Numbered from the stretch's first letter, positions 1 through 64,000 are shown. The stretch: DNA of 64,000 nt from Paludibacteraceae bacterium (GCA_045654945.1 JAZOOG010000017.1:46066-110065); one strand, 5' to 3'. Program-made: numbers and translations. Notes: generated by a model not told the origin, from the letters alone.

Positions 1-319
1 CCGCGTTAGCCGTAGGGATAACGCGGTAACCTTCTTTTTCTAATTCAACGAGAGTAGGGGTAGCAATAGCTTCTACTTCAGGGATAATCATAGTTGGTTG
101 CTCAGTTTCAATCACTTGGCGGAGCTTAGCACCATCCAACATATTGAATACATGTGAGCGATGTGCCACTTGCATAGCCGGAGCATTGGCGTACTTATCG
201 CACGCAATCACTTCCACGCCATAGCGCTGGAGCTCGAGGGCAACTTCTTTGCCCAATTCGCCACTGCCGAGCAGGAGTGCCTTGGTGGCTACAGAGGTAA
301 GGGGAGTTCCGAAATTCAT
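1..319 (-). CDS. purT: Formate-dependent GAR transformylase (PurT), N-terminal part. The gene runs off the window start.
   Basis: Reverse translation from the ATG at 319 gives [63 protein letters not shown]..., the canonical PurT ATP-grasp N-terminus. It is absent from the ORF track because the window edge truncates it. Confidence 0.9.
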
Positions 320-358
320 GTAAATATAATGTTATATTGTTGTCCTTATTTCGGGTTG

Positions 359-392
359 CAAAGGTACTACTTTTTTTTGAAATATGCAAATC
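359..392 (-). promoter_or_regulatory. Bacteroidota-type promoter for purT
   Basis: The minus strand reads TTTGCATATTTCAAAAAAAAGTAGTACCTTTGCA: a -33 TTTG, about 19 nt of spacer, then a -7 TAccTTTG. It lies about 40 nt upstream of the purT ATG. Confidence 0.6.
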
Positions 393-887
393 GTTTTTTA
401 TAATTTTTCAAACAATTTTTAGATTGCCTTCTGTACTTGTCAGTTCTATGATATGGAGTGTGTGTTTTTTTGAAAAAAGATTGATTGTAGCCGCAAAATC
501 TGTGTATTATTGCTATTTTAAGCCGCATTATGGTGTTTTGAGGTTACTTAGATTGCTTTCAATAGCTGGGCATTGATGCGGGACAAGGCTGGACACCAGC
601 CGGTATGATGACTAATCCATGATATGAGATTGCGCAGATGGCTTGTTTACCAGCAAGATACAAACGAAATGGAGATTCTGAAAAGAGTACAGAGAGATTA
701 TCCTGTGGCCAGCTGTCCAGCAATTTCTCAAAATATATACATGTACCCGCGCGCGGGTGGAGTTATAGAAACAGCTGGGCAGCTGGGCAGCTGTCCACAA
801 AAAGTATTAGCGAATAACTATTAACCGCTATTCTATGAAAACCCAACAATTGACCACTCAGGAAACCCTTTACTCACGTATATATAA

Positions 888-937
888 CACGCGGGAAGTG
901 TAGTGTTTACTATGCTTCCCGCGTGAGGTATTTTTTT
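888..937. terminator. Stem-loop followed by a T-run, terminator-like
   Basis: CACGCGGGAAG ... CTTCCCGCGTG is a perfect 11-bp stem, followed by GGTATTTTTTTG on the plus strand. The transcript it would terminate is unclear. Confidence 0.4.
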
Positions 938-1070
938 GAAAAAAGTTTTCGTGTGCCGAAGATTGTGCCGAAAGGTGAGTGGTTATATCCGTAGTAGGCT
1001 AAATGTGCGATAGAACATCTTTATTGCTATTCTATATCATACCAGCAACAAAAAGGATAACTTTTATTTA

Positions 1071-1163
1071 TTAACCGAATAGAGGGTCCAGCAAGAACCA
1101 CAAGCAAAAGATAGCTATAATAATGTCAATAATCCAGCATAATAATTCGTCCATAGTAATCAT
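1071..1163 (-). CDS. Candidate 30-aa hydrophobic peptide (MITMDELLCWIIDIIIAIFCLWFLLDPLFG)
   Basis: An ATG-to-TAA ORF below the track cutoff. It has one predicted TM helix. A TAccTTTG -7 box (plus-strand caaaggta at 1202-1209) lies about 35 nt upstream on the same strand. Confidence 0.3.
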   Translation of the reverse strand: MITMDELLCWIIDIIIAIFCLWFLLDPLFG

Positions 1164-1275
1164 TTTTGAGGGTTAAACATTCATTTTTTTGAATTACGCT
1201 GCAAAGGTACTGCTTTAAACTGCTAAAACTTGTCAGTATATCAATAAAAATGTAAGAAAGCATCAAAAATTTGAA

Positions 1276-2658
1276 TTATTTTTTGTTAGATTTGCATTTT
1301 TCGTGTAACAAAGCAATATTTGTTCGTAATTCATTTAATGTGCGTGCTGATACATAAGATTCTTGTTCTAAAATGCCAAGGTTTTTATCTAAATGTGACA
1401 TAACATCTCCCTTATTTTTAATTTTTACCATCTTAGGTGACGGTAATTTGCGTTTTGACACAACTTGCTCATTAAGCAACTTGATTATTTTCCGCGTTTC
1501 AGATATTAGTCTATTCAAATAGTTATTTCTATATATTCCCTTAGGGGGTAATGGCAAGTCATTTAAATTATATTTAATAATTTCTGCTATTTGTTTTTCT
1601 ATTCTTTTTTTATTTCGTTTAATTTTCTCTGCTTTTATATCTTCTTTGCTCTTTACCTTGTTCTGAACTATCTCTGGATTGAATGTTTTTACTATAGGGA
1701 TGTTATCTATATCTGTATCTATTTCGCTAACATTATTTTCGTACCCTAAGTAAGTTTTAAGAATTCTACTACGCTGAGACACTTTAAGTCTACGTATCGC
1801 TTTTTCGTAAATACAGCGTACTCGTTCACGGGTAAGAACATATTCTATACCGATTTCTTCATATGTCTTCTCATTTTGACCGATACCGAAACATTTGCGA
1901 ATAAAATCTGCCTCACGCGGTGTTAAAGTTCTCAATGCACAATCAATGTCGCAAGCTAATGACTCATACCATAATCTCACATCTGCATATTCCTCACTTT
2001 CTAAGTGATCAATATCAATGTTAATATCATGAGAATCCGCTGTCGAATAATTCAGTAATTCTCGGCAATACCCAATTCTTTCTATAGATTCTCCCAATTC
2101 TAAAGACAATTCCTCTAATGTTATAGGTATTCCGTGTTGGACGATGTATTTGTATTCAATTCTTATCATTCTCTCCATCGTGGTTGCTACATCGTAAGGT
2201 ATATGTATGAGAAAACGATAAGATAAGATACATTCCTGCATGCGGAATTCAATTCCACGCATTGTATATGTTGCAAAAGGAACATTGAAAGATGGATTAT
2301 AGGTTCTTAGCGCATTACATAAAGCAATAACACCTTCTCCGATTAAATCCTGGATATCAACAGTAGGGTATGAGGCCACATATTTTTCAGCAACGGCGTA
2401 GATAAGGGGTAAATTAGATTCTATAATAGCGTCTTTGGCTTTTTCATCTCCGTTTTGAAATTGTAGAAACAAATTCTTTTCTTCTTGTGAATTTAAGGGT
2501 GATTTAGAAGTAATGAATGATATATATTTATCTCTAAAAGTACCTTCTTTGGGAATAAATGCCTTATCGTTGGAGAATTCTGCATGTATATCCTCCACAA
2601 TTGCCTTATCTTCAGTGGTTTGATATAGGCTTTTCTCTATGGTCTCTTGAGGTATCAA
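1276..2658 (-). CDS. Atypical sigma-70 family factor with a roughly 140-aa Lys-rich C-terminal extension
   Basis: Region 2-like NLPLIYAVAEKYV...DLIGEGVIALCNALRTYNP...FATYTMRGIEFRMQECI, region 3-like IHIPYDVATTMERM, and region 4 HTH LTPREADFIRKCFGI..TYEEIGIEYVLTRERVRCIYEKAIRRLK. The gene is visibly AT-rich compared with its neighbours. The ORF has no ATG before residue ~133 (track start is TTG at 2658), so the start is uncertain. Confidence 0.7.
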   Translation of the reverse strand: MIPQETIEKSLYQTTEDKAIVEDIHAEFSNDKAFIPKEGTFRDKYISFITSKSPLNSQEEKNLFLQFQNGDEKAKDAIIESNLPLIYAVAEKYVASYPTVDIQDLIGEGVIALCNALRTYNPSFNVPFATYTMRGIEFRMQECILSYRFLIHIPYDVATTMERMIRIEYKYIVQHGIPITLEELSLELGESIERIGYCRELLNYSTADSHDINIDIDHLESEEYADVRLWYESLACDIDCALRTLTPREADFIRKCFGIGQNEKTYEEIGIEYVLTRERVRCIYEKAIRRLKVSQRSRILKTYLGYENNVSEIDTDIDNIPIVKTFNPEIVQNKVKSKEDIKAEKIKRNKKRIEKQIAEIIKYNLNDLPLPPKGIYRNNYLNRLISETRKIIKLLNEQVVSKRKLPSPKMVKIKNKGDVMSHLDKNLGILEQESYVSARTLNELRTNIALLHEKCKSNKK

Positions 2659-2711
2659 GATCTTAAAAGTTTATTCGATACTAAAATTAGTTTCTATAGA
2701 AATATTAGCAA

Positions 2712-3008
2712 CAAAAAAGCGGGACTGCACTGTTGCTGTTCCGCTACTTGAGGCTCTGGTATTGCCTATTGTTCCGAACAAGCAACACCGAAGCCCACGC
2801 CGATATGTACGCACACGCACACACCTAATTACAATGTGTGCGGATATGGATATACATACCCCGAGGACATCAAAATGCTGCAATGTGTTGGAACAATGTT
2901 AGAATTTACCAGATTCCAAGTAGCCAACTACAAAGCGCTTATGACGCCTTTATTATGTCTGCAATTACCCCAATCCGAAAGACATAATCCCAAGGCGTGG
3001 GCTAATTA
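2712..3008 (-). ncRNA. Candidate ~290-nt non-coding transcript or long leader upstream of the sigma gene
   Basis: Minus-strand promoter: cTTGctc, about 21 nt, then TTACCTTTG (plus-strand caaaggta at 3015-3022). Minus-strand terminator: GCGGAACAGCAACAGTGCAGTCCCGC followed by TTTTTTG, around 2712-2745. No credible ORF lies between them. GCCCACGCC near the 5' end is exactly complementary to GGCGTGGGC near the 3' end. Confidence 0.3.
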
Positions 3009-3138
3009 CGGGTGCAAAGGTAATCAATTATTTTGGATTGAGCAAGAAAAGAGCAATTTTTTTGCGTTTTTTGACTCGGCGAACCTCCGCCGAGCACTTG
3101 ACAGGTGGCGGGTTGTCTCGCGGGGAAGTGCGCTTTGT

Positions 3139-3202
3139 GTCACGATGATCATACGGTGAGGTCACGATGAGGTCACGATGAAGTCACGATGAGGTCTCGA
3201 TG
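3139..3202. repeat. Tandem ~12-bp repeat (GAGGTCACGATG-like, about 4 units)
   Basis: gaggtcacgatgaggtcacgatgaagtcacgatgaggtctcgatgg is read directly. Three ATAGGGGAA-like units follow at about 3225-3260. Confidence 0.8.
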
Positions 3203-3373
3203 GAAATAGGTGGTAGATAAGGGGCAATAAATAGGGGAATAATAGGGGAACTGATACTATAACTAAAAACAACAAGAGTTATATTTTAATCAACAACACC
3301 AACAACATAATCCAACAACTTGCAGGGCAATCAACTCCCTGCCCTGCTCAAGAAACACATGCATAGTTTAAAA

Positions 3374-3742
3374 TCACGATTGTTTGCGGACAAGAGAGAT
3401 TTCGTGTTTGATGAAATCGTATAATCGGGCAGGTACTGGTGGTTTGCCTTTGGCATCGGGCATACGCTGGTGTTTGCTTGCTTCGCGCAATGCTTGCAAA
3501 TGCTTCTCGTGCCAAAGCGCTTTCTGTTCTGGATCGCGCAAAATAGCACAAGCCTCCTCGTTGATACTGCGGAAGTTCTGTACGACAGGATGAGCTGCCA
3601 TCTCTTTCTTCTTGGCTTTGGAATACTCAGGCTTCTTGCAATACGCTGCCCAGCCCGTTCTGCCAGGAATAGGGCGAAGATAGTGATCCTTGTCAATGGA
3701 GCCACCAAGACTCTCTAAAAATGATGCTACGTGTACAATCAT
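3374..3742 (-). CDS. Hypothetical protein, 122 aa, Lys/Glu-rich
   Basis: It has an ATG start and a protein-like charged composition. I recognised no motif. Several overlapping ORFs in this GC-richer patch make the call tentative. Confidence 0.4.
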   Translation of the reverse strand: MIVHVASFLESLGGSIDKDHYLRPIPGRTGWAAYCKKPEYSKAKKKEMAAHPVVQNFRSINEEACAILRDPEQKALWHEKHLQALREASKHQRMPDAKGKPPVPARLYDFIKHEISLVRKQS

Positions 3743-3756
3743 AGTTGTGGATTTAG

Positions 3757-3957
3757 GTCACTTCTATAAATTCAACATTTTAGAAGAACGACCATTATAA
3801 GTTAAATATTAAAATTTTTATATGCTTTTGGCTTTTTATTGGTATATTGCTTGTTGTTAATCAGTTGCGTAGCTCGCTACGTGCCTTCTTTCCGCCAAGC
3901 AATCTATTCAATAAAAATCTCAAAATCATTATAAATCAATTTATAGAAGTAACCTAT
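3757..3957. repeat. Imperfect palindrome (extended hairpin) of about 200 bp
   Basis: AGGTCACTTCTATAAATT (3757) pairs with AATTTATAGAAGTAACCT (3957). The inner arms TTATTGGTATATTGCTTG and CAAGCAATCTATTCAATAA also pair, and the centre is CGTAGCTCGCTACG. The left arm carries about 40 extra nt. Confidence 0.6.
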
Positions 3958-3978
3958 AAAAGTTAGTATTAGATTATG

Positions 3979-4012
3979 GATAGAGTGTAGAATGGGTATC
4001 CTACACTCTATC
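3979..4012. repeat. Perfect 12-bp-stem hairpin built from the CTACACT repeat family
   Basis: GATAGAGTGTAG aatgggtatc CTACACTCTATC, 30 nt downstream of the folD stop. No T-run follows it on the minus strand. Confidence 0.6.
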
Positions 4013-4044
4013 AAATGATTAAGGGATAGCCCCTTGGGGTGTAA

Positions 4045-4896
4045 TTACTTGTTATTCATGCGATTGAGGAAGCACTCAATGGTGTTGCGCATGAGCATGG
4101 TGATGGTCATAGGGCCTACACCGCCTGGGACAGGGGTGATAGCACCAGCCACTGGCAATACTGCCTCATAATCCACATCGCCCACGAGTTTGCCGTCCTC
4201 GGTGCGGTTGATACCTACATCAATCACAGCTGCACCTGGCTTCACATACTCGGCAGTCACCATCTTCGCACGACCTACGGCTGCTACGAGGATATCCGCT
4301 TCGCGGCACACGGCTGCCAAATCTTTGGTGCGACTATGCGCGATAGTCACAGTAGCATTGCGGTCAAGCAAGAGTTTAGCAACAGGTTTGCCCACGATAT
4401 TGCTGCGGCCAATGACAACGGCTTTCTTGCCTGCCATCTCCACGCCCGCTTGGTCGAGGAGTTCGATGATACCTTTTGGGGTACATGGGAGGATGCAATG
4501 TTGGTTGAGCCAAAGGCGTGCCACGTTCTCAGGATGGAAGCCGTCCACATCTTTCTCAGCAGAGATAGCTGCGATGACTTTGTCCTCAGAGATATGTTTT
4601 GGCAAAGGCAATTGCACGAGGATACCGTCCACGAGTGGGTCGTTGTTGAGTTTGTCGATCTCAGCGAGGAGTGTTGCTTCGCTCACATCCTCAGGGAGTT
4701 CCACGAGGTGGCCGTCGAAACCGCAGTACTCGGTTGCTTTGATCTTGCCGCGCACATAGGAGCGGCTGGCTGGGTTGTCACCTACAATGACGACCATGAG
4801 GCATGGGCGGCGACCATATTGCTCCGCCAATGCATCTACTTCGATTTTCATCGCATCCTTGAGGGATTGCGAGATCACTTTACCGTCGATTATCAT
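4045..4896 (-). CDS. folD: Bifunctional methylenetetrahydrofolate dehydrogenase/cyclohydrolase
   Basis: [14 protein letters not shown]...[17 protein letters not shown]...[22 protein letters not shown] is the FolD signature. The track start at 4920 is a TTG inside the repeat array. ATG at 4896 (MIIDGK) matches the usual FolD N-terminus. Confidence 0.93.
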
Positions 4897-4904
4897 AAGT
4901 TTTA

Positions 4905-5057
4905 GTTCAAAATTGTTCAATATGGTTCAAAATTGTTCAATATGGTTCAAAATTGTTCAATATGGTTCAAAATTGTTCAATGTTGTTCAAAGTGGTTCAA
5001 TGTTGAACGAGGTTGAACGCGAAGCGCTGAACAGCGACTTCAGTCGCGTTGAACAAT
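4905..5057. repeat. GTTCAA/TTGAAC array with 10-bp phasing and a GCGAAGC core, copy A (purD|folD junction)
   Basis: Ten GTTCAA units sit at exactly 10-bp spacing (4905 to 4995). Inverted TTGAAC/CTGAAC units then flank CGCGAAGCGC and a GCGAC-ttca-GTCGC hairpin. Confidence 0.9.
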
Positions 5058-5058
5058 G

Positions 5059-6324
5059 TTATAGTGCCCAGTGGGCAATGTCTTTTCGGTAGAAGAGGTT
5101 ATCGCAGTGGATCTTCTCTATCTCCTTATATACTTTAGCTTGTGCCTCGGCGATGTCCTTGCCCGTAGCAATACACATCATCACGCGACCGCCGTTGGTC
5201 TTCAGTACGCCGTTGTCGTTCTTCGTTCCCATGTGGAAGACAGGGCCGTCAAACTGCTCAACGCCTTCGATGACAGCACCTTTTGCATAATCGCCAGGGT
5301 AGCCCTTAGAGGCGAGTACAACACCGATGGTGGCTTCATTGCGCCATGCCAATTTACTATTTGACAATGTACCATTTACGATTTCGCCCGTCGCAATGCC
5401 GTAAAAGACATCGTATGCGTCTGACTCGAGAAGAGGGAGAACGACTTCGGTCTCTGGGTCACCAAAGCGAGCGTTGAACTCGATGACCTTCACGCCTTGT
5501 GCGGTCTTCATCAGTCCGCCATAGAGTACGCCTGTGAGTGGCAATCCCTCTTGGCACATACCTTTGGCAACGGCTTCGAGGACATATTTGCGGGCAAAAG
5601 CCTCGTCTTCTTCGGTCACGAAGGGTAGGGGAGTGTAGGCACCCATACCGCCTGTGTTAGGACCTTCGTCGTTGTCGTAAGCACGCTTGTGGTCTTGTGA
5701 GAGTGGCATAGGATAGACATTCTCGCCGTTCACAAAACACATAAAGGAGAACTCTGGACCTTCGAGGTAATCTTCGATCACCACTTTGCCTTTGCCGAAG
5801 GCCTCATTGCAGAGCATGTCTTGGAGAGCAGCGTCTGCTTCTTCAAGCGTAGTAGCGATGACTACGCCCTTGCCTGCTGCCAATCCATCGTACTTGAGGA
5901 CGGTAGGCAGAGTGCCTGCTTTGACGTAAGCCAATGCCTCGGCATAGTCGCTAAAGGACTGATAACCAGCAGTAGGCACGTGGTATTTGTCCATGATGAT
6001 CTTGGCAAACTCCTTGCTGGACTCGATCTGTGTAGCAGCTTTGGTGTGACCAAAGATAGGCATACCTTCCGCGCGGAAAGCATCTACTACACCAGCGGCA
6101 AGAGCCGCTTCAGGACCAACTACGGTAAGGTCCACTTCGGTCTCTTTGGCAAAGAGAAGCAAACCCTCAACATCGGTGTCTTTGATAGCAACGCACTCAG
6201 CGAGCTGGGCTATACCTGCATTACCTGGAGCGCAGTAGATCTTCTCTACTTGTGGGCTGCGCGAGAGAGCATACACGATAGCGTGCTCTCGTCCGCCTCC
6301 ACCTATAACTAATACTTTTTTCAT
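5059..6324 (-). CDS. purD: Phosphoribosylamine-glycine ligase
   Basis: MKKVLVIGGGGREHAIVYAL..., an ATP-grasp protein over its whole length. The track start at 6330 is TTG. The ATG at 6324 is preferred. Confidence 0.93.
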   Translation of the reverse strand: MKKVLVIGGGGREHAIVYALSRSPQVEKIYCAPGNAGIAQLAECVAIKDTDVEGLLLFAKETEVDLTVVGPEAALAAGVVDAFRAEGMPIFGHTKAATQIESSKEFAKIIMDKYHVPTAGYQSFSDYAEALAYVKAGTLPTVLKYDGLAAGKGVVIATTLEEADAALQDMLCNEAFGKGKVVIEDYLEGPEFSFMCFVNGENVYPMPLSQDHKRAYDNDEGPNTGGMGAYTPLPFVTEEDEAFARKYVLEAVAKGMCQEGLPLTGVLYGGLMKTAQGVKVIEFNARFGDPETEVVLPLLESDAYDVFYGIATGEIVNGTLSNSKLAWRNEATIGVVLASKGYPGDYAKGAVIEGVEQFDGPVFHMGTKNDNGVLKTNGGRVMMCIATGKDIAEAQAKVYKEIEKIHCDNLFYRKDIAHWAL

Positions 6325-6330
6325 TTGCAA

Positions 6331-7866
6331 TTAATGTTTGAAGTGGCGTGTGCCAGTCATGAGCATGCAGATGCCGAGTTTGTCAGCTTTCACTACGCAG
6401 TCGTTGTCGCGGATACTACCGCCTGGTTGAACGATAGCGGTTACACCATATTGTGCAGCCAAAGCTACTGTATCGTCAAATGGCAAGAAGCCATCAGAAG
6501 CGAGGATGAGACCTTCGGTCACACCAGCAGCGTGCGCTTGCTTCATAGCAATCTCAGCACTACCTACGCGGTTCATTTGACCAGCACCTACGCCTAATGT
6601 TTGGCCGTTCTTCACCACTACGATGGCGTTGGATTTCACGTGCTTAACGATGTTCCAACCGAATTGCATATCTGCGAGAGTTGCAGCATCAGGTTGCACC
6701 TTGGTAGCGCACATGTCGGCTGTGATTGTCTCGATTTGGGTATCGAGGTGTTGAACGAGCAAACCGCCGTTGACGCTCACATATTGGTCAATGGCCTCGG
6801 TGCTTGGAGTCATATCCACTTGAATGACACGGAGGTTCTTCTTGGTTGCGAAGATCTCCATTGCCTCATCTGTGAAGTCAGGAGCGATGACGATCTCGAG
6901 GAAGATTGGTTTCATGCCGAGGGCAATCTCCTTGGTGATGGTGCGGTTGCAGATCACGATACCGCCGTAGATACTTACGGTGTCTGCCTCGTATGCCTTT
7001 TGCCATGCCTCTTCGATGGTAGCTGCCACAGCAGCGCCACATGGGTTCATGTGCTTGAGGGCTACGCAGAATGGCTCTTGGAAGTCGCGAGCGATATTGA
7101 GGGCAGCGTTAGCATCTTGGATATTGTTGTAAGACATCTCCTTGCCTTGGAGTTGTTTGCCTGTGGCAAGTGAGAATGGGATAGCCTTGGTAGAGGCGTA
7201 GAACTTAGCCGATTGGTGAGGGTTCTCGCCATAACGAAGACCTTGCTTGAGGTCAAACTCGAGGAAGAGTTTCTCGTTGAGGCCAGCTTTCTCGCGCATG
7301 TAAGTAGCGATGCATGCGTCGTATTGCGCAGTGTGGGTGTATGCCTTGGCAGAGAGTTGGAGACGAGTCTCGAGAGTGGTGTTGCCCGTAGCATTGATCT
7401 CAGCAAGGATAGTGTCGTAGTCTGCTGGATCGCAAACAACGGTCACATCGTTGTAGTTCTTGGCTGCAGAACGGAGCATAGATGGACCACCTATATCGAT
7501 GTTCTCAATAGCATCTGCCATGCTTACGCCCTCTTTGGCGATGGTCTCGCGGAATGGATAGAGGTTCACGCACACGAGGTCGATGAATGAGATGCCGTTC
7601 TCCTCCAATGCCTGGAGGTGAGATGGTTCGTCACGGCGTGCGAGAAGGCCACCGTGTACCTTAGGGTGAAGGGTCTTAACGCGTCCGTCGCAGATCTCAG
7701 GGAAACCAGTTACATCGCTGATACCGATGGTGTTAACGCCTGAGTTCTCTAATAACTTTTGTGTACCGCCTGTGGCGATGATTTCCCAGCCCGCTGTTTG
7801 CAGACCTTTCACGAAATCTACCAATCCTGATTTGTCGCTTACGCTGACAAGAGCTCTTTTTGCCAT
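6331..7866 (-). CDS. purH: Bifunctional AICAR transformylase / IMP cyclohydrolase
   Basis: MAKRALVSVSDKSGLVDF...GGTQKLL...VKTLHPKVHGG...GGIVICNR...QPGGSIRD are PurH hallmarks. Confidence 0.95.
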   Translation of the reverse strand: MAKRALVSVSDKSGLVDFVKGLQTAGWEIIATGGTQKLLENSGVNTIGISDVTGFPEICDGRVKTLHPKVHGGLLARRDEPSHLQALEENGISFIDLVCVNLYPFRETIAKEGVSMADAIENIDIGGPSMLRSAAKNYNDVTVVCDPADYDTILAEINATGNTTLETRLQLSAKAYTHTAQYDACIATYMREKAGLNEKLFLEFDLKQGLRYGENPHQSAKFYASTKAIPFSLATGKQLQGKEMSYNNIQDANAALNIARDFQEPFCVALKHMNPCGAAVAATIEEAWQKAYEADTVSIYGGIVICNRTITKEIALGMKPIFLEIVIAPDFTDEAMEIFATKKNLRVIQVDMTPSTEAIDQYVSVNGGLLVQHLDTQIETITADMCATKVQPDAATLADMQFGWNIVKHVKSNAIVVVKNGQTLGVGAGQMNRVGSAEIAMKQAHAAGVTEGLILASDGFLPFDDTVALAAQYGVTAIVQPGGSIRDNDCVVKADKLGICMLMTGTRHFKH

Positions 7867-7900
7867 ATCTTTTTTATACCTTAAAAAATTGAATTACTAA

Positions 7901-8926
7901 TTAAATGATCTCGTTTGCGCCTTCGATGACTTTGCCGATGATTTGCGCTTTGTCGCCATGCTTAGCGAGGATAGCGATGGCTTTCTCAGCATCAGTAGCA
8001 GGCATAGCAATCACCATACCAATACCCATATTGAAGATATTGAACATCTCACGGTGAGGGATATTACCCCACTTCTCTAAGCATTGGAACACTGGAAGAA
8101 TCTCCCATGAGCCCTCGGTTACGCTGAAGCCTTGACCCTCTTTCAAGATACGAGGGATATTCTCGTCAAAGCCACCACCAGTGATATGGGCTACGCCGTG
8201 TACATCGCAATTGTGGATCACCTCCAGCACTTGCTTCACATAGATGCGGGTAGGAGTCAAAAGCACTTCGCCGAGTTTCTTGTCTGCGCTAAGCTCTGGA
8301 TAAACGGTGTGGAGGTCAAGACCTGCATCGCTAACTACCTTGCGCACGAGACTGAAACCGTTGCTGTGAACGCCAGAAGAAGAGATACCTACGAGTACAT
8401 CGCCTACAGATACCTTGCTTCCATCAATGAGTTGAGATTTCTCCACTACACCCGTGGTGTAACCTGCGATATCGTATTCGCCATCGCCGTACATACCTGG
8501 CATCTCGGCGGTCTCGCCACCTACGAGTGCGCAACCTGCTTGGCGGCAACCTTCTGCCACACCAGCTACGATAGCCTCTACCTTCTCAGGGATGTTGTGA
8601 CCGATAGCCACATAGTCGAGGAAGATAAGTGGTTCAGCGCCTTGTGCGAGCACATCGTTCACACACATAGCCACAGCGTCAATACCGATGGTATCGTGCT
8701 TGTCCATCGCGAAAGCGAGTTTGAGTTTGGTACCTACACCATCGGTGCCGCTGACGAGGACGGGCTCCTTGATGTTAAGTGCCGAGAGATCGAACATTCC
8801 ACCAAATGAACCGATATTGCCCATAGAGCCAAAGCGGTTGGTGCTTTTTACATGCGATTTAATACGACTTACTACTTCGTATCCGGCTTCGAGGTTTACG
8901 CCGGCTGCCTCATAATGTTGTGCCAT
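7901..8926 (-). CDS. purM: Phosphoribosylformylglycinamidine cyclo-ligase (AIR synthetase)
   Basis: [13 protein letters not shown]...[10 protein letters not shown]...[23 protein letters not shown]...HITGGG. Confidence 0.95.
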
Positions 8927-8949
8927 TATTGTATAGTTTGTTTTAATAT

Positions 8950-10062
8950 TTATCTGTTGATTTCCCAGTATCCATTGCGTTTGCCATTGCGTCGTGATAT
9001 GATACCTTTATTGGTTAGATTCACCGTGAGCGTTTTTACCGTTCGCTCCGATTTGCCAATAGCTGCTGCTATTTGCTTTTGCGTAGCAGACGGGGTTTGC
9101 TGTAAGATCCGCAATACCGCTAATTCTTCTAAAGTGCAATTTTTGCACTTTGAAAGCACTACTTCGTCTTCTTTTGCACTTTGGTTTGCACTTTGAACTT
9201 GCTCATGGTCATTTGTCGCCTGCCAATCGAGATGCAGTTCTCTATTTTGTAGAGGATGATTCTCGTTTAACAACATGTTGCGGAAGAATCGCTCCAAGAA
9301 CAAAGGGTTGTAGCTAATACCTTGTAGTACATTGGTGTAGTTAGCACGCACAAGCGCGTTACGGAAGTACCATGAGTTATTGGCAAATATTTCGTTGTTT
9401 ACCTTAAACCCTAATGTCGTTAGGTATTTGATCATAAACACAGCTGTGGTGCGTGTGTTGCCTTCACCGAATGGATGGATTTGCCATATATTACTACAAA
9501 ATGTTGCGAGGTGAGCAATTGCTTCATCTACAGAAACGGAGGAATAGTTGAATGATTTTTCTTGTTCAAAATCATATTTCAACGTCTCGCTAATCATATC
9601 AGCGCCCGCGTAGTAAACGGTATCGCCGCGTAGCACCCATTCGCGTTTGGTAATGTTGTAATTGCGTATTTTACCAGCAAATTTATAAATGCCAGTAAAC
9701 AGATGTCTGTGAATAGCAATTAATTGCGAAGGGTTAAAGGCGAATGTCTTTTCTGATAGTAATTCCGCAATACGAGCAGATACCTTGTCGGCTTCTTCTG
9801 TTGCTTCGCTCTCGCTATTTTGGCGCACTTGTTGTGATTGATAGTAAGAGTCAATGAGTTCTTTCGCTTTTTGAAGCGTAATATCGCCTTCGATATGCTG
9901 TTTAGCTGTCTGCAATAGGTACGCTGAGGTATTTAAGCCATCTACTTGTTGCAATCCTATAGCAGTCTGCCATATCTGCCCACGCTCTCGTTGCATGGGT
10001 TCGCCTTGGCGGATGTACTCCTCCAGATTTGGCATACTGTGTATAGTAGGATTGTTTATCAT
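8950..10062 (-). CDS. Fic-domain protein with a C-terminal winged-helix DNA-binding domain
   Basis: Fic core motif [15 protein letters not shown]-terminal MarR-like wHTH: [58 protein letters not shown]. Confidence 0.85.
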
Positions 10063-10108
10063 TATAATCTGATTTCAGCAACTTTTTCGCGCAAATTACT
10101 TTCGGGTG

Positions 10109-10143
10109 CAAAGTTAGTTATTTTTTTGCATATATACAAGGAA
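10109..10143 (-). promoter_or_regulatory. Promoter for fic, and probably for purM-purH-purD-folD downstream
   Basis: The minus strand reads ccTTGtatatatgcaaaaaaataacTAACTTTG, about 45 nt upstream of the fic ATG. Confidence 0.55.
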
Positions 10144-10325
10144 AAGGGCAGAAAGTTTTTTGACAATCTACATTTTGTCAAATCGGGTGTGAAATTCTCT
10201 ATAAGTTTCGAGAAGAAGGAGTGCAACGGAACGCATTCCGAGCGTGAAGAAACTAATTGACTATTAGCTTCGAGTTAAGAATTGTACTAGTGTAGATTGC
10301 AAGGTGTAGAGTGTATAGACAAGGA

Positions 10326-10366
10326 TAAAAAATAGAGCATATCGGTGTGATATGCTCTATTTTTTG
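10326..10366. terminator. Bidirectional rho-independent terminator after purL
   Basis: AAAAAATAGAGCATATC ggtgt GATATGCTCTATTTTTT is a stem flanked by an A-run and a T-run, 15 nt downstream of the purL stop. Confidence 0.8.
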
Positions 10367-10380
10367 GTATATAGGTAGGA

Positions 10381-13300
10381 TTACTTTTTTCTAAAGTATG
10401 CCACTGCGTTGTCGAACAGAGGTTGGCACTTGTTGCCAGCGATATTGGTAAATACGCCATCTTCCCAGCGCTCGGTGTGACCCATCTTACCCAGGATCTG
10501 ACCGTTCTTGGAGATGATACCCTCGATGGCATAATACGAACCATTAGGGTTGTAAGGTGCTTCCATAGTCGCTTCGCCCGTCATAGGATCAGCATAGCGG
10601 AATGCCACTTGTCCGTTCTCGAACAGCTCCTTCGCCAGTGCCTCGTTTACCACAAACTTACCTTCGCCGTGACTGACTGCAATGCTATGAGTATCACCTA
10701 CTTGCATACCGCGAAGCCATGGGCTGGCGGTGGTAGCTACAGTAGTTGTTACCATCTGCGAGATGTGGCGATTGATATCGTTGCGGAACAGGGTTGGAGA
10801 GTCTGGAGTAACCATACCGAGTTTGCCGTAAGGCAACAATCCGCTCTTCACCAATGCTTGGAATCCGTTGCAGATACCCAGGATCAGACCACCGCGGTCG
10901 ATGAGGGCTGTGATAGCTGCGCCGACTTTTTGGTTGTTGATCACGCTGGCAATGAACTTGCCACTGCCGTCTGGTTCGTCACCTGCAGAGAAACCACCCG
11001 CAAACATCAAGATATGGCAGCGGTTGATATGCTCTACCATCTCGTCGATACTTGAGAGGACATCCTCGCCCGTGAGGTTGCGGAAGATAGTAGTCTCCAC
11101 CTCTGCACCTGCCTTGCGCCATGCCTTGGCAGAGTCGTAGTCGCAGTTCGTGCCTGGGAATACTGGTATATAAACCAACGGATGCTCAACGGCTTCGCCC
11201 TTGTAGGTTAAAGGCGAAAGGGTAGAGGTTAAAGGCAGGGTATCCGCTGGCATCAATGCTTGATGCTGTGCAGGAACAGCGGATGGATAGATCTTATCGA
11301 ACTGACCACAGCATGCCTTCAGCAATGCCTCGCGCGATACGCGCTCGTTATTTACAATAAGGTGAGTACCCTCAACGACCTCGCCCAAGTATTGTAGGCT
11401 ATTGGCAATTGGCGATGGGCAATTGGCGAGAAGGTCTTCGGTTGCCTCTACGAGGATAGAGCCGTAGTTATAGTCGAAGAGTTCGTTCTCGGCGATTTGG
11501 ACATCGACTGCCAATTCGTTACCGAAACTCATCTTGGCCAATGCTTCTGCTACGCCACCGAAGCCAATAGCGTAAGTAGCACAGATCTTGCCCGATTGGA
11601 TAGCGTTGGTAGTATAAGTCCAGTTTTCTTTCAATTGCTCTACGTTAGGCATATAGTTCGCCAATGCGTTGTGCTTGATGAGATAGAGCTTGTTGCCCGC
11701 TTTCTTGAGGTCGGTAGAAACGACTTTGTCGGCAGGCACGGTGGTGATACCGAAAGCAATCAAAGTTGGAGGTACGCTGATGTGCTCAAAAGTACCCGAC
11801 ATAGAGTCTTTTCCGCCGATACTTGGCAAACCGAACGCCACTTGCATCTTGAGTGCACCGAGGAGTGCAGAGAGTGGTTTGCCATAGGCATGCTCGCTGC
11901 TCATACGCTCGAAGTACTCTTGGTAAGAGAAGCGCATCTTACTATAATCCGCTCCTGCTGCCACTACCTTCGTGCAAGCCTCTACAACTGCATAAGCAGC
12001 GCTGTGGTAAGGGCTCCAGTCGGCAATGAATGGGTTGTAACCAAACGCCATGATGGAGGCGGTATTGGTATAGCCGTCGGTTGGAAGTTTCTGTACACTG
12101 ACTTGTGTCTCAGAGAGTTGTGTTTTACCGCCGAATGGCATAAGTACAGTACTACGACCGATAGTCGCATCGAAATTCTCAATCAAACCCTTTTGTGAAG
12201 TGACATTGGCGTCTGCCATCACCTTCACCATTTTCTCTTCGAGGGTAGCCCCTTCTACGGTTTGCGCAAATGGGTTCTTCTCCTCTACAGGCAGGATAGC
12301 GGCAGAAGCAAAGTGCTTAGCACCTGCGCTATCGATAAACTCGCGGGTGAGGTCGGCGATGAGTTCGCCTTTATAGAACTGACGCATACGACCGCTGTCG
12401 GTGACATCTGCCACATGGGTATATTCGATATTATCGAGGTGGCAATAGTGCTCCATCTCGGCACGATCTTTGGCCTCGATGACTACTGCCATACGCTCTT
12501 GTGACTCGCTGATAGCCAATTCGGTAGGATTCAAACCGCTGTACTTAGTAGGCACACGGTCAAGGTAGATATCCAAGCCATCAGCCAACTCGCCAATAGC
12601 TACGCTGACACCACCTGCACCGAAGTCGTTGGACTTCTTGATGAGGCGAGTCGCTTCTGGGCGACGCATGAGGCGTTGGAGTTTGCGTTCTTCAGGTGCG
12701 TTACCTTTTTGTACCTCGCTACCGCAGGTCTCGAGCGATGCTTCGGTATGCTCTTTGGATGAACCCGTAGCGCCACCTACGCCATCACGACCAGTGCGAC
12801 CGCCAAGGAGGAGGATGATATCGCCTGCTGCAGGGCTCTCACGGCGGATGTTGCTGGCTGGAGATGCACCTACTACGGCGCCTACCTCAAGGCGTTTAGC
12901 CACATACGATGGGTGGAAGATTTCACGCACATGGGTAGTAGCCAGACCGATTTGGTTGCCATAACTGGAGTAACCAGCTGCTGCCTTGCGAGAGATGATC
13001 TGCTGTGGCAGTTTGCCAGGCATGGTCTCTGCTACTGGCTTATAGATATCGCCTGCGCCCGTTACGCGCATGGCTTGATAGACATATGCACGACCAGACA
13101 AAGGGTCGCGGATAGCACCACCAAGACAGGTACTTGCGCCACCGAATGGCTCAATCTCGGTTGGGTGGTTGTGGGTCTCGTTCTTGAATTGGAGCAGCCA
13201 TTTTTCGGTCTTGCCATCGACATTCACATCAATGAAGATAGAGCATGCGTTGTTCTCCTCGCTGACCTCCATATCATCGAGAAGGCCTTTCTTGCGCAGG

Positions 13301-14127
13301 TAACGCGCGCCGATGGTAGCGAGCTCCATGAGGCACAATGGTTTCTCTGTGCGACCGAGTTCAGCGCGGATATCGTGGAACATACCGAGGGTGGACTCAA
13401 TCTCGTCTTTCACGAAGGAATCATCGATCTTGATAGACTCGAGGATGGTGGTGAAAGTGGTGTGACGGCAGTGGTCAGACCAGTAGGTATCGAGGATTCG
13501 GAGTTCGGTCTCGGTAGGATTGCGTTGCTCCTTTTGGAAATAAGTGACTACCTCGTGCAGATCGTCGGTGTTCATTGCCAAGCCCCATTCTTTGCAGAAT
13601 GCCGCATACTCTTCGCGTGGCATGGTGATGAAGCCATCGAGTTGAGCGAGTGGCTTGACATCGGCTGTTTGGTTTTGTGAGAGTTGAGAGAGGTCTTTCT
13701 CGCGTGACTCTACGGCATTGATGTAGTAGTGACGGATCTTATCGAGTTCGTCAGCGGTGAGTTGCTCGTCAAAGACGAGGAGACGGCTGGAACGGATCTC
13801 GACCTCCGCATTAGGGTCGATGAGGTGTACACAGTCCACAGCCGATGATGCGCGTTGGTCGAACTGACCTGGGAGGTACTCTACGGCGAGGTACTTCTTG
13901 CCTGTAAGGTCGCACTCGTTTGATACCGTGTCGGTTACGGTCTCGCCGAAGACGCTATAGCGGCACTGCTCAAGGAGCTCAGGTGTAAAACCAAAGAGGT
14001 CATACACATTGATATAGCGGAGTGATTGCAGGTGGAGTTGTAGGTTCTCGTTGAGCTCGTTCTTGAGACTGCGAGCCTCTACCTGAAATGCTGGACGCTT
14101 TTCTACGAAAATTCTATAGTTTGCCAT
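10381..14127 (-). CDS. purL: Phosphoribosylformylglycinamidine synthase, single-chain large form
   Basis: 1248 aa. It contains the FGAM synthetase domains and a C-terminal glutaminase (GICNGFQAL...HGEG). Confidence 0.95.
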   Translation of the reverse strand: MANYRIFVEKRPAFQVEARSLKNELNENLQLHLQSLRYINVYDLFGFTPELLEQCRYSVFGETVTDTVSNECDLTGKKYLAVEYLPGQFDQRASSAVDCVHLIDPNAEVEIRSSRLLVFDEQLTADELDKIRHYYINAVESREKDLSQLSQNQTADVKPLAQLDGFITMPREEYAAFCKEWGLAMNTDDLHEVVTYFQKEQRNPTETELRILDTYWSDHCRHTTFTTILESIKIDDSFVKDEIESTLGMFHDIRAELGRTEKPLCLMELATIGARYLRKKGLLDDMEVSEENNACSIFIDVNVDGKTEKWLLQFKNETHNHPTEIEPFGGASTCLGGAIRDPLSGRAYVYQAMRVTGAGDIYKPVAETMPGKLPQQIISRKAAAGYSSYGNQIGLATTHVREIFHPSYVAKRLEVGAVVGASPASNIRRESPAAGDIILLLGGRTGRDGVGGATGSSKEHTEASLETCGSEVQKGNAPEERKLQRLMRRPEATRLIKKSNDFGAGGVSVAIGELADGLDIYLDRVPTKYSGLNPTELAISESQERMAVVIEAKDRAEMEHYCHLDNIEYTHVADVTDSGRMRQFYKGELIADLTREFIDSAGAKHFASAAILPVEEKNPFAQTVEGATLEEKMVKVMADANVTSQKGLIENFDATIGRSTVLMPFGGKTQLSETQVSVQKLPTDGYTNTASIMAFGYNPFIADWSPYHSAAYAVVEACTKVVAAGADYSKMRFSYQEYFERMSSEHAYGKPLSALLGALKMQVAFGLPSIGGKDSMSGTFEHISVPPTLIAFGITTVPADKVVSTDLKKAGNKLYLIKHNALANYMPNVEQLKENWTYTTNAIQSGKICATYAIGFGGVAEALAKMSFGNELAVDVQIAENELFDYNYGSILVEATEDLLANCPSPIANSLQYLGEVVEGTHLIVNNERVSREALLKACCGQFDKIYPSAVPAQHQALMPADTLPLTSTLSPLTYKGEAVEHPLVYIPVFPGTNCDYDSAKAWRKAGAEVETTIFRNLTGEDVLSSIDEMVEHINRCHILMFAGGFSAGDEPDGSGKFIASVINNQKVGAAITALIDRGGLILGICNGFQALVKSGLLPYGKLGMVTPDSPTLFRNDINRHISQMVTTTVATTASPWLRGMQVGDTHSIAVSHGEGKFVVNEALAKELFENGQVAFRYADPMTGEATMEAPYNPNGSYYAIEGIISKNGQILGKMGHTERWEDGVFTNIAGNKCQPLFDNAVAYFRKK

Positions 14128-14129
14128 GA

Positions 14130-14597
14130 TTAAATAACGGTATTAACTACTTTCTCGGTTTGTTGTTTGCGGAATTCTTCAAGTTGAGCGAGGAGAGCGC
14201 TGTCTTGCAATGCGAGGATTGCTACTGCGAGAAGGGCAGCGTTCTTCGAACCGTTGATAGCTACGGTAGCCACAGGAATGCCTGCTGGCATTTGAACGAT
14301 GCTGAGGAGTGAATCCAAGCCATCGAGTGTTTTGCTGCGAATAGGTACACCAATCACAGGGAGTGAGGTCAAACCAGCAATCACACCTGCGAGGTGTGCT
14401 GCGCCGCCTGCACCAGCGATGATGATGCTCAGACCACGCTCGCGCGCAGACTCTGCCCACTTCATAAGCTCGTGTGGAGCACGGTGCGCACTGATGACGC
14501 GTTTATCTACTTCAATTCCGAATTGCTCGAGGGTCTCAATAGCGGGAGTCATTACTTCTAAGTCGCTGGTTGAGCCCATTACTACGCCTACTTTCAT
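14130..14597 (-). CDS. purE: N5-carboxyaminoimidazole ribonucleotide mutase
   Basis: [16 protein letters not shown]...ISAHRAPH...[14 protein letters not shown]...PVIGVPI. Confidence 0.93.
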
Positions 14598-14660
14598 ACT
14601 ATTGTATAGTTGTTTTAAAGTTAATTTTTTTCGAAATATTTGTCTCTGACAAAGACGCTA

Positions 14661-14692
14661 CAAAGGTACGAATAATTTTGCACATACACAAG
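14661..14692 (-). promoter_or_regulatory. Promoter for purE-purL
   Basis: The minus strand reads cTTGtgtatgtgcaaaattattcgTACCTTTG, about 60 nt upstream of the purE ATG. Confidence 0.55.
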
Positions 14693-14873
14693 TAAAATAG
14701 AATAAAGTTGGAATTAAAATTGATTTTGCAAAGTTGGTGCAGCATAAATGAATGCATCTTGTCTCTGCCATTTTGGCAGTAGAGTAGTGTGGAAGGCAGT
14801 TTGGCAAGGATTTTGTATAAAGATTAGCAAGAAAGTATAAAACGTGAGAAACGATTAAAATCATTATACATTT

Positions 14874-16958
14874 ATGAGCAAAAAAGGTAATATTGGGGTA
14901 ACATCGGATAATATTTTCCCCGTCATCAAGAAGTTTCTGTACTCAGATCACGAGATTTTTTTGCGTGAGTTGATTTCCAACGCAGTAGATGCTACGCAAA
15001 AGTTGAAAACCCTTGCTGCTGTAGGTGAGGCTAAAGGTGAATTGGGCGACACGCGCGTGCGCGTAATCCTTAATAAGAATAAGAAGACGCTCACTGTACA
15101 AGACCACGGTATCGGTATGACAGCTGATGAGGTGGATAAGTATATCAACCAAATCGCATTCTCGGGTGCAGAGGAGTTTGTTAATAAGTACAAGGATAAT
15201 GCCCAAGCTATTATTGGTCACTTTGGTCTTGGCTTCTATTCTGCTTTCATGGTAGCCGACAAGGTGGAGATCTTCTCGCTGTCGTACCAAGAGGATGCAA
15301 AGGCCGTGCATTGGTCGTGCGATGGCTCGCCAGAATACACCATGGAAGAGACCATCAAGGCTGAGCGTGGTACGGATATCGTGCTGCACATCAACGAGGA
15401 ATACGCTCAGTATCTGGAAGATAGTACTGTAGAAGGTTTGTTGAGTAAGTACTGCAAGTTCCTTCCTGTGGAGATTGCTTTTGGTATGAAGAAAGAGTGG
15501 AAGGACGGCAAGCAAGTGGAGACTGGCGAGGAGAATATCATCAACGATGTGAACCCCGCATGGACACGCAAGCCAGCCGACCTCACCGATGAGGACTATC
15601 AGAAGTTCTACCACCAACTCTATCCTCATCAGATGGACGAACCTCTCTTCCATATCCACCTCAATGTGGACTATCCGTTTAACCTAACGGGTATCCTCTA
15701 CTTCCCTCGTATCAAGAATAATATTGATATTCAGCGCAATAAGATTCAGCTTTATTGCAACCAGGTCTTCGTGACCGACGAGGTGGAGAATATTGTGCCA
15801 CAGTATTTGACTCTCTTGCATGGTGTGATTGACTCGCCAGATATTCCGCTCAATGTGAGCCGTTCGTACTTGCAGAGCGATAATAATGTGAAGAAGATCT
15901 CCAGCCATATCACCAAGAAGGTGGCTGACAAATTGGCAGAGATATTCCGCAATGACCGCGAAGATTTTGAGAAGAAGTGGGACGATATCAAGCTCTTTAT
16001 CCAGTACGGTATGCTCAGCGATGAGAAGTTCTATGACCGTGCCGTGGGCTTTGCGCTCTTGAAGAACTTGGACAGCAAGTACTTCACTTTGGAGGAGTAT
16101 AAGGCTGAGGTCAAGGAGGCACAGACCGACAAGAACGGTGACCTCATCCTGCTCTATGCGCAAGATGCAGACGCAAGTTACGCCTATATCCAACGCGCTA
16201 AGGAGAAGGGATATGATGTGCTACTAATGGACGGCGAGTTGGATGTACACGCTATGTCTCAGTTCGAGCAAAAGAGCTATGGCGATAGTTCAGACGATAA
16301 GAAACAGATGATTCGTTTCGTTCGTGTGGACTCAGATGTGATCGAGAATATCATCCAAAAAGAAGACAAAGCGAAAGTTGAACTCACGGAGAATGAGGAG
16401 AATGCTTTGCGCTTTAGTTTTGAGACTCTGTTGCCAAAAACCGATAAAACCCGCTATGATGTAAGTTTGGAAGCTGTTTCGGCGGATGCACTTCCTGTTT
16501 TCCTCACCCAAAATGAGTTCATGCGCCGTATGAAGGAGATGTCGGCTCACCAACAGGGCATGGCGTTCTATGGCAATATGCCTGACCAATATAATTTGGT
16601 CATCAACACCGCTAACGACAAGGTGAAAGACCTGCTTGCAGAGATCACAACTGCTTGTGCAGAGGGTACTGCGCCTATCGTGGAGCAGATTGCGGCTAAG
16701 CAGGCCGAGGAGAAGACCTTGCAAGAGGCACAGAAGGGCAAGAAAGATGCTGACCTCACCCAAGAGGAGAAGGATGCTGTGACCAATGTGACCAAGGAGT
16801 TGGCAGCTCTCAAACAACAACTCAAGGAGCAATATGCTGCTTATGCAACGGGTAGCGACAAACTGCACCAACTTGTTGATATAGCTATGTTGGCTGCGGG
16901 TCAGTTGAAGGGCGAAGCCTTGGCTAAGTTCGTCAATCGTTCGGTAGAACTTCTCTAA
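14874..16958 (+). CDS. htpG: Molecular chaperone HtpG (Hsp90)
   Basis: FLRELISNAVDA..KL, HFGLGFYSAFMVADKV, and full-length Hsp90 architecture (694 aa). Confidence 0.95.
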   Translation: MSKKGNIGVTSDNIFPVIKKFLYSDHEIFLRELISNAVDATQKLKTLAAVGEAKGELGDTRVRVILNKNKKTLTVQDHGIGMTADEVDKYINQIAFSGAEEFVNKYKDNAQAIIGHFGLGFYSAFMVADKVEIFSLSYQEDAKAVHWSCDGSPEYTMEETIKAERGTDIVLHINEEYAQYLEDSTVEGLLSKYCKFLPVEIAFGMKKEWKDGKQVETGEENIINDVNPAWTRKPADLTDEDYQKFYHQLYPHQMDEPLFHIHLNVDYPFNLTGILYFPRIKNNIDIQRNKIQLYCNQVFVTDEVENIVPQYLTLLHGVIDSPDIPLNVSRSYLQSDNNVKKISSHITKKVADKLAEIFRNDREDFEKKWDDIKLFIQYGMLSDEKFYDRAVGFALLKNLDSKYFTLEEYKAEVKEAQTDKNGDLILLYAQDADASYAYIQRAKEKGYDVLLMDGELDVHAMSQFEQKSYGDSSDDKKQMIRFVRVDSDVIENIIQKEDKAKVELTENEENALRFSFETLLPKTDKTRYDVSLEAVSADALPVFLTQNEFMRRMKEMSAHQQGMAFYGNMPDQYNLVINTANDKVKDLLAEITTACAEGTAPIVEQIAAKQAEEKTLQEAQKGKKDADLTQEEKDAVTNVTKELAALKQQLKEQYAAYATGSDKLHQLVDIAMLAAGQLKGEALAKFVNRSVELL

Positions 16959-16993
16959 ACACTGCAAGTAGCCCGAAGGGCGTTCAATAAACA

Positions 16994-17024
16994 AAATCCT
17001 CACTCAGCAGAGTGGGGATTTTAT
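16994..17024 (+). terminator. Probable htpG terminator
   Basis: AAAATCCTCACTCAGCAGAGTGGGGATTTTATT is an imperfect stem followed by T residues, about 35 nt after the stop. Confidence 0.5.
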
Positions 17025-17166
17025 TGTAACAAATTGTAGAAGCACAACGCCATTTACACCATGAGCAGAATTGAATTGGCGATTTTTTTGTAAATATGTT
17101 GCACGAATGAAAAAAATGTAGTACCTTTGCAGTCGCAAAGCAATTCAAGGCAAGTTAGTTAAAAAA

Positions 17167-17623
17167 ATGACAACTCCTCATTTTATAAAAAGAGAAAATA
17201 TGATAGCCGATACTGAGTATATCCAATGGTTATCGGATGTAAAAAAGCGCTTTCGCCAGAGTCAAGGACGTGCTCTTGTAAAAGTAAATGCAGAAATGCT
17301 TGACTTTTATTGGAGTATCGGTCGTGACCTTGTTTTGCTCAAGGCAGAAGCACGCTGGGGAGATAGTGTTGTTAAACAATTCGCATTTGATATGCGAGAA
17401 GCTTTTCCAGAAGCAACTGGTTTTTCGGATACTAATGTGAAGTATATGAAGCGTTGGTATTCGTTTTATAATGAGAAACTTATAAAAAGTCAACGACCCG
17501 TTGATATTTTTGCGAATGGTGAACAAATTTCAAGACATAAACAAACCTCTTGGCGTGGCTACATATCAATTAGAAGAAGTCGTAGAACGTACTGTGAAAG
17601 AATTAGAATTGAATAAAAAATGA
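17167..17623 (+). pseudogene. DUF1016 (YhcG-like) gene remnant with an internal deletion and a frameshift
   Basis: The N-terminal ~115 aa (YIQWLSDVKKRFRQSQGRALVKVNAEMLDFYWSIGRDLV...TNVKYMKRWYSFY) look like a DUF1016 N-terminus. In another frame the last 90 nt encode DINKPLGVATYQLEEVVERTVKELELNKK*, which looks like a DUF1016 C-terminus. The nuclease core is missing. Its own TAccTTTG box is at 17122-17129. Confidence 0.6.
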
Positions 17624-19213
17624 ATCACCATTTATCACGGACAAGACGGTAAAGATGGTCAAAATGGTCAAAACGGAGCAGATGGTAAAGATGGTCAAGA
17701 CGGACAAAATGGCGCCGATGGCAAAGATGGCTCTACTCCTGTGATTGGTGTGGCACAAGACACCGACGGAGTATATTATTGGACATTGAATGGCGAATGG
17801 CTATTGGATGACAATGGCAACAAACTCCCTGTTTCAGGCAAAGACGGTCAAAACGGTGCCAATGGCTCTAATGGTCAAGACGGTGCAGACGGTAAGGACG
17901 GACAAGACGGCGAAGATGGCAAAGATGGTGCTGATGGCAAAGATGGCGTAACTCCTCAGTTGAAGATTGAGGATGGCTATTGGTACATCTCTTATGACAA
18001 TGGTGCAACTTGGACACAATTAGGCAAAGCTACAGGCGAAGATGGTAAGGATGGTCAAAATGGCTCTAATGGTACAGATGGCAAGGACGGCAAAGACGGT
18101 CAAGACGGCGACTCCATGTTCCAATCTGTAACACAAGATGATGACTATGTTTACTTCACTCTTGCTGACGGTACAGTTATTAAGATTGCAAAGGGTAGCG
18201 GTAGCAATAATCAGCTAAGTAACGAAGATATCATTGTCTTCCGAGATTTGGCAGTCAAATCTGGTTTGCTCAAATTAGGGGTAGATACAACGGGTGATGG
18301 TGAAATTTCTTATGGCGAAGCTACACAATATTCGGGTACACTTTCTTTTGGAAGCAACACAAAAATCCATTCATTTAAGGAATGCCAATATTTTACTAAT
18401 GTAAAATCTTTCGCATTTGGCTACTGTTCAAATCTATTTGAAATAGATCTCCCTGAAAATATAACTAGTATTGATCCTGGCGCATTCAAGGAATGTTCTT
18501 CCTTAATTTCACTTACGATTCCAAATAGCGTAACAAAAATTGGAGATGGTGCATTTATGCGATGCTCAACACTTGTTTCAATGACACTTCCTGAAAGTGT
18601 AATTAGTATTGAATCTAATGCTTTTTATGGTTGTGTTTCTATGAAAAATATCAACATCCCTTGTAATATCACAAGCATTGGGTCTAGTGCATTTATTGGT
18701 TGTTCCAATCTTAATGTATTATACGATGCTAAAAATTGTAGCTATTCTGAGTCTTCTCAGATTTTTCCGCAGGCACTTTCAATTACACTGGGAAATAATG
18801 TAGAATATATTCCTGCATATATGTTTTATAATGATTATAGATTAGAATCTATTGATATTCCTAAAAATGTAAAATCAATCGGAACCAGGGCATTCCAATT
18901 TTCTCAGCTTGCTTCTGTTACTTTTTCAGAAGGATTAGAAACCATAGATACATATGCTTTTTCAGGAACAAACTTGACTTCAGTACAGATTCCAAGAAGT
19001 ATTAAAACTATAGGCTCATATGCATTTACTCGTGACAATTTCACAACAACAGGTCCTAGTCAGATATATTGCGAAGCGATAACTCCGCCTACAATATCTG
19101 GTGCTCCATTCAATGTAAATGCAACTATATATGTCCCACGTGCTTATGTAGAAGATTATAAAGTTGTTTGGAGTGCTTATGCTTCGCGAATTGTTGGATA
19201 TGATTTTGAATAA
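17624..19213 (+). CDS. 5'-truncated surface protein: collagen-like (G-X-Y)n region, Bacteroidales DUF4988-type module and BspA-type leucine-rich repeats
   Basis: The frame is open from the stop at 17621-17623 and begins ITIYHGQDGKDGQNG... It has no ATG and no signal or lipoprotein sequence (the track uses GTG at 17741). Later segments: GKDGQDGEDGKDGADGKDGVTPQLKIEDGYWYISYDNGATWTQLGKATGEDG, then repeated IP.SVT.IG..AF..C..L units (LRR_5/BspA-like). Confidence 0.6.
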   Translation: MTIYHGQDGKDGQNGQNGADGKDGQDGQNGADGKDGSTPVIGVAQDTDGVYYWTLNGEWLLDDNGNKLPVSGKDGQNGANGSNGQDGADGKDGQDGEDGKDGADGKDGVTPQLKIEDGYWYISYDNGATWTQLGKATGEDGKDGQNGSNGTDGKDGKDGQDGDSMFQSVTQDDDYVYFTLADGTVIKIAKGSGSNNQLSNEDIIVFRDLAVKSGLLKLGVDTTGDGEISYGEATQYSGTLSFGSNTKIHSFKECQYFTNVKSFAFGYCSNLFEIDLPENITSIDPGAFKECSSLISLTIPNSVTKIGDGAFMRCSTLVSMTLPESVISIESNAFYGCVSMKNINIPCNITSIGSSAFIGCSNLNVLYDAKNCSYSESSQIFPQALSITLGNNVEYIPAYMFYNDYRLESIDIPKNVKSIGTRAFQFSQLASVTFSEGLETIDTYAFSGTNLTSVQIPRSIKTIGSYAFTRDNFTTTGPSQIYCEAITPPTISGAPFNVNATIYVPRAYVEDYKVVWSAYASRIVGYDFE

Positions 19214-19221
19214 GGAATACT

Positions 19222-19614
19222 ATGTTTAAGAGAGGTTATGTTTATGAAGTTTGCGAAAATGGTCAAAAGATGCATCCTATAGTTATTATGGAAGATGCGC
19301 CGTTAAATAGTACGATAATTAAAGCGGTTGCATTTACACATAATGAACAAGGAACTCATGTCCATCGTAATCAACCATTTCCTAAAGAATATGTCATCAA
19401 GAAGCATGCTAAAGGTATGTACAAATTTCAATGGCAAAAAACAAGAAAAGGTAGTACAAGTATTATAACAGATGGATTCCTAAAATCTGTCACTATAATT
19501 AATCCTCAACACATTGGTCGCATAAAGAAATCTGGGTTAATATGGATTGAGCAAATTGTTGGTGACAACTATGTAGAAATTATTGGACATATTTATAATG
19601 CAAGAGTAAATTAG
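19222..19614 (+). CDS. Hypothetical protein, 130 aa
   Basis: ATG ORF 8 nt after the LRR gene and followed by a terminator. The N-terminus KRGYVYEV..GQKMHPIVIMED faintly recalls the first strands of PemK/MazF-like toxins. That resemblance is not enough for a call. Confidence 0.4.
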   Translation: MFKRGYVYEVCENGQKMHPIVIMEDAPLNSTIIKAVAFTHNEQGTHVHRNQPFPKEYVIKKHAKGMYKFQWQKTRKGSTSIITDGFLKSVTIINPQHIGRIKKSGLIWIEQIVGDNYVEIIGHIYNARVN

Positions 19615-19641
19615 GAAATACATCTTATATTATCATTCTCA

Positions 19642-19683
19642 CTCACCCCGCTACTCATTCTAAGATGGCGGGGTGAGTTTTTA
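19642..19683 (+). terminator. Rho-independent terminator
   Basis: CTCACCCCGC ... GCGGGGTGAG followed by TTTTTA. Confidence 0.75.
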
Positions 19684-20027
19684 TATTCTTCTTGCTCGTA
19701 TCAATGCTCGTATTCAAGTGATCCTTCGGCAAAGGTTTGGTATCCCTTCGGGAAATGGAAGGTTAAACGAGTCTCTATGGACAACTAAAAAAACTACTTT
19801 TTTCTCTACTTTATCCTGCTTTCCAGCAGTCTTACCCGTTACCACTCCGTTATCACTCCGATATTGTCCAATACTTTCCCCGTAGTTTGGCAGGGTGAAT
19901 ACAATGCTGTCACACAAGAAGGTAACAAAATGAACATTGAACGACCTCCATCCACCGCTTATCCACCGCTTATCCACCCGATAAAGACACAACAAATTTC
20001 GCCTAAAAGTAAACTTTTCGCTCATTT

Positions 20028-20060
20028 GCTTGCAAATGTGCATTATTTGTTGTACCTTTG
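20028..20060 (+). promoter_or_regulatory. Promoter for the PBP1A gene
   Basis: cTTGcaaatgtgcattatttgttgTACCTTTGcagg, 20 nt upstream of the ATG at 20080. Confidence 0.6.
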
Positions 20061-20079
20061 CAGGATAATTTGGTGTAAT

Positions 20080-22407
20080 ATGCAATCTAATATAAAAACT
20101 ATGGATAAAAAACAAAAAACGGGTATCGGAAATCGGGTATCGGGAAACGAAAGATTTAAGAAAACATTTGCTGCATGGTTCTGGAGCCTTTTTGCTACGG
20201 GAATGGTGGCTGTCGTACTGCTATTTTGGATGATTACCAAGGGTTGGTTGGGCTATTTGCCTCCGTTGGAAGAGTTGCAGAACCCCAAGAATAAGTATGC
20301 TACTGAGGTTATCTCAAGCGATATGCAGTTGCTCGGACGTTACTATCGCAACGAGAATCGTGTCAGCGTGAACTATACCGAAATCTCGCCCAATATGATT
20401 AATGCGCTGATTGCTACTGAGGATGTACGCTATTATGACCATACGGGTGTGGATATCAAGTCATTGATGCGTGCGGTTATGAAACTGGGTAGGGCAGGTG
20501 GCGGTAGTACACTCACCCAGCAGTTGGCTAAGCAATTGTGGTCGCCTCGTGCGAACAATATATTTGAGCGTGCGCTGCAAAAACCCATAGAGTGGGTGAT
20601 TGCCACCAAACTGGAACGCCTCTATTCCAAAGAGGAGATACTGACAATGTATCTAAACCAGTTTGATTTTCTCTATAATGCGGTGGGTATCAAGTCGGCA
20701 GCACAGGTATATTTCAGCACAACGCCTGCGGAACTCAACTTGGAGCAATCGGCCATGCTCGTTGGAATGTGTAAGAACCCAGCTCTCTACAATCCTCGTC
20801 GTCGCCCTGAGAACGCGCTCAACCGCCGTAATACGGTACTCAATCAGATGTGCAAATATGATTACATCACTGAGCAGGTGTGCGACTCGCTCAAACAACT
20901 ACCTATAGAACTCAAATACCAATCGGTGGACCACAAACAGGGCATGGCACCTTATTTCCGCGAGTATTTGCGCCAAATGCTGACTGCCAAGGAACCCAAA
21001 AAGAGCAACTATTCGGAGTGGAATATGCTGCAATATGAGATTGATAAACGCCAATGGGAGGAGAACCCGCTGTATGGTTTTTGCAACAAGAACCACAAAC
21101 CCGATGGTATGCCTTATGACTTATACCAAGATGGTTTGCGTGTTTATACCACTATTGATTCGCGTATGCAGCAATACGCTGAGGAGGCGGTGAGTGAGCA
21201 TATGCAAGACCTACAAAAGAGTTTCTTCCGCGAGAAACGCAAGAAATCATATGCTCCTTTCTCCAAGGATCTTACACCCGAGGAGATTGATGGTATCATG
21301 AATCGCTCTATGCGTCAAACCGATCGCTATCGTGCATTGAAAAAACAAGGAATGAACGAAACTGCTATCAAGCAGGTGTTCAATACGCCTGTCAATATGC
21401 GTGTGTTCTCGTATAACGGACTGATTGACACCACTATGACGCCTATGGATTCCATCCGCTGGAACAAACATTTCCTGCGTTGTGGTTTCATGTCAATGGA
21501 TGCCCATTCGGGTGCAGTTAAAGCCTATGTGGGCGGTCCTAACTTTGCTCATTTCCAATATGATATGGTCAGTACAGGTCGCCGTCAGGTAGGTTCTACA
21601 ATCAAGCCCTACCTCTTTACATTGGCAATGGATGAGGGTATGTGGCCATGCGATAGTACTGTGAATGACTCTATTACCCTGATTGATGGCAATGGTGTGC
21701 GTTGGACTCCGCGTGATGAACACTTGGCTAACCAAGGCGAGATGGTTACGCTCAACTGGGGATTGGAGAAATCGAGCAACTGGATTACTGCCTATCTGAT
21801 GTCACTCTTTACGCCTGAGCAGTTGGTGCGTATGATGCGTTCGTTTGGTATAGAAGGCCAACTCGACCCTGTGGTCAGTCTCTGTTTGGGACCATGTGAG
21901 GTGAGTGTGAAGGAGATGGTGGATGCTTATACCACTTTCCCTAATAAAGGTATCCGTGTTGAACCGTTGTATGTCACTCGTATTGAGGATAATAACGGCA
22001 ATATATTGGCTACCTTCACGCCTAAGACCTATGAGATTATCAGCGAGACTACCTCCTATAAGATGATCTATATGTTGCGCAATGTGATGGATCATGGTAC
22101 GGGAGTGCGTGCGCGTTTCCGTTATGGACTCAAAGCTCCGATGGGCGGCAAGACGGGTACTTCGCAGAACCACTCTGACGGTTGGTTTGTAGGTTTTACG
22201 CCATCGTTGGTGAGTGGTGTATGGGTTGGTGGCGAAGACCGCAGTATTCACTTTGACAATATGTCCGCGGGTCAAGGCGCTAATATGGCATTGCCTATTT
22301 GGTCTATTTATATGCAGAAGGTATATGCGAATGAGGAGTTGGGCTATAGCGTAGAGGAGCAGTTTGATGTGCCCGAGTGGTTCGATGCCGAGGCAGGATG
22401 TAAGTGA
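20080..22407 (+). CDS. mrcA: Class A penicillin-binding protein (transglycosylase/transpeptidase, PBP1A)
   Basis: GT51 motifs EDVRYYDHTGVD, GGSTLTQQLAK and RKPIEW-like. Transpeptidase motifs STIKP, SSN and KTGTS. The track start (19864) lies upstream of the promoter, so the start is set at ATG 20080 (20101 is also possible). The N-terminal tail carries the heptamer-derived TGIGNRVSGNE. Confidence 0.9.
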   Translation: MQSNIKTMDKKQKTGIGNRVSGNERFKKTFAAWFWSLFATGMVAVVLLFWMITKGWLGYLPPLEELQNPKNKYATEVISSDMQLLGRYYRNENRVSVNYTEISPNMINALIATEDVRYYDHTGVDIKSLMRAVMKLGRAGGGSTLTQQLAKQLWSPRANNIFERALQKPIEWVIATKLERLYSKEEILTMYLNQFDFLYNAVGIKSAAQVYFSTTPAELNLEQSAMLVGMCKNPALYNPRRRPENALNRRNTVLNQMCKYDYITEQVCDSLKQLPIELKYQSVDHKQGMAPYFREYLRQMLTAKEPKKSNYSEWNMLQYEIDKRQWEENPLYGFCNKNHKPDGMPYDLYQDGLRVYTTIDSRMQQYAEEAVSEHMQDLQKSFFREKRKKSYAPFSKDLTPEEIDGIMNRSMRQTDRYRALKKQGMNETAIKQVFNTPVNMRVFSYNGLIDTTMTPMDSIRWNKHFLRCGFMSMDAHSGAVKAYVGGPNFAHFQYDMVSTGRRQVGSTIKPYLFTLAMDEGMWPCDSTVNDSITLIDGNGVRWTPRDEHLANQGEMVTLNWGLEKSSNWITAYLMSLFTPEQLVRMMRSFGIEGQLDPVVSLCLGPCEVSVKEMVDAYTTFPNKGIRVEPLYVTRIEDNNGNILATFTPKTYEIISETTSYKMIYMLRNVMDHGTGVRARFRYGLKAPMGGKTGTSQNHSDGWFVGFTPSLVSGVWVGGEDRSIHFDNMSAGQGANMALPIWSIYMQKVYANEELGYSVEEQFDVPEWFDAEAGCK

Positions 22408-22441
22408 CGGTTATAGGCTAAAGGCGATATGGCGAGAGGTT

Positions 22442-24442
22442 ATGAGAAGGATATTGTACATAGTATTGGGTTGCTGCATGAGCGTGATGAGCGTGGCGCA
22501 GTTGAACACCGATCGCATAACGGCTATCGGACGCAATGCGCTGTACTTTGATGATTATGTGCTGAGTATTCAATATTTCAATCAAGTCATCAAACTCAAG
22601 CCATACCTGAGCGAACCGTATCTGTTGCGTGCGATAGCCAAGATTCAGTTAGGCGATTATACGGGTGCTGAACAGGATTGCCATGCAGCGATCAACCGTA
22701 ATCCCTTTCAACCAGGCGCTTACTACACCCGCGGATTTATCTACCGCCAGACCGACCAACTGGAGAAAGCCGAACGTGACTTTAGCGAAGCACTCATCTT
22801 TGCTCCCGAAAATAGGACGTATATCGCCATGCGTGCCGATGTGTTGGCAGAACTGGAGCAATATGATCTGGCTTTGCAAGATATTAACCATTTGTTACAC
22901 CGCGATCCACATTCGGCAGCTTTGCACTTTGAGAAGGGTAGTATCTGCCTGCGCAGCAATGACACTATTTGCGCGCTCAATGCTTTTGCGCAAGCGACCG
23001 AATATGACTCGCAGAACCCAGCGAACTGGTCGGCATTGGGCTTAGTGCAACTGATGCAAGATAATCAGGATGATGCCCTGATGTCGCTGAGCAAATCCAT
23101 TGAGTTCGGTAGCAAATGGGCTGGCGACTATATCAACCGTGGTATCATCTACTATCGCAAACACAACTATCGTAGTGCCCTTGCAGACTACGATAGGGCT
23201 GTGTCGCTCTCGCCACGCGATGCACAATGCTACTATAATCGTGGTGTGTTGCGACAGGAACTGGGCGACTACAATCGTGCGTTGGAGGACTTTACGCAAG
23301 CCATTCACTTTGCTCCCGAAAGGATAGAACTGTACTATCAACGCGGTATGGTTCAACTGCAATTGCGCCAATGGCAAGAGGCACTCAATGACTTCAATAC
23401 CATCATGGCGCGTTATCCGTATTTCCTGCCCGCGTACTATCTGGCAGCTCAGGCAGAGACATCGCTTGGACATGGCAAAGAAGCTACTCTACTGCGTCAA
23501 CAGGCATACCACCTCGAGCAAAAGAAAGACAGTATCCAGTCACTACAGACCCATATGCAGTTGGCGGATAACCAACCGCAACAACGCGATCGCCGAAAGG
23601 AGTTTTCTACCCTCGCAGCGCAGAACCAAGAGTCGAACGAAGAGGAGAATAAATACGAAAGCGACACTCGTGGTGCCGTACAAAAACGCTTTGCTGATGT
23701 GGTGAACGAGCCTAATATATTCCTCTCGTATTATGCAAGCAACACGAATGCTAATGCGTTGCGTCAGACCAACTATTCGCACGCTACGGTGGATGCCTAC
23801 AACCGAGCGCTACGTCTGCCTGCACCTTTGCGTTTTACTACACAGGAGATCAATTTGACAGCGGATATGGTGAATCAGCACTTTGCTCAAATCAGCGATC
23901 TCTCGCACCAGATTGACCTGCTGGAGCAGATGGCACAGCCAGGTTCCACGAATAACGACTTGCTCTGCGCATCCTATATCGCGCGCGCTTTTGAGTTTGC
24001 GTTGGTGCAAGATTATTCCTCAGCATTGGATGACGTAACTCGTGCCATATTAATGGATAGCAAAATGTATTTTGCCTATTTCTGCCGTGCTAACTGGCGG
24101 TATAAGTGGTTGGAATATAAGCGAGCTATAGGCGAACCTACTGACAAAGCGGACTTCGAGTTGATGATGCGCGACTATGACTATGTCATCAACCATTTAC
24201 CTGACTTCTCGTTTGCCTACTATAATAAGGCGAATATGCTCTGTATCCAACAGGACTTTAAGGCTGCTATCTCCTACTACACCCAAGCTATTGCAGCTGA
24301 TGGTGATTTTGCCGAAGCATACTTCAATCGTGGCTTAACCTATATCTATATAGGTGAGAACGACAAAGGTATTGCAGACCTGAGTAAGGCAGGCGAATTG
24401 GGTGTGTATCAAGCGTATAATTTGATTTCCCGATTCCAGTAA
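22442..24442 (+). CDS. Secreted tetratricopeptide-repeat protein
   Basis: Signal-like MRRILYIVLGCCMSVMSVAQ, then many TPR units (A..YYNRG........A..D...AI). The start is set at ATG 22442, not the track start 22364, which overlaps the PBP1A end. Confidence 0.8.
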   Translation: MRRILYIVLGCCMSVMSVAQLNTDRITAIGRNALYFDDYVLSIQYFNQVIKLKPYLSEPYLLRAIAKIQLGDYTGAEQDCHAAINRNPFQPGAYYTRGFIYRQTDQLEKAERDFSEALIFAPENRTYIAMRADVLAELEQYDLALQDINHLLHRDPHSAALHFEKGSICLRSNDTICALNAFAQATEYDSQNPANWSALGLVQLMQDNQDDALMSLSKSIEFGSKWAGDYINRGIIYYRKHNYRSALADYDRAVSLSPRDAQCYYNRGVLRQELGDYNRALEDFTQAIHFAPERIELYYQRGMVQLQLRQWQEALNDFNTIMARYPYFLPAYYLAAQAETSLGHGKEATLLRQQAYHLEQKKDSIQSLQTHMQLADNQPQQRDRRKEFSTLAAQNQESNEEENKYESDTRGAVQKRFADVVNEPNIFLSYYASNTNANALRQTNYSHATVDAYNRALRLPAPLRFTTQEINLTADMVNQHFAQISDLSHQIDLLEQMAQPGSTNNDLLCASYIARAFEFALVQDYSSALDDVTRAILMDSKMYFAYFCRANWRYKWLEYKRAIGEPTDKADFELMMRDYDYVINHLPDFSFAYYNKANMLCIQQDFKAAISYYTQAIAADGDFAEAYFNRGLTYIYIGENDKGIADLSKAGELGVYQAYNLISRFQ

Positions 24443-24459
24443 GGTAGATATTGGTATAC

Positions 24460-24490
24460 AAAAAAAAGCGCATTGCTGCGCTTTTTTTTG
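24460..24490. terminator. Bidirectional terminator between the convergent TPR and guaA genes
   Basis: AAAAAAAAGCGCATTGCTGCGCTTTTTTTT. Confidence 0.85.
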
Positions 24491-24531
24491 AGGTATCATA
24501 AACACACTACTGTGTGATATATCCGATAGGA

Positions 24532-25800
24532 TTACTCCCACTCGATTGTTGCGGGTGGTTTTGCAGAGATATCATAGCATACGCGGTTGACACCTTGTAC
24601 CTTGTTGATAATCTCGTTAGACACCTTAGCCATGAACTCGTATGGAAGACGAGCCCAGTCAGCCGTCATAGCATCCACAGAGAGGACTGCGCGGAGAGCT
24701 ACTGGATGCTCGTAGGTACGCACATCACCCTTCATACCCGTACTACGAACGGTTGAGAGGAGGATAGCACCAGCTTGCCAAACCTTGTCGTAGAGCGCAA
24801 CGCCGTTCTCATCTTTCCACTCGCGAAGCATGTTCACATAGATAGCGTCAGCCTCTTGGAGGATGCGTACTTTCTCAGGAGTAATATCACCCAAGATACG
24901 AACACCAAGACCTGGACCTGGGAAAGGATGGCGACCGATAAGGTGCTCAGGTACACCCATATAACGACCAATACGGCGAACCTCATCCTTGAAGAGGAGC
25001 TTGAGTGGCTCGCAGAGCTTGAGGTTCATCTCTTTAGGCAGACCACCTACGTTGTGGTGAGACTTGATGACCTTACCAGAGTGGTTGATAGACTCAATGA
25101 TATCTGGGTAGATAGTACCTTGACCGAGCCATTTAGCATCGGTGATCTTCTTAGCTTCCTCATCAAATACTTGGATGAAGTCGCGGCCGATAATCTTACG
25201 TTTTTGCTCAGGGTCAGTTACGCCAGCGAGGTCGCCATAGAAGCGAGCTTTGGCGTCCACACCAATTACATTGAGACCGAGGCACTCGTAGTCGCGGAGT
25301 ACGTTTTCGAACTCGTCCTTGCGGAGCAATCCGTGATCCACGAAGATACAGGTGAGTTGGCTGCCGATAGCACGGTTGAGGAGCACAGCTGTGATAGAGC
25401 TGTCCACACCACCAGAGAGGGCCAGGATTACGCGGTCGGTACCGATTTGCTCCTTGAGCTCTGCTACGGTAGTCTCTACGAAGTTAGCAGGAGTCCAGTC
25501 TTGTGCGCTATGGCATGTGTCAAGCACGAATGGACGAAGCTCCTCTACGGTAGGTTGTTCGCCTTTAGCAATGTTGAGTACTGGGATGCAAGAGCAGAAT
25601 TGGCTGAGGGTGTTTTGGAGTACCTCAGGTTGTTCTACAGCATCCTTATCGCCCGAGAGGATAAGACCAATGATGTCTTTGTCATCCTCTGGGTATTTGT
25701 TGTAAGGAAGGACCTCGCAGAAGGTATCCAGTTCGCGCACACGGCGACCGATGACTTGGGTAGTTTCTGATCCGAGATCGAGAATAATGATTTTTTGCAT
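24532..25800 (-). CDS. guaA: GMP synthase with a truncated, catalytically degenerate glutamine-amidotransferase domain
   Basis: The ATP-PPase and dimerisation parts are intact ([42 protein letters not shown], ...KPPATIEWE). The N-terminal domain is only about 85 aa. [11 protein letters not shown] replaces the GVCYGMQ nucleophile elbow, and the His/Glu region is absent. Confidence 0.85.
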
Positions 25801-25819
25801 ATGTTCTTTGTTTTTAAAA

Positions 25820-25908
25820 GTTCAATATGGTTCAATATTGTTCAATGTGGTTCAAAGTTGTGCAATGCTGAACAATGTTGAACGCGAAGCACTGAACAAT
25901 GTTGAACA
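25820..25908. repeat. GTTCAA/TTGAAC array with 10-bp phasing, copy B (guaB|guaA junction)
   Basis: GTTCAA at 25820, 25830, 25840 and 25850, then CTGAAC/TTGAAC units around CGCGAAGCAC. Confidence 0.9.
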
Positions 25909-25922
25909 AACGGCAATGCCGC

Positions 25923-27386
25923 TTATTGTCCGCGGGTGTAGTTAGGAGTCTCAGAGGTGATGGTGATGTCGTGTGGGTGACTTTCGGTCATACCAGCAGC
26001 AGTAACACGCACAAACTTAGCCGATTTGAGTTCCTCCAAGTTGTGAGCACCTACGTAACCCATACCAGAGCGAAGACCGCCCATGAGTTGGAAAATAGTC
26101 TCAGAGACGTGACCTTTGTAAGGTACACGACCTACGATACCTTCTGGCACGAGTTTGTTGACATTAGTCTCTTTGCCTTGGAAGTAGCGGTCCGCAGAAC
26201 CTGCTTTCATGGCGTCGATGGAACCCATGCCACGGTAGGATTTGAACTTACGACCGTTGTAGATGATTGTGTCGCCAGGAGCTTCTTCTGTACCAGCGAA
26301 CATTGAGCCGCACATCACGCAGTTGCCACCAGCAGCGAGGGCTTTGACCACATCACCCGAGTAGCGAAGACCACCATCTGCAATCATTGGCACACCAGTT
26401 CCTCTGAGGGCATCGGCTACTTCGAAGATAGCTGTCAACTGTGGCACACCTACACCAGCGATGATACGAGTAGTACAGATGCTACCAGGACCGATACCGA
26501 CCTTCACACCGTCAGCACCATTTTCTACGAGGTACTTAGCGGCTTCCGCTGTAGCAATATTACCTACTACTACATCCAAGTCAGGATATGTGGCTTTGAT
26601 AGTACGGAGTGCGTTGACGATATTTTTAGAGTGACCGTGGGCTGAATCGAGCACCACAGCATCCACGCCCTCTTTATAGAGCGCAGCTACGCGATTCATA
26701 AAGTCGGGTGTGATACCTACACCTGCTGCACAACGCAGACGGCCTTTGGCATCTTTGCATGCGTTAGGGAAGTCTTTGAGTTTGGTGATATCCTTATAGG
26801 TAACAAGGCCTACGAGTTTGCCTTGGTTATCCACGACTGGTAGTTTCTCTACTTTGTGTGCTTGGAGAGCACCCATAATCACTTCGTTGTCGGTCGATGA
26901 GATAGTGATGAGGTTCTCGCTGGTCATCACTTCGCCAATTTTGCGTGAATAATCGGTCTCAAAACGCAGGTCACGATTGGTGACGATACCCACGAGGTTA
27001 TTGGCTTCGTCTACCACAGGAATACCACCGATGTGGTTGTCGTGCATGAGTTGCTCTGCATCGCCTACTGTTTGGTCGGCAGTGATGGTGATAGGATCGG
27101 AGATGAGTCCGTTCTCCGCACGCTTCACGCGACGCACTTCGGCTGCTTGTGCAGCGATAGACATGTTCTTGTGAATCACACCAATACCACCCTCACGAGC
27201 AATAGCAATAGCCATCTTAGACTCGGTCACGGTGTCCATAGCAGCCGATACCACTGGGATATTCAGACTGATATTGCGGGTGAATTGGCACTTAAGGTTT
27301 ACTTCACGAGGAAGTACCTCTGAATAGGATGGGACAAGCAATACATCATCGAATGTGAGTCCCTCTTGCAAAATACGAGAATTCAT
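25923..27386 (-). CDS. guaB: IMP dehydrogenase
   Basis: [10 protein letters not shown], a CBS pair, [19 protein letters not shown]. Confidence 0.95.
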
Positions 27387-27433
27387 ATCTTATTTCAGTT
27401 TATAGTTGACAATTGAATGTTTATAAGCGGTAT

Positions 27434-28486
27434 TTACAATGCGTGGTCGCAGTAGTAACAGCGTAGGACACCATCTGCATCTGTATACGCTTTTTTCTCC
27501 ACAGGTTCGGTAGTGACGATACAGCGGTCGTTGCTACATAGTTTATCTGTGAGATGTGTTTCTACTTTGTGTGACTCCTCGGCATCTTTCCATGAGAGCA
27601 GGGTGTAGATGAGTGCCATACGCACATACTTGCCATTCTCCACTTGGCGGAAATACGCAGCGCGTGGGTCTTTGTCCACATCTACGGTGATCTCGTTCAC
27701 GCGAGGTAGTGGGTGCAGCACAATCATATCGGCTTTGCCTAATGCCATCTTTTCGGTATCAAGTATGAAGGCATCCTTTAGGCGTTCATACTCGGCAGGG
27801 TCGTCGAAGCGCTCCTGCTGTACGCGCGTCATATAGAGGACATCCAACAGAGGCATTGCTTCCTCAATGGTGGAGTACTCACTATAGTTGTCACCCAACT
27901 CGTGCTTCATATAATCTGGCAAACGCAGTTCTGTAGGAGAGATTAGCACAAAATGCACACCCTCGTAACGCTTCATAGCCTTGATGAGCGAGTGTACGGT
28001 GCGACCGTACTTCAAGTCGCCACATAGACCTATAGTCAAATGGTCAAAATGTCCTAATTCTCTGCGGATTGTGAGCAAATCGGTCAGTGTTTGAGTAGGG
28101 TGCGAATGACCACCATCGCCTGCATTAATAATAGGGATTCGCGAGTATTCTGATGCCACGCGAGGTGAACCCTCTTTGTAGTGACGCATGGCGATAATGT
28201 CGGCAAAACTGCTGACGACACGCACGGTGTCAGCCACTGTCTCTCCTTTGCTTACGCTACTGCTCTTAGCATCGGAGAAACCCAAGACATTACCTCCAAG
28301 CTCCATCATGGCTGCGGTGAAACTAAGGCGCGTGCGAGTGCTTGGCTCATAAAAGAGTGTTGCGAGTTTCTTGCCGTGGCATGCCTCAGCATACATCTCC
28401 TTGTTGTTGATGATGTCCAATGCGCGGTTGATGATGATATCTACCTCTGCAGTGGTAAAATCGGTTGGGTCAATTAAGTGTCGCAT
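27434..28486 (-). CDS. pyrB: Aspartate carbamoyltransferase catalytic chain fused to a PyrI-type zinc domain
   Basis: [12 protein letters not shown] and HPLPR motifs, followed by a C-terminal ~45 aa: [35 protein letters not shown]. That is a C-x4-C...C-x2-C pattern, as in the PyrI zinc domain. No PyrI allosteric domain is present. Confidence 0.85.
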
Positions 28487-28519
28487 TGATTAATAATTAA
28501 TAATGAAGAGTTAATATTT

Positions 28520-31438
28520 TTATTGCGATATAAGCCAGTTGATGCAGTCGGAGTAGAGGGCTGGGAAGTCCTTTACCGATTCCAACATAAATGGCAATAT
28601 AATCATTCTAGTTTTATCATCTTGGTATGCCACACCTGCATTCACATAGGTGTCGTCATAGCGAGCAATACGTACACCACCTGTCATTGGTTCAATGCCG
28701 TCTGGCCACTCACATTCAATCACTTGTGGATTAGGCTTGGTGTAGTATTCGTATTGCTTGGTCGGCAGGATATTGTATTGGAAGTTGATGCGTCCGCAGG
28801 TCGATGCCTTCTCTGTTTTGTAGCGATAGTGCAGTACGTTGTGTGTAAAGGCAGTGTCGCATGTGTGGCGCATGTCGCTGGCGATATACGAACCAGAGAG
28901 GAGTAACTTACCTCCTTGCTCTGTATATGCCTCGATTGCTTTGCGCAGATGCATAGGTATGCAGCCTATGGTATCAGTCTTCTCGCCTTTCTCCTTACCC
29001 ATAATGATATCCACAAGGGTGTATGGCGCGAGGGATTCGACTGCGTTGATAGATGATGATACATACGATATTCCCATTTGTGCCAGCGCATCGCCGTGCA
29101 TGCTTGGGTAGTCGAATGTGTTACCTATGTTCACCTCTTTCTGTTTGTCAGCATGGCACATGCCAAAACCGCAGTCGTCATCGCTCTCCCACATATTGGT
29201 GCGGTCATAGTCGAACTGCTCGCCCAGGAAACTAATCTCCTTGCCGTAGGATACGGCATACGAGCCAGGTACAACACCACCTGTGATGCTATCAATGCCG
29301 AACATTTCAGGTGCATCCACACGGTGGAAGCCATTGATGATGAGCGCGAGCTTGTTGTTGTATTGAGGGGCGATATAGGCGCTCAGCACTTCGCTGGGCA
29401 GACTGACACCACCGTTATTTCCTGCACGCACCATGAAGTCGTACTTCACGCCACGTTGAATAGGCAGGGTGGCATTAGCATCGCTTACGCGGATACCATT
29501 ATCCCAGTCGGAAGTTTGCCATTGGCCATCTTTGAGTTGGCTCGTGCGCGTGTATACAATATAGTAGGTTGGGGTGGCAGTTGGCTCGAGGCGATCTACG
29601 CGTTCTGCCCAACGGATATGCAAACTATCGTTGTCAGCATAACTGATGTTCATTTGCTGCACAGGCAATGGTTGAACCACGTATGGAGTACCCGTTGTCT
29701 GGTGAATGAAGCGGAGCATACCTTTGTAGATAGCACGGCTGACAATGAACTTGAACTTAGGATCCAATCCGAAGGTCATGTCATAGTAGTTGTGGTGGCT
29801 AAGCAATTCAATGATGGTGGATGGCACTTTCGGATTGCGCGTCTCGGACATTGACTTATGCATGAGGTGGCGTTTTTGCCATGTTGGCATCATGGTTTGA
29901 CGAATGTCCTCTACGATTTGCGTTTGGAGATAGTCCGCAAAGTCGCGATTACAAATGCGGTCACCGCCCGAAGGATAGGTGGTCTCTTGGTCATCGTCTT
30001 TGATGGTGTAAAACATAAATGTACCCACGAGTTTGTCGGTAGGATGGCAACCTGCATCGCTGTGGAAAGCGACACTCATGTTGACAGGTATATTGAGTCC
30101 TGGACCCTCTGGATAGGCAGCACTACCACCTGCAAGGTAGTTCACCCAACGTCCGCGACAGCTGAAGTCGTCGGTGTAGTCATTCTTGCTACCTGTATAG
30201 TTATAGACGCTGTCAGGGATACCCGCATACTGCAACCAATAGCGTGCGCCTTCGATATAACGAGGATAACCACTGGTGGTGGCAAATGCTTGGTTTGCAA
30301 TATGCAATGTGGAATCGGTGACAACTTCTTGTGAGTGGGTATCTTTCTTGGTGTAGAAATCATCGTCGCCAATCTCTGGGTGAGGGTAGCGAGCCACCGA
30401 ACCCCAACCGCCACCAAATTTGATAGCATCGGTCGTGGTTATCTGTTTGCCTTTATGCGTAAGGGTCACATAGTTGCTATTCGCATCGGTGCCAAAGTCA
30501 AAGGTGCCGAGGTATATCCATGTGCCGCCACCCATTTGTTGGTTGACATGATAGGTGGTGCTGATGCCTTTGTGCACCACGGTGTATTCGGCTTGTGGGT
30601 TGCTCTTAGGCAGAGATTTGTAGCTCACATATACGGCATACTCGCCCGCTTCGGGGAGCTTCGGGGTATATTGGGCAGTACTCTTGACTGTGCTATAGCC
30701 ACCCATAGCAAATGGATTGTCGCCTTCGAGCAATGGTTTCAGAGGTCGTCCCCAACCTGTGCCTTCGGCGGGTGTGATACCAGTGGCAAGTTGCGAGTCG
30801 TCCACGATCACCTCGTGCAATTGCGTATCGCGCTCACGCGGCTGAAGTACTACAGCACCTGCGTTCTCAAGCATAGGCACGAGGAAAGGCATGGTGTAAC
30901 TGCTGGTGTAGAGGTCTTCGATGGTCGTCCAAAGGCGTGCGCGTTGCCATTTCCACATGCGATATGCCTGCACGTAGTAGATACCATGGCTACCCCATAA
31001 GGCGATATGCTTGCCGTCTAATCCCTGTTTCGCAGAGTAGGGTTGCGAGGCATTGTGCACCAATGGATACTTGGCACTGGCAGGTTTGTATTGCAATTTC
31101 TTATCGCGTTTGCGGTATAGGGCGGTCACCCATTCGTCCAGTTCTTTGCCGTCCGAGATAATTTGCACCTCGGCTGTAGGCGCACCGCCTACCCATTGAC
31201 GAACCGACTCTTTGAGCCCTGCAATCTCCTCTGGAGTGAGTGAGATACAAGACAATCGGTTGCAGGTGGTGATGGTGATATTCTTCTCATCTATTTGAAT
31301 ATCACTGACTTTAACCTTACCTAAATAAGCGCGTTGGCTGGCGAAGACATTGAGTGAGTCCGCCAATTCTTGGGGGGTGATTGCAAAAGTCATTGTCGCA
31401 CAAAGCGCAGCAATGGCTAAGAAGAATGACTTTTTCAT
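28520..31438 (-). CDS. Secreted 972-aa multidomain protein: amidase_3-like fold interrupted by a golvesin-like beta-sandwich, plus C-terminal domains
   Basis: Signal MKKSFFLAIAALCATMTFA. EYAVYVSYKSLP...YTVVHKGISTTYHVNQQMGGGTWIYLGTFDF resembles the golvesin C-terminal-like domain. AFHSDAG and ELLSHHN resemble MurNAc-LAA-type motifs. Proteins of this kind are often annotated xanthan lyase. This assignment is from memory only. Confidence 0.4.
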   Translation of the reverse strand: MKKSFFLAIAALCATMTFAITPQELADSLNVFASQRAYLGKVKVSDIQIDEKNITITTCNRLSCISLTPEEIAGLKESVRQWVGGAPTAEVQIISDGKELDEWVTALYRKRDKKLQYKPASAKYPLVHNASQPYSAKQGLDGKHIALWGSHGIYYVQAYRMWKWQRARLWTTIEDLYTSSYTMPFLVPMLENAGAVVLQPRERDTQLHEVIVDDSQLATGITPAEGTGWGRPLKPLLEGDNPFAMGGYSTVKSTAQYTPKLPEAGEYAVYVSYKSLPKSNPQAEYTVVHKGISTTYHVNQQMGGGTWIYLGTFDFGTDANSNYVTLTHKGKQITTTDAIKFGGGWGSVARYPHPEIGDDDFYTKKDTHSQEVVTDSTLHIANQAFATTSGYPRYIEGARYWLQYAGIPDSVYNYTGSKNDYTDDFSCRGRWVNYLAGGSAAYPEGPGLNIPVNMSVAFHSDAGCHPTDKLVGTFMFYTIKDDDQETTYPSGGDRICNRDFADYLQTQIVEDIRQTMMPTWQKRHLMHKSMSETRNPKVPSTIIELLSHHNYYDMTFGLDPKFKFIVSRAIYKGMLRFIHQTTGTPYVVQPLPVQQMNISYADNDSLHIRWAERVDRLEPTATPTYYIVYTRTSQLKDGQWQTSDWDNGIRVSDANATLPIQRGVKYDFMVRAGNNGGVSLPSEVLSAYIAPQYNNKLALIINGFHRVDAPEMFGIDSITGGVVPGSYAVSYGKEISFLGEQFDYDRTNMWESDDDCGFGMCHADKQKEVNIGNTFDYPSMHGDALAQMGISYVSSSINAVESLAPYTLVDIIMGKEKGEKTDTIGCIPMHLRKAIEAYTEQGGKLLLSGSYIASDMRHTCDTAFTHNVLHYRYKTEKASTCGRINFQYNILPTKQYEYYTKPNPQVIECEWPDGIEPMTGGVRIARYDDTYVNAGVAYQDDKTRMIILPFMLESVKDFPALYSDCINWLISQ

Positions 31439-31440
31439 AT

Positions 31441-31492
31441 CCTTGCCTTTAAATCCTTACCTTTAACCTATAACCTTTAACCTTTAGCCTAA
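31441..31492. repeat. Heptamer array, CTCGCCT/TTAACCT family (R1)
   Basis: ccttgcctttaaatccttacctttaacctataacctttaacctttagcct fills the whole pyrE-to-972-aa-gene spacer. Confidence 0.85.
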
Positions 31493-31494
31493 CA

Positions 31495-32124
31495 TCACGC
31501 CATCCAACTCTCGTCAGAAGGGTTGTTGCGGAATTTGATCAGACGCTCTTTGTCTTCTGGAGCGATATATGCTTTGTCAGCAGCTACTTCGACGAGGGTG
31601 TCGAGGTCGCAAAGGCTGACGTTCTTTACTTCGGCTGCTGCCAAGCGCTCGAGGCCCTTCTTCATACCATAAGTGAAGATGCTCACGATGCCGAGTACAT
31701 CAGCACCCGCTTCGCGGAGGACATTCACTACCTCGATGCAGCTGCCACCAGTAGAGATAAGGTCCTCTACTACAACCACTTTCTGACCAGGAAGGAGTTT
31801 ACCTTCAATTTGGTTGCCACGGCCGTGATCCTTAGCTCCACTGCGTACATAACCCATAGGCAGGTCGAGGATAGTAGCCGTGATGGCTGCGTGAGCAATA
31901 CCTGCTGTAGAAGTACCCATGAGGACTTCAGCTTGAGGATAATGCTCGCGGATGAGGGCTGCGAGGCCGTTCTCTACGTCGTTGCGCACTTGGGTGTCGC
32001 TCAGGGTGAGACGGTTGTCGCAATAGATAGGACTCTTGATACCACTGGCCCATGTGAATGGCTCGTTTGGACGAAGGAAGACAGCTTTAATCTTCAGCAA
32101 GTCTTCAGCAATAAGTTGTTTCAT
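31495..32124 (-). CDS. pyrE: Orotate phosphoribosyltransferase
   Basis: [17 protein letters not shown] motif, 209 aa. Confidence 0.93.
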
Positions 32125-32139
32125 ATTGTTAGTTTTTTA

Positions 32140-32230
32140 GTTCAAAATTGTTCAACATTGTTCAATGTGGTTCAACATTGTTACAATACTGAACGCGAAG
32201 CGCTGAACAATACTGAACTATGTTGAACTA
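32140..32230. repeat. GTTCAA/TTGAAC array with 10-bp phasing, copy C (pyrF|pyrE junction)
   Basis: GTTCAA at 32140, 32150, 32160 and 32170, then CTGAAC units around CGCGAAGCGC. Confidence 0.9.
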
Positions 32231-32240
32231 TGAATTTTGC

Positions 32241-32939
32241 TTATCCGCAAAATTCTGCTACGCAGCGTTGGTAAGCAGCTACAGGGTCTTCGGCAGCGGT
32301 GATGGGGCGACCTACGACGATGAAGTCAGAGCCAATCTCGCGTGCTTTGGCTGGAGTAGTGATACGCACTTGGTCACCTACTACGCCATCGGCAAAGCGG
32401 ATACCTGGGGTAACGGTATAGAAATCCTTGCCGCATGCCTCTTTCACCATACCTGCCTCCAGTGGCGAGCAAACCACACCATCCAAACCAGCCGCTTGGG
32501 CGTTCTTCGCGTAATGTACTACCACATCACCAATATTGCCTTGGATAAGCAAGTCGTTGTGCATACGCTCCTCGCTGGTAGAGGTGAGTTGGGTAACAGC
32601 CAAAAGCACGGGACGAGTGCCGTCCTCGCGAGTGAGACCCTCAACAGCAGCTTTCATCATTTCGATGGTACCTGCGGCGTGGAGGTTACACATATCTACA
32701 TCCAGGCGACTAAGCACCGACATGGCTTTCTTGACGGTATTAGGTATATCGTGGAGCTTGAGATCGAGGAAGATCTTGTGTCCGCGGCGTTTGAGTTCGT
32801 GCACGATGGCAGGACCTTCTGCGTAGTAGAGTTCCATACCAATCTTTACGTAGGGCTTCACATCGCCCATCTTGTCAAGGAAGCGATAGGTCTCTTCTGC
32901 CGAAGCGAAATCGCATGCAATAATCACATCTTTATTCAT
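32241..32939 (-). CDS. pyrF: Orotidine-5'-phosphate decarboxylase
   Basis: IIACDF...[13 protein letters not shown]...ITPGIR. The start overlaps the pyrD stop (ATGAATAA). Confidence 0.93.
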
Positions 32940-33855
32940 GATTTACTATTCCTATTATATCTGTGAGTTTATCTATTTTCAGTTCATCCATAAGGGCTGG
33001 CAAACGATCTACAATCTCTTTTGCCACCATTGGGTTGGTGAGGTTAGCTGCGCCAATCTCCACGGCTGTCGCGCCTGCCATCATCATCTCTATCACATCT
33101 TCTGCGCTGCTCACGCCACCGCAACCGATGATAGGCAAGTTGATCGCGCGTGCCACTTGGTTCACCATGCGGAGGGCGAGTGGGAAGATGCCCGAACCCG
33201 AATAACCACCATATCGGTTGGCTATCACAGGACGGCGGCGACGAATGTCGATGCGCATACCCAGCACGGTATTGATGAGGCACAATCCATCTGCTCCCGC
33301 AGCTTCGCATGCTTTGGCAATGGCTACGATGTCCGTCACATTAGGCGACAGCTTCATATATACAGGTTTGGTAGTCACCGCCTTAACGGCTGCTGTCACT
33401 TCAGATGCTGCCTCAGGACTGGTACCAAATGCCATACCTCCGTTGTGCACATTAGGGCATGAGATATTCACCTCGAGGATGTCGATAGGTTCTTTGTCTA
33501 GTAAGGCGCAAGTCTCTACATAGTCTTGCACAGAGAAACCGCTGACATTTGCCACAATACAGCCGTTGTAGTGGCTCTTGAGGCGAGGCAACTCGTGGGC
33601 AATGACATGTTCCACACCAGGGTTTTGCAAGCCCACTGCGTTGATCATACCGTAGTTGCCGCACTCAGCAATACGAGGCAATGGGTTGCCGTAGCGTGCC
33701 TCGCGGGTGGTGCCTTTGAAGGATATACCGCCCAGACAGTTGATATCGTATAACTCAGCAAACTCATCGCCAAAACCATAGGTTCCCGATGCTGGGATGA
33801 TCGGATTGGCGAGGGTGATGCCAGAGAGGGATATTTGTAGTTTGTTGTGTAGCAT
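32932..33855 (-). CDS. pyrD: Dihydroorotate dehydrogenase, class 1B catalytic subunit
   Basis: [36 protein letters not shown]. The start is set at ATG 33855 ([10 protein letters not shown]). The track's 70-aa Arg-rich extension overlaps pyrK and looks spurious. Confidence 0.9.
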
Positions 33856-33878
33856 TGTGTAGTGTTGTGTAGAGTTGT

Positions 33879-34652
33879 TTAGAGTTGTAGGATTTCTGCG
33901 GGGAATACGGGGCCTTCTTTGCACACGCGTTTGGGTCCTTTCGTTGTTTGTATCGTGCAGCCCATGCATGCGCCGAAGCCGCATCCCATACGCTCCTCCA
34001 TGCTCACTTCGCCATGGGTACCAACGGCTTGCAGTAGTGCTTTGATCATGGGCAATGGTCCGCAAGTGTAGTAGTAGGATTGTTGTCCGTCCAGAGCGTT
34101 AGTCACAAAGCCCTTCACGCCATGACTGCCGTCCACGGTGGTGACAGTCACATCGCAACCCAAGGCACGAAACTCCTCCTCGTAGAAGACTTCCTCCTTG
34201 GTGTTGAAGCCGAGGATCACGCGCACCTTTTTGCCTGCTTTGCGAAGTTGGCGAGCCAGCATGTACATAGGAGGTACGCCTACGCCACCGCCGACCAGCA
34301 AGGGTGCGTCGCCTGCTTTGCTCAGGTCATAGCCGTTACCGAGAACAGTGAGAACATCCAGTTGGGTGCCGATTGGCAGTTGGCTCATAGCCTCGGTGCC
34401 TACGCCCACTACCTTATATATAATGGTGAGCACACCTCTCGCCTCTCGCCTCTCGCCTCTAACCTCTAACCTCTCGCCTTTCGCCTCACTAATATCGCAT
34501 ACCGAGATGGGGCGGCGGAGGAATTGACCTTGCACGCGGATATTCACGAACTGCCCAGGCAGTATGCCCGCAGTATCGCCTCCAAGCTGCATGCGATAGA
34601 CATTCTTGGCTATCTGTTCGTTGGATTGTATTTCAAATAATCTTTGCTTCAT
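33879..34652 (-). CDS. pyrK: Dihydroorotate dehydrogenase electron-transfer subunit
   Basis: RRPISV, GGGVGVPPM, and the C-terminal 2Fe-2S motif CGFGACMGC. It carries the in-frame repeat insert KGERLEVRGERREARG. Confidence 0.9.
   Translation of the reverse strand: MKQRLFEIQSNEQIAKNVYRMQLGGDTAGILPGQFVNIRVQGQFLRRPISVCDISEAKGERLEVRGERREARGVLTIIYKVVGVGTEAMSQLPIGTQLDVLTVLGNGYDLSKAGDAPLLVGGGVGVPPMYMLARQLRKAGKKVRVILGFNTKEEVFYEEEFRALGCDVTVTTVDGSHGVKGFVTNALDGQQSYYYTCGPLPMIKALLQAVGTHGEVSMEERMGCGFGACMGCTIQTTKGPKRVCKEGPVFPAEILQL
34434..34490. repeat. R1 heptamer array inside the pyrK coding sequence
   Basis: ctctcgcctctcgcctctcgcctctaacctctaacctctcgcctttcgcc. Its reverse complement translates in the pyrK frame to AKGERLEVRGERREARGV. 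Confidence 0.9.
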
Positions 34653-34684
34653 AATTCTTGCCTTTCGCCTTTAACTTTTCGCCT

Positions 34685-35812
34685 TTAACCTTGCACATTA
34701 TATACTGTTATTCCGTTGACGATGGTTTTGACGCACTTGCCATATACTTCCCATCCTTCAAACGGCATCGCTTGTCCCATGGAAAGGAAGTTCGCTGGAT
34801 CAATCTTGTAGCACGCATCTAAATCGAAGTAGGCAAATGAACCCGTATTGTCCAAACCGATAATACGAGCAGGATTGGTGGACATGAGTTCGATAAGACG
34901 CTCAAAAGTGATGATACCCGTCTTCACAAAATGCGTGTACATCAGCGGGAAAGCCGTTTCCAGTCCCACGATACCAAACGCACTTTTCTCCAATCCACGG
35001 CTCTTCTCCTCAGCGCTATGAGGCGCGTGGTCGGTGGCGATACAGTCTATAGTGCCATCTTTGATGCCCTCGATGAGCGCGAGGCGGTCTTCCTCAGCAC
35101 GCAGCGGTGGGTTCATCTTCCACTTGCCATCCTCTTGCAGGTCATTGTCGGTCAGCAGCAAATAGTGAGGTGCAGTCTCGCAAGTCACAGGCAGTCCTTT
35201 GGCTTTGGCCTCACGGATAAGCGCTACACTCTCCTTGGTGGAGATATGGCATATATGAAAACGACACCCTGTCTCTTCTACCAGACGGATGTCGCGTTCT
35301 ATCTCTTGCCACTCGCTCTCAGACACGATGCCACGGTGATTGTGTTTTTTTGCATACTCACCTGCGTGGATATAGCCGCCATTGAGTAGCGCCTCTACTT
35401 CGCAGTGAGCCACCATCACACGATCTACCGCACGAATTTGTTTCATCGCCTCGCGCATCAGTTCTTCGCTTTGCACGCCGCGACCGTCATCAGAGAACCC
35501 TTTGACGTATGGCGCCAATGCCTCAAAATCAACGAGTTCGCCTGCACCTTTCTGCCCCATGGTAATCGATGCAAACGGATAGACGCCTGTGTAGGTGTCG
35601 CGTTTGATAATGTCCAACTGCTCTTGCAGATGCTCTACGGTGTCTGGCACCGGATTGAGGTTAGGCATGGTGAATACTGCGCTGTAGCCAGATGCAGCTG
35701 CTGCCATACTACCCGAAGCAATAGTCTCTTTATACGAAAAACCCGGCTCACGAAAGTGGACATGCAGGTCCACAAGAGCCGGAATCTGTACTATGTTGCG
35801 TGGAATCGCCAT
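34685..35812 (-). CDS. pyrC: Dihydroorotase
   Basis: DLHVHFREPG, amidohydrolase fold. The start is set at ATG 35812 because the track start (TTG at 35842) overlaps the -7 promoter box. The last Gly codon and the stop lie in an R1 repeat unit (TTAACCT). Confidence 0.88.
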   Translation of the reverse strand: MAIPRNIVQIPALVDLHVHFREPGFSYKETIASGSMAAAASGYSAVFTMPNLNPVPDTVEHLQEQLDIIKRDTYTGVYPFASITMGQKGAGELVDFEALAPYVKGFSDDGRGVQSEELMREAMKQIRAVDRVMVAHCEVEALLNGGYIHAGEYAKKHNHRGIVSESEWQEIERDIRLVEETGCRFHICHISTKESVALIREAKAKGLPVTCETAPHYLLLTDNDLQEDGKWKMNPPLRAEEDRLALIEGIKDGTIDCIATDHAPHSAEEKSRGLEKSAFGIVGLETAFPLMYTHFVKTGIITFERLIELMSTNPARIIGLDNTGSFAYFDLDACYKIDPANFLSMGQAMPFEGWEVYGKCVKTIVNGITVYNVQG

Positions 35813-35839
35813 CTTTGGTGCAAATTTTAAATTTGCATG

Positions 35840-35875
35840 CAAAGTTACTGCTTTTTTTTGAAATATGCAAGTGTA
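35840..35875 (-). promoter_or_regulatory. Promoter for pyrC and the downstream pyr genes
   Basis: The minus strand reads cacTTGcatatttcaaaaaaaagcagTAACTTTGca. Confidence 0.6.
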
Positions 35876-35927
35876 GAAGAGATTTTTTTTTGTTCAAGTG
35901 CTTTTTTGCCAATTCTACTTATCAAAT

Positions 35928-35982
35928 CCACCCATCGCCTATAACCAATAGCCCATCGCCCATACCCAATCGCCTATACCAA
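35928..35982. repeat. Heptamer array, GGCTATT/GGCGATG family (R4), reverse orientation
   Basis: cacccatcgcctataaccaatagcccatcgcccatacccaatcgcctatacc, spanning the hemW stop. Confidence 0.8.
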
Positions 35983-37062
35983 CTCCTCGATGATGCGATT
36001 CAGTATATGAAAACCTTTAGTTGTGGCAACTACGCGTGTGCCTACTTCTTTCAGCAATCCCTGTTGGATATACGCTTGTGCTTTGTGGCTGTCAATATCC
36101 TCCATGGCTACACCCCTATTGGTGCGCAGCCCTAACATCACGCGCTCAGTATGTCGCTGTTCATCAGTCAGCCATTCTGTTTCGGGCTGCAACTGATGCC
36201 CCATAGCTTGTGCTATATAGCTATCAAGATCGCTGATATTCCAACTCCTGACCTGTCCATCGTAGCTATGTGCCCCTGCGCCCAAACCGATATAGGGCGT
36301 GTTGTTCCAGTAACTGGAGTTGTGTTGCGATTCGCGATTCGGCAGCGCAAAATTGCTCACCTCATAATGGATATACCCCTGTGCCGTCAGCTCTGCCACG
36401 ATATAGTCATACATCTGCATCTCCGTATCTTCGTCCACTGCTTCTATCACACCGTGGTCGAGCAATGTCGTCAGTGCGGTGCCTTCCTCGTATATCAGTC
36501 CGTAGGTGGATATATGTTGCACGCCCAACTGCAGTGCCTCAGCCACATCCTTCTTCCACATCTCCATCGTCTGCGAGGGCAGGGCATACATCAGGTCAAT
36601 GGATATATTGTCAAATCCCGCTGCTTGTGCTGTCGCCACTGCTCTGCGGGCTTGCTCGGCGTTGTGCCGTCTGCCTATGAGTTGCAGCAGCTCGTCATGA
36701 AAGCTCTGTATGCCTATGCTCAACCGATTGATACCCATCTCTCGCCACGCGCGAACTTTCTCTTCGGTTATATCCCCCGGATTGGCTTCCAATGTAATTT
36801 CTTGCCTCTCGCCTCTCGCCTCTCGCCTAATAGCCTCAACGATAGTTTGCAGGTCTTCCACCTGCAACGTACTGGGCGTACCACCACCTATATATATAGT
36901 GGATATTGGGTATTGGCTATTGGATATGGGTAGTCGGTCCTGCATTTCCATGAGCAGTGCCTGCACGTACTGCGATTGTTTCTCCAAATGTGTAGTGGAA
37001 AAAAAATCGCAGTACTTGCACCGACTCTTGCAAAATGGTATATGTATATATATCCCTGCCAA
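35974..37062 (-). CDS. hemW: Radical SAM HemW/HemN-family protein (heme chaperone / coproporphyrinogen oxidase-like)
   Basis: IYIHIPFCKSRCKYCDF is the CxxxCxxC radical SAM motif, with a HemN_C-like tail. Only a TTG start (37062) is available. The in-frame upstream ATG at 37107 runs into a stop. It contains the repeat-derived inserts LPISNSQYPIST and REARGERQE. Confidence 0.85.
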   Translation of the reverse strand: MAGIYIHIPFCKSRCKYCDFFSTTHLEKQSQYVQALLMEMQDRLPISNSQYPISTIYIGGGTPSTLQVEDLQTIVEAIRREARGERQEITLEANPGDITEEKVRAWREMGINRLSIGIQSFHDELLQLIGRRHNAEQARRAVATAQAAGFDNISIDLMYALPSQTMEMWKKDVAEALQLGVQHISTYGLIYEEGTALTTLLDHGVIEAVDEDTEMQMYDYIVAELTAQGYIHYEVSNFALPNRESQHNSSYWNNTPYIGLGAGAHSYDGQVRSWNISDLDSYIAQAMGHQLQPETEWLTDEQRHTERVMLGLRTNRGVAMEDIDSHKAQAYIQQGLLKEVGTRVVATTKGFHILNRIIEELV

Positions 37063-37065
37063 CTT

Positions 37066-37190
37066 CTTGCCTCTAACCTCTCGCCTTTAACCTCTCGCCT
37101 TTTGCATGCAGCTTTGCCGCTATCCGTGCCTCTACACTCTACACTCTACACCCTACACTCTACACCCTACACCCTACACTCTACACTCTA
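37066..37190. repeat. Composite element: R1 array, conserved core GCAGCTTTGCCGCTATCCGTGCC, then CTACACT (R2) array
   Basis: cctctaacctctcgcctttaacctctcgcc, ttttgcatgcagctttgccgctatccgtgcc, then (ctacact/ctacacc) x ~9. It fills the serine-hydrolase|hemW spacer. Confidence 0.9.
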
Positions 37191-37203
37191 AGCGACAGCG
37201 CCA

Positions 37204-38355
37204 TCACATCGCCTCGTAAATCGCATTCGCCAGCGTTTGGAGGAAGTGTGGGTCGTACTTATAGCCATTGGTCATTGCCACAATGCCCCATTGGTCTGCA
37301 GGACTCCACATCATGATGCTGCGCAGTCCGTACGCATCGCCCGTATGTCCTACTGGGTAATGACCTGGTTTGTTGTATTTCTCGTCGTTCAGAAAATCCA
37401 CGAACTCCTGCAAGCACAGTCCGTATTGGTCTTCCCACTCGTGCATGTTTTGTATGTACCACACAGGTGTCTGCATCGTCTTGGCGCTCTCTTCTGAGAT
37501 GATACGCACGCCATCCAGTTCGCCGTAGTTCATGTGCATCATCATATAGCGTGCCAAGTCGTGTGCCGATATTTTCACACCGCCAGTAGGCGAGAACATT
37601 GGTGCGGAGTAACCCATCACGTATCCGTCCAAACGGTGTGCCACGCTGCCGTAGGCAGCAGACTTCACGTATTGACCGTTGCGGTAGTTATATATGCTGG
37701 CCAGTTTGCTTTGGTCCAACATGTCCACATTGTGTCCACCGCACAATCCCAAACGAGTAATAATACTGTCTTTCACGTATTGGTCAAAGCGTACGCCCGA
37801 TACTTTCTCCAGTATGGTACCTGCCAGGTTCAGACCCAAGTTAGAGTAGTTATATCCTTCGCCTGGCTTGTATTCGTAGTATGTCGCAGCGCAGTCGCCA
37901 TTCACGGCTGGGTTGAGATGGTCGAGGGTGGAGTAGTTCTCTGGATCGCGGAAGCTGGCGGTGTGTGAGAGCACCATGCGCAGCGTGATAGGCACCTCAG
38001 GGTGATGAGGGTTACGGATAGTGAATCCAATGAGATCGCTGATGTCGTCATCCAGCGAAATGATGCCTTTCTCTACGTGTTGCATCAGTCCCGTAGCGGT
38101 AAAGGACTTCGAGATGGATGCAATACGCATCATGTGGTCGTTCTCGAGGGGTGTTTGTGTCTCCAGGTCTTGGTAGCCAAACGATTGGTTATAGACTATC
38201 TTCCCGTTTTGTACTACGGCGGCGGAGATACCGACGCACTCAAACTGTTCCATGACTTGCTCAATGGCATTGTTGATACGCTCTTCTTGTGTTGGCGCGC
38301 AACTGGTCAGCAGCATACTCGCTGCCACAACCCACATTAATTTGTTCCTTTTCAT
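37204..38355 (-). CDS. Serine hydrolase of the class C beta-lactamase / PBP4* family; lipoprotein
   Basis: Lipobox MLLTSCA. S-x-x-K motif SISKSFTA. Typical beta-lactamase-fold length. Confidence 0.8.
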   Translation of the reverse strand: MKRNKLMWVVAASMLLTSCAPTQEERINNAIEQVMEQFECVGISAAVVQNGKIVYNQSFGYQDLETQTPLENDHMMRIASISKSFTATGLMQHVEKGIISLDDDISDLIGFTIRNPHHPEVPITLRMVLSHTASFRDPENYSTLDHLNPAVNGDCAATYYEYKPGEGYNYSNLGLNLAGTILEKVSGVRFDQYVKDSIITRLGLCGGHNVDMLDQSKLASIYNYRNGQYVKSAAYGSVAHRLDGYVMGYSAPMFSPTGGVKISAHDLARYMMMHMNYGELDGVRIISEESAKTMQTPVWYIQNMHEWEDQYGLCLQEFVDFLNDEKYNKPGHYPVGHTGDAYGLRSIMMWSPADQWGIVAMTNGYKYDPHFLQTLANAIYEAM

Positions 38356-38382
38356 ATATATTACTTTTAAAGTTAATTCGTG

Positions 38383-38432
38383 CCTCTCGCCTTTCGCCTT
38401 TAACCTCTCGCCTCTAACCTCTCTCCTCTCCC
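38383..38432. repeat. R1 heptamer array overlapping the rarA 3' end
   Basis: gcctctcgcctttcgcctttaacctctcgcctctaacctctctcctctcccc. The last residues of rarA (..WGEERG*) are encoded in it. Confidence 0.85.
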
Positions 38433-39724
38433 CACAGATACCTCATCCACTCCGCCATTTTCTGTTCTTGCGGGCTGCCTTGCGCCTGCCAGAGTCGTGT
38501 GCCTTGCAGCGCATCGGGCATGAACTGTTGTTTGACAAAGTGGTTCGGATAGTCGTGCGCATACTTATATCCCTCGCCGTATCCCAACTCGTCCATGAGC
38601 TTCGTGGGCGCATTGCGCAGATGCAATGGCACTGGCAGGTTGCCTGTCTTCTCCACCAACTCCAGTGCCTGATTGATTGCTAAATATGCGGAGTTGGATT
38701 TCTGCGAAGTGGCGAGATACACTGTCGCCATCGCCAGCGGTATGCGTCCTTCGGGCCAACCTATTTTCTGCAATGTGTCGAAGCATGCGTTGGCCACCAA
38801 CATCGCATTGGGGTTCGCCAACCCTATATCTTCGCTCGCGGAGATCACCAAACGGCGGGCTATAAATTTCGGGTCTTCGCCTGCGGCTACCATGCGTGCC
38901 AACCAGTACAGTGCTGCATCGGGGTCGCTGCCGCGGATCGACTTGATAAACGCGGAGATGATGTCATAATGCAGTTCACCGTCCTTATCGTATGCCACGG
39001 GGTTCTGCTGCAGCTGCTTGGTGACGGTCTCGTTGTCCAGTATTTTGACCCCTGCATTGGTGACCAATTCCACGATGTTGAGCAGTTTGCGTGCATCGCC
39101 ACCCGAATAGCGTAGTATGCTTTCTGTCTCGCGCAGTTCGATATGCATACTGCGGATATACGCATCTTCGGTCAGTGCGCGTTGCAGCAGTTCCAGCAGG
39201 TCCTCTTTCTCCAATGACTTCAGCACATACACTTGACAGCGACTCAGCAGTGGTGTAATAACCTCAAACGATGGGTTCTCTGTGGTAGCACCTATCAGGG
39301 TGATAGTTCCATCTTCTACTGCGCCTAATAGACTGTCTTGCTGCGACTTAGAGAAACGGTGAATCTCATCGATAAACAATATCGCTCGCCCGACTCCCGA
39401 TTCCCGATTCCCGATACCCGATTCCCGATCTCCAAACAACCCTCTATCCATCGCCGCAAATCGTTTCGCTTTATCGATCACCTCACGCACTTCTTTCACA
39501 CCGCTGGTAACGGCGCTGAGGGTGTAGAACGGACGTTCCAACTGGTGTGCGATGATGCGTGCCAGTGTGGTCTTGCCCACGCCTGGAGGCCCCCAAAGGA
39601 TAAAGGACGACAGACTGCCGTTCTCTATCATCTGTCGTAGGACGGCTCCTTCGCCTACCAGGTGCTTTTGTCCTATGTATTCATTGAGCGTCTTCGGACG
39701 CAATCGCTCTGCTAATGGCAACAT
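38414..39724 (-). CDS. rarA: Replication-associated recombination protein A (MgsA/RarA AAA+ ATPase)
   Basis: LWGPPGVGKTTLA, FIDEIHRFSKSQQD, MgsA C-terminal domain. It contains the in-frame insert GDRESGIGNRESGVGR from a CGGGAAT heptamer array. Confidence 0.92.
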   Translation of the reverse strand: MLPLAERLRPKTLNEYIGQKHLVGEGAVLRQMIENGSLSSFILWGPPGVGKTTLARIIAHQLERPFYTLSAVTSGVKEVREVIDKAKRFAAMDRGLFGDRESGIGNRESGVGRAILFIDEIHRFSKSQQDSLLGAVEDGTITLIGATTENPSFEVITPLLSRCQVYVLKSLEKEDLLELLQRALTEDAYIRSMHIELRETESILRYSGGDARKLLNIVELVTNAGVKILDNETVTKQLQQNPVAYDKDGELHYDIISAFIKSIRGSDPDAALYWLARMVAAGEDPKFIARRLVISASEDIGLANPNAMLVANACFDTLQKIGWPEGRIPLAMATVYLATSQKSNSAYLAINQALELVEKTGNLPVPLHLRNAPTKLMDELGYGEGYKYAHDYPNHFVKQQFMPDALQGTRLWQAQGSPQEQKMAEWMRYLWGEERG

Positions 39725-39725
39725 C

Positions 39726-39880
39726 TGTTTTTAGTTTTTAGTTTTAAGTGTAGAGTGTAGGGTGTAGAGTGTAATGGCTGGTAATATGCGGCTTTGCCGC
39801 TATTCGTGCCTTTAACCTTTCGCCTTTAACCTTTCGCCTTTAACCTCTCGCCTTTAACCTCATCGCCTCCTCGCCTATAT
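39726..39880. repeat. Composite element: TAGTTTT and AGTGTAG (R2, reverse) arrays, core GCGGCTTTGCCGCTATTCGTGCC, then R1 array
   Basis: tgtttttagtttttagttttaagtgtagagtgtagggtgtagagtgta, atggctggtaatatgcggctttgccgctattcgtgcc, then tttaacctttcgcctttaacctttcgcctttaacctctcgcctttaacctcatcgcctcctcgcc. It fills the recN|rarA spacer and reaches the recN stop. Confidence 0.9.
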
Positions 39881-41506
39881 CCTCCTCATTTTCTCTATCT
39901 CCTCCTCATGCTCTTCAGCGCTCAGTTCGCGGATATGTGTTTCGGTGCGGACCTCTGTATCCTCTTTATATACTAAGTAGTGGTGTTCGCCTTTCGTGGC
40001 CACCTGTGGCAGGTGGGTGATGCTTATCACCTGACGCGAGACGGCCATCTGCCGCATGATCTCACCCATCTGACTGGCTATCGCTCCGCTCACACCTGTG
40101 TCTATTTCGTCAAAGATAATCGTCGGTAGTCCGTTATTGCGGGCTATTAACGCTTTGATACACAGCATCAGTCGGCTGATCTCACCGCCCGATGCCACTT
40201 CCGCTACGCGACGTAGCGATTGGTTCAGGTTCGCAGCGAACATAAACTGCACATTGTCTTTTCCCGTCTCTTGGTACTCTTCTGTGGGCTGAATCTCCAC
40301 GGCTACTTTAGCGTGCGCTACACCCAATCCCTGCATATCCTTCACCAACTGCTCTGCTATTGTCTGTGTCACTGCTTGGCGCGACTGCGTCAGCTGGCTC
40401 GCCTCTTCGCTCAGTCTCTCCAGGGCCTGCTCCGCTTGCGCTTGCAGTTTCTCCAGTTCCTCGTCCATATTCTCCAATCGTTGCACCTGTGTCTCTAATT
40501 CGTCGCGCAATGCTATCAGTTCCTCCACAGTCTGCACATGGTGTTTCTTCATCAGCGTCTGCAGCATACTCAGTCGCTCCTGCACCTGCTCCAGGCGCAT
40601 AGGGTCGATCTCTGTGCGATCGTACTGGCGTTGGATATCCGATACTATATCTTTCAACTCAATCTCTACACTGCTGAGACGCTCTTCTATCTCCGATGCC
40701 CGATTTCCTATACCCGACCTACTGGCATGTATGAGCGACAATGCGCCCTGATCGCTATCCAATTGCTGTAGGGCAGTCGCGAGGGCAGACTGTATCTCTT
40801 CGGCATGTGCCAAACGATACTCCTCTTCTTCCAATGCCTCCATCTCGCCTGCCATCAGCTGAGCTTCTGCCAACTGATGGTATTGCCATTGCATATAGTC
40901 CGCATCCGTCTGCGCTTTCTTGGCCATTGCTTGTGCTTCGCGCAGACTGGTCATTGCTGCCTGATAGGAGGTGTACGCTTCGTTATATGCCTCGCGCTCG
41001 GCTCCGTTGCCTGCTATCGCATCCACCACTGCTATCTGAAACAGGTCATCGCCTATCATCAGACTCTCGTGCTGCGAATGGATGTCTATGAGTTGGCGAG
41101 CCAATGCTTTCAGCTCCGTTTGCGTCACCACCTCGTCGTTCACGAACGACCGCGAACGTCCATTCTGATTAAGTTCCCTACGGATAATTACCTCTCGCCT
41201 CTCGCCTCTCGCCTCATCACCTTTAGCCTTTAGCCTCTCGCCTTTCGCCTCCTCGCCTTTAGCCTCTCGCCTCTCGCCTCTCGCCTCATCGCCTTTTGCC
41301 TCAAACGTCGCCTCTATCACGCATCGCTCCTCACCTTCGGTGATGCTCTTGCTGTCGGCGCGAGCGCCCATCACCAAGTTCAGCGCACCCAGTATGATGC
41401 TCTTACCGGCACCCGTCTCACCCGTCATAACGGAGAATCCCTCACGGAAATCAATGTCCAAATGAGAGATAAGTGCGTAGTTGCGTATGTGTAGATGACT
41501 TAGCAT
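39875..41506 (-). CDS. recN: DNA repair protein RecN
   Basis: MLSHLHIRNYALI..., Walker A GETGAGKS, SMC-like coiled coil, C-terminal SGGE signature. The start is set at ATG 41506, downstream of the -7 box. It has a ~37-aa repeat-encoded insert: EAKGDEARGERREAKGEEAKGERLKAKGDEARGERRE. Confidence 0.92.
   Translation of the reverse strand: MLSHLHIRNYALISHLDIDFREGFSVMTGETGAGKSIILGALNLVMGARADSKSITEGEERCVIEATFEAKGDEARGERREAKGEEAKGERLKAKGDEARGERREVIIRRELNQNGRSRSFVNDEVVTQTELKALARQLIDIHSQHESLMIGDDLFQIAVVDAIAGNGAEREAYNEAYTSYQAAMTSLREAQAMAKKAQTDADYMQWQYHQLAEAQLMAGEMEALEEEEYRLAHAEEIQSALATALQQLDSDQGALSLIHASRSGIGNRASEIEERLSSVEIELKDIVSDIQRQYDRTEIDPMRLEQVQERLSMLQTLMKKHHVQTVEELIALRDELETQVQRLENMDEELEKLQAQAEQALERLSEEASQLTQSRQAVTQTIAEQLVKDMQGLGVAHAKVAVEIQPTEEYQETGKDNVQFMFAANLNQSLRRVAEVASGGEISRLMLCIKALIARNNGLPTIIFDEIDTGVSGAIASQMGEIMRQMAVSRQVISITHLPQVATKGEHHYLVYKEDTEVRTETHIRELSAEEHEEEIEKMRRI
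41190..41300. repeat. R1 heptamer array of about 110 bp inside the recN coding sequence
   Basis: cctctcgcctctcgcctctcgcctcatcacctttagcctttagcctctcgcctttcgcctcctcgcctttagcctctcgcctctcgcctctcgcctcatcgcc. Confidence 0.9.
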
Positions 41507-41516
41507 AATTTCGCTG

Positions 41517-41550
41517 CAAAGGTACAAAAAAATATGCATATATGCAAATT
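41517..41550 (-). promoter_or_regulatory. recN promoter
   Basis: The minus strand reads aaTTTGcatatatgcatatttttttgTACCTTTGcagc, 10 nt before the ATG at 41506. Confidence 0.6.
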
Positions 41551-41592
41551 CAATCCCAAAAAATACGAAAAATGTAGCAATAATTACGAAAT

Positions 41593-41625
41593 GTTTGGTT
41601 ATTTCAAAATTTCTTTGTACCTTTG
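41593..41625 (+). promoter_or_regulatory. Promoter for the 5-alpha-reductase-like gene, divergent from recN
   Basis: atgTTTGgttatttcaaaatttctttgTACCTTTG. Confidence 0.6.
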
Positions 41626-41651
41626 TCCGCGAATTTTTAATAATACAGCTT

Positions 41652-42437
41652 ATGGATATTTCTACACTCGAATCGTTTTATAATTTCCTCTTCGTGCTAT
41701 TCCTTGTCGGATTAGTAGTTTTTGTGGCATTGTATTTTGTGGATGCGGGTTATGGCAAGATGCGTTCAGAGAAGTGGGGCCCCGCTATCAATAATAAGGT
41801 GGGTTGGTGCCTCATGGAGATGCCTGTCTTTGTGGTGATGCTCTATCTCTGGGCGTTGTCCGATGTCAAGTTCCAGTTGCCTTATTTGGTCTTCTTCTTG
41901 ATTTTCCAGTTCCACTATTTTCAACGCTCCTTCATCTTTCCTTTCCTGTTGAAGGGCAATAGCAAGATGCCACTGATGATTATGTTCTTCTCTATGGTGT
42001 GGAATTTGGTCAATGGCTATATCCAGGGCTATTGGCTTTTCCATTTGGCACCTGTTTTTGCTTCGCATCTCTACACGCCTGCGTGGTTCTCTGACCCTCG
42101 CTTCATTGTAGGTGCAGTGATTTTTGTGGCTGGTTGGGTCATCAATATGCACTCCGACCATGTCATTCGTCATTTGCGCAAACCGGGTGATACCAATCAC
42201 TATTTGCCTAAGAAGGGTATGTACCGATTTGTCACCAGTGCCAACTACTTGGGTGAAATCACCGAGTGGCTCGGCTTTGCTATTCTGACTTGGTCTTGGG
42301 CAGGACTAACTTTCTTCTGGTTCTCGTGCTGCAATCTGGTTCCTCGTGCCAATTCTATTTACAACAAATATAAACAGGAGTTTGCTTCCGAGTTCGACGA
42401 GAAACGCCTCAAACGCATCATTCCGTTTATCTACTAA
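41652..42437 (+). CDS. 3-oxo-5-alpha-steroid 4-dehydrogenase (steroid 5-alpha-reductase) family membrane protein
   Basis: LRKPGDTNHYLPKKGMYRFVTSANYLGEITEWLGFA and ...RIIPFIY align closely with the SRD5A C-terminal signature (LRKPGDTGYKIPRGGLFEYV..ANYFGEI.EW.G.A ... IIPF). Multi-TM. The start is set at ATG 41652. Confidence 0.85.
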   Translation: MDISTLESFYNFLFVLFLVGLVVFVALYFVDAGYGKMRSEKWGPAINNKVGWCLMEMPVFVVMLYLWALSDVKFQLPYLVFFLIFQFHYFQRSFIFPFLLKGNSKMPLMIMFFSMVWNLVNGYIQGYWLFHLAPVFASHLYTPAWFSDPRFIVGAVIFVAGWVINMHSDHVIRHLRKPGDTNHYLPKKGMYRFVTSANYLGEITEWLGFAILTWSWAGLTFFWFSCCNLVPRANSIYNKYKQEFASEFDEKRLKRIIPFIY

Positions 42438-42470
42438 GTCTCATAATTCAAAATTCATAATTCAAAATTT
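42437..42470. repeat. Heptamer array, TTCATAA/TTCAAAA family (R5)
   Basis: agtctcataattcaaaattcataattcaaaatt fills the spacer up to the next start codon. Confidence 0.8.
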
Positions 42471-42471
42471 G

Positions 42472-43713
42472 ATGAGCAATCTCCTTTTCACCGAGCACCA
42501 GCTCGGACCTATCACCTTGCGCAACCGCGCTATCCGTTCGGCTGCTTTCGAGAATATGGCTTACGGCAACCGTCCCAGCCAGGACCTCTATAACTACCAC
42601 ACCGCTGTGGCGCGTGGTGGTGCAGCTATGACCACTGTGGCATACTGCTCTGTCACCCGTTCGGGCGTCTCTTTCGATGGCCAACTCTATATCCACGACG
42701 AGATCAAGGACGACCTCAAGCGCCTCACCGATGGTATCCACGCCGAGGGCGCCAAGGCCAGTATCCAGCTCGGTCACTGTGGCAATATGACCCACTTCTA
42801 TACCTGCAAGTGCCTACCTGTAGGTGCCAGCACGGGCTTCAACCTCTATTCGCCTACGCTCCACCGCGCGCTGCGCAAAGACGAGATTCAGGACATCGTC
42901 CATGCTTTTGGCCATGCCGTGGATTTCTGCCGCGAGTGTGGTTTTGACTGTGTGGAGATCCATGCAGGCCATGGCTATCTTATTTCGCAATTCCTCTCGC
43001 CTTATACCAATCACCGTCGCGATGAGTACGGTGGCTCGCTCGAGAACCGTATGCGTTTCATGAACGAAGTCATGGCGGAGGTCATGAAGCACGCAGGCAA
43101 CGATATGGCGGTGGTAGTCAAGACCAATATGTACGATGGCTTCAAGTCGGGCTTGAAGGTCGAGGAGTGCATTCGCATCGCACAGGAGATTGAGAAGCAC
43201 GGCGTGCATGCATTGGTGTTGACAGCTGGCTTCGTGAGCAAGGCACCTTTCACCGTGATGGGTGGTGCTATGCCTATCAAGACCTTGGCGCACTATATGA
43301 ATCCTTGGTCTTTCTGGTGGTTGCGTTTGGCGTTGCGTTTCGTGGGTCATCTGATGATTCCTACGGTGCCTTTCAAGGAGCTTTTCTTCCTCGATACGGC
43401 CAAGCAGTTCCGCAAGGCGCTGAAGATGCCGCTTATTTATGTGGGTGGAGTCATGGGTCGTGAGAATGCGGAGACGGCATTGGCGGCGGGCTTTGATTTT
43501 GTACAGATTGGCCATGCTCTGGTGCGTGATACGGATTTTGTGAATAAGATGCGTGAGGAGCAGTATCATTCGGAGTGTAAGCGTAGCAATTATTGTGTGG
43601 CGCGCATGTACACTCTGGACATGAAGTGCCATGAGTGCGATAAGGATATCCCAGCTTACCTCAAGCGCGAAGCGCTCAAGTACGAGCAGATGTGGTATCC
43701 CGAGAAGAAGTAG
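42472..43713 (+). CDS. Old-yellow-enzyme family NADH:flavin oxidoreductase (BaiCD/BaiH / 2,4-dienoyl-CoA-reductase N-terminal type)
   Basis: HAGHGYLISQFLSPYTNHRRDEYGGSLENRMRF is the OYE signature. A C-terminal Cys cluster (CKRSNYCVARMYTLDMKCHEC) is present. There is no C-terminal FAD/NAD(P) domain. The start is set at ATG 42472. Confidence 0.8.
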   Translation: MSNLLFTEHQLGPITLRNRAIRSAAFENMAYGNRPSQDLYNYHTAVARGGAAMTTVAYCSVTRSGVSFDGQLYIHDEIKDDLKRLTDGIHAEGAKASIQLGHCGNMTHFYTCKCLPVGASTGFNLYSPTLHRALRKDEIQDIVHAFGHAVDFCRECGFDCVEIHAGHGYLISQFLSPYTNHRRDEYGGSLENRMRFMNEVMAEVMKHAGNDMAVVVKTNMYDGFKSGLKVEECIRIAQEIEKHGVHALVLTAGFVSKAPFTVMGGAMPIKTLAHYMNPWSFWWLRLALRFVGHLMIPTVPFKELFFLDTAKQFRKALKMPLIYVGGVMGRENAETALAAGFDFVQIGHALVRDTDFVNKMREEQYHSECKRSNYCVARMYTLDMKCHECDKDIPAYLKREALKYEQMWYPEKK

Positions 43714-43715
43714 TT

Positions 43716-43748
43716 TCTCGGCTATTGGCTATTGGCTATCGGCTATAA
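43716..43748. repeat. R4 heptamer array (GGCTATT x ~4)
   Basis: tttctcggctattggctattggctatcggctataag, immediately after the stop codon. Confidence 0.85.
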
Positions 43749-43782
43749 GATTAAGCGGTTGAGCGCAGCGTTATTCGGGGAT

Positions 43783-44040
43783 TTTTTTATATTTTTGTAG
43801 CGAAGCGTATTTTGTATGAAAAGATAATTGATTTTAATTGTCTCTCAAGTTGTCTAAGTTGTCTGATAAATAATCATTTTTGTTTTGGGTTGCCAGCGAC
43901 GTGTCGCTCTTCCAACCCAAACAAAAAATCCCCCTTGAATTGACAATAATTAACACCTTAATTGACGTCTATTGTCTTAAAAACATAACCTGTTATTTAT
44001 ATATATTTTTGTAGCGAAGCGTATTTTTGTATTAAAAAAA
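43783..44040 (+). repeat. Intergenic cassette of about 260 bp, copy A (promoter-like module, hairpin, promoter-like module)
   Basis: Near-identical to 46110-46376. It starts and ends with ATATTTTTGTAG-CGAAGC-GTATTTTTGTAT. It contains AGTTGTCT x3 and the extended hairpin TTTTTGTTTTGGGTTG...CAACCCAAACAAAAAA (43877-43927). Confidence 0.85.
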
Positions 44041-44056
44041 TAAACTAAAAAAGAAC

Positions 44057-44884
44057 ATGCTTTCACTTGTCACAGGCGCCTCATCGGGCATTGGCCTCCA
44101 ATACGCCACCCAGCTTGCGCGCGATTACCATACCGACCTCTTGCTGGTCAGCAACCAGCAGCAGGAGCTTCAGCAGGTAGCCACCGAATTGGCTGCTCAA
44201 TACGGTGTTCGTACGATTCCGCTCTACGCGGACCTCTCCCAGCCAGACGCTGCGGAGCGCTTGCACCAGTATTGTCTGGACAACCACCTCGTGGTGGATA
44301 TCCTCATCAACAATGCGGGTGTCTTTTTCTTCAATCCCTATTGCGAGACCTCGATGAAGCGTATCGAGTTGATTCTCAACCTCCATATGATCACCGTGGC
44401 TAAACTCTGCCGCTTGTTTGGCGAGCAGATGATCCATCGCCAGTTGACTGCCGACGAGCAGTCGCAGACTATCTGTGGCAAGGCGCGCCAGAAGGGTTAT
44501 ATCCTCAATATGTCTTCCATGTCTGCATGGATGGCTATGCCGGGTATCCAGTCTTATAATGCTACCAAGGCTTTCATCTACAATTTCTCCAAGTCCTTGT
44601 GGTACGAACTGCGCCCTAAGGGTGTGTCTATCACTGTCATGACACCGGGTGCGGTAGATACGGCGCTATTTGGTCTCGCGCCTCATCTGCGCCGTCTGGC
44701 GGTAGCCTTGACGGTCTCTATCCCGCCGGAGAAACTGGTCAAGCGTGCATTGCGTAAGATGTTCCGTGGCAAGAAGGCTGATATGCCGGGTGTCATCAAC
44801 TGGCTGGCGACTCCATTGCTCAAGCACACCCCGGACTGGCTGGTGTTCTTGGTGATGAAGTTCATCGGCAAATACCAAAAATAA
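44057..44884 (+). CDS. Short-chain dehydrogenase/reductase (candidate hydroxysteroid dehydrogenase)
   Basis: TGASSGIG, NNAG and S...YNATK are the classical SDR motifs. Confidence 0.85.
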   Translation: MLSLVTGASSGIGLQYATQLARDYHTDLLLVSNQQQELQQVATELAAQYGVRTIPLYADLSQPDAAERLHQYCLDNHLVVDILINNAGVFFFNPYCETSMKRIELILNLHMITVAKLCRLFGEQMIHRQLTADEQSQTICGKARQKGYILNMSSMSAWMAMPGIQSYNATKAFIYNFSKSLWYELRPKGVSITVMTPGAVDTALFGLAPHLRRLAVALTVSIPPEKLVKRALRKMFRGKKADMPGVINWLATPLLKHTPDWLVFLVMKFIGKYQK

Positions 44885-44917
44885 TTCCTAATTCAAAATT
44901 CATAATTCATAATTCAA
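44884..44917. repeat. R5 heptamer array
   Basis: attcctaattcaaaattcataattcataattcaa runs from the stop codon to the gmd ATG. Confidence 0.8.
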
Positions 44918-46021
44918 ATGAAGACCGCTCTTATTACAGGTATAACGGGTCAAGACGGCTCGTATTTGGCAGAATTTCTCTTGGAGAAAGGCTACGATGT
45001 GCATGGCATCATTCGCCGTAGTTCAGTGGACTACCGCGAGCGTATTGCGCATCTCGAAGGTAAAGAACATTTCCACCTCCACTATGGCGATATGTCCGAC
45101 TCCATGGGCCTCATTCAGGTGATTGGTAAGGTGCGTCCAGACGAGATCTACAACTTAGCAGCGCAGAGCCATGTGCAGGTCAGCTTCGACTCGCCTGAGT
45201 TCACCGCCGACATCGATGCTACGGGCGTTCTGCGCGTCTTGGAGGCAGTGCGTGCCTGCGGACTCACCCACACCTGCCGTATCTACCAGGCTTCTACTTC
45301 TGAGCTCTATGGCAAGGTAGAGGAGGTGCCACAAAACGAGAATACGCCTTTCCACCCTTATTCGCCTTATGCTGTAGCCAAGCTCTATGGCTATTGGATT
45401 GTCAAGGAGTACCGCGAGGCATATAATATGTTCTGCTGTTCGGGTATCTTGTTCAACCACGAGTCGGAGCGCCGTGGCGAGACTTTCGTAACGCGTAAGA
45501 TCACCCTCGCGGCAGCGCGCATCGCACAGGGCAAGCAGGAGAAACTCTATTTGGGCAACCTCTCTTCGTTGCGCGATTGGGGCTATGCCAAGGATTATGT
45601 AGAATGTATGTGGCTCATCTTGCAGCACGAGACACCCGAGGATTTTGTTATTGCTACGGGCGAGCAGCACTCGGTGCGTGAGTTCTGCGATTTGGCTTTC
45701 CGCGAGGCGGGTATCACCTTGGAGTTCCGTGGCGAGGGTGCTGAGGAGACGGGTGTTTGCGTAGAGGGTCCTAAGCATTTGTTGGGCAAGACATTGGTAG
45801 AGGTGTCGCCTGATTTCTATCGTCCAACGGATGTGGTGAACTTGTGGGGTGACCCTACCAAGGCCAAGAAGGCGTTGGGTTGGAATCCATCGAAGACTAC
45901 TTTTGAGGAGTTGGTTCGTTTGATGGTGCGCCACGATATGCAGAAGGTGGCTGCGGACCACGCAGCGGAGCAGGCTCGTGTGAATCTTGCCGAATACCTC
46001 GAACGCGGCATTGTTAAGTAG
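44918..46021 (+). CDS. gmd: GDP-mannose 4,6-dehydratase
   Basis: [40 protein letters not shown]. Confidence 0.95.
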
Positions 46022-46029
46022 TATCCTTT

Positions 46030-46111
46030 CCCCTCCCTTCAAGGGAGGTTGGGAGAGAATCCTTGAAATTTCCGAAGGACATTGTACAATAGTGGTAGTG
46101 AGTAGCAGCAT
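46030..46111 (+). repeat. Dispersed repeat CCTCCCTTCAAGGGAGG...CCGAAGGACATTGTA.AATAGTGGTAGT.AGTAGCAGCAT, copy 1 (3'-truncated)
   Basis: The same sequence occurs at 47461-47562 and partly at 60675-60740. It starts with the hairpin CCTCCCTTCAAGGGAGG just after the gmd stop. Confidence 0.8.
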
Positions 46112-46376
46112 TTTTTAATATTTTTGTAGCGAAGCGTATTTTTGTATGAAAGAATAATTGATTTTAATTGTCTCTCAAGTTGTCTAAGTTGTCTGATAAA
46201 GCATCATTTTTGTTTTGGGTTGCTAGCGACGTGTCGCTCTTCCAACCCAAACAAAAAATCCCCCTTGATTGACAATAATTGACACCTAAAATTGACGTCT
46301 ATTGTCTTAAAAAATATAACCTGTTATTTTTAAATATTTTTGTAGGCACAAAGTGCCGTATTTATGTATTAAAAAA
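46110..46376 (+). repeat. Intergenic cassette of about 260 bp, copy B
   Basis: Aligns with 43783-44040. In the distal promoter-like module the CGAAGC spacer is replaced by the hairpin GGCACAAAGTGCC. Confidence 0.85.
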
Positions 46377-47318
46377 ATGGAAAAAAACGCCAAAATCTAC
46401 ATCGCAGGTCACCGTGGTATGGTGGGTTCTGCTATCATGCGCGAGTTGCAGCGTCAGGGATACCATAATATTATCACGCGCACGCACGCGGAACTTGACC
46501 TTTGTCGTCAGTCGGAGGTAGAGTCTTTTTTTGCTACCGAGCAGCCCGAGTATGTGTTCTTGGCGGCGGCTAAGGTGGGTGGTATCATCGCCAATCAGTC
46601 GGCATTGGCGGACTTCATGTACGACAATATGATCATGGAGATGAATGTCATCCATTCGGCTTGGCAGAACGGTTGCAAGAAGTTGCTTTTCTTGGGCTCC
46701 AGTTGCATCTATCCTCGTTTGGCGCCTCAGCCTATGAAGGAGAATTGCCTCTTGACCAGCGAGTTAGAGAAGACCAACGAGGCGTATGCTTTGGCTAAGA
46801 TCTCGGGTCTTAAGTACTGCGAGTATCTCAATCGCCAGTATGGTACGGACTATATATCTGTCATGCCTACCAATCTCTATGGTCCTAACGACAACTACCA
46901 TCCCGAGCACAGCCATGTCTTGCCTGCTCTCATCCGTCGTTTCCACGAGGCTAAGGAGAGTGGGGTAGAGTCTGTCACCTGTTGGGGCGATGGCAGTCCA
47001 TTGCGTGAGTTCTTGTATGTAGACGATTTGGCTAACCTTTGTGTTTTCCTCATGAATCACTATTCGGGCAACGAGACGGTCAATGCGGGTACGGGCAAGG
47101 AACTCAGTATCAAGGCATTGACGGAGCTGGTGGCTAAGGTAGTGGGGTACGAGGGTCGTATTGAGTGGGACACTACTCGTCCCAATGGCACGCCTCGTAA
47201 GCTCTTGGATGTCAGCAAGGCTAAGGCTTTAGGTTGGGAATATCGTACTGAGTTAGAGGATGGTATCCGTCTGGCGTATGATGATTTCCTACACAACCCC
47301 ATGCGTGCCGAACGCTAA
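46377..47318 (+). CDS. fcl: GDP-L-fucose synthase
   Basis: [21 protein letters not shown], extended-SDR epimerase/reductase. The start is set at ATG 46377 ([11 protein letters not shown]). Confidence 0.93.
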
Positions 47319-47460
47319 GTGTAGCTTCTGCTATATATATCTTTGGTTCCGTGTAGTTCAGTGTCGTTCAGTGGTCAACCATAACCGCAGAAAGACGTCC
47401 CTCCGTGTGAGATAATACCTCCCACAGACAAGCACGGACAAGCACGGAAACACAGAACTT

Positions 47461-47562
47461 TCCTCCCTTCAAGGGAGGTTGGGAGAATCCTTGAAATTTC
47501 CGAAGGACATTGTAAAATAGTGGTAGTTAGTAGCAGTATGCTACGTCAATGGATGGTAGCTT
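47461..47562 (+). repeat. Dispersed repeat (CCGAAGGACATTG family), copy 2, longest
   Basis: tcctcccttcaagggaggttgggagaatccttgaaatttccgaaggacattgtaaaatagtggtagttagtagcagtatgctacgtcaatggatggtagct. Confidence 0.8.
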
Positions 47563-47650
47563 GGTCGATGAGGAAGTTTACTTACGCCATCGCCCAAGAT
47601 AGCGTCCATAGGAGATATGAGCATCATATCTCAACTACCACTTACATCCT

Positions 47651-47705
47651 GATATTTTTAAATATTTTTGTAGGCACAAAGTGCCGTATTTTTGTATTAA
47701 AAACC
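47651..47705 (+). repeat. Solo copy of the promoter-like module of the 260-bp cassette
   Basis: gatatttttaaatatttttgtaggcacaaagtgccgtatttttgtattaaaaa is identical in type to 46325-46372. Confidence 0.8.
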
Positions 47706-47754
47706 ATCCCGCTTAGCATTATTTATTGTTTTTTTTCAAAAAAAATGCTCGCTT

Positions 47755-47788
47755 TATTTGCATATTCGCATTATTTGTTGTATCTTTG
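47755..47788 (+). promoter_or_regulatory. Promoter driving the small ORF / leader transcript
   Basis: tttatTTGcatattcgcattatttgttgTATCTTTGcagc. Confidence 0.55.
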
Positions 47789-47802
47789 CAGCGTCAATTC
47801 AA

Positions 47803-47886
47803 ATGAAAACGGTTAAGACACTCCACTTTGATGCGATCAACACTATGTATATGGGCGCCAAACGCATGTTTTTCTACTCTTTCTGA
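47803..47886 (+). CDS. Candidate 27-aa peptide MKTVKTLHFDAINTMYMGAKRMFFYSF (alternatively part of a small RNA)
   Basis: The ATG lies about 10 nt after the predicted TSS and the stop is TGA. AAGACACTCCAC inside the ORF is complementary to GTTGGAGTG...GTGTCTT just after the stop. A strong terminator follows. Confidence 0.3.
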   Translation: MKTVKTLHFDAINTMYMGAKRMFFYSF

Positions 47887-47909
47887 GTTGGAGTGTTTGT
47901 GTGTGTCTT

Positions 47910-47942
47910 AGGACGATAGACGGTGGTCTGTCGTCTTTTTTG
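47910..47942 (+). terminator. Rho-independent terminator
   Basis: AGGACGATAGAC ggtg GTCTGTCGTCTT is a 12-bp stem followed by TTTTTG. Confidence 0.8.
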
Positions 47943-48326
47943 TGTTGACAACCAGACGCTTGATTGTGTTCTTTTGTTGTTTCGGCTACATAGCGTATCT
48001 ATGTTGTCGGGTATGCTGTTTTTTGTTAAGTAGCTATCAATGATCTTGTTTCGACCTTGGGTCATAGAAACGGACATATATTTGCACATAGAAAAACACA
48101 CTTCTTTGAAGTGTTCTAAGATATATTAATATAGGGGAAAAGGGGTTGAAATAGCAGGTTCGTGGTGTTTGTGATGTAACGATACCACATCGTTACCACC
48201 TCGTACGTGCTCGTACATGGAAAACAGATTTTATGGTATCAAACAAACGTCCCTTTGTTTGCTACATGAGATGCACCATTTGTAGCGAAAACTACCTATC
48301 TGTTTCGCGACTGTTAGGCGACCATG

Positions 48327-48358
48327 ATAGGACATCTATAGGACATCTATAGGACTTA
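48327..48358. repeat. Tandem 12-mer ATAGGACATCT(A), about 2.5 units
   Basis: ataggacatctataggacatctataggactta. Confidence 0.8.
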
Positions 48359-48384
48359 TATAAGACAAATAAAATAACAATATA

Positions 48385-48393
48385 CCCCCCCCC
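48385..48393. repeat. Homopolymeric C9 tract
   Basis: tataCCCCCCCCCagaag, about 260 bp upstream of the first surface-protein gene. Confidence 0.9.
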
Positions 48394-48585
48394 AGAAGAA
48401 AGGGGAATTACCAACAACCTAAATCGAACTTTGCGAGTTCGATTTAAGAGGAGGGATGACGGCGAGCCAAACTCGTGTAAATGAGTTTCTTCTCGCAAGT
48501 ACATTCCGACGAAGGCACAGGTCATTGGGTTGACCTCTGCTCACAAAATAATGTTACAGGTTCAGAGCGAAGCGATGAGGTTAGT

Positions 48586-48624
48586 GCCTCTAACCTCTCG
48601 CCTTTAGCCTCTAACCTCTAACCT
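48586..48624. repeat. R1 heptamer array upstream of the surface-protein operon
   Basis: gcctctaacctctcgcctttagcctctaacctctaacct. Confidence 0.85.
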
Positions 48625-48655
48625 AAAAAATAGTAAACAAAGAACATAAGATATT

Positions 48656-50368
48656 ATGAAACAATCTACTACTTTCGCCAGCGTGGCAAATAAATTTTCA
48701 AAGGTATTGCAAGGGTATACTATGGGTATACGATTCACTGCCATTTTAACCATACTCCTCACAATGGGAATTGGACAAGTATGGGGTGCACCTTCCGCCA
48801 GGTATTATCTAATCGGAGATCCCACAGGGAGCTGGAATAAATCAGAAACGTATAAAATCAAAACATGGTACAATAAAGATGGTCAATACATTTTATATGT
48901 TTACGCCAGCAAAGACAGCTTCTTCCGTCTAAAAAAAGATGATGATGCAAACTATGGACCATCATCTGATCAATCCACTTCACAAGGTTATGGTGCTTAC
49001 AACGAGAATGCATGGAAGTATAATGGGAATTCTGGTATAGTTCGTTTTGGTGTAGATGAAACTGCTGGTAATAATGGCGAACATTATCCTTATGTCTTTT
49101 GGGAAAAAGTTGATATTAAAATTAAACACGGTTGGAATGGCGGTGACTGGACGTCTCAACAAATGGAAGCGCAAAGCGATGGAACATATACTTATATTGG
49201 TCAATATAGTGGAACCCAAGGTGCCAACTTTGGTATAGAGGGTAGTCAAGCTACATTCAAATATATTTCTGACACTAAATTAATTGGATCTCCTCAAAAG
49301 GGGCATAGATGTTTGTTTACATACAGTCCTGTAGGATATATTGGTTATGGCTCAGAAACGCAAAATACAGGTTCTGCAACTATCACTCGTCTCTATACGA
49401 TTACATACAACGGAAATGGTCACACTGGCGGTACAGTACCAGAAGCGGTTGATAAAAAGCACGGAACAAACATCACACTATCCAATAGCACTCCAACTCG
49501 TACTGGATATACTTTTACCGGATGGAATACTAAACAAAATGGCACAGGTACTTCTTATGCCAAAGGTGCAACCTATTCAACCGATGCAGATGTAACATTA
49601 TATGCACAATGGAAGGGTAATAATTATACAGTTACTCTTAATGATAATGGTGGTTCGGGTGGTTCAGGAACAGTTTCTGCCACTTATGGTTCCGCAATGC
49701 CTGCTATTAAAATACCAACTCGCAGCGGTTATACTTTTAATGGATATTGGACGGGAACAACAGTTAATAGTACGCAATACTACAAAGCAGATGGTAGCAG
49801 TGCAAAGAACTGGGATAAAGCAGGCAATACTACCACTCTCTATGCACTTTGGATACCAAACACCTTTACCGTACATTTTGACGGCAATGGCAATACAAGT
49901 GGTTCAATGACTGACCAACCATTTACTTATGATGTATCACAAAATTTAAAAACTAATGCATTTGAAAAAACTGGTCATACATTTGCAGGTTGGGCGAAAA
50001 CATTAAATGGTGCTGTTGTATATAGCGATAAACAGAATGTTAAAAATTTAACTACTGATAACAACGCTACTGTTACCCTCTACGCTCAATGGACACTCAA
50101 CACCTATCCTGTCAAATGGTATGTCAATGGTGAAGAATTAACAGGTGCGGCGACAACCGTCGCTCATGGCAGCAAGGTGACTACTGTCCCAGAGGTTGAT
50201 TTGAATACCTATTGCGAAGGTAGTGATGTGCTTGCTGGTTGGACAACAGCTCCGATGGAGAACGCTAGTGTCACGGCTCCCGCTCAACTATATAAGACAA
50301 TAGATGACTTCCCGACAGCGGAAAGACCTCAAACGTTCTACGCCGTCTTTGCGAATTATGTTGAATAA
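48656..50368 (+). CDS. Secreted surface protein 1: N-terminal beta-rich domain plus about 4 Listeria-Bacteroides repeats
   Basis: Long N-region signal (..ANKFSKV..TILLTMGIGQVWGA). Repeats of the type YTITYNGNGHTGG...PTRTGYTFTGWNT...GTSYAKGATY...TLYAQW. It ends FYAVFANYVE with no T9SS tail. Confidence 0.8.
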   Translation: MKQSTTFASVANKFSKVLQGYTMGIRFTAILTILLTMGIGQVWGAPSARYYLIGDPTGSWNKSETYKIKTWYNKDGQYILYVYASKDSFFRLKKDDDANYGPSSDQSTSQGYGAYNENAWKYNGNSGIVRFGVDETAGNNGEHYPYVFWEKVDIKIKHGWNGGDWTSQQMEAQSDGTYTYIGQYSGTQGANFGIEGSQATFKYISDTKLIGSPQKGHRCLFTYSPVGYIGYGSETQNTGSATITRLYTITYNGNGHTGGTVPEAVDKKHGTNITLSNSTPTRTGYTFTGWNTKQNGTGTSYAKGATYSTDADVTLYAQWKGNNYTVTLNDNGGSGGSGTVSATYGSAMPAIKIPTRSGYTFNGYWTGTTVNSTQYYKADGSSAKNWDKAGNTTTLYALWIPNTFTVHFDGNGNTSGSMTDQPFTYDVSQNLKTNAFEKTGHTFAGWAKTLNGAVVYSDKQNVKNLTTDNNATVTLYAQWTLNTYPVKWYVNGEELTGAATTVAHGSKVTTVPEVDLNTYCEGSDVLAGWTTAPMENASVTAPAQLYKTIDDFPTAERPQTFYAVFANYVE

Positions 50369-50416
50369 AAGCGAAAAGAAAATAAATAGTATTAACGATT
50401 AAACAGAGAAATGATT

Positions 50417-53400
50417 ATGAAAACTTTACATACTATATATACGAATTTCGCAAAGCGTAACTTAGCAAGATTCCTAACCGTGTTTACTATCCTCTTCACC
50501 ATCGGAATAGGACAGATATTGGGTGCGACTGCGAGTTATACGTGGGATTTGACTTCCTCTTCGGCAAATTGGACGAGTTCTAATTGTGAAACCTATTTTA
50601 GTCAGCCTTATGGCATGAAGAAAAAAGATGCATATATAATCAATAAAAACATAGATGACTTTAAACAATACGCGGCTACTGCAACATCCATTCAAATAGG
50701 TGTAAAAAGTTTGTGTAATGGTGCTACAACTAGTAAATTAACCATATATCTTGTGGATAAAGATGGGAATATGGTTGGTTCTGGTATGGAAATTACTCCT
50801 GACAATAAGAGTAGCGCTTCTAATACAACATATAAGTATGTTACATTTACATCAAATCTCTCGACTGCGACAGGATATAAAATACAATGTACCACATTTG
50901 GAAAGAATGTCTTAGTTAATGGAAGTAGTTATGAGATAACATATGATGACTCTTCATCAGGTAGCGGTTCTGGCAATATCGGTGGAGGAAATGATTCTGA
51001 TGGTTGCACATGGGAACTTGTAACTGATGCTTCTACTCTTGCAGCAGGTAATCGTATAGTAATTGCTGCTGCTGGATATGATTATGCAATGGGTGATAAT
51101 TCAAGTAACGGGGAATATCGAATACGTACTGCAATTACAAAGAATGAAAATAAGATTGCTATAACCAATGATGTTCAGATTATAATTCTGGAGGAAGGTA
51201 CAAAGACTAATACATTTGCATTCAATGTGGATGATAGTTATCTCTATGCCGCATCATCAAGTAGCAACCACTTAAAGACCAAAACCACACTTGATGACAA
51301 TGGTAGTTGGAGCATAACGATTGCTAATAATAGTGTTGCAACGATTAAAGCACAAGGTACTAATACACGTAACTGGATTAGATATAACGCTAATAGCAGT
51401 CAAGAACGTTTCTCCTGCTATGGTAGCGGTCAAAATGATGTGGTTATATACAAAGAAATCTGTGCTAAAGAAGTAATTGTAACATTGAATCCTGATGGTG
51501 GTACAGGTACATTCACAGATTGGACTACTAGTGGTGACAATTACACAATGACTGTAGATGCTGGTACAGAAATCACATTGCCTACTTTACAGAAAATAGG
51601 TTATAATTTTGCAGGTTGGCATGACGGGACAGCAACGGTTACTTCGCCATATACACCAACTACAGATATTACTCTTACAGCTCAATGGACTGCGATCGAA
51701 TACACTATCACATATAACGATACAAAAGGAGCTACCAACACTAACCCTGCAACTTATACCATTGAGGATGAAATAACCTTCTCAGACCTTACCAATTTAC
51801 CCAAAGGCTACAACTTCACAGGTTGGAATCCTGCCTCTATTGCTAAAGGTACTACAGGTAATCAAACTGTTACTGCCCAATGGACTGAAAAACCCCTCAC
51901 GAGATACCGTACGGATTGTGATGCTTGTATTCCATTAGATGGTTTTGCCTCTATTGATGGTACATACCATTTCTTCCCTGGTGAAACAATTACTATGACT
52001 GTTACACCACCTGCGGACGATGTACCTTACACCTACAAATGGCAGAAATTCGTGGAGGACGAATGGGAAGATATTGACGGAAAAACCACTACTACCTATA
52101 CTAAAGCTGAAGCCACAATAGAAGATGTCGGTCACTATAGATGTGTAGTGTCGGCTGAAGGCTATTGCGATGCAATTGCAGAGTATAACGTTAAATGCCT
52201 ACAATTGAATGTGTACTATAATGACCATTCCTTTGCATTTACTACACCATTAGAGAAAGTTGATGCAACAACCGCTTCTATCAGTGTTGATTTGCAAAAC
52301 GCAAATTACACATACTATTTTGAGATTACAGACGGTTGTGAAAATTTCTATGGCTTCAACGGAGATATACATAGTGATTGGTATGAGAATGTAGAGTTGA
52401 ATGCGATGAATAGTTCTACTCATTGTGGTTTGCAGACTACTAAGTTTGGTACATACATATTCACCGTAGATCATTCATATCTAACAGATAATAGCAAATT
52501 TTATCCTATTGTAACAGTTACGTATCCTGCCTCTTTGCAGGAAGCAAACAAAGTGATTTATTTGGATAATAATGTCCTCAAATGGACCCATTCAAATAAT
52601 GCAGATGGCACAAACAAAATTTACTATCGTATCGGTCGTGGTAATCATAACAATAAAACTGCGATGACATTGGTGCCTGGTACTGCTAATCTCTATAAGG
52701 TGACAACAAGCAAGTATGATAACTTTGACGTATGGCATATCGCGAATAATGGTTGCTGGTCAGAGGATAATTCAATCTTTAAAACAAAGACAGGTGATGA
52801 ATGGGCAGCTACACAAGCTACTGCATTTGAAACGCTTCCTGTCACTTTAGCAGCAGTAACAGTTACCCCTACAGATTTACGCTCCGTGGGTGGTGATAAC
52901 GACAACAATAACTGCGAGTTCTACAACTACAACATCACCGAAGGCATGAAGACTTGGAATGCCAAGATTGTAGAACCTACTAATGGTACAATCACGGTTT
53001 CATACACCCATCACGATGGTACAGCGGTTAATAACTTCACTTCGGGCAACCGTGATTTGGCACATACCTGTCTTTTGACTATCACTGCTACGGCTAATGA
53101 AGGATATTCACTCGCATCACTGACGGTGAATGATGTGCCTTTCACTTCGGGCAATATACATACGCTGACTGGAAATGCTGTTATCAAAGCCACTTTCACC
53201 ATTAACTCTTACACTGTTACATGGAAACTTGACGGAGGTAATTGGGGGGGTGATGCAAGCAATAAAGTGGTAACACATAAGTTTGGCGATGAGATACAAG
53301 CACCCGAAAAACCAACGTACGATTGCCACGAATTTGTAGAGTGGAATCCTACATATACTGCAGGTATGAAGATGCCCGCTAATAATTTGGAGTTCACTGC

Positions 53401-53869
53401 ACAATGGAACAAACTCTCATATACCATCACTTTCAAAGACTATGATGGCACAGTGTTGAAAACCTCTACTGTGGAGTGTGGCGAAACCCCAACCCCTCCT
53501 ACATCTCCAACTCGTGGACAGGATGCAATGTATGAGTATGAATTTGCAGGTTGGAGTCCTGCTATTACGGAAGTTACTGGCAATCAGATTTATACTGCTA
53601 CATACAATCAAACCAAACGCCAATATACAGTCAATTGGTATGTGAATGGAGTGCAACTCCACTCCGAACTAGTCGCTGCGGGAGATGAGGTTACCGCTCC
53701 AGTGGTCAATCCAATTCCTTGTGGTGCTGTATTAGCTGGTTGGACAGATGCGGAAAATGGTGTGTATGAACATGAGGTTTCTGAATTGCATGAGGGTGCG
53801 CAACCATCCATTGTGATATTAGAAAACAAAACCTTCTACGCCGTCTTTGCGGATTACGTGAACGAATAA
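50417..53869 (+). CDS. Secreted surface protein 2 (1150 aa), modular paralog of proteins 1 and 3
   Basis: The start MKTLHTIYTNFAKR is shared with protein 3 at the nucleotide level. It has an N-terminal module, a ~150-aa domain paralogous to protein 3 (..LEEGTKTNTFAFNV...YLYAASSSSNHLKT...NGSWSITI...ATIKAQGTNTRN..), L-B repeats and an Ig-like segment (YKWQKF...DVGHYRCVV). It ends FYAVFADYVNE. Confidence 0.8.
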   Translation: MKTLHTIYTNFAKRNLARFLTVFTILFTIGIGQILGATASYTWDLTSSSANWTSSNCETYFSQPYGMKKKDAYIINKNIDDFKQYAATATSIQIGVKSLCNGATTSKLTIYLVDKDGNMVGSGMEITPDNKSSASNTTYKYVTFTSNLSTATGYKIQCTTFGKNVLVNGSSYEITYDDSSSGSGSGNIGGGNDSDGCTWELVTDASTLAAGNRIVIAAAGYDYAMGDNSSNGEYRIRTAITKNENKIAITNDVQIIILEEGTKTNTFAFNVDDSYLYAASSSSNHLKTKTTLDDNGSWSITIANNSVATIKAQGTNTRNWIRYNANSSQERFSCYGSGQNDVVIYKEICAKEVIVTLNPDGGTGTFTDWTTSGDNYTMTVDAGTEITLPTLQKIGYNFAGWHDGTATVTSPYTPTTDITLTAQWTAIEYTITYNDTKGATNTNPATYTIEDEITFSDLTNLPKGYNFTGWNPASIAKGTTGNQTVTAQWTEKPLTRYRTDCDACIPLDGFASIDGTYHFFPGETITMTVTPPADDVPYTYKWQKFVEDEWEDIDGKTTTTYTKAEATIEDVGHYRCVVSAEGYCDAIAEYNVKCLQLNVYYNDHSFAFTTPLEKVDATTASISVDLQNANYTYYFEITDGCENFYGFNGDIHSDWYENVELNAMNSSTHCGLQTTKFGTYIFTVDHSYLTDNSKFYPIVTVTYPASLQEANKVIYLDNNVLKWTHSNNADGTNKIYYRIGRGNHNNKTAMTLVPGTANLYKVTTSKYDNFDVWHIANNGCWSEDNSIFKTKTGDEWAATQATAFETLPVTLAAVTVTPTDLRSVGGDNDNNNCEFYNYNITEGMKTWNAKIVEPTNGTITVSYTHHDGTAVNNFTSGNRDLAHTCLLTITATANEGYSLASLTVNDVPFTSGNIHTLTGNAVIKATFTINSYTVTWKLDGGNWGGDASNKVVTHKFGDEIQAPEKPTYDCHEFVEWNPTYTAGMKMPANNLEFTAQWNKLSYTITFKDYDGTVLKTSTVECGETPTPPTSPTRGQDAMYEYEFAGWSPAITEVTGNQIYTATYNQTKRQYTVNWYVNGVQLHSELVAAGDEVTAPVVNPIPCGAVLAGWTDAENGVYEHEVSELHEGAQPSIVILENKTFYAVFADYVNE

Positions 53870-53915
53870 TGCGAAATAAATATTAGTATCAACAATCAAA
53901 CAAAACAGAAAGATT

Positions 53916-56900
53916 ATGAAAACTTTACATACTATATATACGAATTTCGCTAAGCGTTTGGCAGTGACAATGATGGTCTTGGTGACTATCGGTGTCGGAA
54001 ATGTATGGGCAGATACATATACATGGACTTTGAATACTGGAGATTTATCCGCAGGTTCTTCATCTGTCACAAAGGGTTTACCACAAACAACATGGCAAAC
54101 TACATATACTTGGACTACTTCTCAAACTTATTTTGGTTTTGATAATCAATTAGGTAGAGGTTTACAAATTGGTTCTGCAGACAAATCTTGCCAAAAAGCA
54201 GTCTTTACAACTAATGGTATTTCTGGTACTATTAATAGCATTAAGATAAATAGTTCTGGTAATGCCAATGCTACGATTAATGTGGCTATCGGCGGAGAAT
54301 CTGTCATATCTAAAAATCTAACTACTTCTGCAACAGATTATACATCAGGTGCAATTAATAAAAGCGGTACAATTGAAATAACGCTTTCCAATAATGGAGA
54401 AACAAAAGCACTTTATATGAAGTCAATTGTTATCGAGTACACACCAGATGGTAGTTCTACTCCTACTCCAGAACCAGACCCAAACTATACATATGTGGCA
54501 ACTTTGGTGACAGATGCTTCTAAATTATCAGTTGATGATCAAATCATCATTGTGGCAAAAAATACTGATGTTGCTCTCAGCACAACGCAAAACAACAACA
54601 ACCGTGGACAAGCAACCGTTAAGAAAGAGAATAGTTTGGTATATTTCAATGATGATGCACAATTGATTACACTTGAGGAGGGTACAAAAGAAAATACTCT
54701 TGCCTTTAATGTAGGCAACGGTTATCTTTATGCGGCATCATCAAATAACAACCACTTAAAAACACAACAAACTAAAAATGACAATGGAAGTTGGAGCATA
54801 TCTATCACTAACGAGGGCGTAGCCACTATTAAAGCGCAGGGAACTAATACTCGCAATTTGGTGCAATATAATTCTAATAATAGTCTCTTCTCATGCTATA
54901 GTAGTAGTCAACAATCTGTTGCTATATATAAACATGAATCTTGCACCAATTCAGTTTCCATCGAACAAGGAACGATGGAAAATGTCAATACTATGACATT
55001 CAGTACAGAAAGTATAAAGACCTGTACCGATGAGGATGAGGATCTACAAGTAACAATAAGCATTACTCCAGAATCATGTTATACTGTTCCAAATGATACT
55101 CGCTTAACTATCAGCGGAACAAATGCTACCTATGTAAACGGACCAATTGACGATGGCAATGGCAACTATACATTTGTATATCAATTTGCTAAAGACGCTA
55201 CAGGTACTTCCTACTTTTCTGCGTCATTAGATACCCCAAAGACATATACAATTAATTACAAAAAAGGAGCAAACGGACAAGGCGAAGATGCTTCTGACAC
55301 CAAAATATGCGATGAAGATTTGACTCTCGAAGGAGTTATATTTACTCGTTGGGGCTATGACCAAGTTGGCTGGTCAACAACTGATGGAGGTGATAAAGAA
55401 TATGAATTGGGTGGTACGTATTCAGCTAATGCCCAGACGACCTTATATCCTGTTTGGGAGAAAAAAGACCTCACTAACTTCCGCACGCTTTGTACTTACG
55501 AAATTATCTTAGATAAGAATGGCGGTACTACCGATGGTTCTGCACTTGTGACTGCTTCCAAAACTGTTTTAACTGCAATCAATCTTCCAGTATATGCAGG
55601 TCATCAAATAGCAGGTTACTACGCGGAACCAGGGTGCACTACCTTGATTGCAGACGTTGCGGGCAATTTGCAACCTAATACTCCATACACCAACGCTAAT
55701 GGAGGATGGACCGCAGGTGAAGTAACCCTTTATCCAAAATGGGAAGCGTTGGAATATACTGTCACATGGAAAGTTGGAGGCGAACCTTTTGCTACATCCA
55801 CGGTAAGTGCAACTCAAGCTCTTGCACTCCCTGTCCCAGCACCTGCTGACGATGCGCTCGGCTGTTGCGCAGAGAAATTTATTGGTTGGAGCACATCTAC
55901 CACTCCTACCAAAGCGCAAGTATTTAGCGACCTTGCCAACGCTCCTGCTATCACAGGTGATCAAACTTTCCACGCTGTCTTTGCGACACCAGTGCCTGGT
56001 GCAGGCAATTCACTCGTTACATTCAACGAAATGGGATATGCTAACGAGGAAGCGGTTGCTTCTGTCACATTAGGCGATGGCATGGGCAATGGCGATGCTA
56101 CTATCACCTTTGCCAAAGGTACCGCAGCTACATACGCTCCTACCTATTATAATATAGGTGAGGCAGTACGCACTTACGCTGGCAACACCATTACCGTGGC
56201 AGCTACATACGCTAACACCGTTCTCACACAAATTGACTTTGCATTTGCTAAGGGCGAGAACGCCAATGCCATTACTGCCTCTACAGGCACTATCACCGAT
56301 GGTGTATGGACGGGCAATGCACAATCTGTCACCTTCACTATAGACGGTGCTACAGGTCATAGAAGAATTGCTTCTGTCGCTATTACAACCGCTGTTACAG
56401 GTGACCAATACACCAATTATGTTACCAAGTGCGATTTGTCTGGCAGTGCTTCTATCGGTGTAGGTACAATTACATATGCTAATAGTGCAACAACTATTGA
56501 TACCAAGTGCGGTCAGCGTTCTCCTGCGAGCAAGGCAGCTACGCTTACCTTCGCTTCTGCACAAGACCTCACATGTCCTTTGACTATCGAAGCAAGTGCT
56601 GGATTCCTTGTTTCTACCAATAAAAACGACAACTCTAAGTATGCGTCCAACATCACCGTTAAACCCGTTAAGACAGGTGCTAACAAGGGCAAACTGCCAA
56701 CTGTATATGTTCGCTATGAAGCCAACAACGGTGCTTCTGGTCAAATAAATGGTACAATTACCGTAACAGGCAGCGAAATTACAGAAACTACCATCAATGT
56801 ACTTGCCAATGTGACATGTACCCAATACTCCCTCACCGTAGTTAATCACTTGGGCGAAACTATTAGCACAGCCGAGTACTACGAAGGCGGTGAGGTGACA

Positions 56901-59900
56901 GAAGTCGCTGCCCCTGCTACTGATGACTGCTCAAAAGATTATACTTTTGATGGTTGGTCAGAGACTTCAGTAGAATACGGCTCCCTTATATATAATAAGG
57001 TGTCCTTCCCATTCACCATGCCTGCAAACGATGTTACTCTTTATCCTGTATATCGTGTAAATGACACTGAGGATTATCACCGCGTAACCTACGACCTTGG
57101 CGCTGATAATTGGGCAGGAGATTATTTGATTGCGTTTAGCAACACTATTTTTGCCGATGGGCGGATAGGTGGAATAGGAGCAAGTGCTATTGGTGCTTCT
57201 GGTAATTTCGTAAATCCTGAAACGGATTTAAAAGGCGATATGGTACAAGGTCATTGGGGGGACACATATAATGTGAAATTAGTTGAAGTGGATGGTGGCT
57301 ATGTAATGCAAACAAAAGATGCTCTATATAATTATGTGACTGATAATCAAAATATACAAAGTACAATAACAACAACTGCAAATATAAGTACTGCAGGCGG
57401 TTATCCTTTGACAGTAACGTTCAAGAGCATATCCGATATAGAAATTAAAAATCCTAACAATGGTGCTGTCTTCCATTGTGGTTCTTTCTTCCGCTTCTAT
57501 TTAGTTACTCAAAATCATCACCCCGTTTACCTCTACAAGAAATCTCCTCTCTACACCACACCGCTGATTTGTGGTTCTATTGAGGCAGAAGATGCAGTAG
57601 TCACCTCTACCGCGGGTCAGACTATCAAGGTAAATGTGCCTATCACAATCACTTCTTTGCTGAGCGGAACAACCAACATTACCGCAGATAGCGACAATGA
57701 CCACTTTACGGTAACGCCTTTGGAGAATGTAAGCGAAGGCGAACACGCTATTGCCGTGCATTACACACCTGATGCTACAACCGACGGCACTGAAACCGCC
57801 AATATTACCCTTACCGCTTCGCACGGCAACCGCGCTACCACCACTTTCCAAGTAACAGGTCGCCACTTGCCAGAGAACTTTGTGATTGCAGCGAAATGGG
57901 GAGAGAATTGGTATGTATTACCTGCTGACATGACCAGCGAAAGCATCACTGAAGGTCTGCTCATCGAGGTGGACGATTCTTCTAACCCAACCAAGGCACT
58001 GGCAGCACCAAATACAACCAAATATGGATTGAAGTCTGTATATACTTCCAATAGTTCTGCCGATAGATTTGCTGCTAACGGCAATCGCCTTGTCTTCGTG
58101 GAGGACGTTATTGAAGCAACTCCAATAACCAACAAAACGCTCTACAACGGTGGCGATGGAAGCAGCAGCAAAACGAACATCCAAGTCTATGCGCAATATA
58201 CTGGTTATTACACTACTAACCCAGATCGCTACGAGTGGATTCCTACCACTACCGACCTCAAGGATTACACACTAACCAGTGCAACTGTTTTGACGGGTGA
58301 TGCCGCTGGACGCACCGTCAGTCTGGACAATCACGGCATCTTCGGCACACTACTGCAAGACAAGTCCTACAACGGTATGGTTCGTCTGCTGCCGGTAGAT
58401 AATTTCTACGAGCCAATCGAATTGCAAGTGGTAGAGTGGAAACAACATAGCGTATCTGTCATGTACACGGGTGCAGGCACCAAATATACTACCAAGGTGG
58501 GCAATAATGCAGAAAGCAGCGTACAAGCACTTCCCGCAATCGACCATGCTGTATATAGTCTTTCTACCAGCGACTTGACCACTGCCACCAACCAACCACT
58601 CATCATCACAATCAAAAATGATGCAGATGCTACCATCGGTACTGTCAAACTCACCATCCCTGCTGTCGTGGCAACCAACGCTACCACGACAAGCCTGGTA
58701 ACCAGCAATGACATTGCTAAAGCAACCAGCATCGTTGTCTTAAACGGTGCTACATTGACTGCTGATGCTACCAAATACACCTACGATGACATCACCGTTT
58801 ATCCTGGTGGTAAGCTGGTCATTGGTCAAAGTGGTCAATTGGGTATGTATACCCTGACCCTCCGCGCTGGCTCTACTTGGGGAGCTGCGGACTACGAACA
58901 CAAGTATCCACAATTCGTGCTCAATAATCAAACAGAAGGCGCTTACAGCAACACCTCTGGACAAATCAACCTTGACTACGTGACAACCAAAGAACAGTAC
59001 TATACCTTCGTGGCTCCATTCGATGTAAATACCAAAGACATCAAATATCCAGTTGATATCTACGGCAGCAATGTGGCCAAAGCCAACTCGGGTAGCTTCG
59101 AGTTCCAATACTACGACGGAGCAGCCCGCGCAGCAGGCTCACCAGGTTGGAAGGTAGTAGAGGAGGGTGCAGAAGGCGCAACGCTCAGAGCAGGTCAAGG
59201 CTACACCTTCCTCGGTATGCCAAAGAAGATCAATGACACCCGTCAGAAATATGGTATCCACCGTATTCCTATGAAGGTTGCTGCTATTACAGCACAATCG
59301 CATGAGACTGCCGACCAAACCGTGCCGCTGAGCGTACACCTTTCCGCTAAGAACAACAACTCAGGTTGGAATCTTGTGGGTAACCCATACATGGCTACTG
59401 TCACAGGCCTCACCAATAGCGATATCCAAGTAGGCAAATTGGTTCACACCAACGATGCTAATGGCAATTGGACAGGTGGCTGGCACTGGGACGATCCTAC
59501 TACTGGTCAACGCTTCCTCGTTATACCGAGCAACGATGGTCACTCCTATTCCGCTGTGCAAGCCAGCCATGCTACACTGCCTGCGTTCAAGAACTTCTTC
59601 GTGCAGATTAGCAACGCCAATGCCGACGCCATGAGTGTTCCTGTGGCAAATCGCGAAGATAAGCACTTGGCACCAGCCCGCCATGCAGATACGCCGCTGG
59701 CGCACGACATCGAGCTGGCTATCGTGCTGGAGCAAGATGACGCGCATGTCGACCAACTCGATTTCTTGCTCAACGACCTATATAGCGCGGCATTTGACTT
59801 CAATGGCGATTTCACCAAGATGATGAATGCTACCCTTCTGAATCTCTATGGCGTGCATACCGACGACAATCTCAGTTTCGTGGCTGTGGATCACCATACG

Positions 59901-60281
59901 GCTCGGCAATCCATTCCTATTGGTTATCAGGTGCCTGCTGCGGGCGAGTATACGCTCCGCATGTCTGACCAACCATATGTGATGTGGGACGAGATAGAGG
60001 CGCTCTATGTCACCGACCATGAAATGTCGCCTGCACTAACAACCGACCTCATGAGTACGCCTTACACCTTCTTTGTCCATCAGGCAGAGACCAATAACGA
60101 GCGTTTCACCCTTTCTGTTCAAACAAAGGCTAAGACCGAGAATGGCGCTACCGATTTGGATAATGTGCTTTCGGAGGGCGAACAAATCCACAAGTTTATC
60201 TACCAAGACAAGATCTTTATCCTGCACCATGGTGTGGTCTATGATGCAACGGGTAAACGAGTCATAACTATCAATAAATGA
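53916..60281 (+). CDS. Giant surface protein 3 (2121 aa) with a probable T9SS C-terminal sorting domain
   Basis: The signal peptide and N-terminal modules are paralogous to protein 2. L-B repeats are present. FHAVFATP near residue 690 is an internal copy of the FYAVFA end motif and is followed by a second N-module-like unit. The C-terminus IHKFIYQDKIFILHHGVVYDATGKRVITINK resembles Prevotella/Bacteroides Por-secretion tails. Confidence 0.75.
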   Translation: MKTLHTIYTNFAKRLAVTMMVLVTIGVGNVWADTYTWTLNTGDLSAGSSSVTKGLPQTTWQTTYTWTTSQTYFGFDNQLGRGLQIGSADKSCQKAVFTTNGISGTINSIKINSSGNANATINVAIGGESVISKNLTTSATDYTSGAINKSGTIEITLSNNGETKALYMKSIVIEYTPDGSSTPTPEPDPNYTYVATLVTDASKLSVDDQIIIVAKNTDVALSTTQNNNNRGQATVKKENSLVYFNDDAQLITLEEGTKENTLAFNVGNGYLYAASSNNNHLKTQQTKNDNGSWSISITNEGVATIKAQGTNTRNLVQYNSNNSLFSCYSSSQQSVAIYKHESCTNSVSIEQGTMENVNTMTFSTESIKTCTDEDEDLQVTISITPESCYTVPNDTRLTISGTNATYVNGPIDDGNGNYTFVYQFAKDATGTSYFSASLDTPKTYTINYKKGANGQGEDASDTKICDEDLTLEGVIFTRWGYDQVGWSTTDGGDKEYELGGTYSANAQTTLYPVWEKKDLTNFRTLCTYEIILDKNGGTTDGSALVTASKTVLTAINLPVYAGHQIAGYYAEPGCTTLIADVAGNLQPNTPYTNANGGWTAGEVTLYPKWEALEYTVTWKVGGEPFATSTVSATQALALPVPAPADDALGCCAEKFIGWSTSTTPTKAQVFSDLANAPAITGDQTFHAVFATPVPGAGNSLVTFNEMGYANEEAVASVTLGDGMGNGDATITFAKGTAATYAPTYYNIGEAVRTYAGNTITVAATYANTVLTQIDFAFAKGENANAITASTGTITDGVWTGNAQSVTFTIDGATGHRRIASVAITTAVTGDQYTNYVTKCDLSGSASIGVGTITYANSATTIDTKCGQRSPASKAATLTFASAQDLTCPLTIEASAGFLVSTNKNDNSKYASNITVKPVKTGANKGKLPTVYVRYEANNGASGQINGTITVTGSEITETTINVLANVTCTQYSLTVVNHLGETISTAEYYEGGEVTEVAAPATDDCSKDYTFDGWSETSVEYGSLIYNKVSFPFTMPANDVTLYPVYRVNDTEDYHRVTYDLGADNWAGDYLIAFSNTIFADGRIGGIGASAIGASGNFVNPETDLKGDMVQGHWGDTYNVKLVEVDGGYVMQTKDALYNYVTDNQNIQSTITTTANISTAGGYPLTVTFKSISDIEIKNPNNGAVFHCGSFFRFYLVTQNHHPVYLYKKSPLYTTPLICGSIEAEDAVVTSTAGQTIKVNVPITITSLLSGTTNITADSDNDHFTVTPLENVSEGEHAIAVHYTPDATTDGTETANITLTASHGNRATTTFQVTGRHLPENFVIAAKWGENWYVLPADMTSESITEGLLIEVDDSSNPTKALAAPNTTKYGLKSVYTSNSSADRFAANGNRLVFVEDVIEATPITNKTLYNGGDGSSSKTNIQVYAQYTGYYTTNPDRYEWIPTTTDLKDYTLTSATVLTGDAAGRTVSLDNHGIFGTLLQDKSYNGMVRLLPVDNFYEPIELQVVEWKQHSVSVMYTGAGTKYTTKVGNNAESSVQALPAIDHAVYSLSTSDLTTATNQPLIITIKNDADATIGTVKLTIPAVVATNATTTSLVTSNDIAKATSIVVLNGATLTADATKYTYDDITVYPGGKLVIGQSGQLGMYTLTLRAGSTWGAADYEHKYPQFVLNNQTEGAYSNTSGQINLDYVTTKEQYYTFVAPFDVNTKDIKYPVDIYGSNVAKANSGSFEFQYYDGAARAAGSPGWKVVEEGAEGATLRAGQGYTFLGMPKKINDTRQKYGIHRIPMKVAAITAQSHETADQTVPLSVHLSAKNNNSGWNLVGNPYMATVTGLTNSDIQVGKLVHTNDANGNWTGGWHWDDPTTGQRFLVIPSNDGHSYSAVQASHATLPAFKNFFVQISNANADAMSVPVANREDKHLAPARHADTPLAHDIELAIVLEQDDAHVDQLDFLLNDLYSAAFDFNGDFTKMMNATLLNLYGVHTDDNLSFVAVDHHTARQSIPIGYQVPAAGEYTLRMSDQPYVMWDEIEALYVTDHEMSPALTTDLMSTPYTFFVHQAETNNERFTLSVQTKAKTENGATDLDNVLSEGEQIHKFIYQDKIFILHHGVVYDATGKRVITINK

Positions 60282-60309
60282 TGATATAAGGTTGAAGGTT
60301 TAATGTTTA

Positions 60310-60711
60310 ATGTTTAAAGACATGGAAACAATGAAAATTATGAAAGCAATGAGATTCTTATTGATAGTTCTTGGATTATCCACCGTATTGACTTTGTCGG
60401 CTCAGTCTTTTGCTGAGCAACCTGTAGTGCAGATGCATTCCACTTCTGCTATGATGGGGTCGGGTAGTGAACTACCTCAGGCTGCTATTACGGGTACGTA
60501 CACTACTTATTCATCGGGTTCTGGTTCATCTTTTTCTCCCCGTGGTCCGCAACGTTCTTTAGAGGACGGCGAGGACAAGCCAGACGGCTGGGACGAGCCT
60601 TTCGACGAGCCAGTGGGCAACGTGCCTTGGTTGTTGATGCTTCTCCTCGCGCTGGGCTACGCCCTGCGCGTAAACCTTCCGAAGGACATTCAAAATAGTG
60701 GTAGTGAGTAG
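60310..60711 (+). CDS. Small secreted Ser/Gly-rich protein with a C-terminal hydrophobic anchor
   Basis: Signal MKAMRFLLIVLGLSTVLTLSAQ. The tail is DEPVGNVPWLLMLLLALGYALRV. Several in-frame ATGs (60310-60349) leave the start uncertain. The last ~12 codons lie inside dispersed repeat copy 3. Confidence 0.55.
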   Translation: MFKDMETMKIMKAMRFLLIVLGLSTVLTLSAQSFAEQPVVQMHSTSAMMGSGSELPQAAITGTYTTYSSGSGSSFSPRGPQRSLEDGEDKPDGWDEPFDEPVGNVPWLLMLLLALGYALRVNLPKDIQNSGSE

Positions 60712-60740
60712 CAGCATGCTACGTCAATGGATGGTAGCTG
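60675..60740 (+). repeat. Dispersed repeat (CCGAAGGACATT family), copy 3 (5'-truncated)
   Basis: ccttccgaaggacattcaaaatagtggtagtgagtagcagcatgctacgtcaatggatggtagct. Confidence 0.8.
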
Positions 60741-60763
60741 TATTACTGCATTTCTAACCCATC

Positions 60764-60808
60764 AAAAAATCGTGCCAACCTTGCGGGAGGCACGATTTGC
60801 TCTTCTTT
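60764..60808. terminator. Bidirectional terminator between the surface-protein operon and the ZIP gene
   Basis: AAAAAATCGTGCC ... GGCACGATTT followed by gctcttcttttt. On the minus strand the same stem is followed by TTTTTTG. Confidence 0.7.
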
Positions 60809-61597
60809 TTACACTGCACAGTCCAATATCATCATCAGCACGAAACCCACCGTGAACCCCAACGTAGGGAGATTGCTGTGCGGCTCAGCCTGCGACTCGG
60901 GAATCAACTCCTCCACCACTACATACATCATCGCACCTGCTGCAAAAGCCAACAAATAAGGTAAGGCGATGAGGCTATTAGGCGATGAGGTGATAAGCCA
61001 TGCCGTCAGCAATGTGGCTATCGGCTCCACAACTCCCGACAACGCACCTATCGCAAAAGCCTTGCTCCGCTTCATACCATCCGCATACAGTGGCAAAGAC
61101 AATATCGCTCCCTCGGGCAGGTTCTGCAACGCTATACCTATCGATAATGCCCATGCCGCAGACATCGATATAGCCGAACCTTCCGCCATCGCAGAACCCA
61201 ACAATACACCCACTGCCATGCCCTCAGGGATATTGTGCAACGTCACCGCCACCGACAACATCGTCGTGCGCTGCCACTGCTTGCGCTGTGGCAAACCCTC
61301 GGGCTTATCTGCCCCCATATGCAAGTGCGGAATCAGCGTGTCCAACAACAATAGAAACAGTATTCCTGCCACAAAACCCACTGCCGCAGGTATCCATTCG
61401 CTACCACCAGACTCCACCGACATCTCCATCGCCGGCAAGATCAATGACCATATACTGGCAGCCACCATCACACCCGAAGCAAAACCCAACAGCGTCTTGT
61501 GGGCAATAGGCGATGACGCAATAAGGCGATGAGGCAGAAACACCATCGCTGCACCCAATACGGTGCCTAATAAGGGGAGTAGTAGAATAGGTGGCAT
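60809..61597 (-). CDS. ZIP-family divalent metal (zinc) transporter
   Basis: Multi-TM. HNIPEGMAVG and LQNLPEGA are ZIP signatures. Two short repeat-derived segments (LIASSPIA, LITSSPNSLIALPY) are encoded by CCTCATCGCCT-type units. Confidence 0.85.
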   Translation of the reverse strand: MPPILLLPLLGTVLGAAMVFLPHRLIASSPIAHKTLLGFASGVMVAASIWSLILPAMEMSVESGGSEWIPAAVGFVAGILFLLLLDTLIPHLHMGADKPEGLPQRKQWQRTTMLSVAVTLHNIPEGMAVGVLLGSAMAEGSAISMSAAWALSIGIALQNLPEGAILSLPLYADGMKRSKAFAIGALSGVVEPIATLLTAWLITSSPNSLIALPYLLAFAAGAMMYVVVEELIPESQAEPHSNLPTLGFTVGFVLMMILDCAV

Positions 61598-61599
61598 AT

Positions 61600-61628
61600 A
61601 GTTTCGTTTAATGTTTAATGTTTAATGT
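61600..61628. repeat. Heptamer array GTTTAAT (R6)
   Basis: tttcgtttaatgtttaatgtttaatgttg. A second copy sits at 60296-60320, between protein 3 and the 133-aa ORF. Confidence 0.85.
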
Positions 61629-61678
61629 TGAAAGGCAAGGATTTTCGGATTCCAACTTCAGATCATCTAACCGAGCAA

Positions 61679-61715
61679 CAAAGGTACTGCATTTTCCTCA
61701 CACGCGCAAGCGCGC
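61679..61715 (-). promoter_or_regulatory. ZIP gene promoter
   Basis: The minus strand carries TACCTTTG (plus-strand caaaggta at 61679-61686). A GC-alternating palindrome CGCGCAAGCGCG lies just upstream on the minus strand (about 61702-61720). Confidence 0.45.
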
Positions 61716-61777
61716 ACGCACGCGTATATATAAAAAAGGAGTGAAATGAATGTTTTTTTGCAAAAAAATGCAAAAAT

Positions 61778-61810
61778 ATTTGGTGGAATGAAAAAAAAGT
61801 TGTAACTTTG
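61778..61810 (+). promoter_or_regulatory. rpmB operon promoter
   Basis: atatTTGgtggaatgaaaaaaaagttgTAACTTTGcac. Confidence 0.55.
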
Positions 61811-61915
61811 CACGATTTTTCGTGTATAGTGTGGAATATACTATGGGTTTGATACAGGAGAATGAGGATGATTTTGGGGCTAACTAATTAGAAATAAACT
61901 AAATATAAAAATACA

Positions 61916-62149
61916 ATGTCAAAGATTTGTCAAATTACAGGCAAGAAAGCCATGGGTGGATGCAATGTGTCTCACTCAAAACGTCACACCAAAAGGACGT
62001 TTGATGTGAACCTCTTCCACAAGAAGTTCTACTGGGTAGAACAAGATACGTGGATCATGCTGAACGTGAGTGCAGCTGGTCTGAGAACTATTAACAAGAT
62101 CGGATTGGATGCAGCGCTTAAGCGTGCTTCCGAGAAGGGTTACATTTAA
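61916..62149 (+). CDS. rpmB: 50S ribosomal protein L28
   Basis: [29 protein letters not shown]. Confidence 0.95.
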
Positions 62150-62165
62150 TTAAGGAGGATTCGTT

Positions 62166-62354
62166 ATGGCAAAGAAAACCAAAGAAGCGCGTGTCCAAGT
62201 AATCTTGGAGTGCACCGAGCACAAGGCAAGCGGTATGCCAGGTACATCACGCTACATTACCACTAAGAACCGTAAGAATACTCCTGAGCGTTTGGAACTC
62301 AAAAAGTACAACCCAATTCTCAAGAAGTACACCATCCACAAAGAAATTAAGTAA
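62166..62354 (+). CDS. rpmG: 50S ribosomal protein L33
   Basis: [20 protein letters not shown]...[21 protein letters not shown]. Confidence 0.95.
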
Positions 62355-62386
62355 TTAACCATTTTAATTAAGAAAGGCTTAGTACT

Positions 62387-62539
62387 ATGGCAAAGAAAGC
62401 GGTCGCAACCCTTCACACTGGTAACGCGGGTCGTAACCATACCAAGTGTATCAAGATGGTTAAGAGCCCTAAAACAGGTGCTTACATCTTCCAAGAAGAA
62501 ATTGTTGAGAACGAAAAAGTTGCTGCTTATTTCAAATAA
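62387..62539 (+). CDS. DUF4295-family small protein (50 aa), conserved after rpmG in Bacteroidota
   Basis: Hand-translated: MAKKAVATLHTGNAGRNHTKCIKMVKSPKTGAYIFQEEIVENEKVAAYFK. It is below the track cutoff. Position and sequence fit the family as I remember it. Confidence 0.75.
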   Translation: MAKKAVATLHTGNAGRNHTKCIKMVKSPKTGAYIFQEEIVENEKVAAYFK

Positions 62540-62565
62540 TCGAAAAAATCAGCATAAAATAATTA

Positions 62566-62603
62566 AAAATGCACACTTTTTTGGTAGTGTGCATTTTTTT
62601 TTG
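62566..62603 (+). terminator. Rho-independent terminator of the rpmB operon
   Basis: AAAATGCACAC ttttttggta GTGTGCATTTTTTTTTG. Confidence 0.8.
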
Positions 62604-62700
62604 TATCTTCGGACTCCGCCTGCGTATGGATATTCACATACGCATTCCCCCGAAGCTACTGCAAAAAAATGTAGCCTATGGCAATAAAAACAAATTTTTC

Positions 62701-62732
62701 TTGCACATATACATTTTTTTTTGTACCTTTGC
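62701..62732 (+). promoter_or_regulatory. Promoter of the lipid kinase gene
   Basis: TTGcacatatacatttttttttgTACCTTTGca. Confidence 0.55.
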
Positions 62733-62798
62733 AAACGATATGGAGGAAATATGGGAGGAAATATGAACTGATTATGGCGTAAGCCACTGTGGAATACT

Positions 62799-63728
62799 AT
62801 GTTAGGAATTATTATTAACCCAAAATCAGGTAAACGCGCATTCCGTATGCAACGACTTTACCTGTGGAGATTGCTCAAAGCACGTCGTCAACCTTTCATA
62901 TATCGCGTGACTAAATATGCTAACCACGCTATAGAACTGGCACGAGAACTCGTAGAGGAGAAAGCTTGTACCCAAATCCTCATATTGGGCGGCGACGGCA
63001 CACTCAGCGAAGTCATCAACGGCATCATGCGCGCCGAACTCACGCCCGAACAACGTGCCAATATCCAGTTTGGACTCATGCCCCGAGGTACTGGCAACGA
63101 CTTCGCAAGACACTGGGGACTCAACAAAGACTTCAAACGCTCGTTGGACATCTTCTTCCAAGGAAAAACCAAACCCATAGACGTGGGTTGCGTCACCTAT
63201 TGGCGAAACAATATACCGCACCATCGCTACTTCATCAACTCCCTGGGCTTTGGTATCGAACCTATGGCCTGCCGATACGCCGAGAGTCTAAAGTACTATA
63301 TCGGTAGCCACCATGTCAACTACCTCTTTGCGCTGGTATGGTCGCTGACCAAGTATAAGAATCCACACTTGCGCTTGGATGTAGATGGCAAGACCATTGT
63401 TGAAAGCAAGATGTTTGTTACCAGCATCGCCAATGGCTCGTTTGTCGGTGGTGGCATGAGGCTCAATCCCGATGCCGACCCTTGCGATGGCGTACTACAT
63501 GCTATGTTTATCACACCGCCCACCTTCAAACAGATCTTGCAAGCCATACCTCGTCTGTTCAATGGTAAGTTGCACGAACTCTCCTTTGTTCATCCTGTCG
63601 TATCAGACAACCTGCTCATGCACACCAAGCAGCACCAGTCCTTTGAGGCGGATGGCATCGTGATGGACGTCACTGGCCCATGCCAAGTAACCTGCATGAA
63701 AGGAGCGTTGCAGATGATAGTCCCATAG
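62799..63728 (+). CDS. Diacylglycerol/lipid kinase family protein (YegS/DagK-like)
   Basis: ILILGGDGTLSEVINGI and PRGTGNDFAR are DAGK catalytic-domain motifs. Confidence 0.85.
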   Translation: MLGIIINPKSGKRAFRMQRLYLWRLLKARRQPFIYRVTKYANHAIELARELVEEKACTQILILGGDGTLSEVINGIMRAELTPEQRANIQFGLMPRGTGNDFARHWGLNKDFKRSLDIFFQGKTKPIDVGCVTYWRNNIPHHRYFINSLGFGIEPMACRYAESLKYYIGSHHVNYLFALVWSLTKYKNPHLRLDVDGKTIVESKMFVTSIANGSFVGGGMRLNPDADPCDGVLHAMFITPPTFKQILQAIPRLFNGKLHELSFVHPVVSDNLLMHTKQHQSFEADGIVMDVTGPCQVTCMKGALQMIVP

Positions 63729-63752
63729 CCTCTCGCCTCTCGCCTTTAGCCT
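63727..63752. repeat. R1 heptamer array between convergent gene ends
   Basis: agcctctcgcctctcgcctttagcct. Confidence 0.85.
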
Positions 63753-63756
63753 ATAG

Positions 63757-64000
63757 TTAAAGGCTGGCAGCAAAGGCTTCGGCATCAGCCAGTTGGTCGA
63801 TCTTACCCACATCCATCATACGATAATTCTCGGGGATAAATGCCCTGAGAATTTCTTTTTCGGCTATACTGAGATAGAGATCTATCAGCGAGAACTTCTC
63901 GCCCTTCTCCTCTACCACCTTATCCATCACTTCAAAGATACGTGGATTCAGCACCTGCATACCCGAGAAGGCTAAGTTTCGGGTTTCGGGTATTGGATAT
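63757..64000 (-). CDS. Sugar-phosphate nucleotidyltransferase family protein (MurU-like), C-terminal part. The gene runs off the window end.
   Basis: The frame stays open to the window edge: ..YPIPETRNLAFSGMQVLNPRIFEVMD...KFSLIDLYLSIAEKE...MDVGKIDQL. PETRN is encoded by CCCGAAA heptamer units. Confidence 0.6.
   Translation of the reverse strand, partial: YPIPETRNLAFSGMQVLNPRIFEVMDKVVEEKGEKFSLIDLYLSIAEKEILRAFIPENYRMMDVGKIDQLADAEAFAASL

Follow-up and report, generated by a model that had tools for sequence, protein, structure and literature searches.

Organization of the locus

Within the 64,000-nucleotide stretch of DNA analyzed here (the window), four co-oriented open reading frames of 570, 1152, 2121 and 133 aa, designated P1 to P4, form a cassette on the plus strand, preceded by a long non-coding region and by two genes of sugar-nucleotide metabolism.

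44918–46021: GDP-mannose dehydratase, upstream of the cassette
46353–47318: GDP-fucose synthase, upstream of the cassette
47758–48655, plus strand: long non-coding region upstream of P1
about 47773–47788, plus strand: Bacteroidetes-type promoter-like motif TTTG..TATCTTTG in this region
47803–47886: 27-codon small open reading frame in this region
47910–47937 and 47990–48019: terminator-like hairpins in this region (sequence scan)
48385–48393: C9 tract upstream of P1
48656–50368, plus strand: P1, 'head' protein of 570 aa (open reading frame translation)
50411–53869, plus strand: P2, 'head' protein of 1152 aa (1150 aa from the second ATG at 50417)
53916–60281, plus strand: P3, 'base' protein of 2121 aa
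60310–60711, plus strand: P4, small partner of 133 aa

An earlier note on this DNA had described genes of 570, 1150 and 2121 aa followed by a 133-aa frame, directly downstream of GDP-fucose synthesis genes; all four frames are real, P2 being two residues longer when counted from its first ATG, and the dehydratase and synthase genes were located as described. The spacers between P1/P2, P2/P3 and P3/P4 measure 42, 46 and 28 nt, respectively, and a sequence scan detected no terminator-like sites within these gaps. From spacing and conservation, we infer that the four genes, which look co-transcribed, form an operon. The AT-richness attributed to the locus holds for 48–56 kb (GC 0.385–0.41, compared with ∼0.50 in the flanks), but not for the 3′ third of P3, whose GC of 0.45–0.50 is host-like. 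Repeats are also present in the promoter region upstream of P1, and the C9 tract is a C8 tract in a contig of the same species. The comparison genomes used throughout are mostly MAGs. The nearest relatives are Paludibacteraceae and not, as previously proposed, Prevotellaceae.

The head proteins share repeats and a terminal module

The translations of P1, P2 and P3 each begin with a signal peptide of their own, and the two head proteins are built as follows.

P1, residues 1–44: signal peptide with a long n-region (MKQST...GYTMGIRF type)
P1, residues 45–246: unique N-module
P1, residues 247–486: Listeria-Bacteroides repeats (PF09479, E 2.6e-27)
P1, residues 487–570: conserved terminal module, ending FYAVFANYVE
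P2, N-terminus: signal peptide of the M(IM)KTLHTIYTNFAKR type
P2, residues 39–195: unique N-module
P2, following the beta-trefoil domain described below: Listeria-Bacteroides repeats, an Ig-like stretch (residues 521–581) and further repeats before the terminal module
P2, residues 586–860: poorly conserved middle
P2, residues 1071–1152: terminal module, ending FYAVFADYVNE

Signal peptides of the P1 type also occur in three other loci (L001, L006 and L025), and the P1 N-module has neither Pfam or PDB sequence matches nor relatives among ∼90 loci. As determined by BLASTP, the parts that P1 has in common with P2 and P3 are the Listeria-Bacteroides repeats and the terminal module, apart from a weak N-terminal match of 72 residues (E 4e-05), into which the signal peptide falls. 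No mutual homology was detected between the N-modules of P1, P2 and P3 (hhalign E ≥ 0.2); the three tips are thus unrelated, contrary to the common N-module that had been postulated. Likewise, the description of the three proteins as paralogues made from one module set applies to the N-proximal ∼330 residues of P2 and P3 (37% identity over 359 columns, BLASTP E 1e-39), but not to the N-terminal half of P1 or to the tips. The assignment of Listeria-Bacteroides repeats to all three large proteins stands, as each exceeds the PF09479 cut-off of 27 bits (P1 95.2, P2 66.2, P3 30.2), while the TIGR02543 cut-off of 20.95 is passed in P1 only (53.4 bits; P2 19.9 bits).

The terminal module common to P1 and P2 spans ∼80 aa with invariant P, C, GW and YA.xA residues in the alignment, and proteins carrying it end 2–6 mostly acidic residues past FYAVFA. 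The motif, formerly assigned to the end of all three proteins, indeed terminates P1 and P2 (FYAVFA(N/D)YV(N)E), but the repeat lies within the chain of P3, at residue 685. The module resembles the Listeria-Bacteroides/InlB B-repeat (PF09479, PF18998) in its ...GW...(T)xYAxW strand pattern, from which it differs as a Cys variant (C-x3-5-[FL]-x-GW) that is protein-terminal and followed by a short acidic tail.

P1 and P2 have no sorting domain. Head genes of this kind lie upstream of a base gene in at least seven other loci, with ends of the type FYAVFADY.. or YYAVWAEE. Among 649 open reading frames of at least 250 aa, 13 have a YAV[FW]A ending; 11 of these, spread over eight loci, lie directly 5′ of a base gene, the twelfth (L029) just 3′ of the P4-like gene of that locus, and the thirteenth is unlocated. 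All of the further database matches to the terminal module (10/10) stop at exactly the same point. Single-chain giants of 3,103–3,815 aa in relatives, which carry a P1-type signal peptide together with a P3-type base, contain a repeat of the terminal-module kind internally, followed by a linker. The recurrence of head genes without a sorting domain, together with their shared end, strengthens the question of the route by which P1 and P2 would reach the surface.

P2 and P3 contain a predicted beta-trefoil domain

The ∼150-aa domain previously noticed in P2 and P3 was confirmed in both proteins by the above BLASTP comparison, at the following positions.

50996–51475, plus strand: beta-trefoil of P2 (residues 196–355)
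54483–54965, plus strand: beta-trefoil of P3 (residues 190–350; profile match to residues 190–362)

At the DNA level, the P3 copy (direct repeat D1) is 71% identical to that of P2, and the aligned family shares the motifs YLYAASSSSNHLKT, NGSWxI, ATIKAQGTNTRN and LFSCY...IYK. An AlphaFold2 model of the P2 domain (pLDDT 91.3, pTM 0.89) was searched with Foldseek, the best PDB matches being ricin-type lectins and IL-1beta (TM 0.55–0.65); the 65 PDB matches at E ≤ 1e-3 comprise ricin-type lectins, which rank first, interleukin-1 and other beta-trefoil proteins. On the basis of this modelling, we are confident in predicting a beta-trefoil, lectin-type fold for the domain. The fold is akin to that of the Polyporus squamosus lectin (3phz), Boletus edulis BEL (4i4s) and botulinum HA33 (3ah4; probability 1.00, TM 0.60–0.65), and both groups sit in extracellular modular proteins; however, sequence identity is only 10–15%, the P2 and P3 domains are without the QxW repeat signature, and the non-lectin IL-1beta scores like the ricin-type lectins.

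The domain had not been recognized as a named family, and no Pfam model was found for the P2 and P3 domains or for 40 family members at E ≤ 1e-4. A ricin-B sequence match was likewise not obtained with Pfam, the best score being RicinB_lectin_2 at E 0.073 in one homologue, and QxW is absent from the invariant residues of the alignment. At E ≤ 1e-3, the family counts 6,561 cluster representatives; its setting is in multi-domain proteins with signal peptides, alongside Flg_new, Big_2, fn3, Endonuclease_1 and Peptidase_C10 domains. The proposed third copy near residue 1130 of P3 has modest support from hhalign (E 3e-5, probability 73%, 90 columns), but single-sequence comparison failed.

The base protein ends in a tail resembling half of a sorting domain

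In addition to its trefoil domain, the following features were recognized in P3.

Residues 1–32: signal peptide
Residues 33–189: unique tip
Residues 442–693: Listeria-Bacteroides-type repeats, the last ending FHAVFA
Residues 696–838: recurring module
Residues 1119–1210 (approximate): diverged trefoil-like region
Residues 1203–2121 (approximate): conserved base
58341–60188, plus strand: conserved C-terminal module (residues 1476–2091)
59364–59390: GWNLVGNPY within this module
60189–60278, plus strand: short C-terminal tail HKFIYQDKIFILHHGVVYDATGKRVITINK, ∼30 aa

As read from the translation, the signal peptide is of the Sec type: its n-region is basic, its core is hydrophobic, and VWA|D forms the cleavage site. 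The base recurs in loci L005–L013 with 26–44% identity over about 900–1,000 aa. Its C-terminal module, modelled as all-beta and multi-domain (AlphaFold2 pLDDT 77), belongs to no named family and gave no significant match in a PDB fold search, in line with the earlier description of a ∼600-aa C-terminal region without obvious family; its relatives are found across Bacteroidota, just 5′ of T9SS sorting domains.

Neither the whole of P3 nor its C-terminal pieces matched any T9SS model of Pfam or NCBIfam, even at E ≤ 5–10; the same models gave no match in three other short-tail homologues, and no type-B sorting domain model matched P3. When aligned with its homologues, the tail nevertheless coincides with the N-terminal half of canonical type-A sorting domains. 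When 19 short tails were compared with a profile of canonical tails spanning 80 positions, VYDAxGKxV aligned to positions 31–45 in 17 of them, with weak scores of 5–10 bits. At the position of the tail, all seven long-tailed homologues of the base carry a complete type-A domain, which in each passes TIGR04183 (24.5–41.2 bits, cut-off 23), as does P0192. Since homologues of the base region end in complete type-A domains, the family as a whole appears to be T9SS cargo. The Por/T9SS-like tail previously ascribed to P3 is upheld as to position and as to a weak but consistent first-half alignment, but not as a recognizable domain. What the tail lacks is the C-terminal half of the type-A sorting domain, to which an important role in recognition is commonly ascribed. 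The genes of the 64-kb window include no T9SS components. By pattern match, the short tail also occurs in 15 of the 147 top trefoil-family proteins, and in two-trefoil proteins of 722–729 aa.

P4 is a small membrane-anchored partner of the base gene

P4 combines an N-terminal signal peptide (predicted cleavage LSA|Q) with a single C-terminal hydrophobic helix, the latter agreeing with the membrane anchor noted earlier for the 133-aa protein 3′ of P3. Along its length it shows MHSTSAMMGSGSELPQAA, PRGPQR, an acidic and Pro-rich stretch, and PVGNVPW with the transmembrane helix, and reads as a disordered Ser/Gly/Pro/acidic stretch between the signal peptide and a P-x-G-D motif plus helix. It has no Pfam or NCBIfam family. 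Some 20 loci, most of them from Paludibacteraceae, carry a P4-like gene 7–59 nt 3′ of the base gene. Such genes also stand behind bases that end in a complete type-A domain (L009, L016, L017, L025, L027 and L029), which indicates that P4 is independent of tail type. P4 is a conserved partner of the base gene. A look for the arrangement in other Prevotellaceae had been suggested; it recurs as the base–P4 pair and, in the loci counted above, with heads, but the pair belongs mostly to Paludibacteraceae, not Prevotellaceae.

The P4 family resembles the tripartite sorting signals (PEP-, MYXO- and JDVT-CTERM) in its succession of P-[ILV]-G-D, hydrophobic helix and basic cluster, and among 15 members weak matches were obtained to JDVT-CTERM (3/15, best E 0.0036) and MYXO-CTERM (2/15, E 0.037). 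In contrast, P4 of the window has lost the basic cluster, its basic tail being displaced by dispersed-repeat sequence, so that P4 may be impaired in this strain; it matched none of the JDVT-, MYXO- and PEP-CTERM models, and no cognate sorting enzyme was found among the window genes.

Duplicated junction modules and strain variation

Both boundaries between the large genes are formed by copies of one module.

50331–50458, plus strand: P1/P2 junction module (direct repeats D2 and D4)
53829–53957, plus strand: P2/P3 junction module, the second copy

Each copy runs from the end of the terminal repeat through the stop codon and ∼45 nt to the start and signal-peptide n-region; the direct repeats are 96% (D2, 49 nt) and 74% (D4, 54 nt) identical. 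In a contig of the same species, the corresponding site is occupied by another cassette, and a homologue in L001 is interrupted by a stop codon.

Discussion

The arrangement recalls sprCDBF of F. johnsoniae, which is described as accessory genes, the giant T9SS-linked adhesin SprB and its partner SprF, the latter being needed for SprB secretion and anchoring (PMC5879114; PMC9143113). Both have upstream accessory genes, a giant repetitive adhesin and a smaller membrane-protein gene directly 3′. There is, however, no sequence relationship between them: the sorting domain of SprB is of type B, while P3 has half of one of type A; the partner SprF forms a PorP-like beta-barrel in the outer membrane, whereas P4 is a 133-aa single-helix protein without family; and an adhesin-like character, as seen in P1 and P2, has not been established for SprC or SprD. 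P3 and P4 therefore represent neither type-B cargo nor a PorP/SprF-like beta-barrel neighbour. With type-A cargo (TIGR04183/PF18962), P3 shares the Sec signal peptide, the large modular build and the sorting-domain position, but its tail is limited to ∼30 aa of the first half, below all model thresholds.

Taken together, we regard it as somewhat better than an even chance that this co-transcribed-looking, strain-variable cassette of a Paludibacteraceae-like gut Bacteroidales bacterium encodes a modular, T9SS-linked apparatus for binding at the cell surface, akin to adhesins or lectins. In such a model, Sec would export all four proteins, and P3 would then pass the outer membrane via the T9SS, displaying its predicted lectin-like modules. 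P1 and P2 would not act alone but would dock to the base, or be exported together with it, through the terminal module. P4, which would lie in the inner membrane with its soluble part in the periplasm, may help to export or anchor the base. Heads could be swapped by recombination between the duplicated junctions, which would account for the low-GC heads, the host-like GC of the base and the differences between strains. Counting against this model are the failure of the P3 tail with all T9SS models and its missing C-terminal half, the lack of T9SS genes in the 64-kb window, the absence of a QxW motif from the trefoil and the altered tail of P4.

Alternatively, the genes may be independent tandem paralogues that form no complex, with P1 and P2 periplasmic or released otherwise, e.g. 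in outer-membrane vesicles, and the terminal module a mere ancestral last repeat. The separate signal peptide of each gene and the B-repeat nature of the module, internal in other proteins, agree with this rather unlikely account; against it, otherwise very different proteins (13 local ones and 10 from databases) keep their end to within 2–6 residues, and 11 of the 13 YAV[FW]A-ended genes adjoin the base gene directly upstream, the gaps between such genes and the base ranging from –1 to 65 nt. The split into several genes could also have arisen incidentally, through recombination of cassettes or gene fission in a hypervariable adhesin locus, leaving P1 and P2 as silent or decaying donors for antigenic variation of P3 as the single functional adhesin. 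Duplicated junctions, the GC contrast between heads and base, the exchanged cassette within one species, the single-chain giants and the stop-codon split in L001 would all fit, but P1 and P2 are long intact frames that keep their start codons, complete signal peptides and conserved ends, and the recurrence of the split in distantly related loci argues for selection over decay. We consider this reading improbable.

The tail itself allows for a further, improbable scenario, in which the T9SS is not used and a distinct sorting or anchoring signal has evolved from the type-A domain, with P4 as dedicated anchor or receptor. Consistent with this, the tail fails all T9SS models, stops short of the domain's second half and is kept as such in many proteins, including the trefoil-family and two-trefoil proteins mentioned above; yet it sits exactly at the position of the canonical domain, and P4-like genes are also found behind complete type-A bases.

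Overall, a T9SS-linked apparatus would place the cassette among the familiar giant adhesins, yet several of its conserved parts are unnamed in protein-family libraries. A more specific and speculative version, which takes up the piggy-backing suggested in the earlier note and to which we give only a small chance, is a hitherto undescribed multi-subunit T9SS-dependent surface structure in which P1 and P2 would be carried by or docked on P3 via the terminal module, with P4 as the export or anchoring partner of P3. If true, the heads would hitch-hike on the T9SS, and P4 would stand for a novel class of accessory proteins dedicated to one cargo.

Layout of the cassette

The locus comprises four consecutive genes, named here after their proposed roles:

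48656-50368, + strand: P1, putative head protein, ORF of 570 aa
50411-53869, + strand: P2, putative head protein, ORF of 1152 aa (1150 aa from the second ATG)
53916-60281, + strand: P3, putative base protein, ORF of 2121 aa
60310-60711, + strand: P4, putative small membrane partner, ORF of 133 aa

The length of 1150 aa given for P2 in the earlier note agrees with a start at the second ATG. The intergenic gaps measure 42 nt (P1-P2), 46 nt (P2-P3) and 28 nt (P3-P4), and a scan for terminator-like hairpins found none in these three gaps. The reported position downstream of GDP-fucose synthesis genes was confirmed, as a short-chain dehydrogenase, GDP-mannose 4,6-dehydratase and GDP-fucose synthase lie 5' of the cassette, followed by a 1.3-kb non-coding stretch; the 3' neighbour is a ZIP transporter on the opposite strand. 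The locus is also AT-richer, with a GC content of 0.385-0.41 in P1, P2 and the 5' half of P3 versus ~0.50 in the flanks; the 3' third of P3 is at 0.45-0.50. An Rfam search of 47-61 kb returned zero RNA families.

Within the leader, the stretch 47773-47947 contains a Bacteroidetes-type promoter-like motif (TTTG..TATCTTTG), then a 27-codon sORF (47803-47886) encoding MKTVKTLHFDAINTMYMGAKRMFFYSF, and a strong terminator-like hairpin with a T-run 3' of the sORF (47910-47937). The start of the encoded peptide is loosely similar to MKTLHTIYTNFAKR of P2 and P3, and the sORF, preceding the ~0.7-kb rest of the leader, could be a leader peptide/attenuator or a small gene. A C tract at 48385-48393, ~260 nt 5' of the P1 start, is C9 in the window but C8 in L085, a metagenome contig of the same species with 98.7% identity; the difference may stem from phase variation or from an assembly error in the homopolymer.

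Elsewhere in the window, the protein encoded at 17741-19213, in a second low-GC patch (0.36), combines DUF4988 and BspA-type leucine-rich repeats with a collagen-like repeat and is probably a further variable surface protein. A gene for a Fic/DOC plus winged-helix protein (8950-10062) is inserted into a set of purine-biosynthesis genes (purD, purH, purM, purL-like).

P3 belongs to a conserved family with two types of tail

The C-terminal region of P3 (about residues 1476-2121), in which no obvious family had been seen, proved to be a conserved family with no Pfam domain, and likeness to orthologues reaches back to about residue 1203. Its AlphaFold2 model is all-beta and multi-domain (pLDDT 77), and the 542-aa C-terminal model had no significant match among PDB folds. 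The earlier note had placed the organism among the Prevotellaceae; in a genome scan, the closest relatives (up to 45% identity) were instead found in MAGs of Paludibacteraceae, for the most part from the guts of ruminants and other animals, with weaker relatives scattered over Bacteroidota.

In all seven long-tailed homologues tested, the last ~60 residues scored 24.5-41.2 bits against TIGR04183, the T9SS type-A sorting domain model (cut-off 23 bits), and the homologue P0192 was likewise above this cut-off. P3 and three further short-tail members matched no T9SS model, and P3 was recognized at the sequence level neither as type-A nor as type-B cargo. In the alignment of P3 C-terminal homologues, the 30-aa short tail (KFIYQDKxYILxxGVxYDAxGKxV) pairs with the N-terminal half of the canonical domain. 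Using an 80-position profile from 33 canonical tails, VYDAxGKxV was located at positions 31-45 in 17 of 19 short tails, with a consistent register and weak scores. The proposed Por/T9SS-like terminus is supported in part, by its position and the first-half alignment, but not by any T9SS model match. Together, the model-positive long-tailed homologues and the register of the short tail argue that P3 is a member of a T9SS cargo family but carries only 'half a sorting domain'.

In one locus (L001, 2802-11650, GCA_054278235.1), gene calling splits the P3 homologue into two genes of 2,394 and 549 aa with 14 nt between them; either a stop or frameshift interrupts a ~2,950-aa protein there, or the sequencing is in error. 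Four contigs (L038, L043, L048, L063), binned as Flexilinea, Akkermansia, Lachnospiraceae and Oscillibacter and probably mis-binned, encode proteins of Bacteroidales type that are similar (nearly identical on three of the contigs) and end in a T9SS-like sorting tail (..KGVYIQNHKKIVKQ).

A small membrane protein accompanies the base

A P4-like gene, detected using a profile built from three P4-like proteins, is present 7-59 nt directly 3' of the base gene in about 20 distinct loci, independently of whether the base tail is short or canonical. The family shares a signal peptide ending ..SA|Q, the motifs MHSTSxMxGSGSxLPxAA and PRGPxR, an acidic/Pro-rich stretch, P-[ILV]-G-D, a hydrophobic helix and a basic cluster, and has no matching family in Pfam/NCBIfam. 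JDVT-CTERM and MYXO-CTERM sorting-signal models gave weak matches in a few members, and P4 was not assignable to these signals at the sequence level. The P4 of the window carries ..NLPKDIQNSGSE, encoded by a dispersed repeat, in place of the basic cluster; an intact version ending RVGKKIGLR.. is encoded on a same-species contig (L090). By this adjacency, P4 is a conserved partner of the base.

The putative heads end in a common module and differ at their tips

The last ~80 residues of P1 and P2, noted earlier for their terminal FYAVFA motif, do align, with invariant P, C, GW and YA.xA. A database search with this alignment returned 10 fragments, all 10 stopping at the same point. The arrangement was in part found elsewhere, as genes ending in YAV[FW]A precede the base gene in seven loci (L008, L010 with two such genes, L011, L012, L013, L017 and L025); they encode their own signal peptides, are -1 to 65 nt from the base gene, and their products end ..TFYAVFADY(A/D/E)(D/N) or ..YYAVWA(E/V)EE. 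In addition, a similarly ended gene is located just 3' of a P4-like gene in L029, and L023 has a partial ORF ending ..YYAVFH that runs into the start of the base gene from upstream. Such an ending is found in just 13 of the 649 ORFs with 250 aa or more, 12 of them placed in these loci. The repeat of the terminal module also lies inside longer chains, with a Gly/Ser/Thr/Glu linker after it, both in single-chain giants (L005, 3,815 aa; L006, 3,103 aa; L001) and in P3 (residue 685). That P1+P2+P3 are strictly collinear with the giants was considered and rejected, only the signal peptide, repeats and base matching. The terminal module is a candidate for the element by which P1 and P2 dock or are exported.

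The view that one module set builds all three proteins is borne out in part: P2 (203-510) and P3 (197-533) are homologous (BLASTP, 37% identity, E 1e-39), but P1 resembles P2 and P3 solely in the Listeria-Bacteroides repeats and last ~85 residues, bar a weak 72-residue N-terminal match including the signal peptide (BLASTP, E 4e-05). These repeats are the sole Pfam/NCBIfam family recognized in all three; P2 additionally gave a sub-threshold Ig match and a borderline divergent InlB-repeat match, and Pfam searches on ten sub-segments yielded nothing beyond sub-threshold noise. The suggested shared N-module was not recovered, the regions P1 45-246, P2 39-195 and P3 33-189 being mutually unlike (hhalign E >= 0.2), with no relatives among the ~90 loci fetched. 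A sequence search of the P1 N-module and the P2 middle region found no match among PDB chains, and exact-sequence look-ups of P1 to P4 found none on record. By these comparisons, the N-terminal modules are unique tips rather than a common module. Two signal-peptide types, each with a long conserved n-region, were observed: MKQST...GYT(K/M)GIRF in P1, L001 and L006, and M(IM)KTLHTIYTNFAKR in P2, P3, L008 and L025; the first gene of L025 begins MKQSTTF without the GYTxGIRF part.

The ~150-aa domain is a predicted beta-trefoil

Sixteen sequences of the ~150-aa domain of P2 and P3 align well, with conserved blocks YLYAASSSSNHLKT, NGSWxI, ATIKAQGTNTRN and LFSCY...IYK. Its AlphaFold2 model (pLDDT 91.3, pTM 0.89) retrieved exclusively beta-trefoils from the PDB using Foldseek (TM 0.55-0.65, identity 6-15%), including Polyporus squamosus lectin, the BT0265 trefoil, BEL, HA33 and MOA as well as cytolethal distending toxin subunits and IL-1beta. 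As stated previously, the domain is unnamed: no Pfam model matches it or covers it in 40 family members. RicinB_lectin_2 reached E 0.073 in one homologue, and the P2/P3 trefoil was not recognizable as a ricin-B lectin at the sequence level. The third copy claimed in P3 (about 1119-1210) has modest support (hhalign E 3e-5, probability 73%); a fourth trefoil-like candidate at P3 1306-1479 was rejected (E 0.008, probability 5%).

An exhaustive profile search retrieved 6,561 cluster representatives at E <= 1e-3 (2,398 at E <= 1e-30), many members having 2-6 copies per protein. Pfam partners in 40 trefoil proteins were Flg_new (7/40), Endonuclease_1 (6/40), Big_2, fn3 and Peptidase_C10. The family looks extracellular and, judged from signal peptides and termini, may span Gram-positive and Bacteroidales lineages. 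Fusions to Endonuclease I occur in six of the 40 top members (P0031, P0032, P0033, P0061 and P0072 among them), and in L002-L004 (8560-9813) an Endonuclease_1 protein, ending by eye in a T9SS-type tail, is encoded directly upstream of a base-module gene; because of these associations, there are hints of a link to extracellular DNA or the biofilm matrix.

Strain variation and dispersed repeats

The left junction is common to L085 at 98.7% identity. In L090, the ZIP flank is 98% identical from window 60805 onward, and the same chromosomal site harbors a different adhesin cassette: its base gene is divergent, its P4-like protein (140 aa) has the basic tail intact, and a further gene, missing from the window, encodes a 729-aa protein that has a short tail and two trefoil domains. 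Since the cassette differs between strains, these results suggest a surface structure under diversifying pressure.

A 48-62-nt direct repeat (47500-47561 and 60678-60739) was first taken as att-like flanks of an integrated island. This was rejected in favor of a dispersed intergenic repeat because the repeat occurs a third time, after gmd (46032-46111), and a companion element recurs upstream of genes; a metagenome scan for an empty site with the repeat yielded L085, which has the same left junction, and the unrelated locus L086, and nothing else. Two dispersed intergenic families (82-96% identity between copies) were delineated, one following gmd, fcl and P4 (46032-46111, 47462-47561, 60677-60739), its last copy encoding the final 11 codons of P4, and one just 5' of genes (43989-44038, 46320-46375, 47648-47703).

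A model for the cassette

The evidence best supports a modular adhesin or lectin cassette linked to the T9SS, in which P3 would be the conserved base, P4 a dedicated small membrane partner, and P1 and P2 exchangeable heads. Alternatively, P1, P2 and P3 may be independent paralogues, or their split may reflect recombination cassettes; the P1/P2 and P2/P3 junctions are duplicated in the DNA (a 49-nt stretch, 96% identical, compared to 71% for the trefoil-coding DNA of P2 and P3), whereas the recurrence of the split across loci speaks against decay. Export may also follow a non-T9SS route, the P3 tail matching no T9SS model.

For the adhesin or lectin cassette, the closest functional analogue is the sprCDBF operon, with which it shares no homology. 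There, sprC and sprD are accessory genes 5' of sprB, which encodes the giant adhesin; SprF, the partner encoded downstream, binds SprB, whose secretion requires it (PMC5879114; PMC9143113). A literature search on Listeria-Bacteroides repeats and T9SS, or Paludibacteraceae and T9SS, found nothing relevant.

Giant T9SS-linked adhesins shape the attachment of gut and rumen Bacteroidales to glycans, host surfaces and other cells, and to our knowledge few have been dissected so far. The locus makes concrete how proteins without a sorting domain might gain surface access via cargo bearing one, and makes testable the role of a conserved small membrane protein encoded beside the cargo gene. Moreover, it poses the questions of whether half a type-A sorting domain suffices for export, and which ligand is bound by a Pfam-unnamed trefoil family of >6,500 clusters that is recurrently fused to extracellular nucleases and adhesins.
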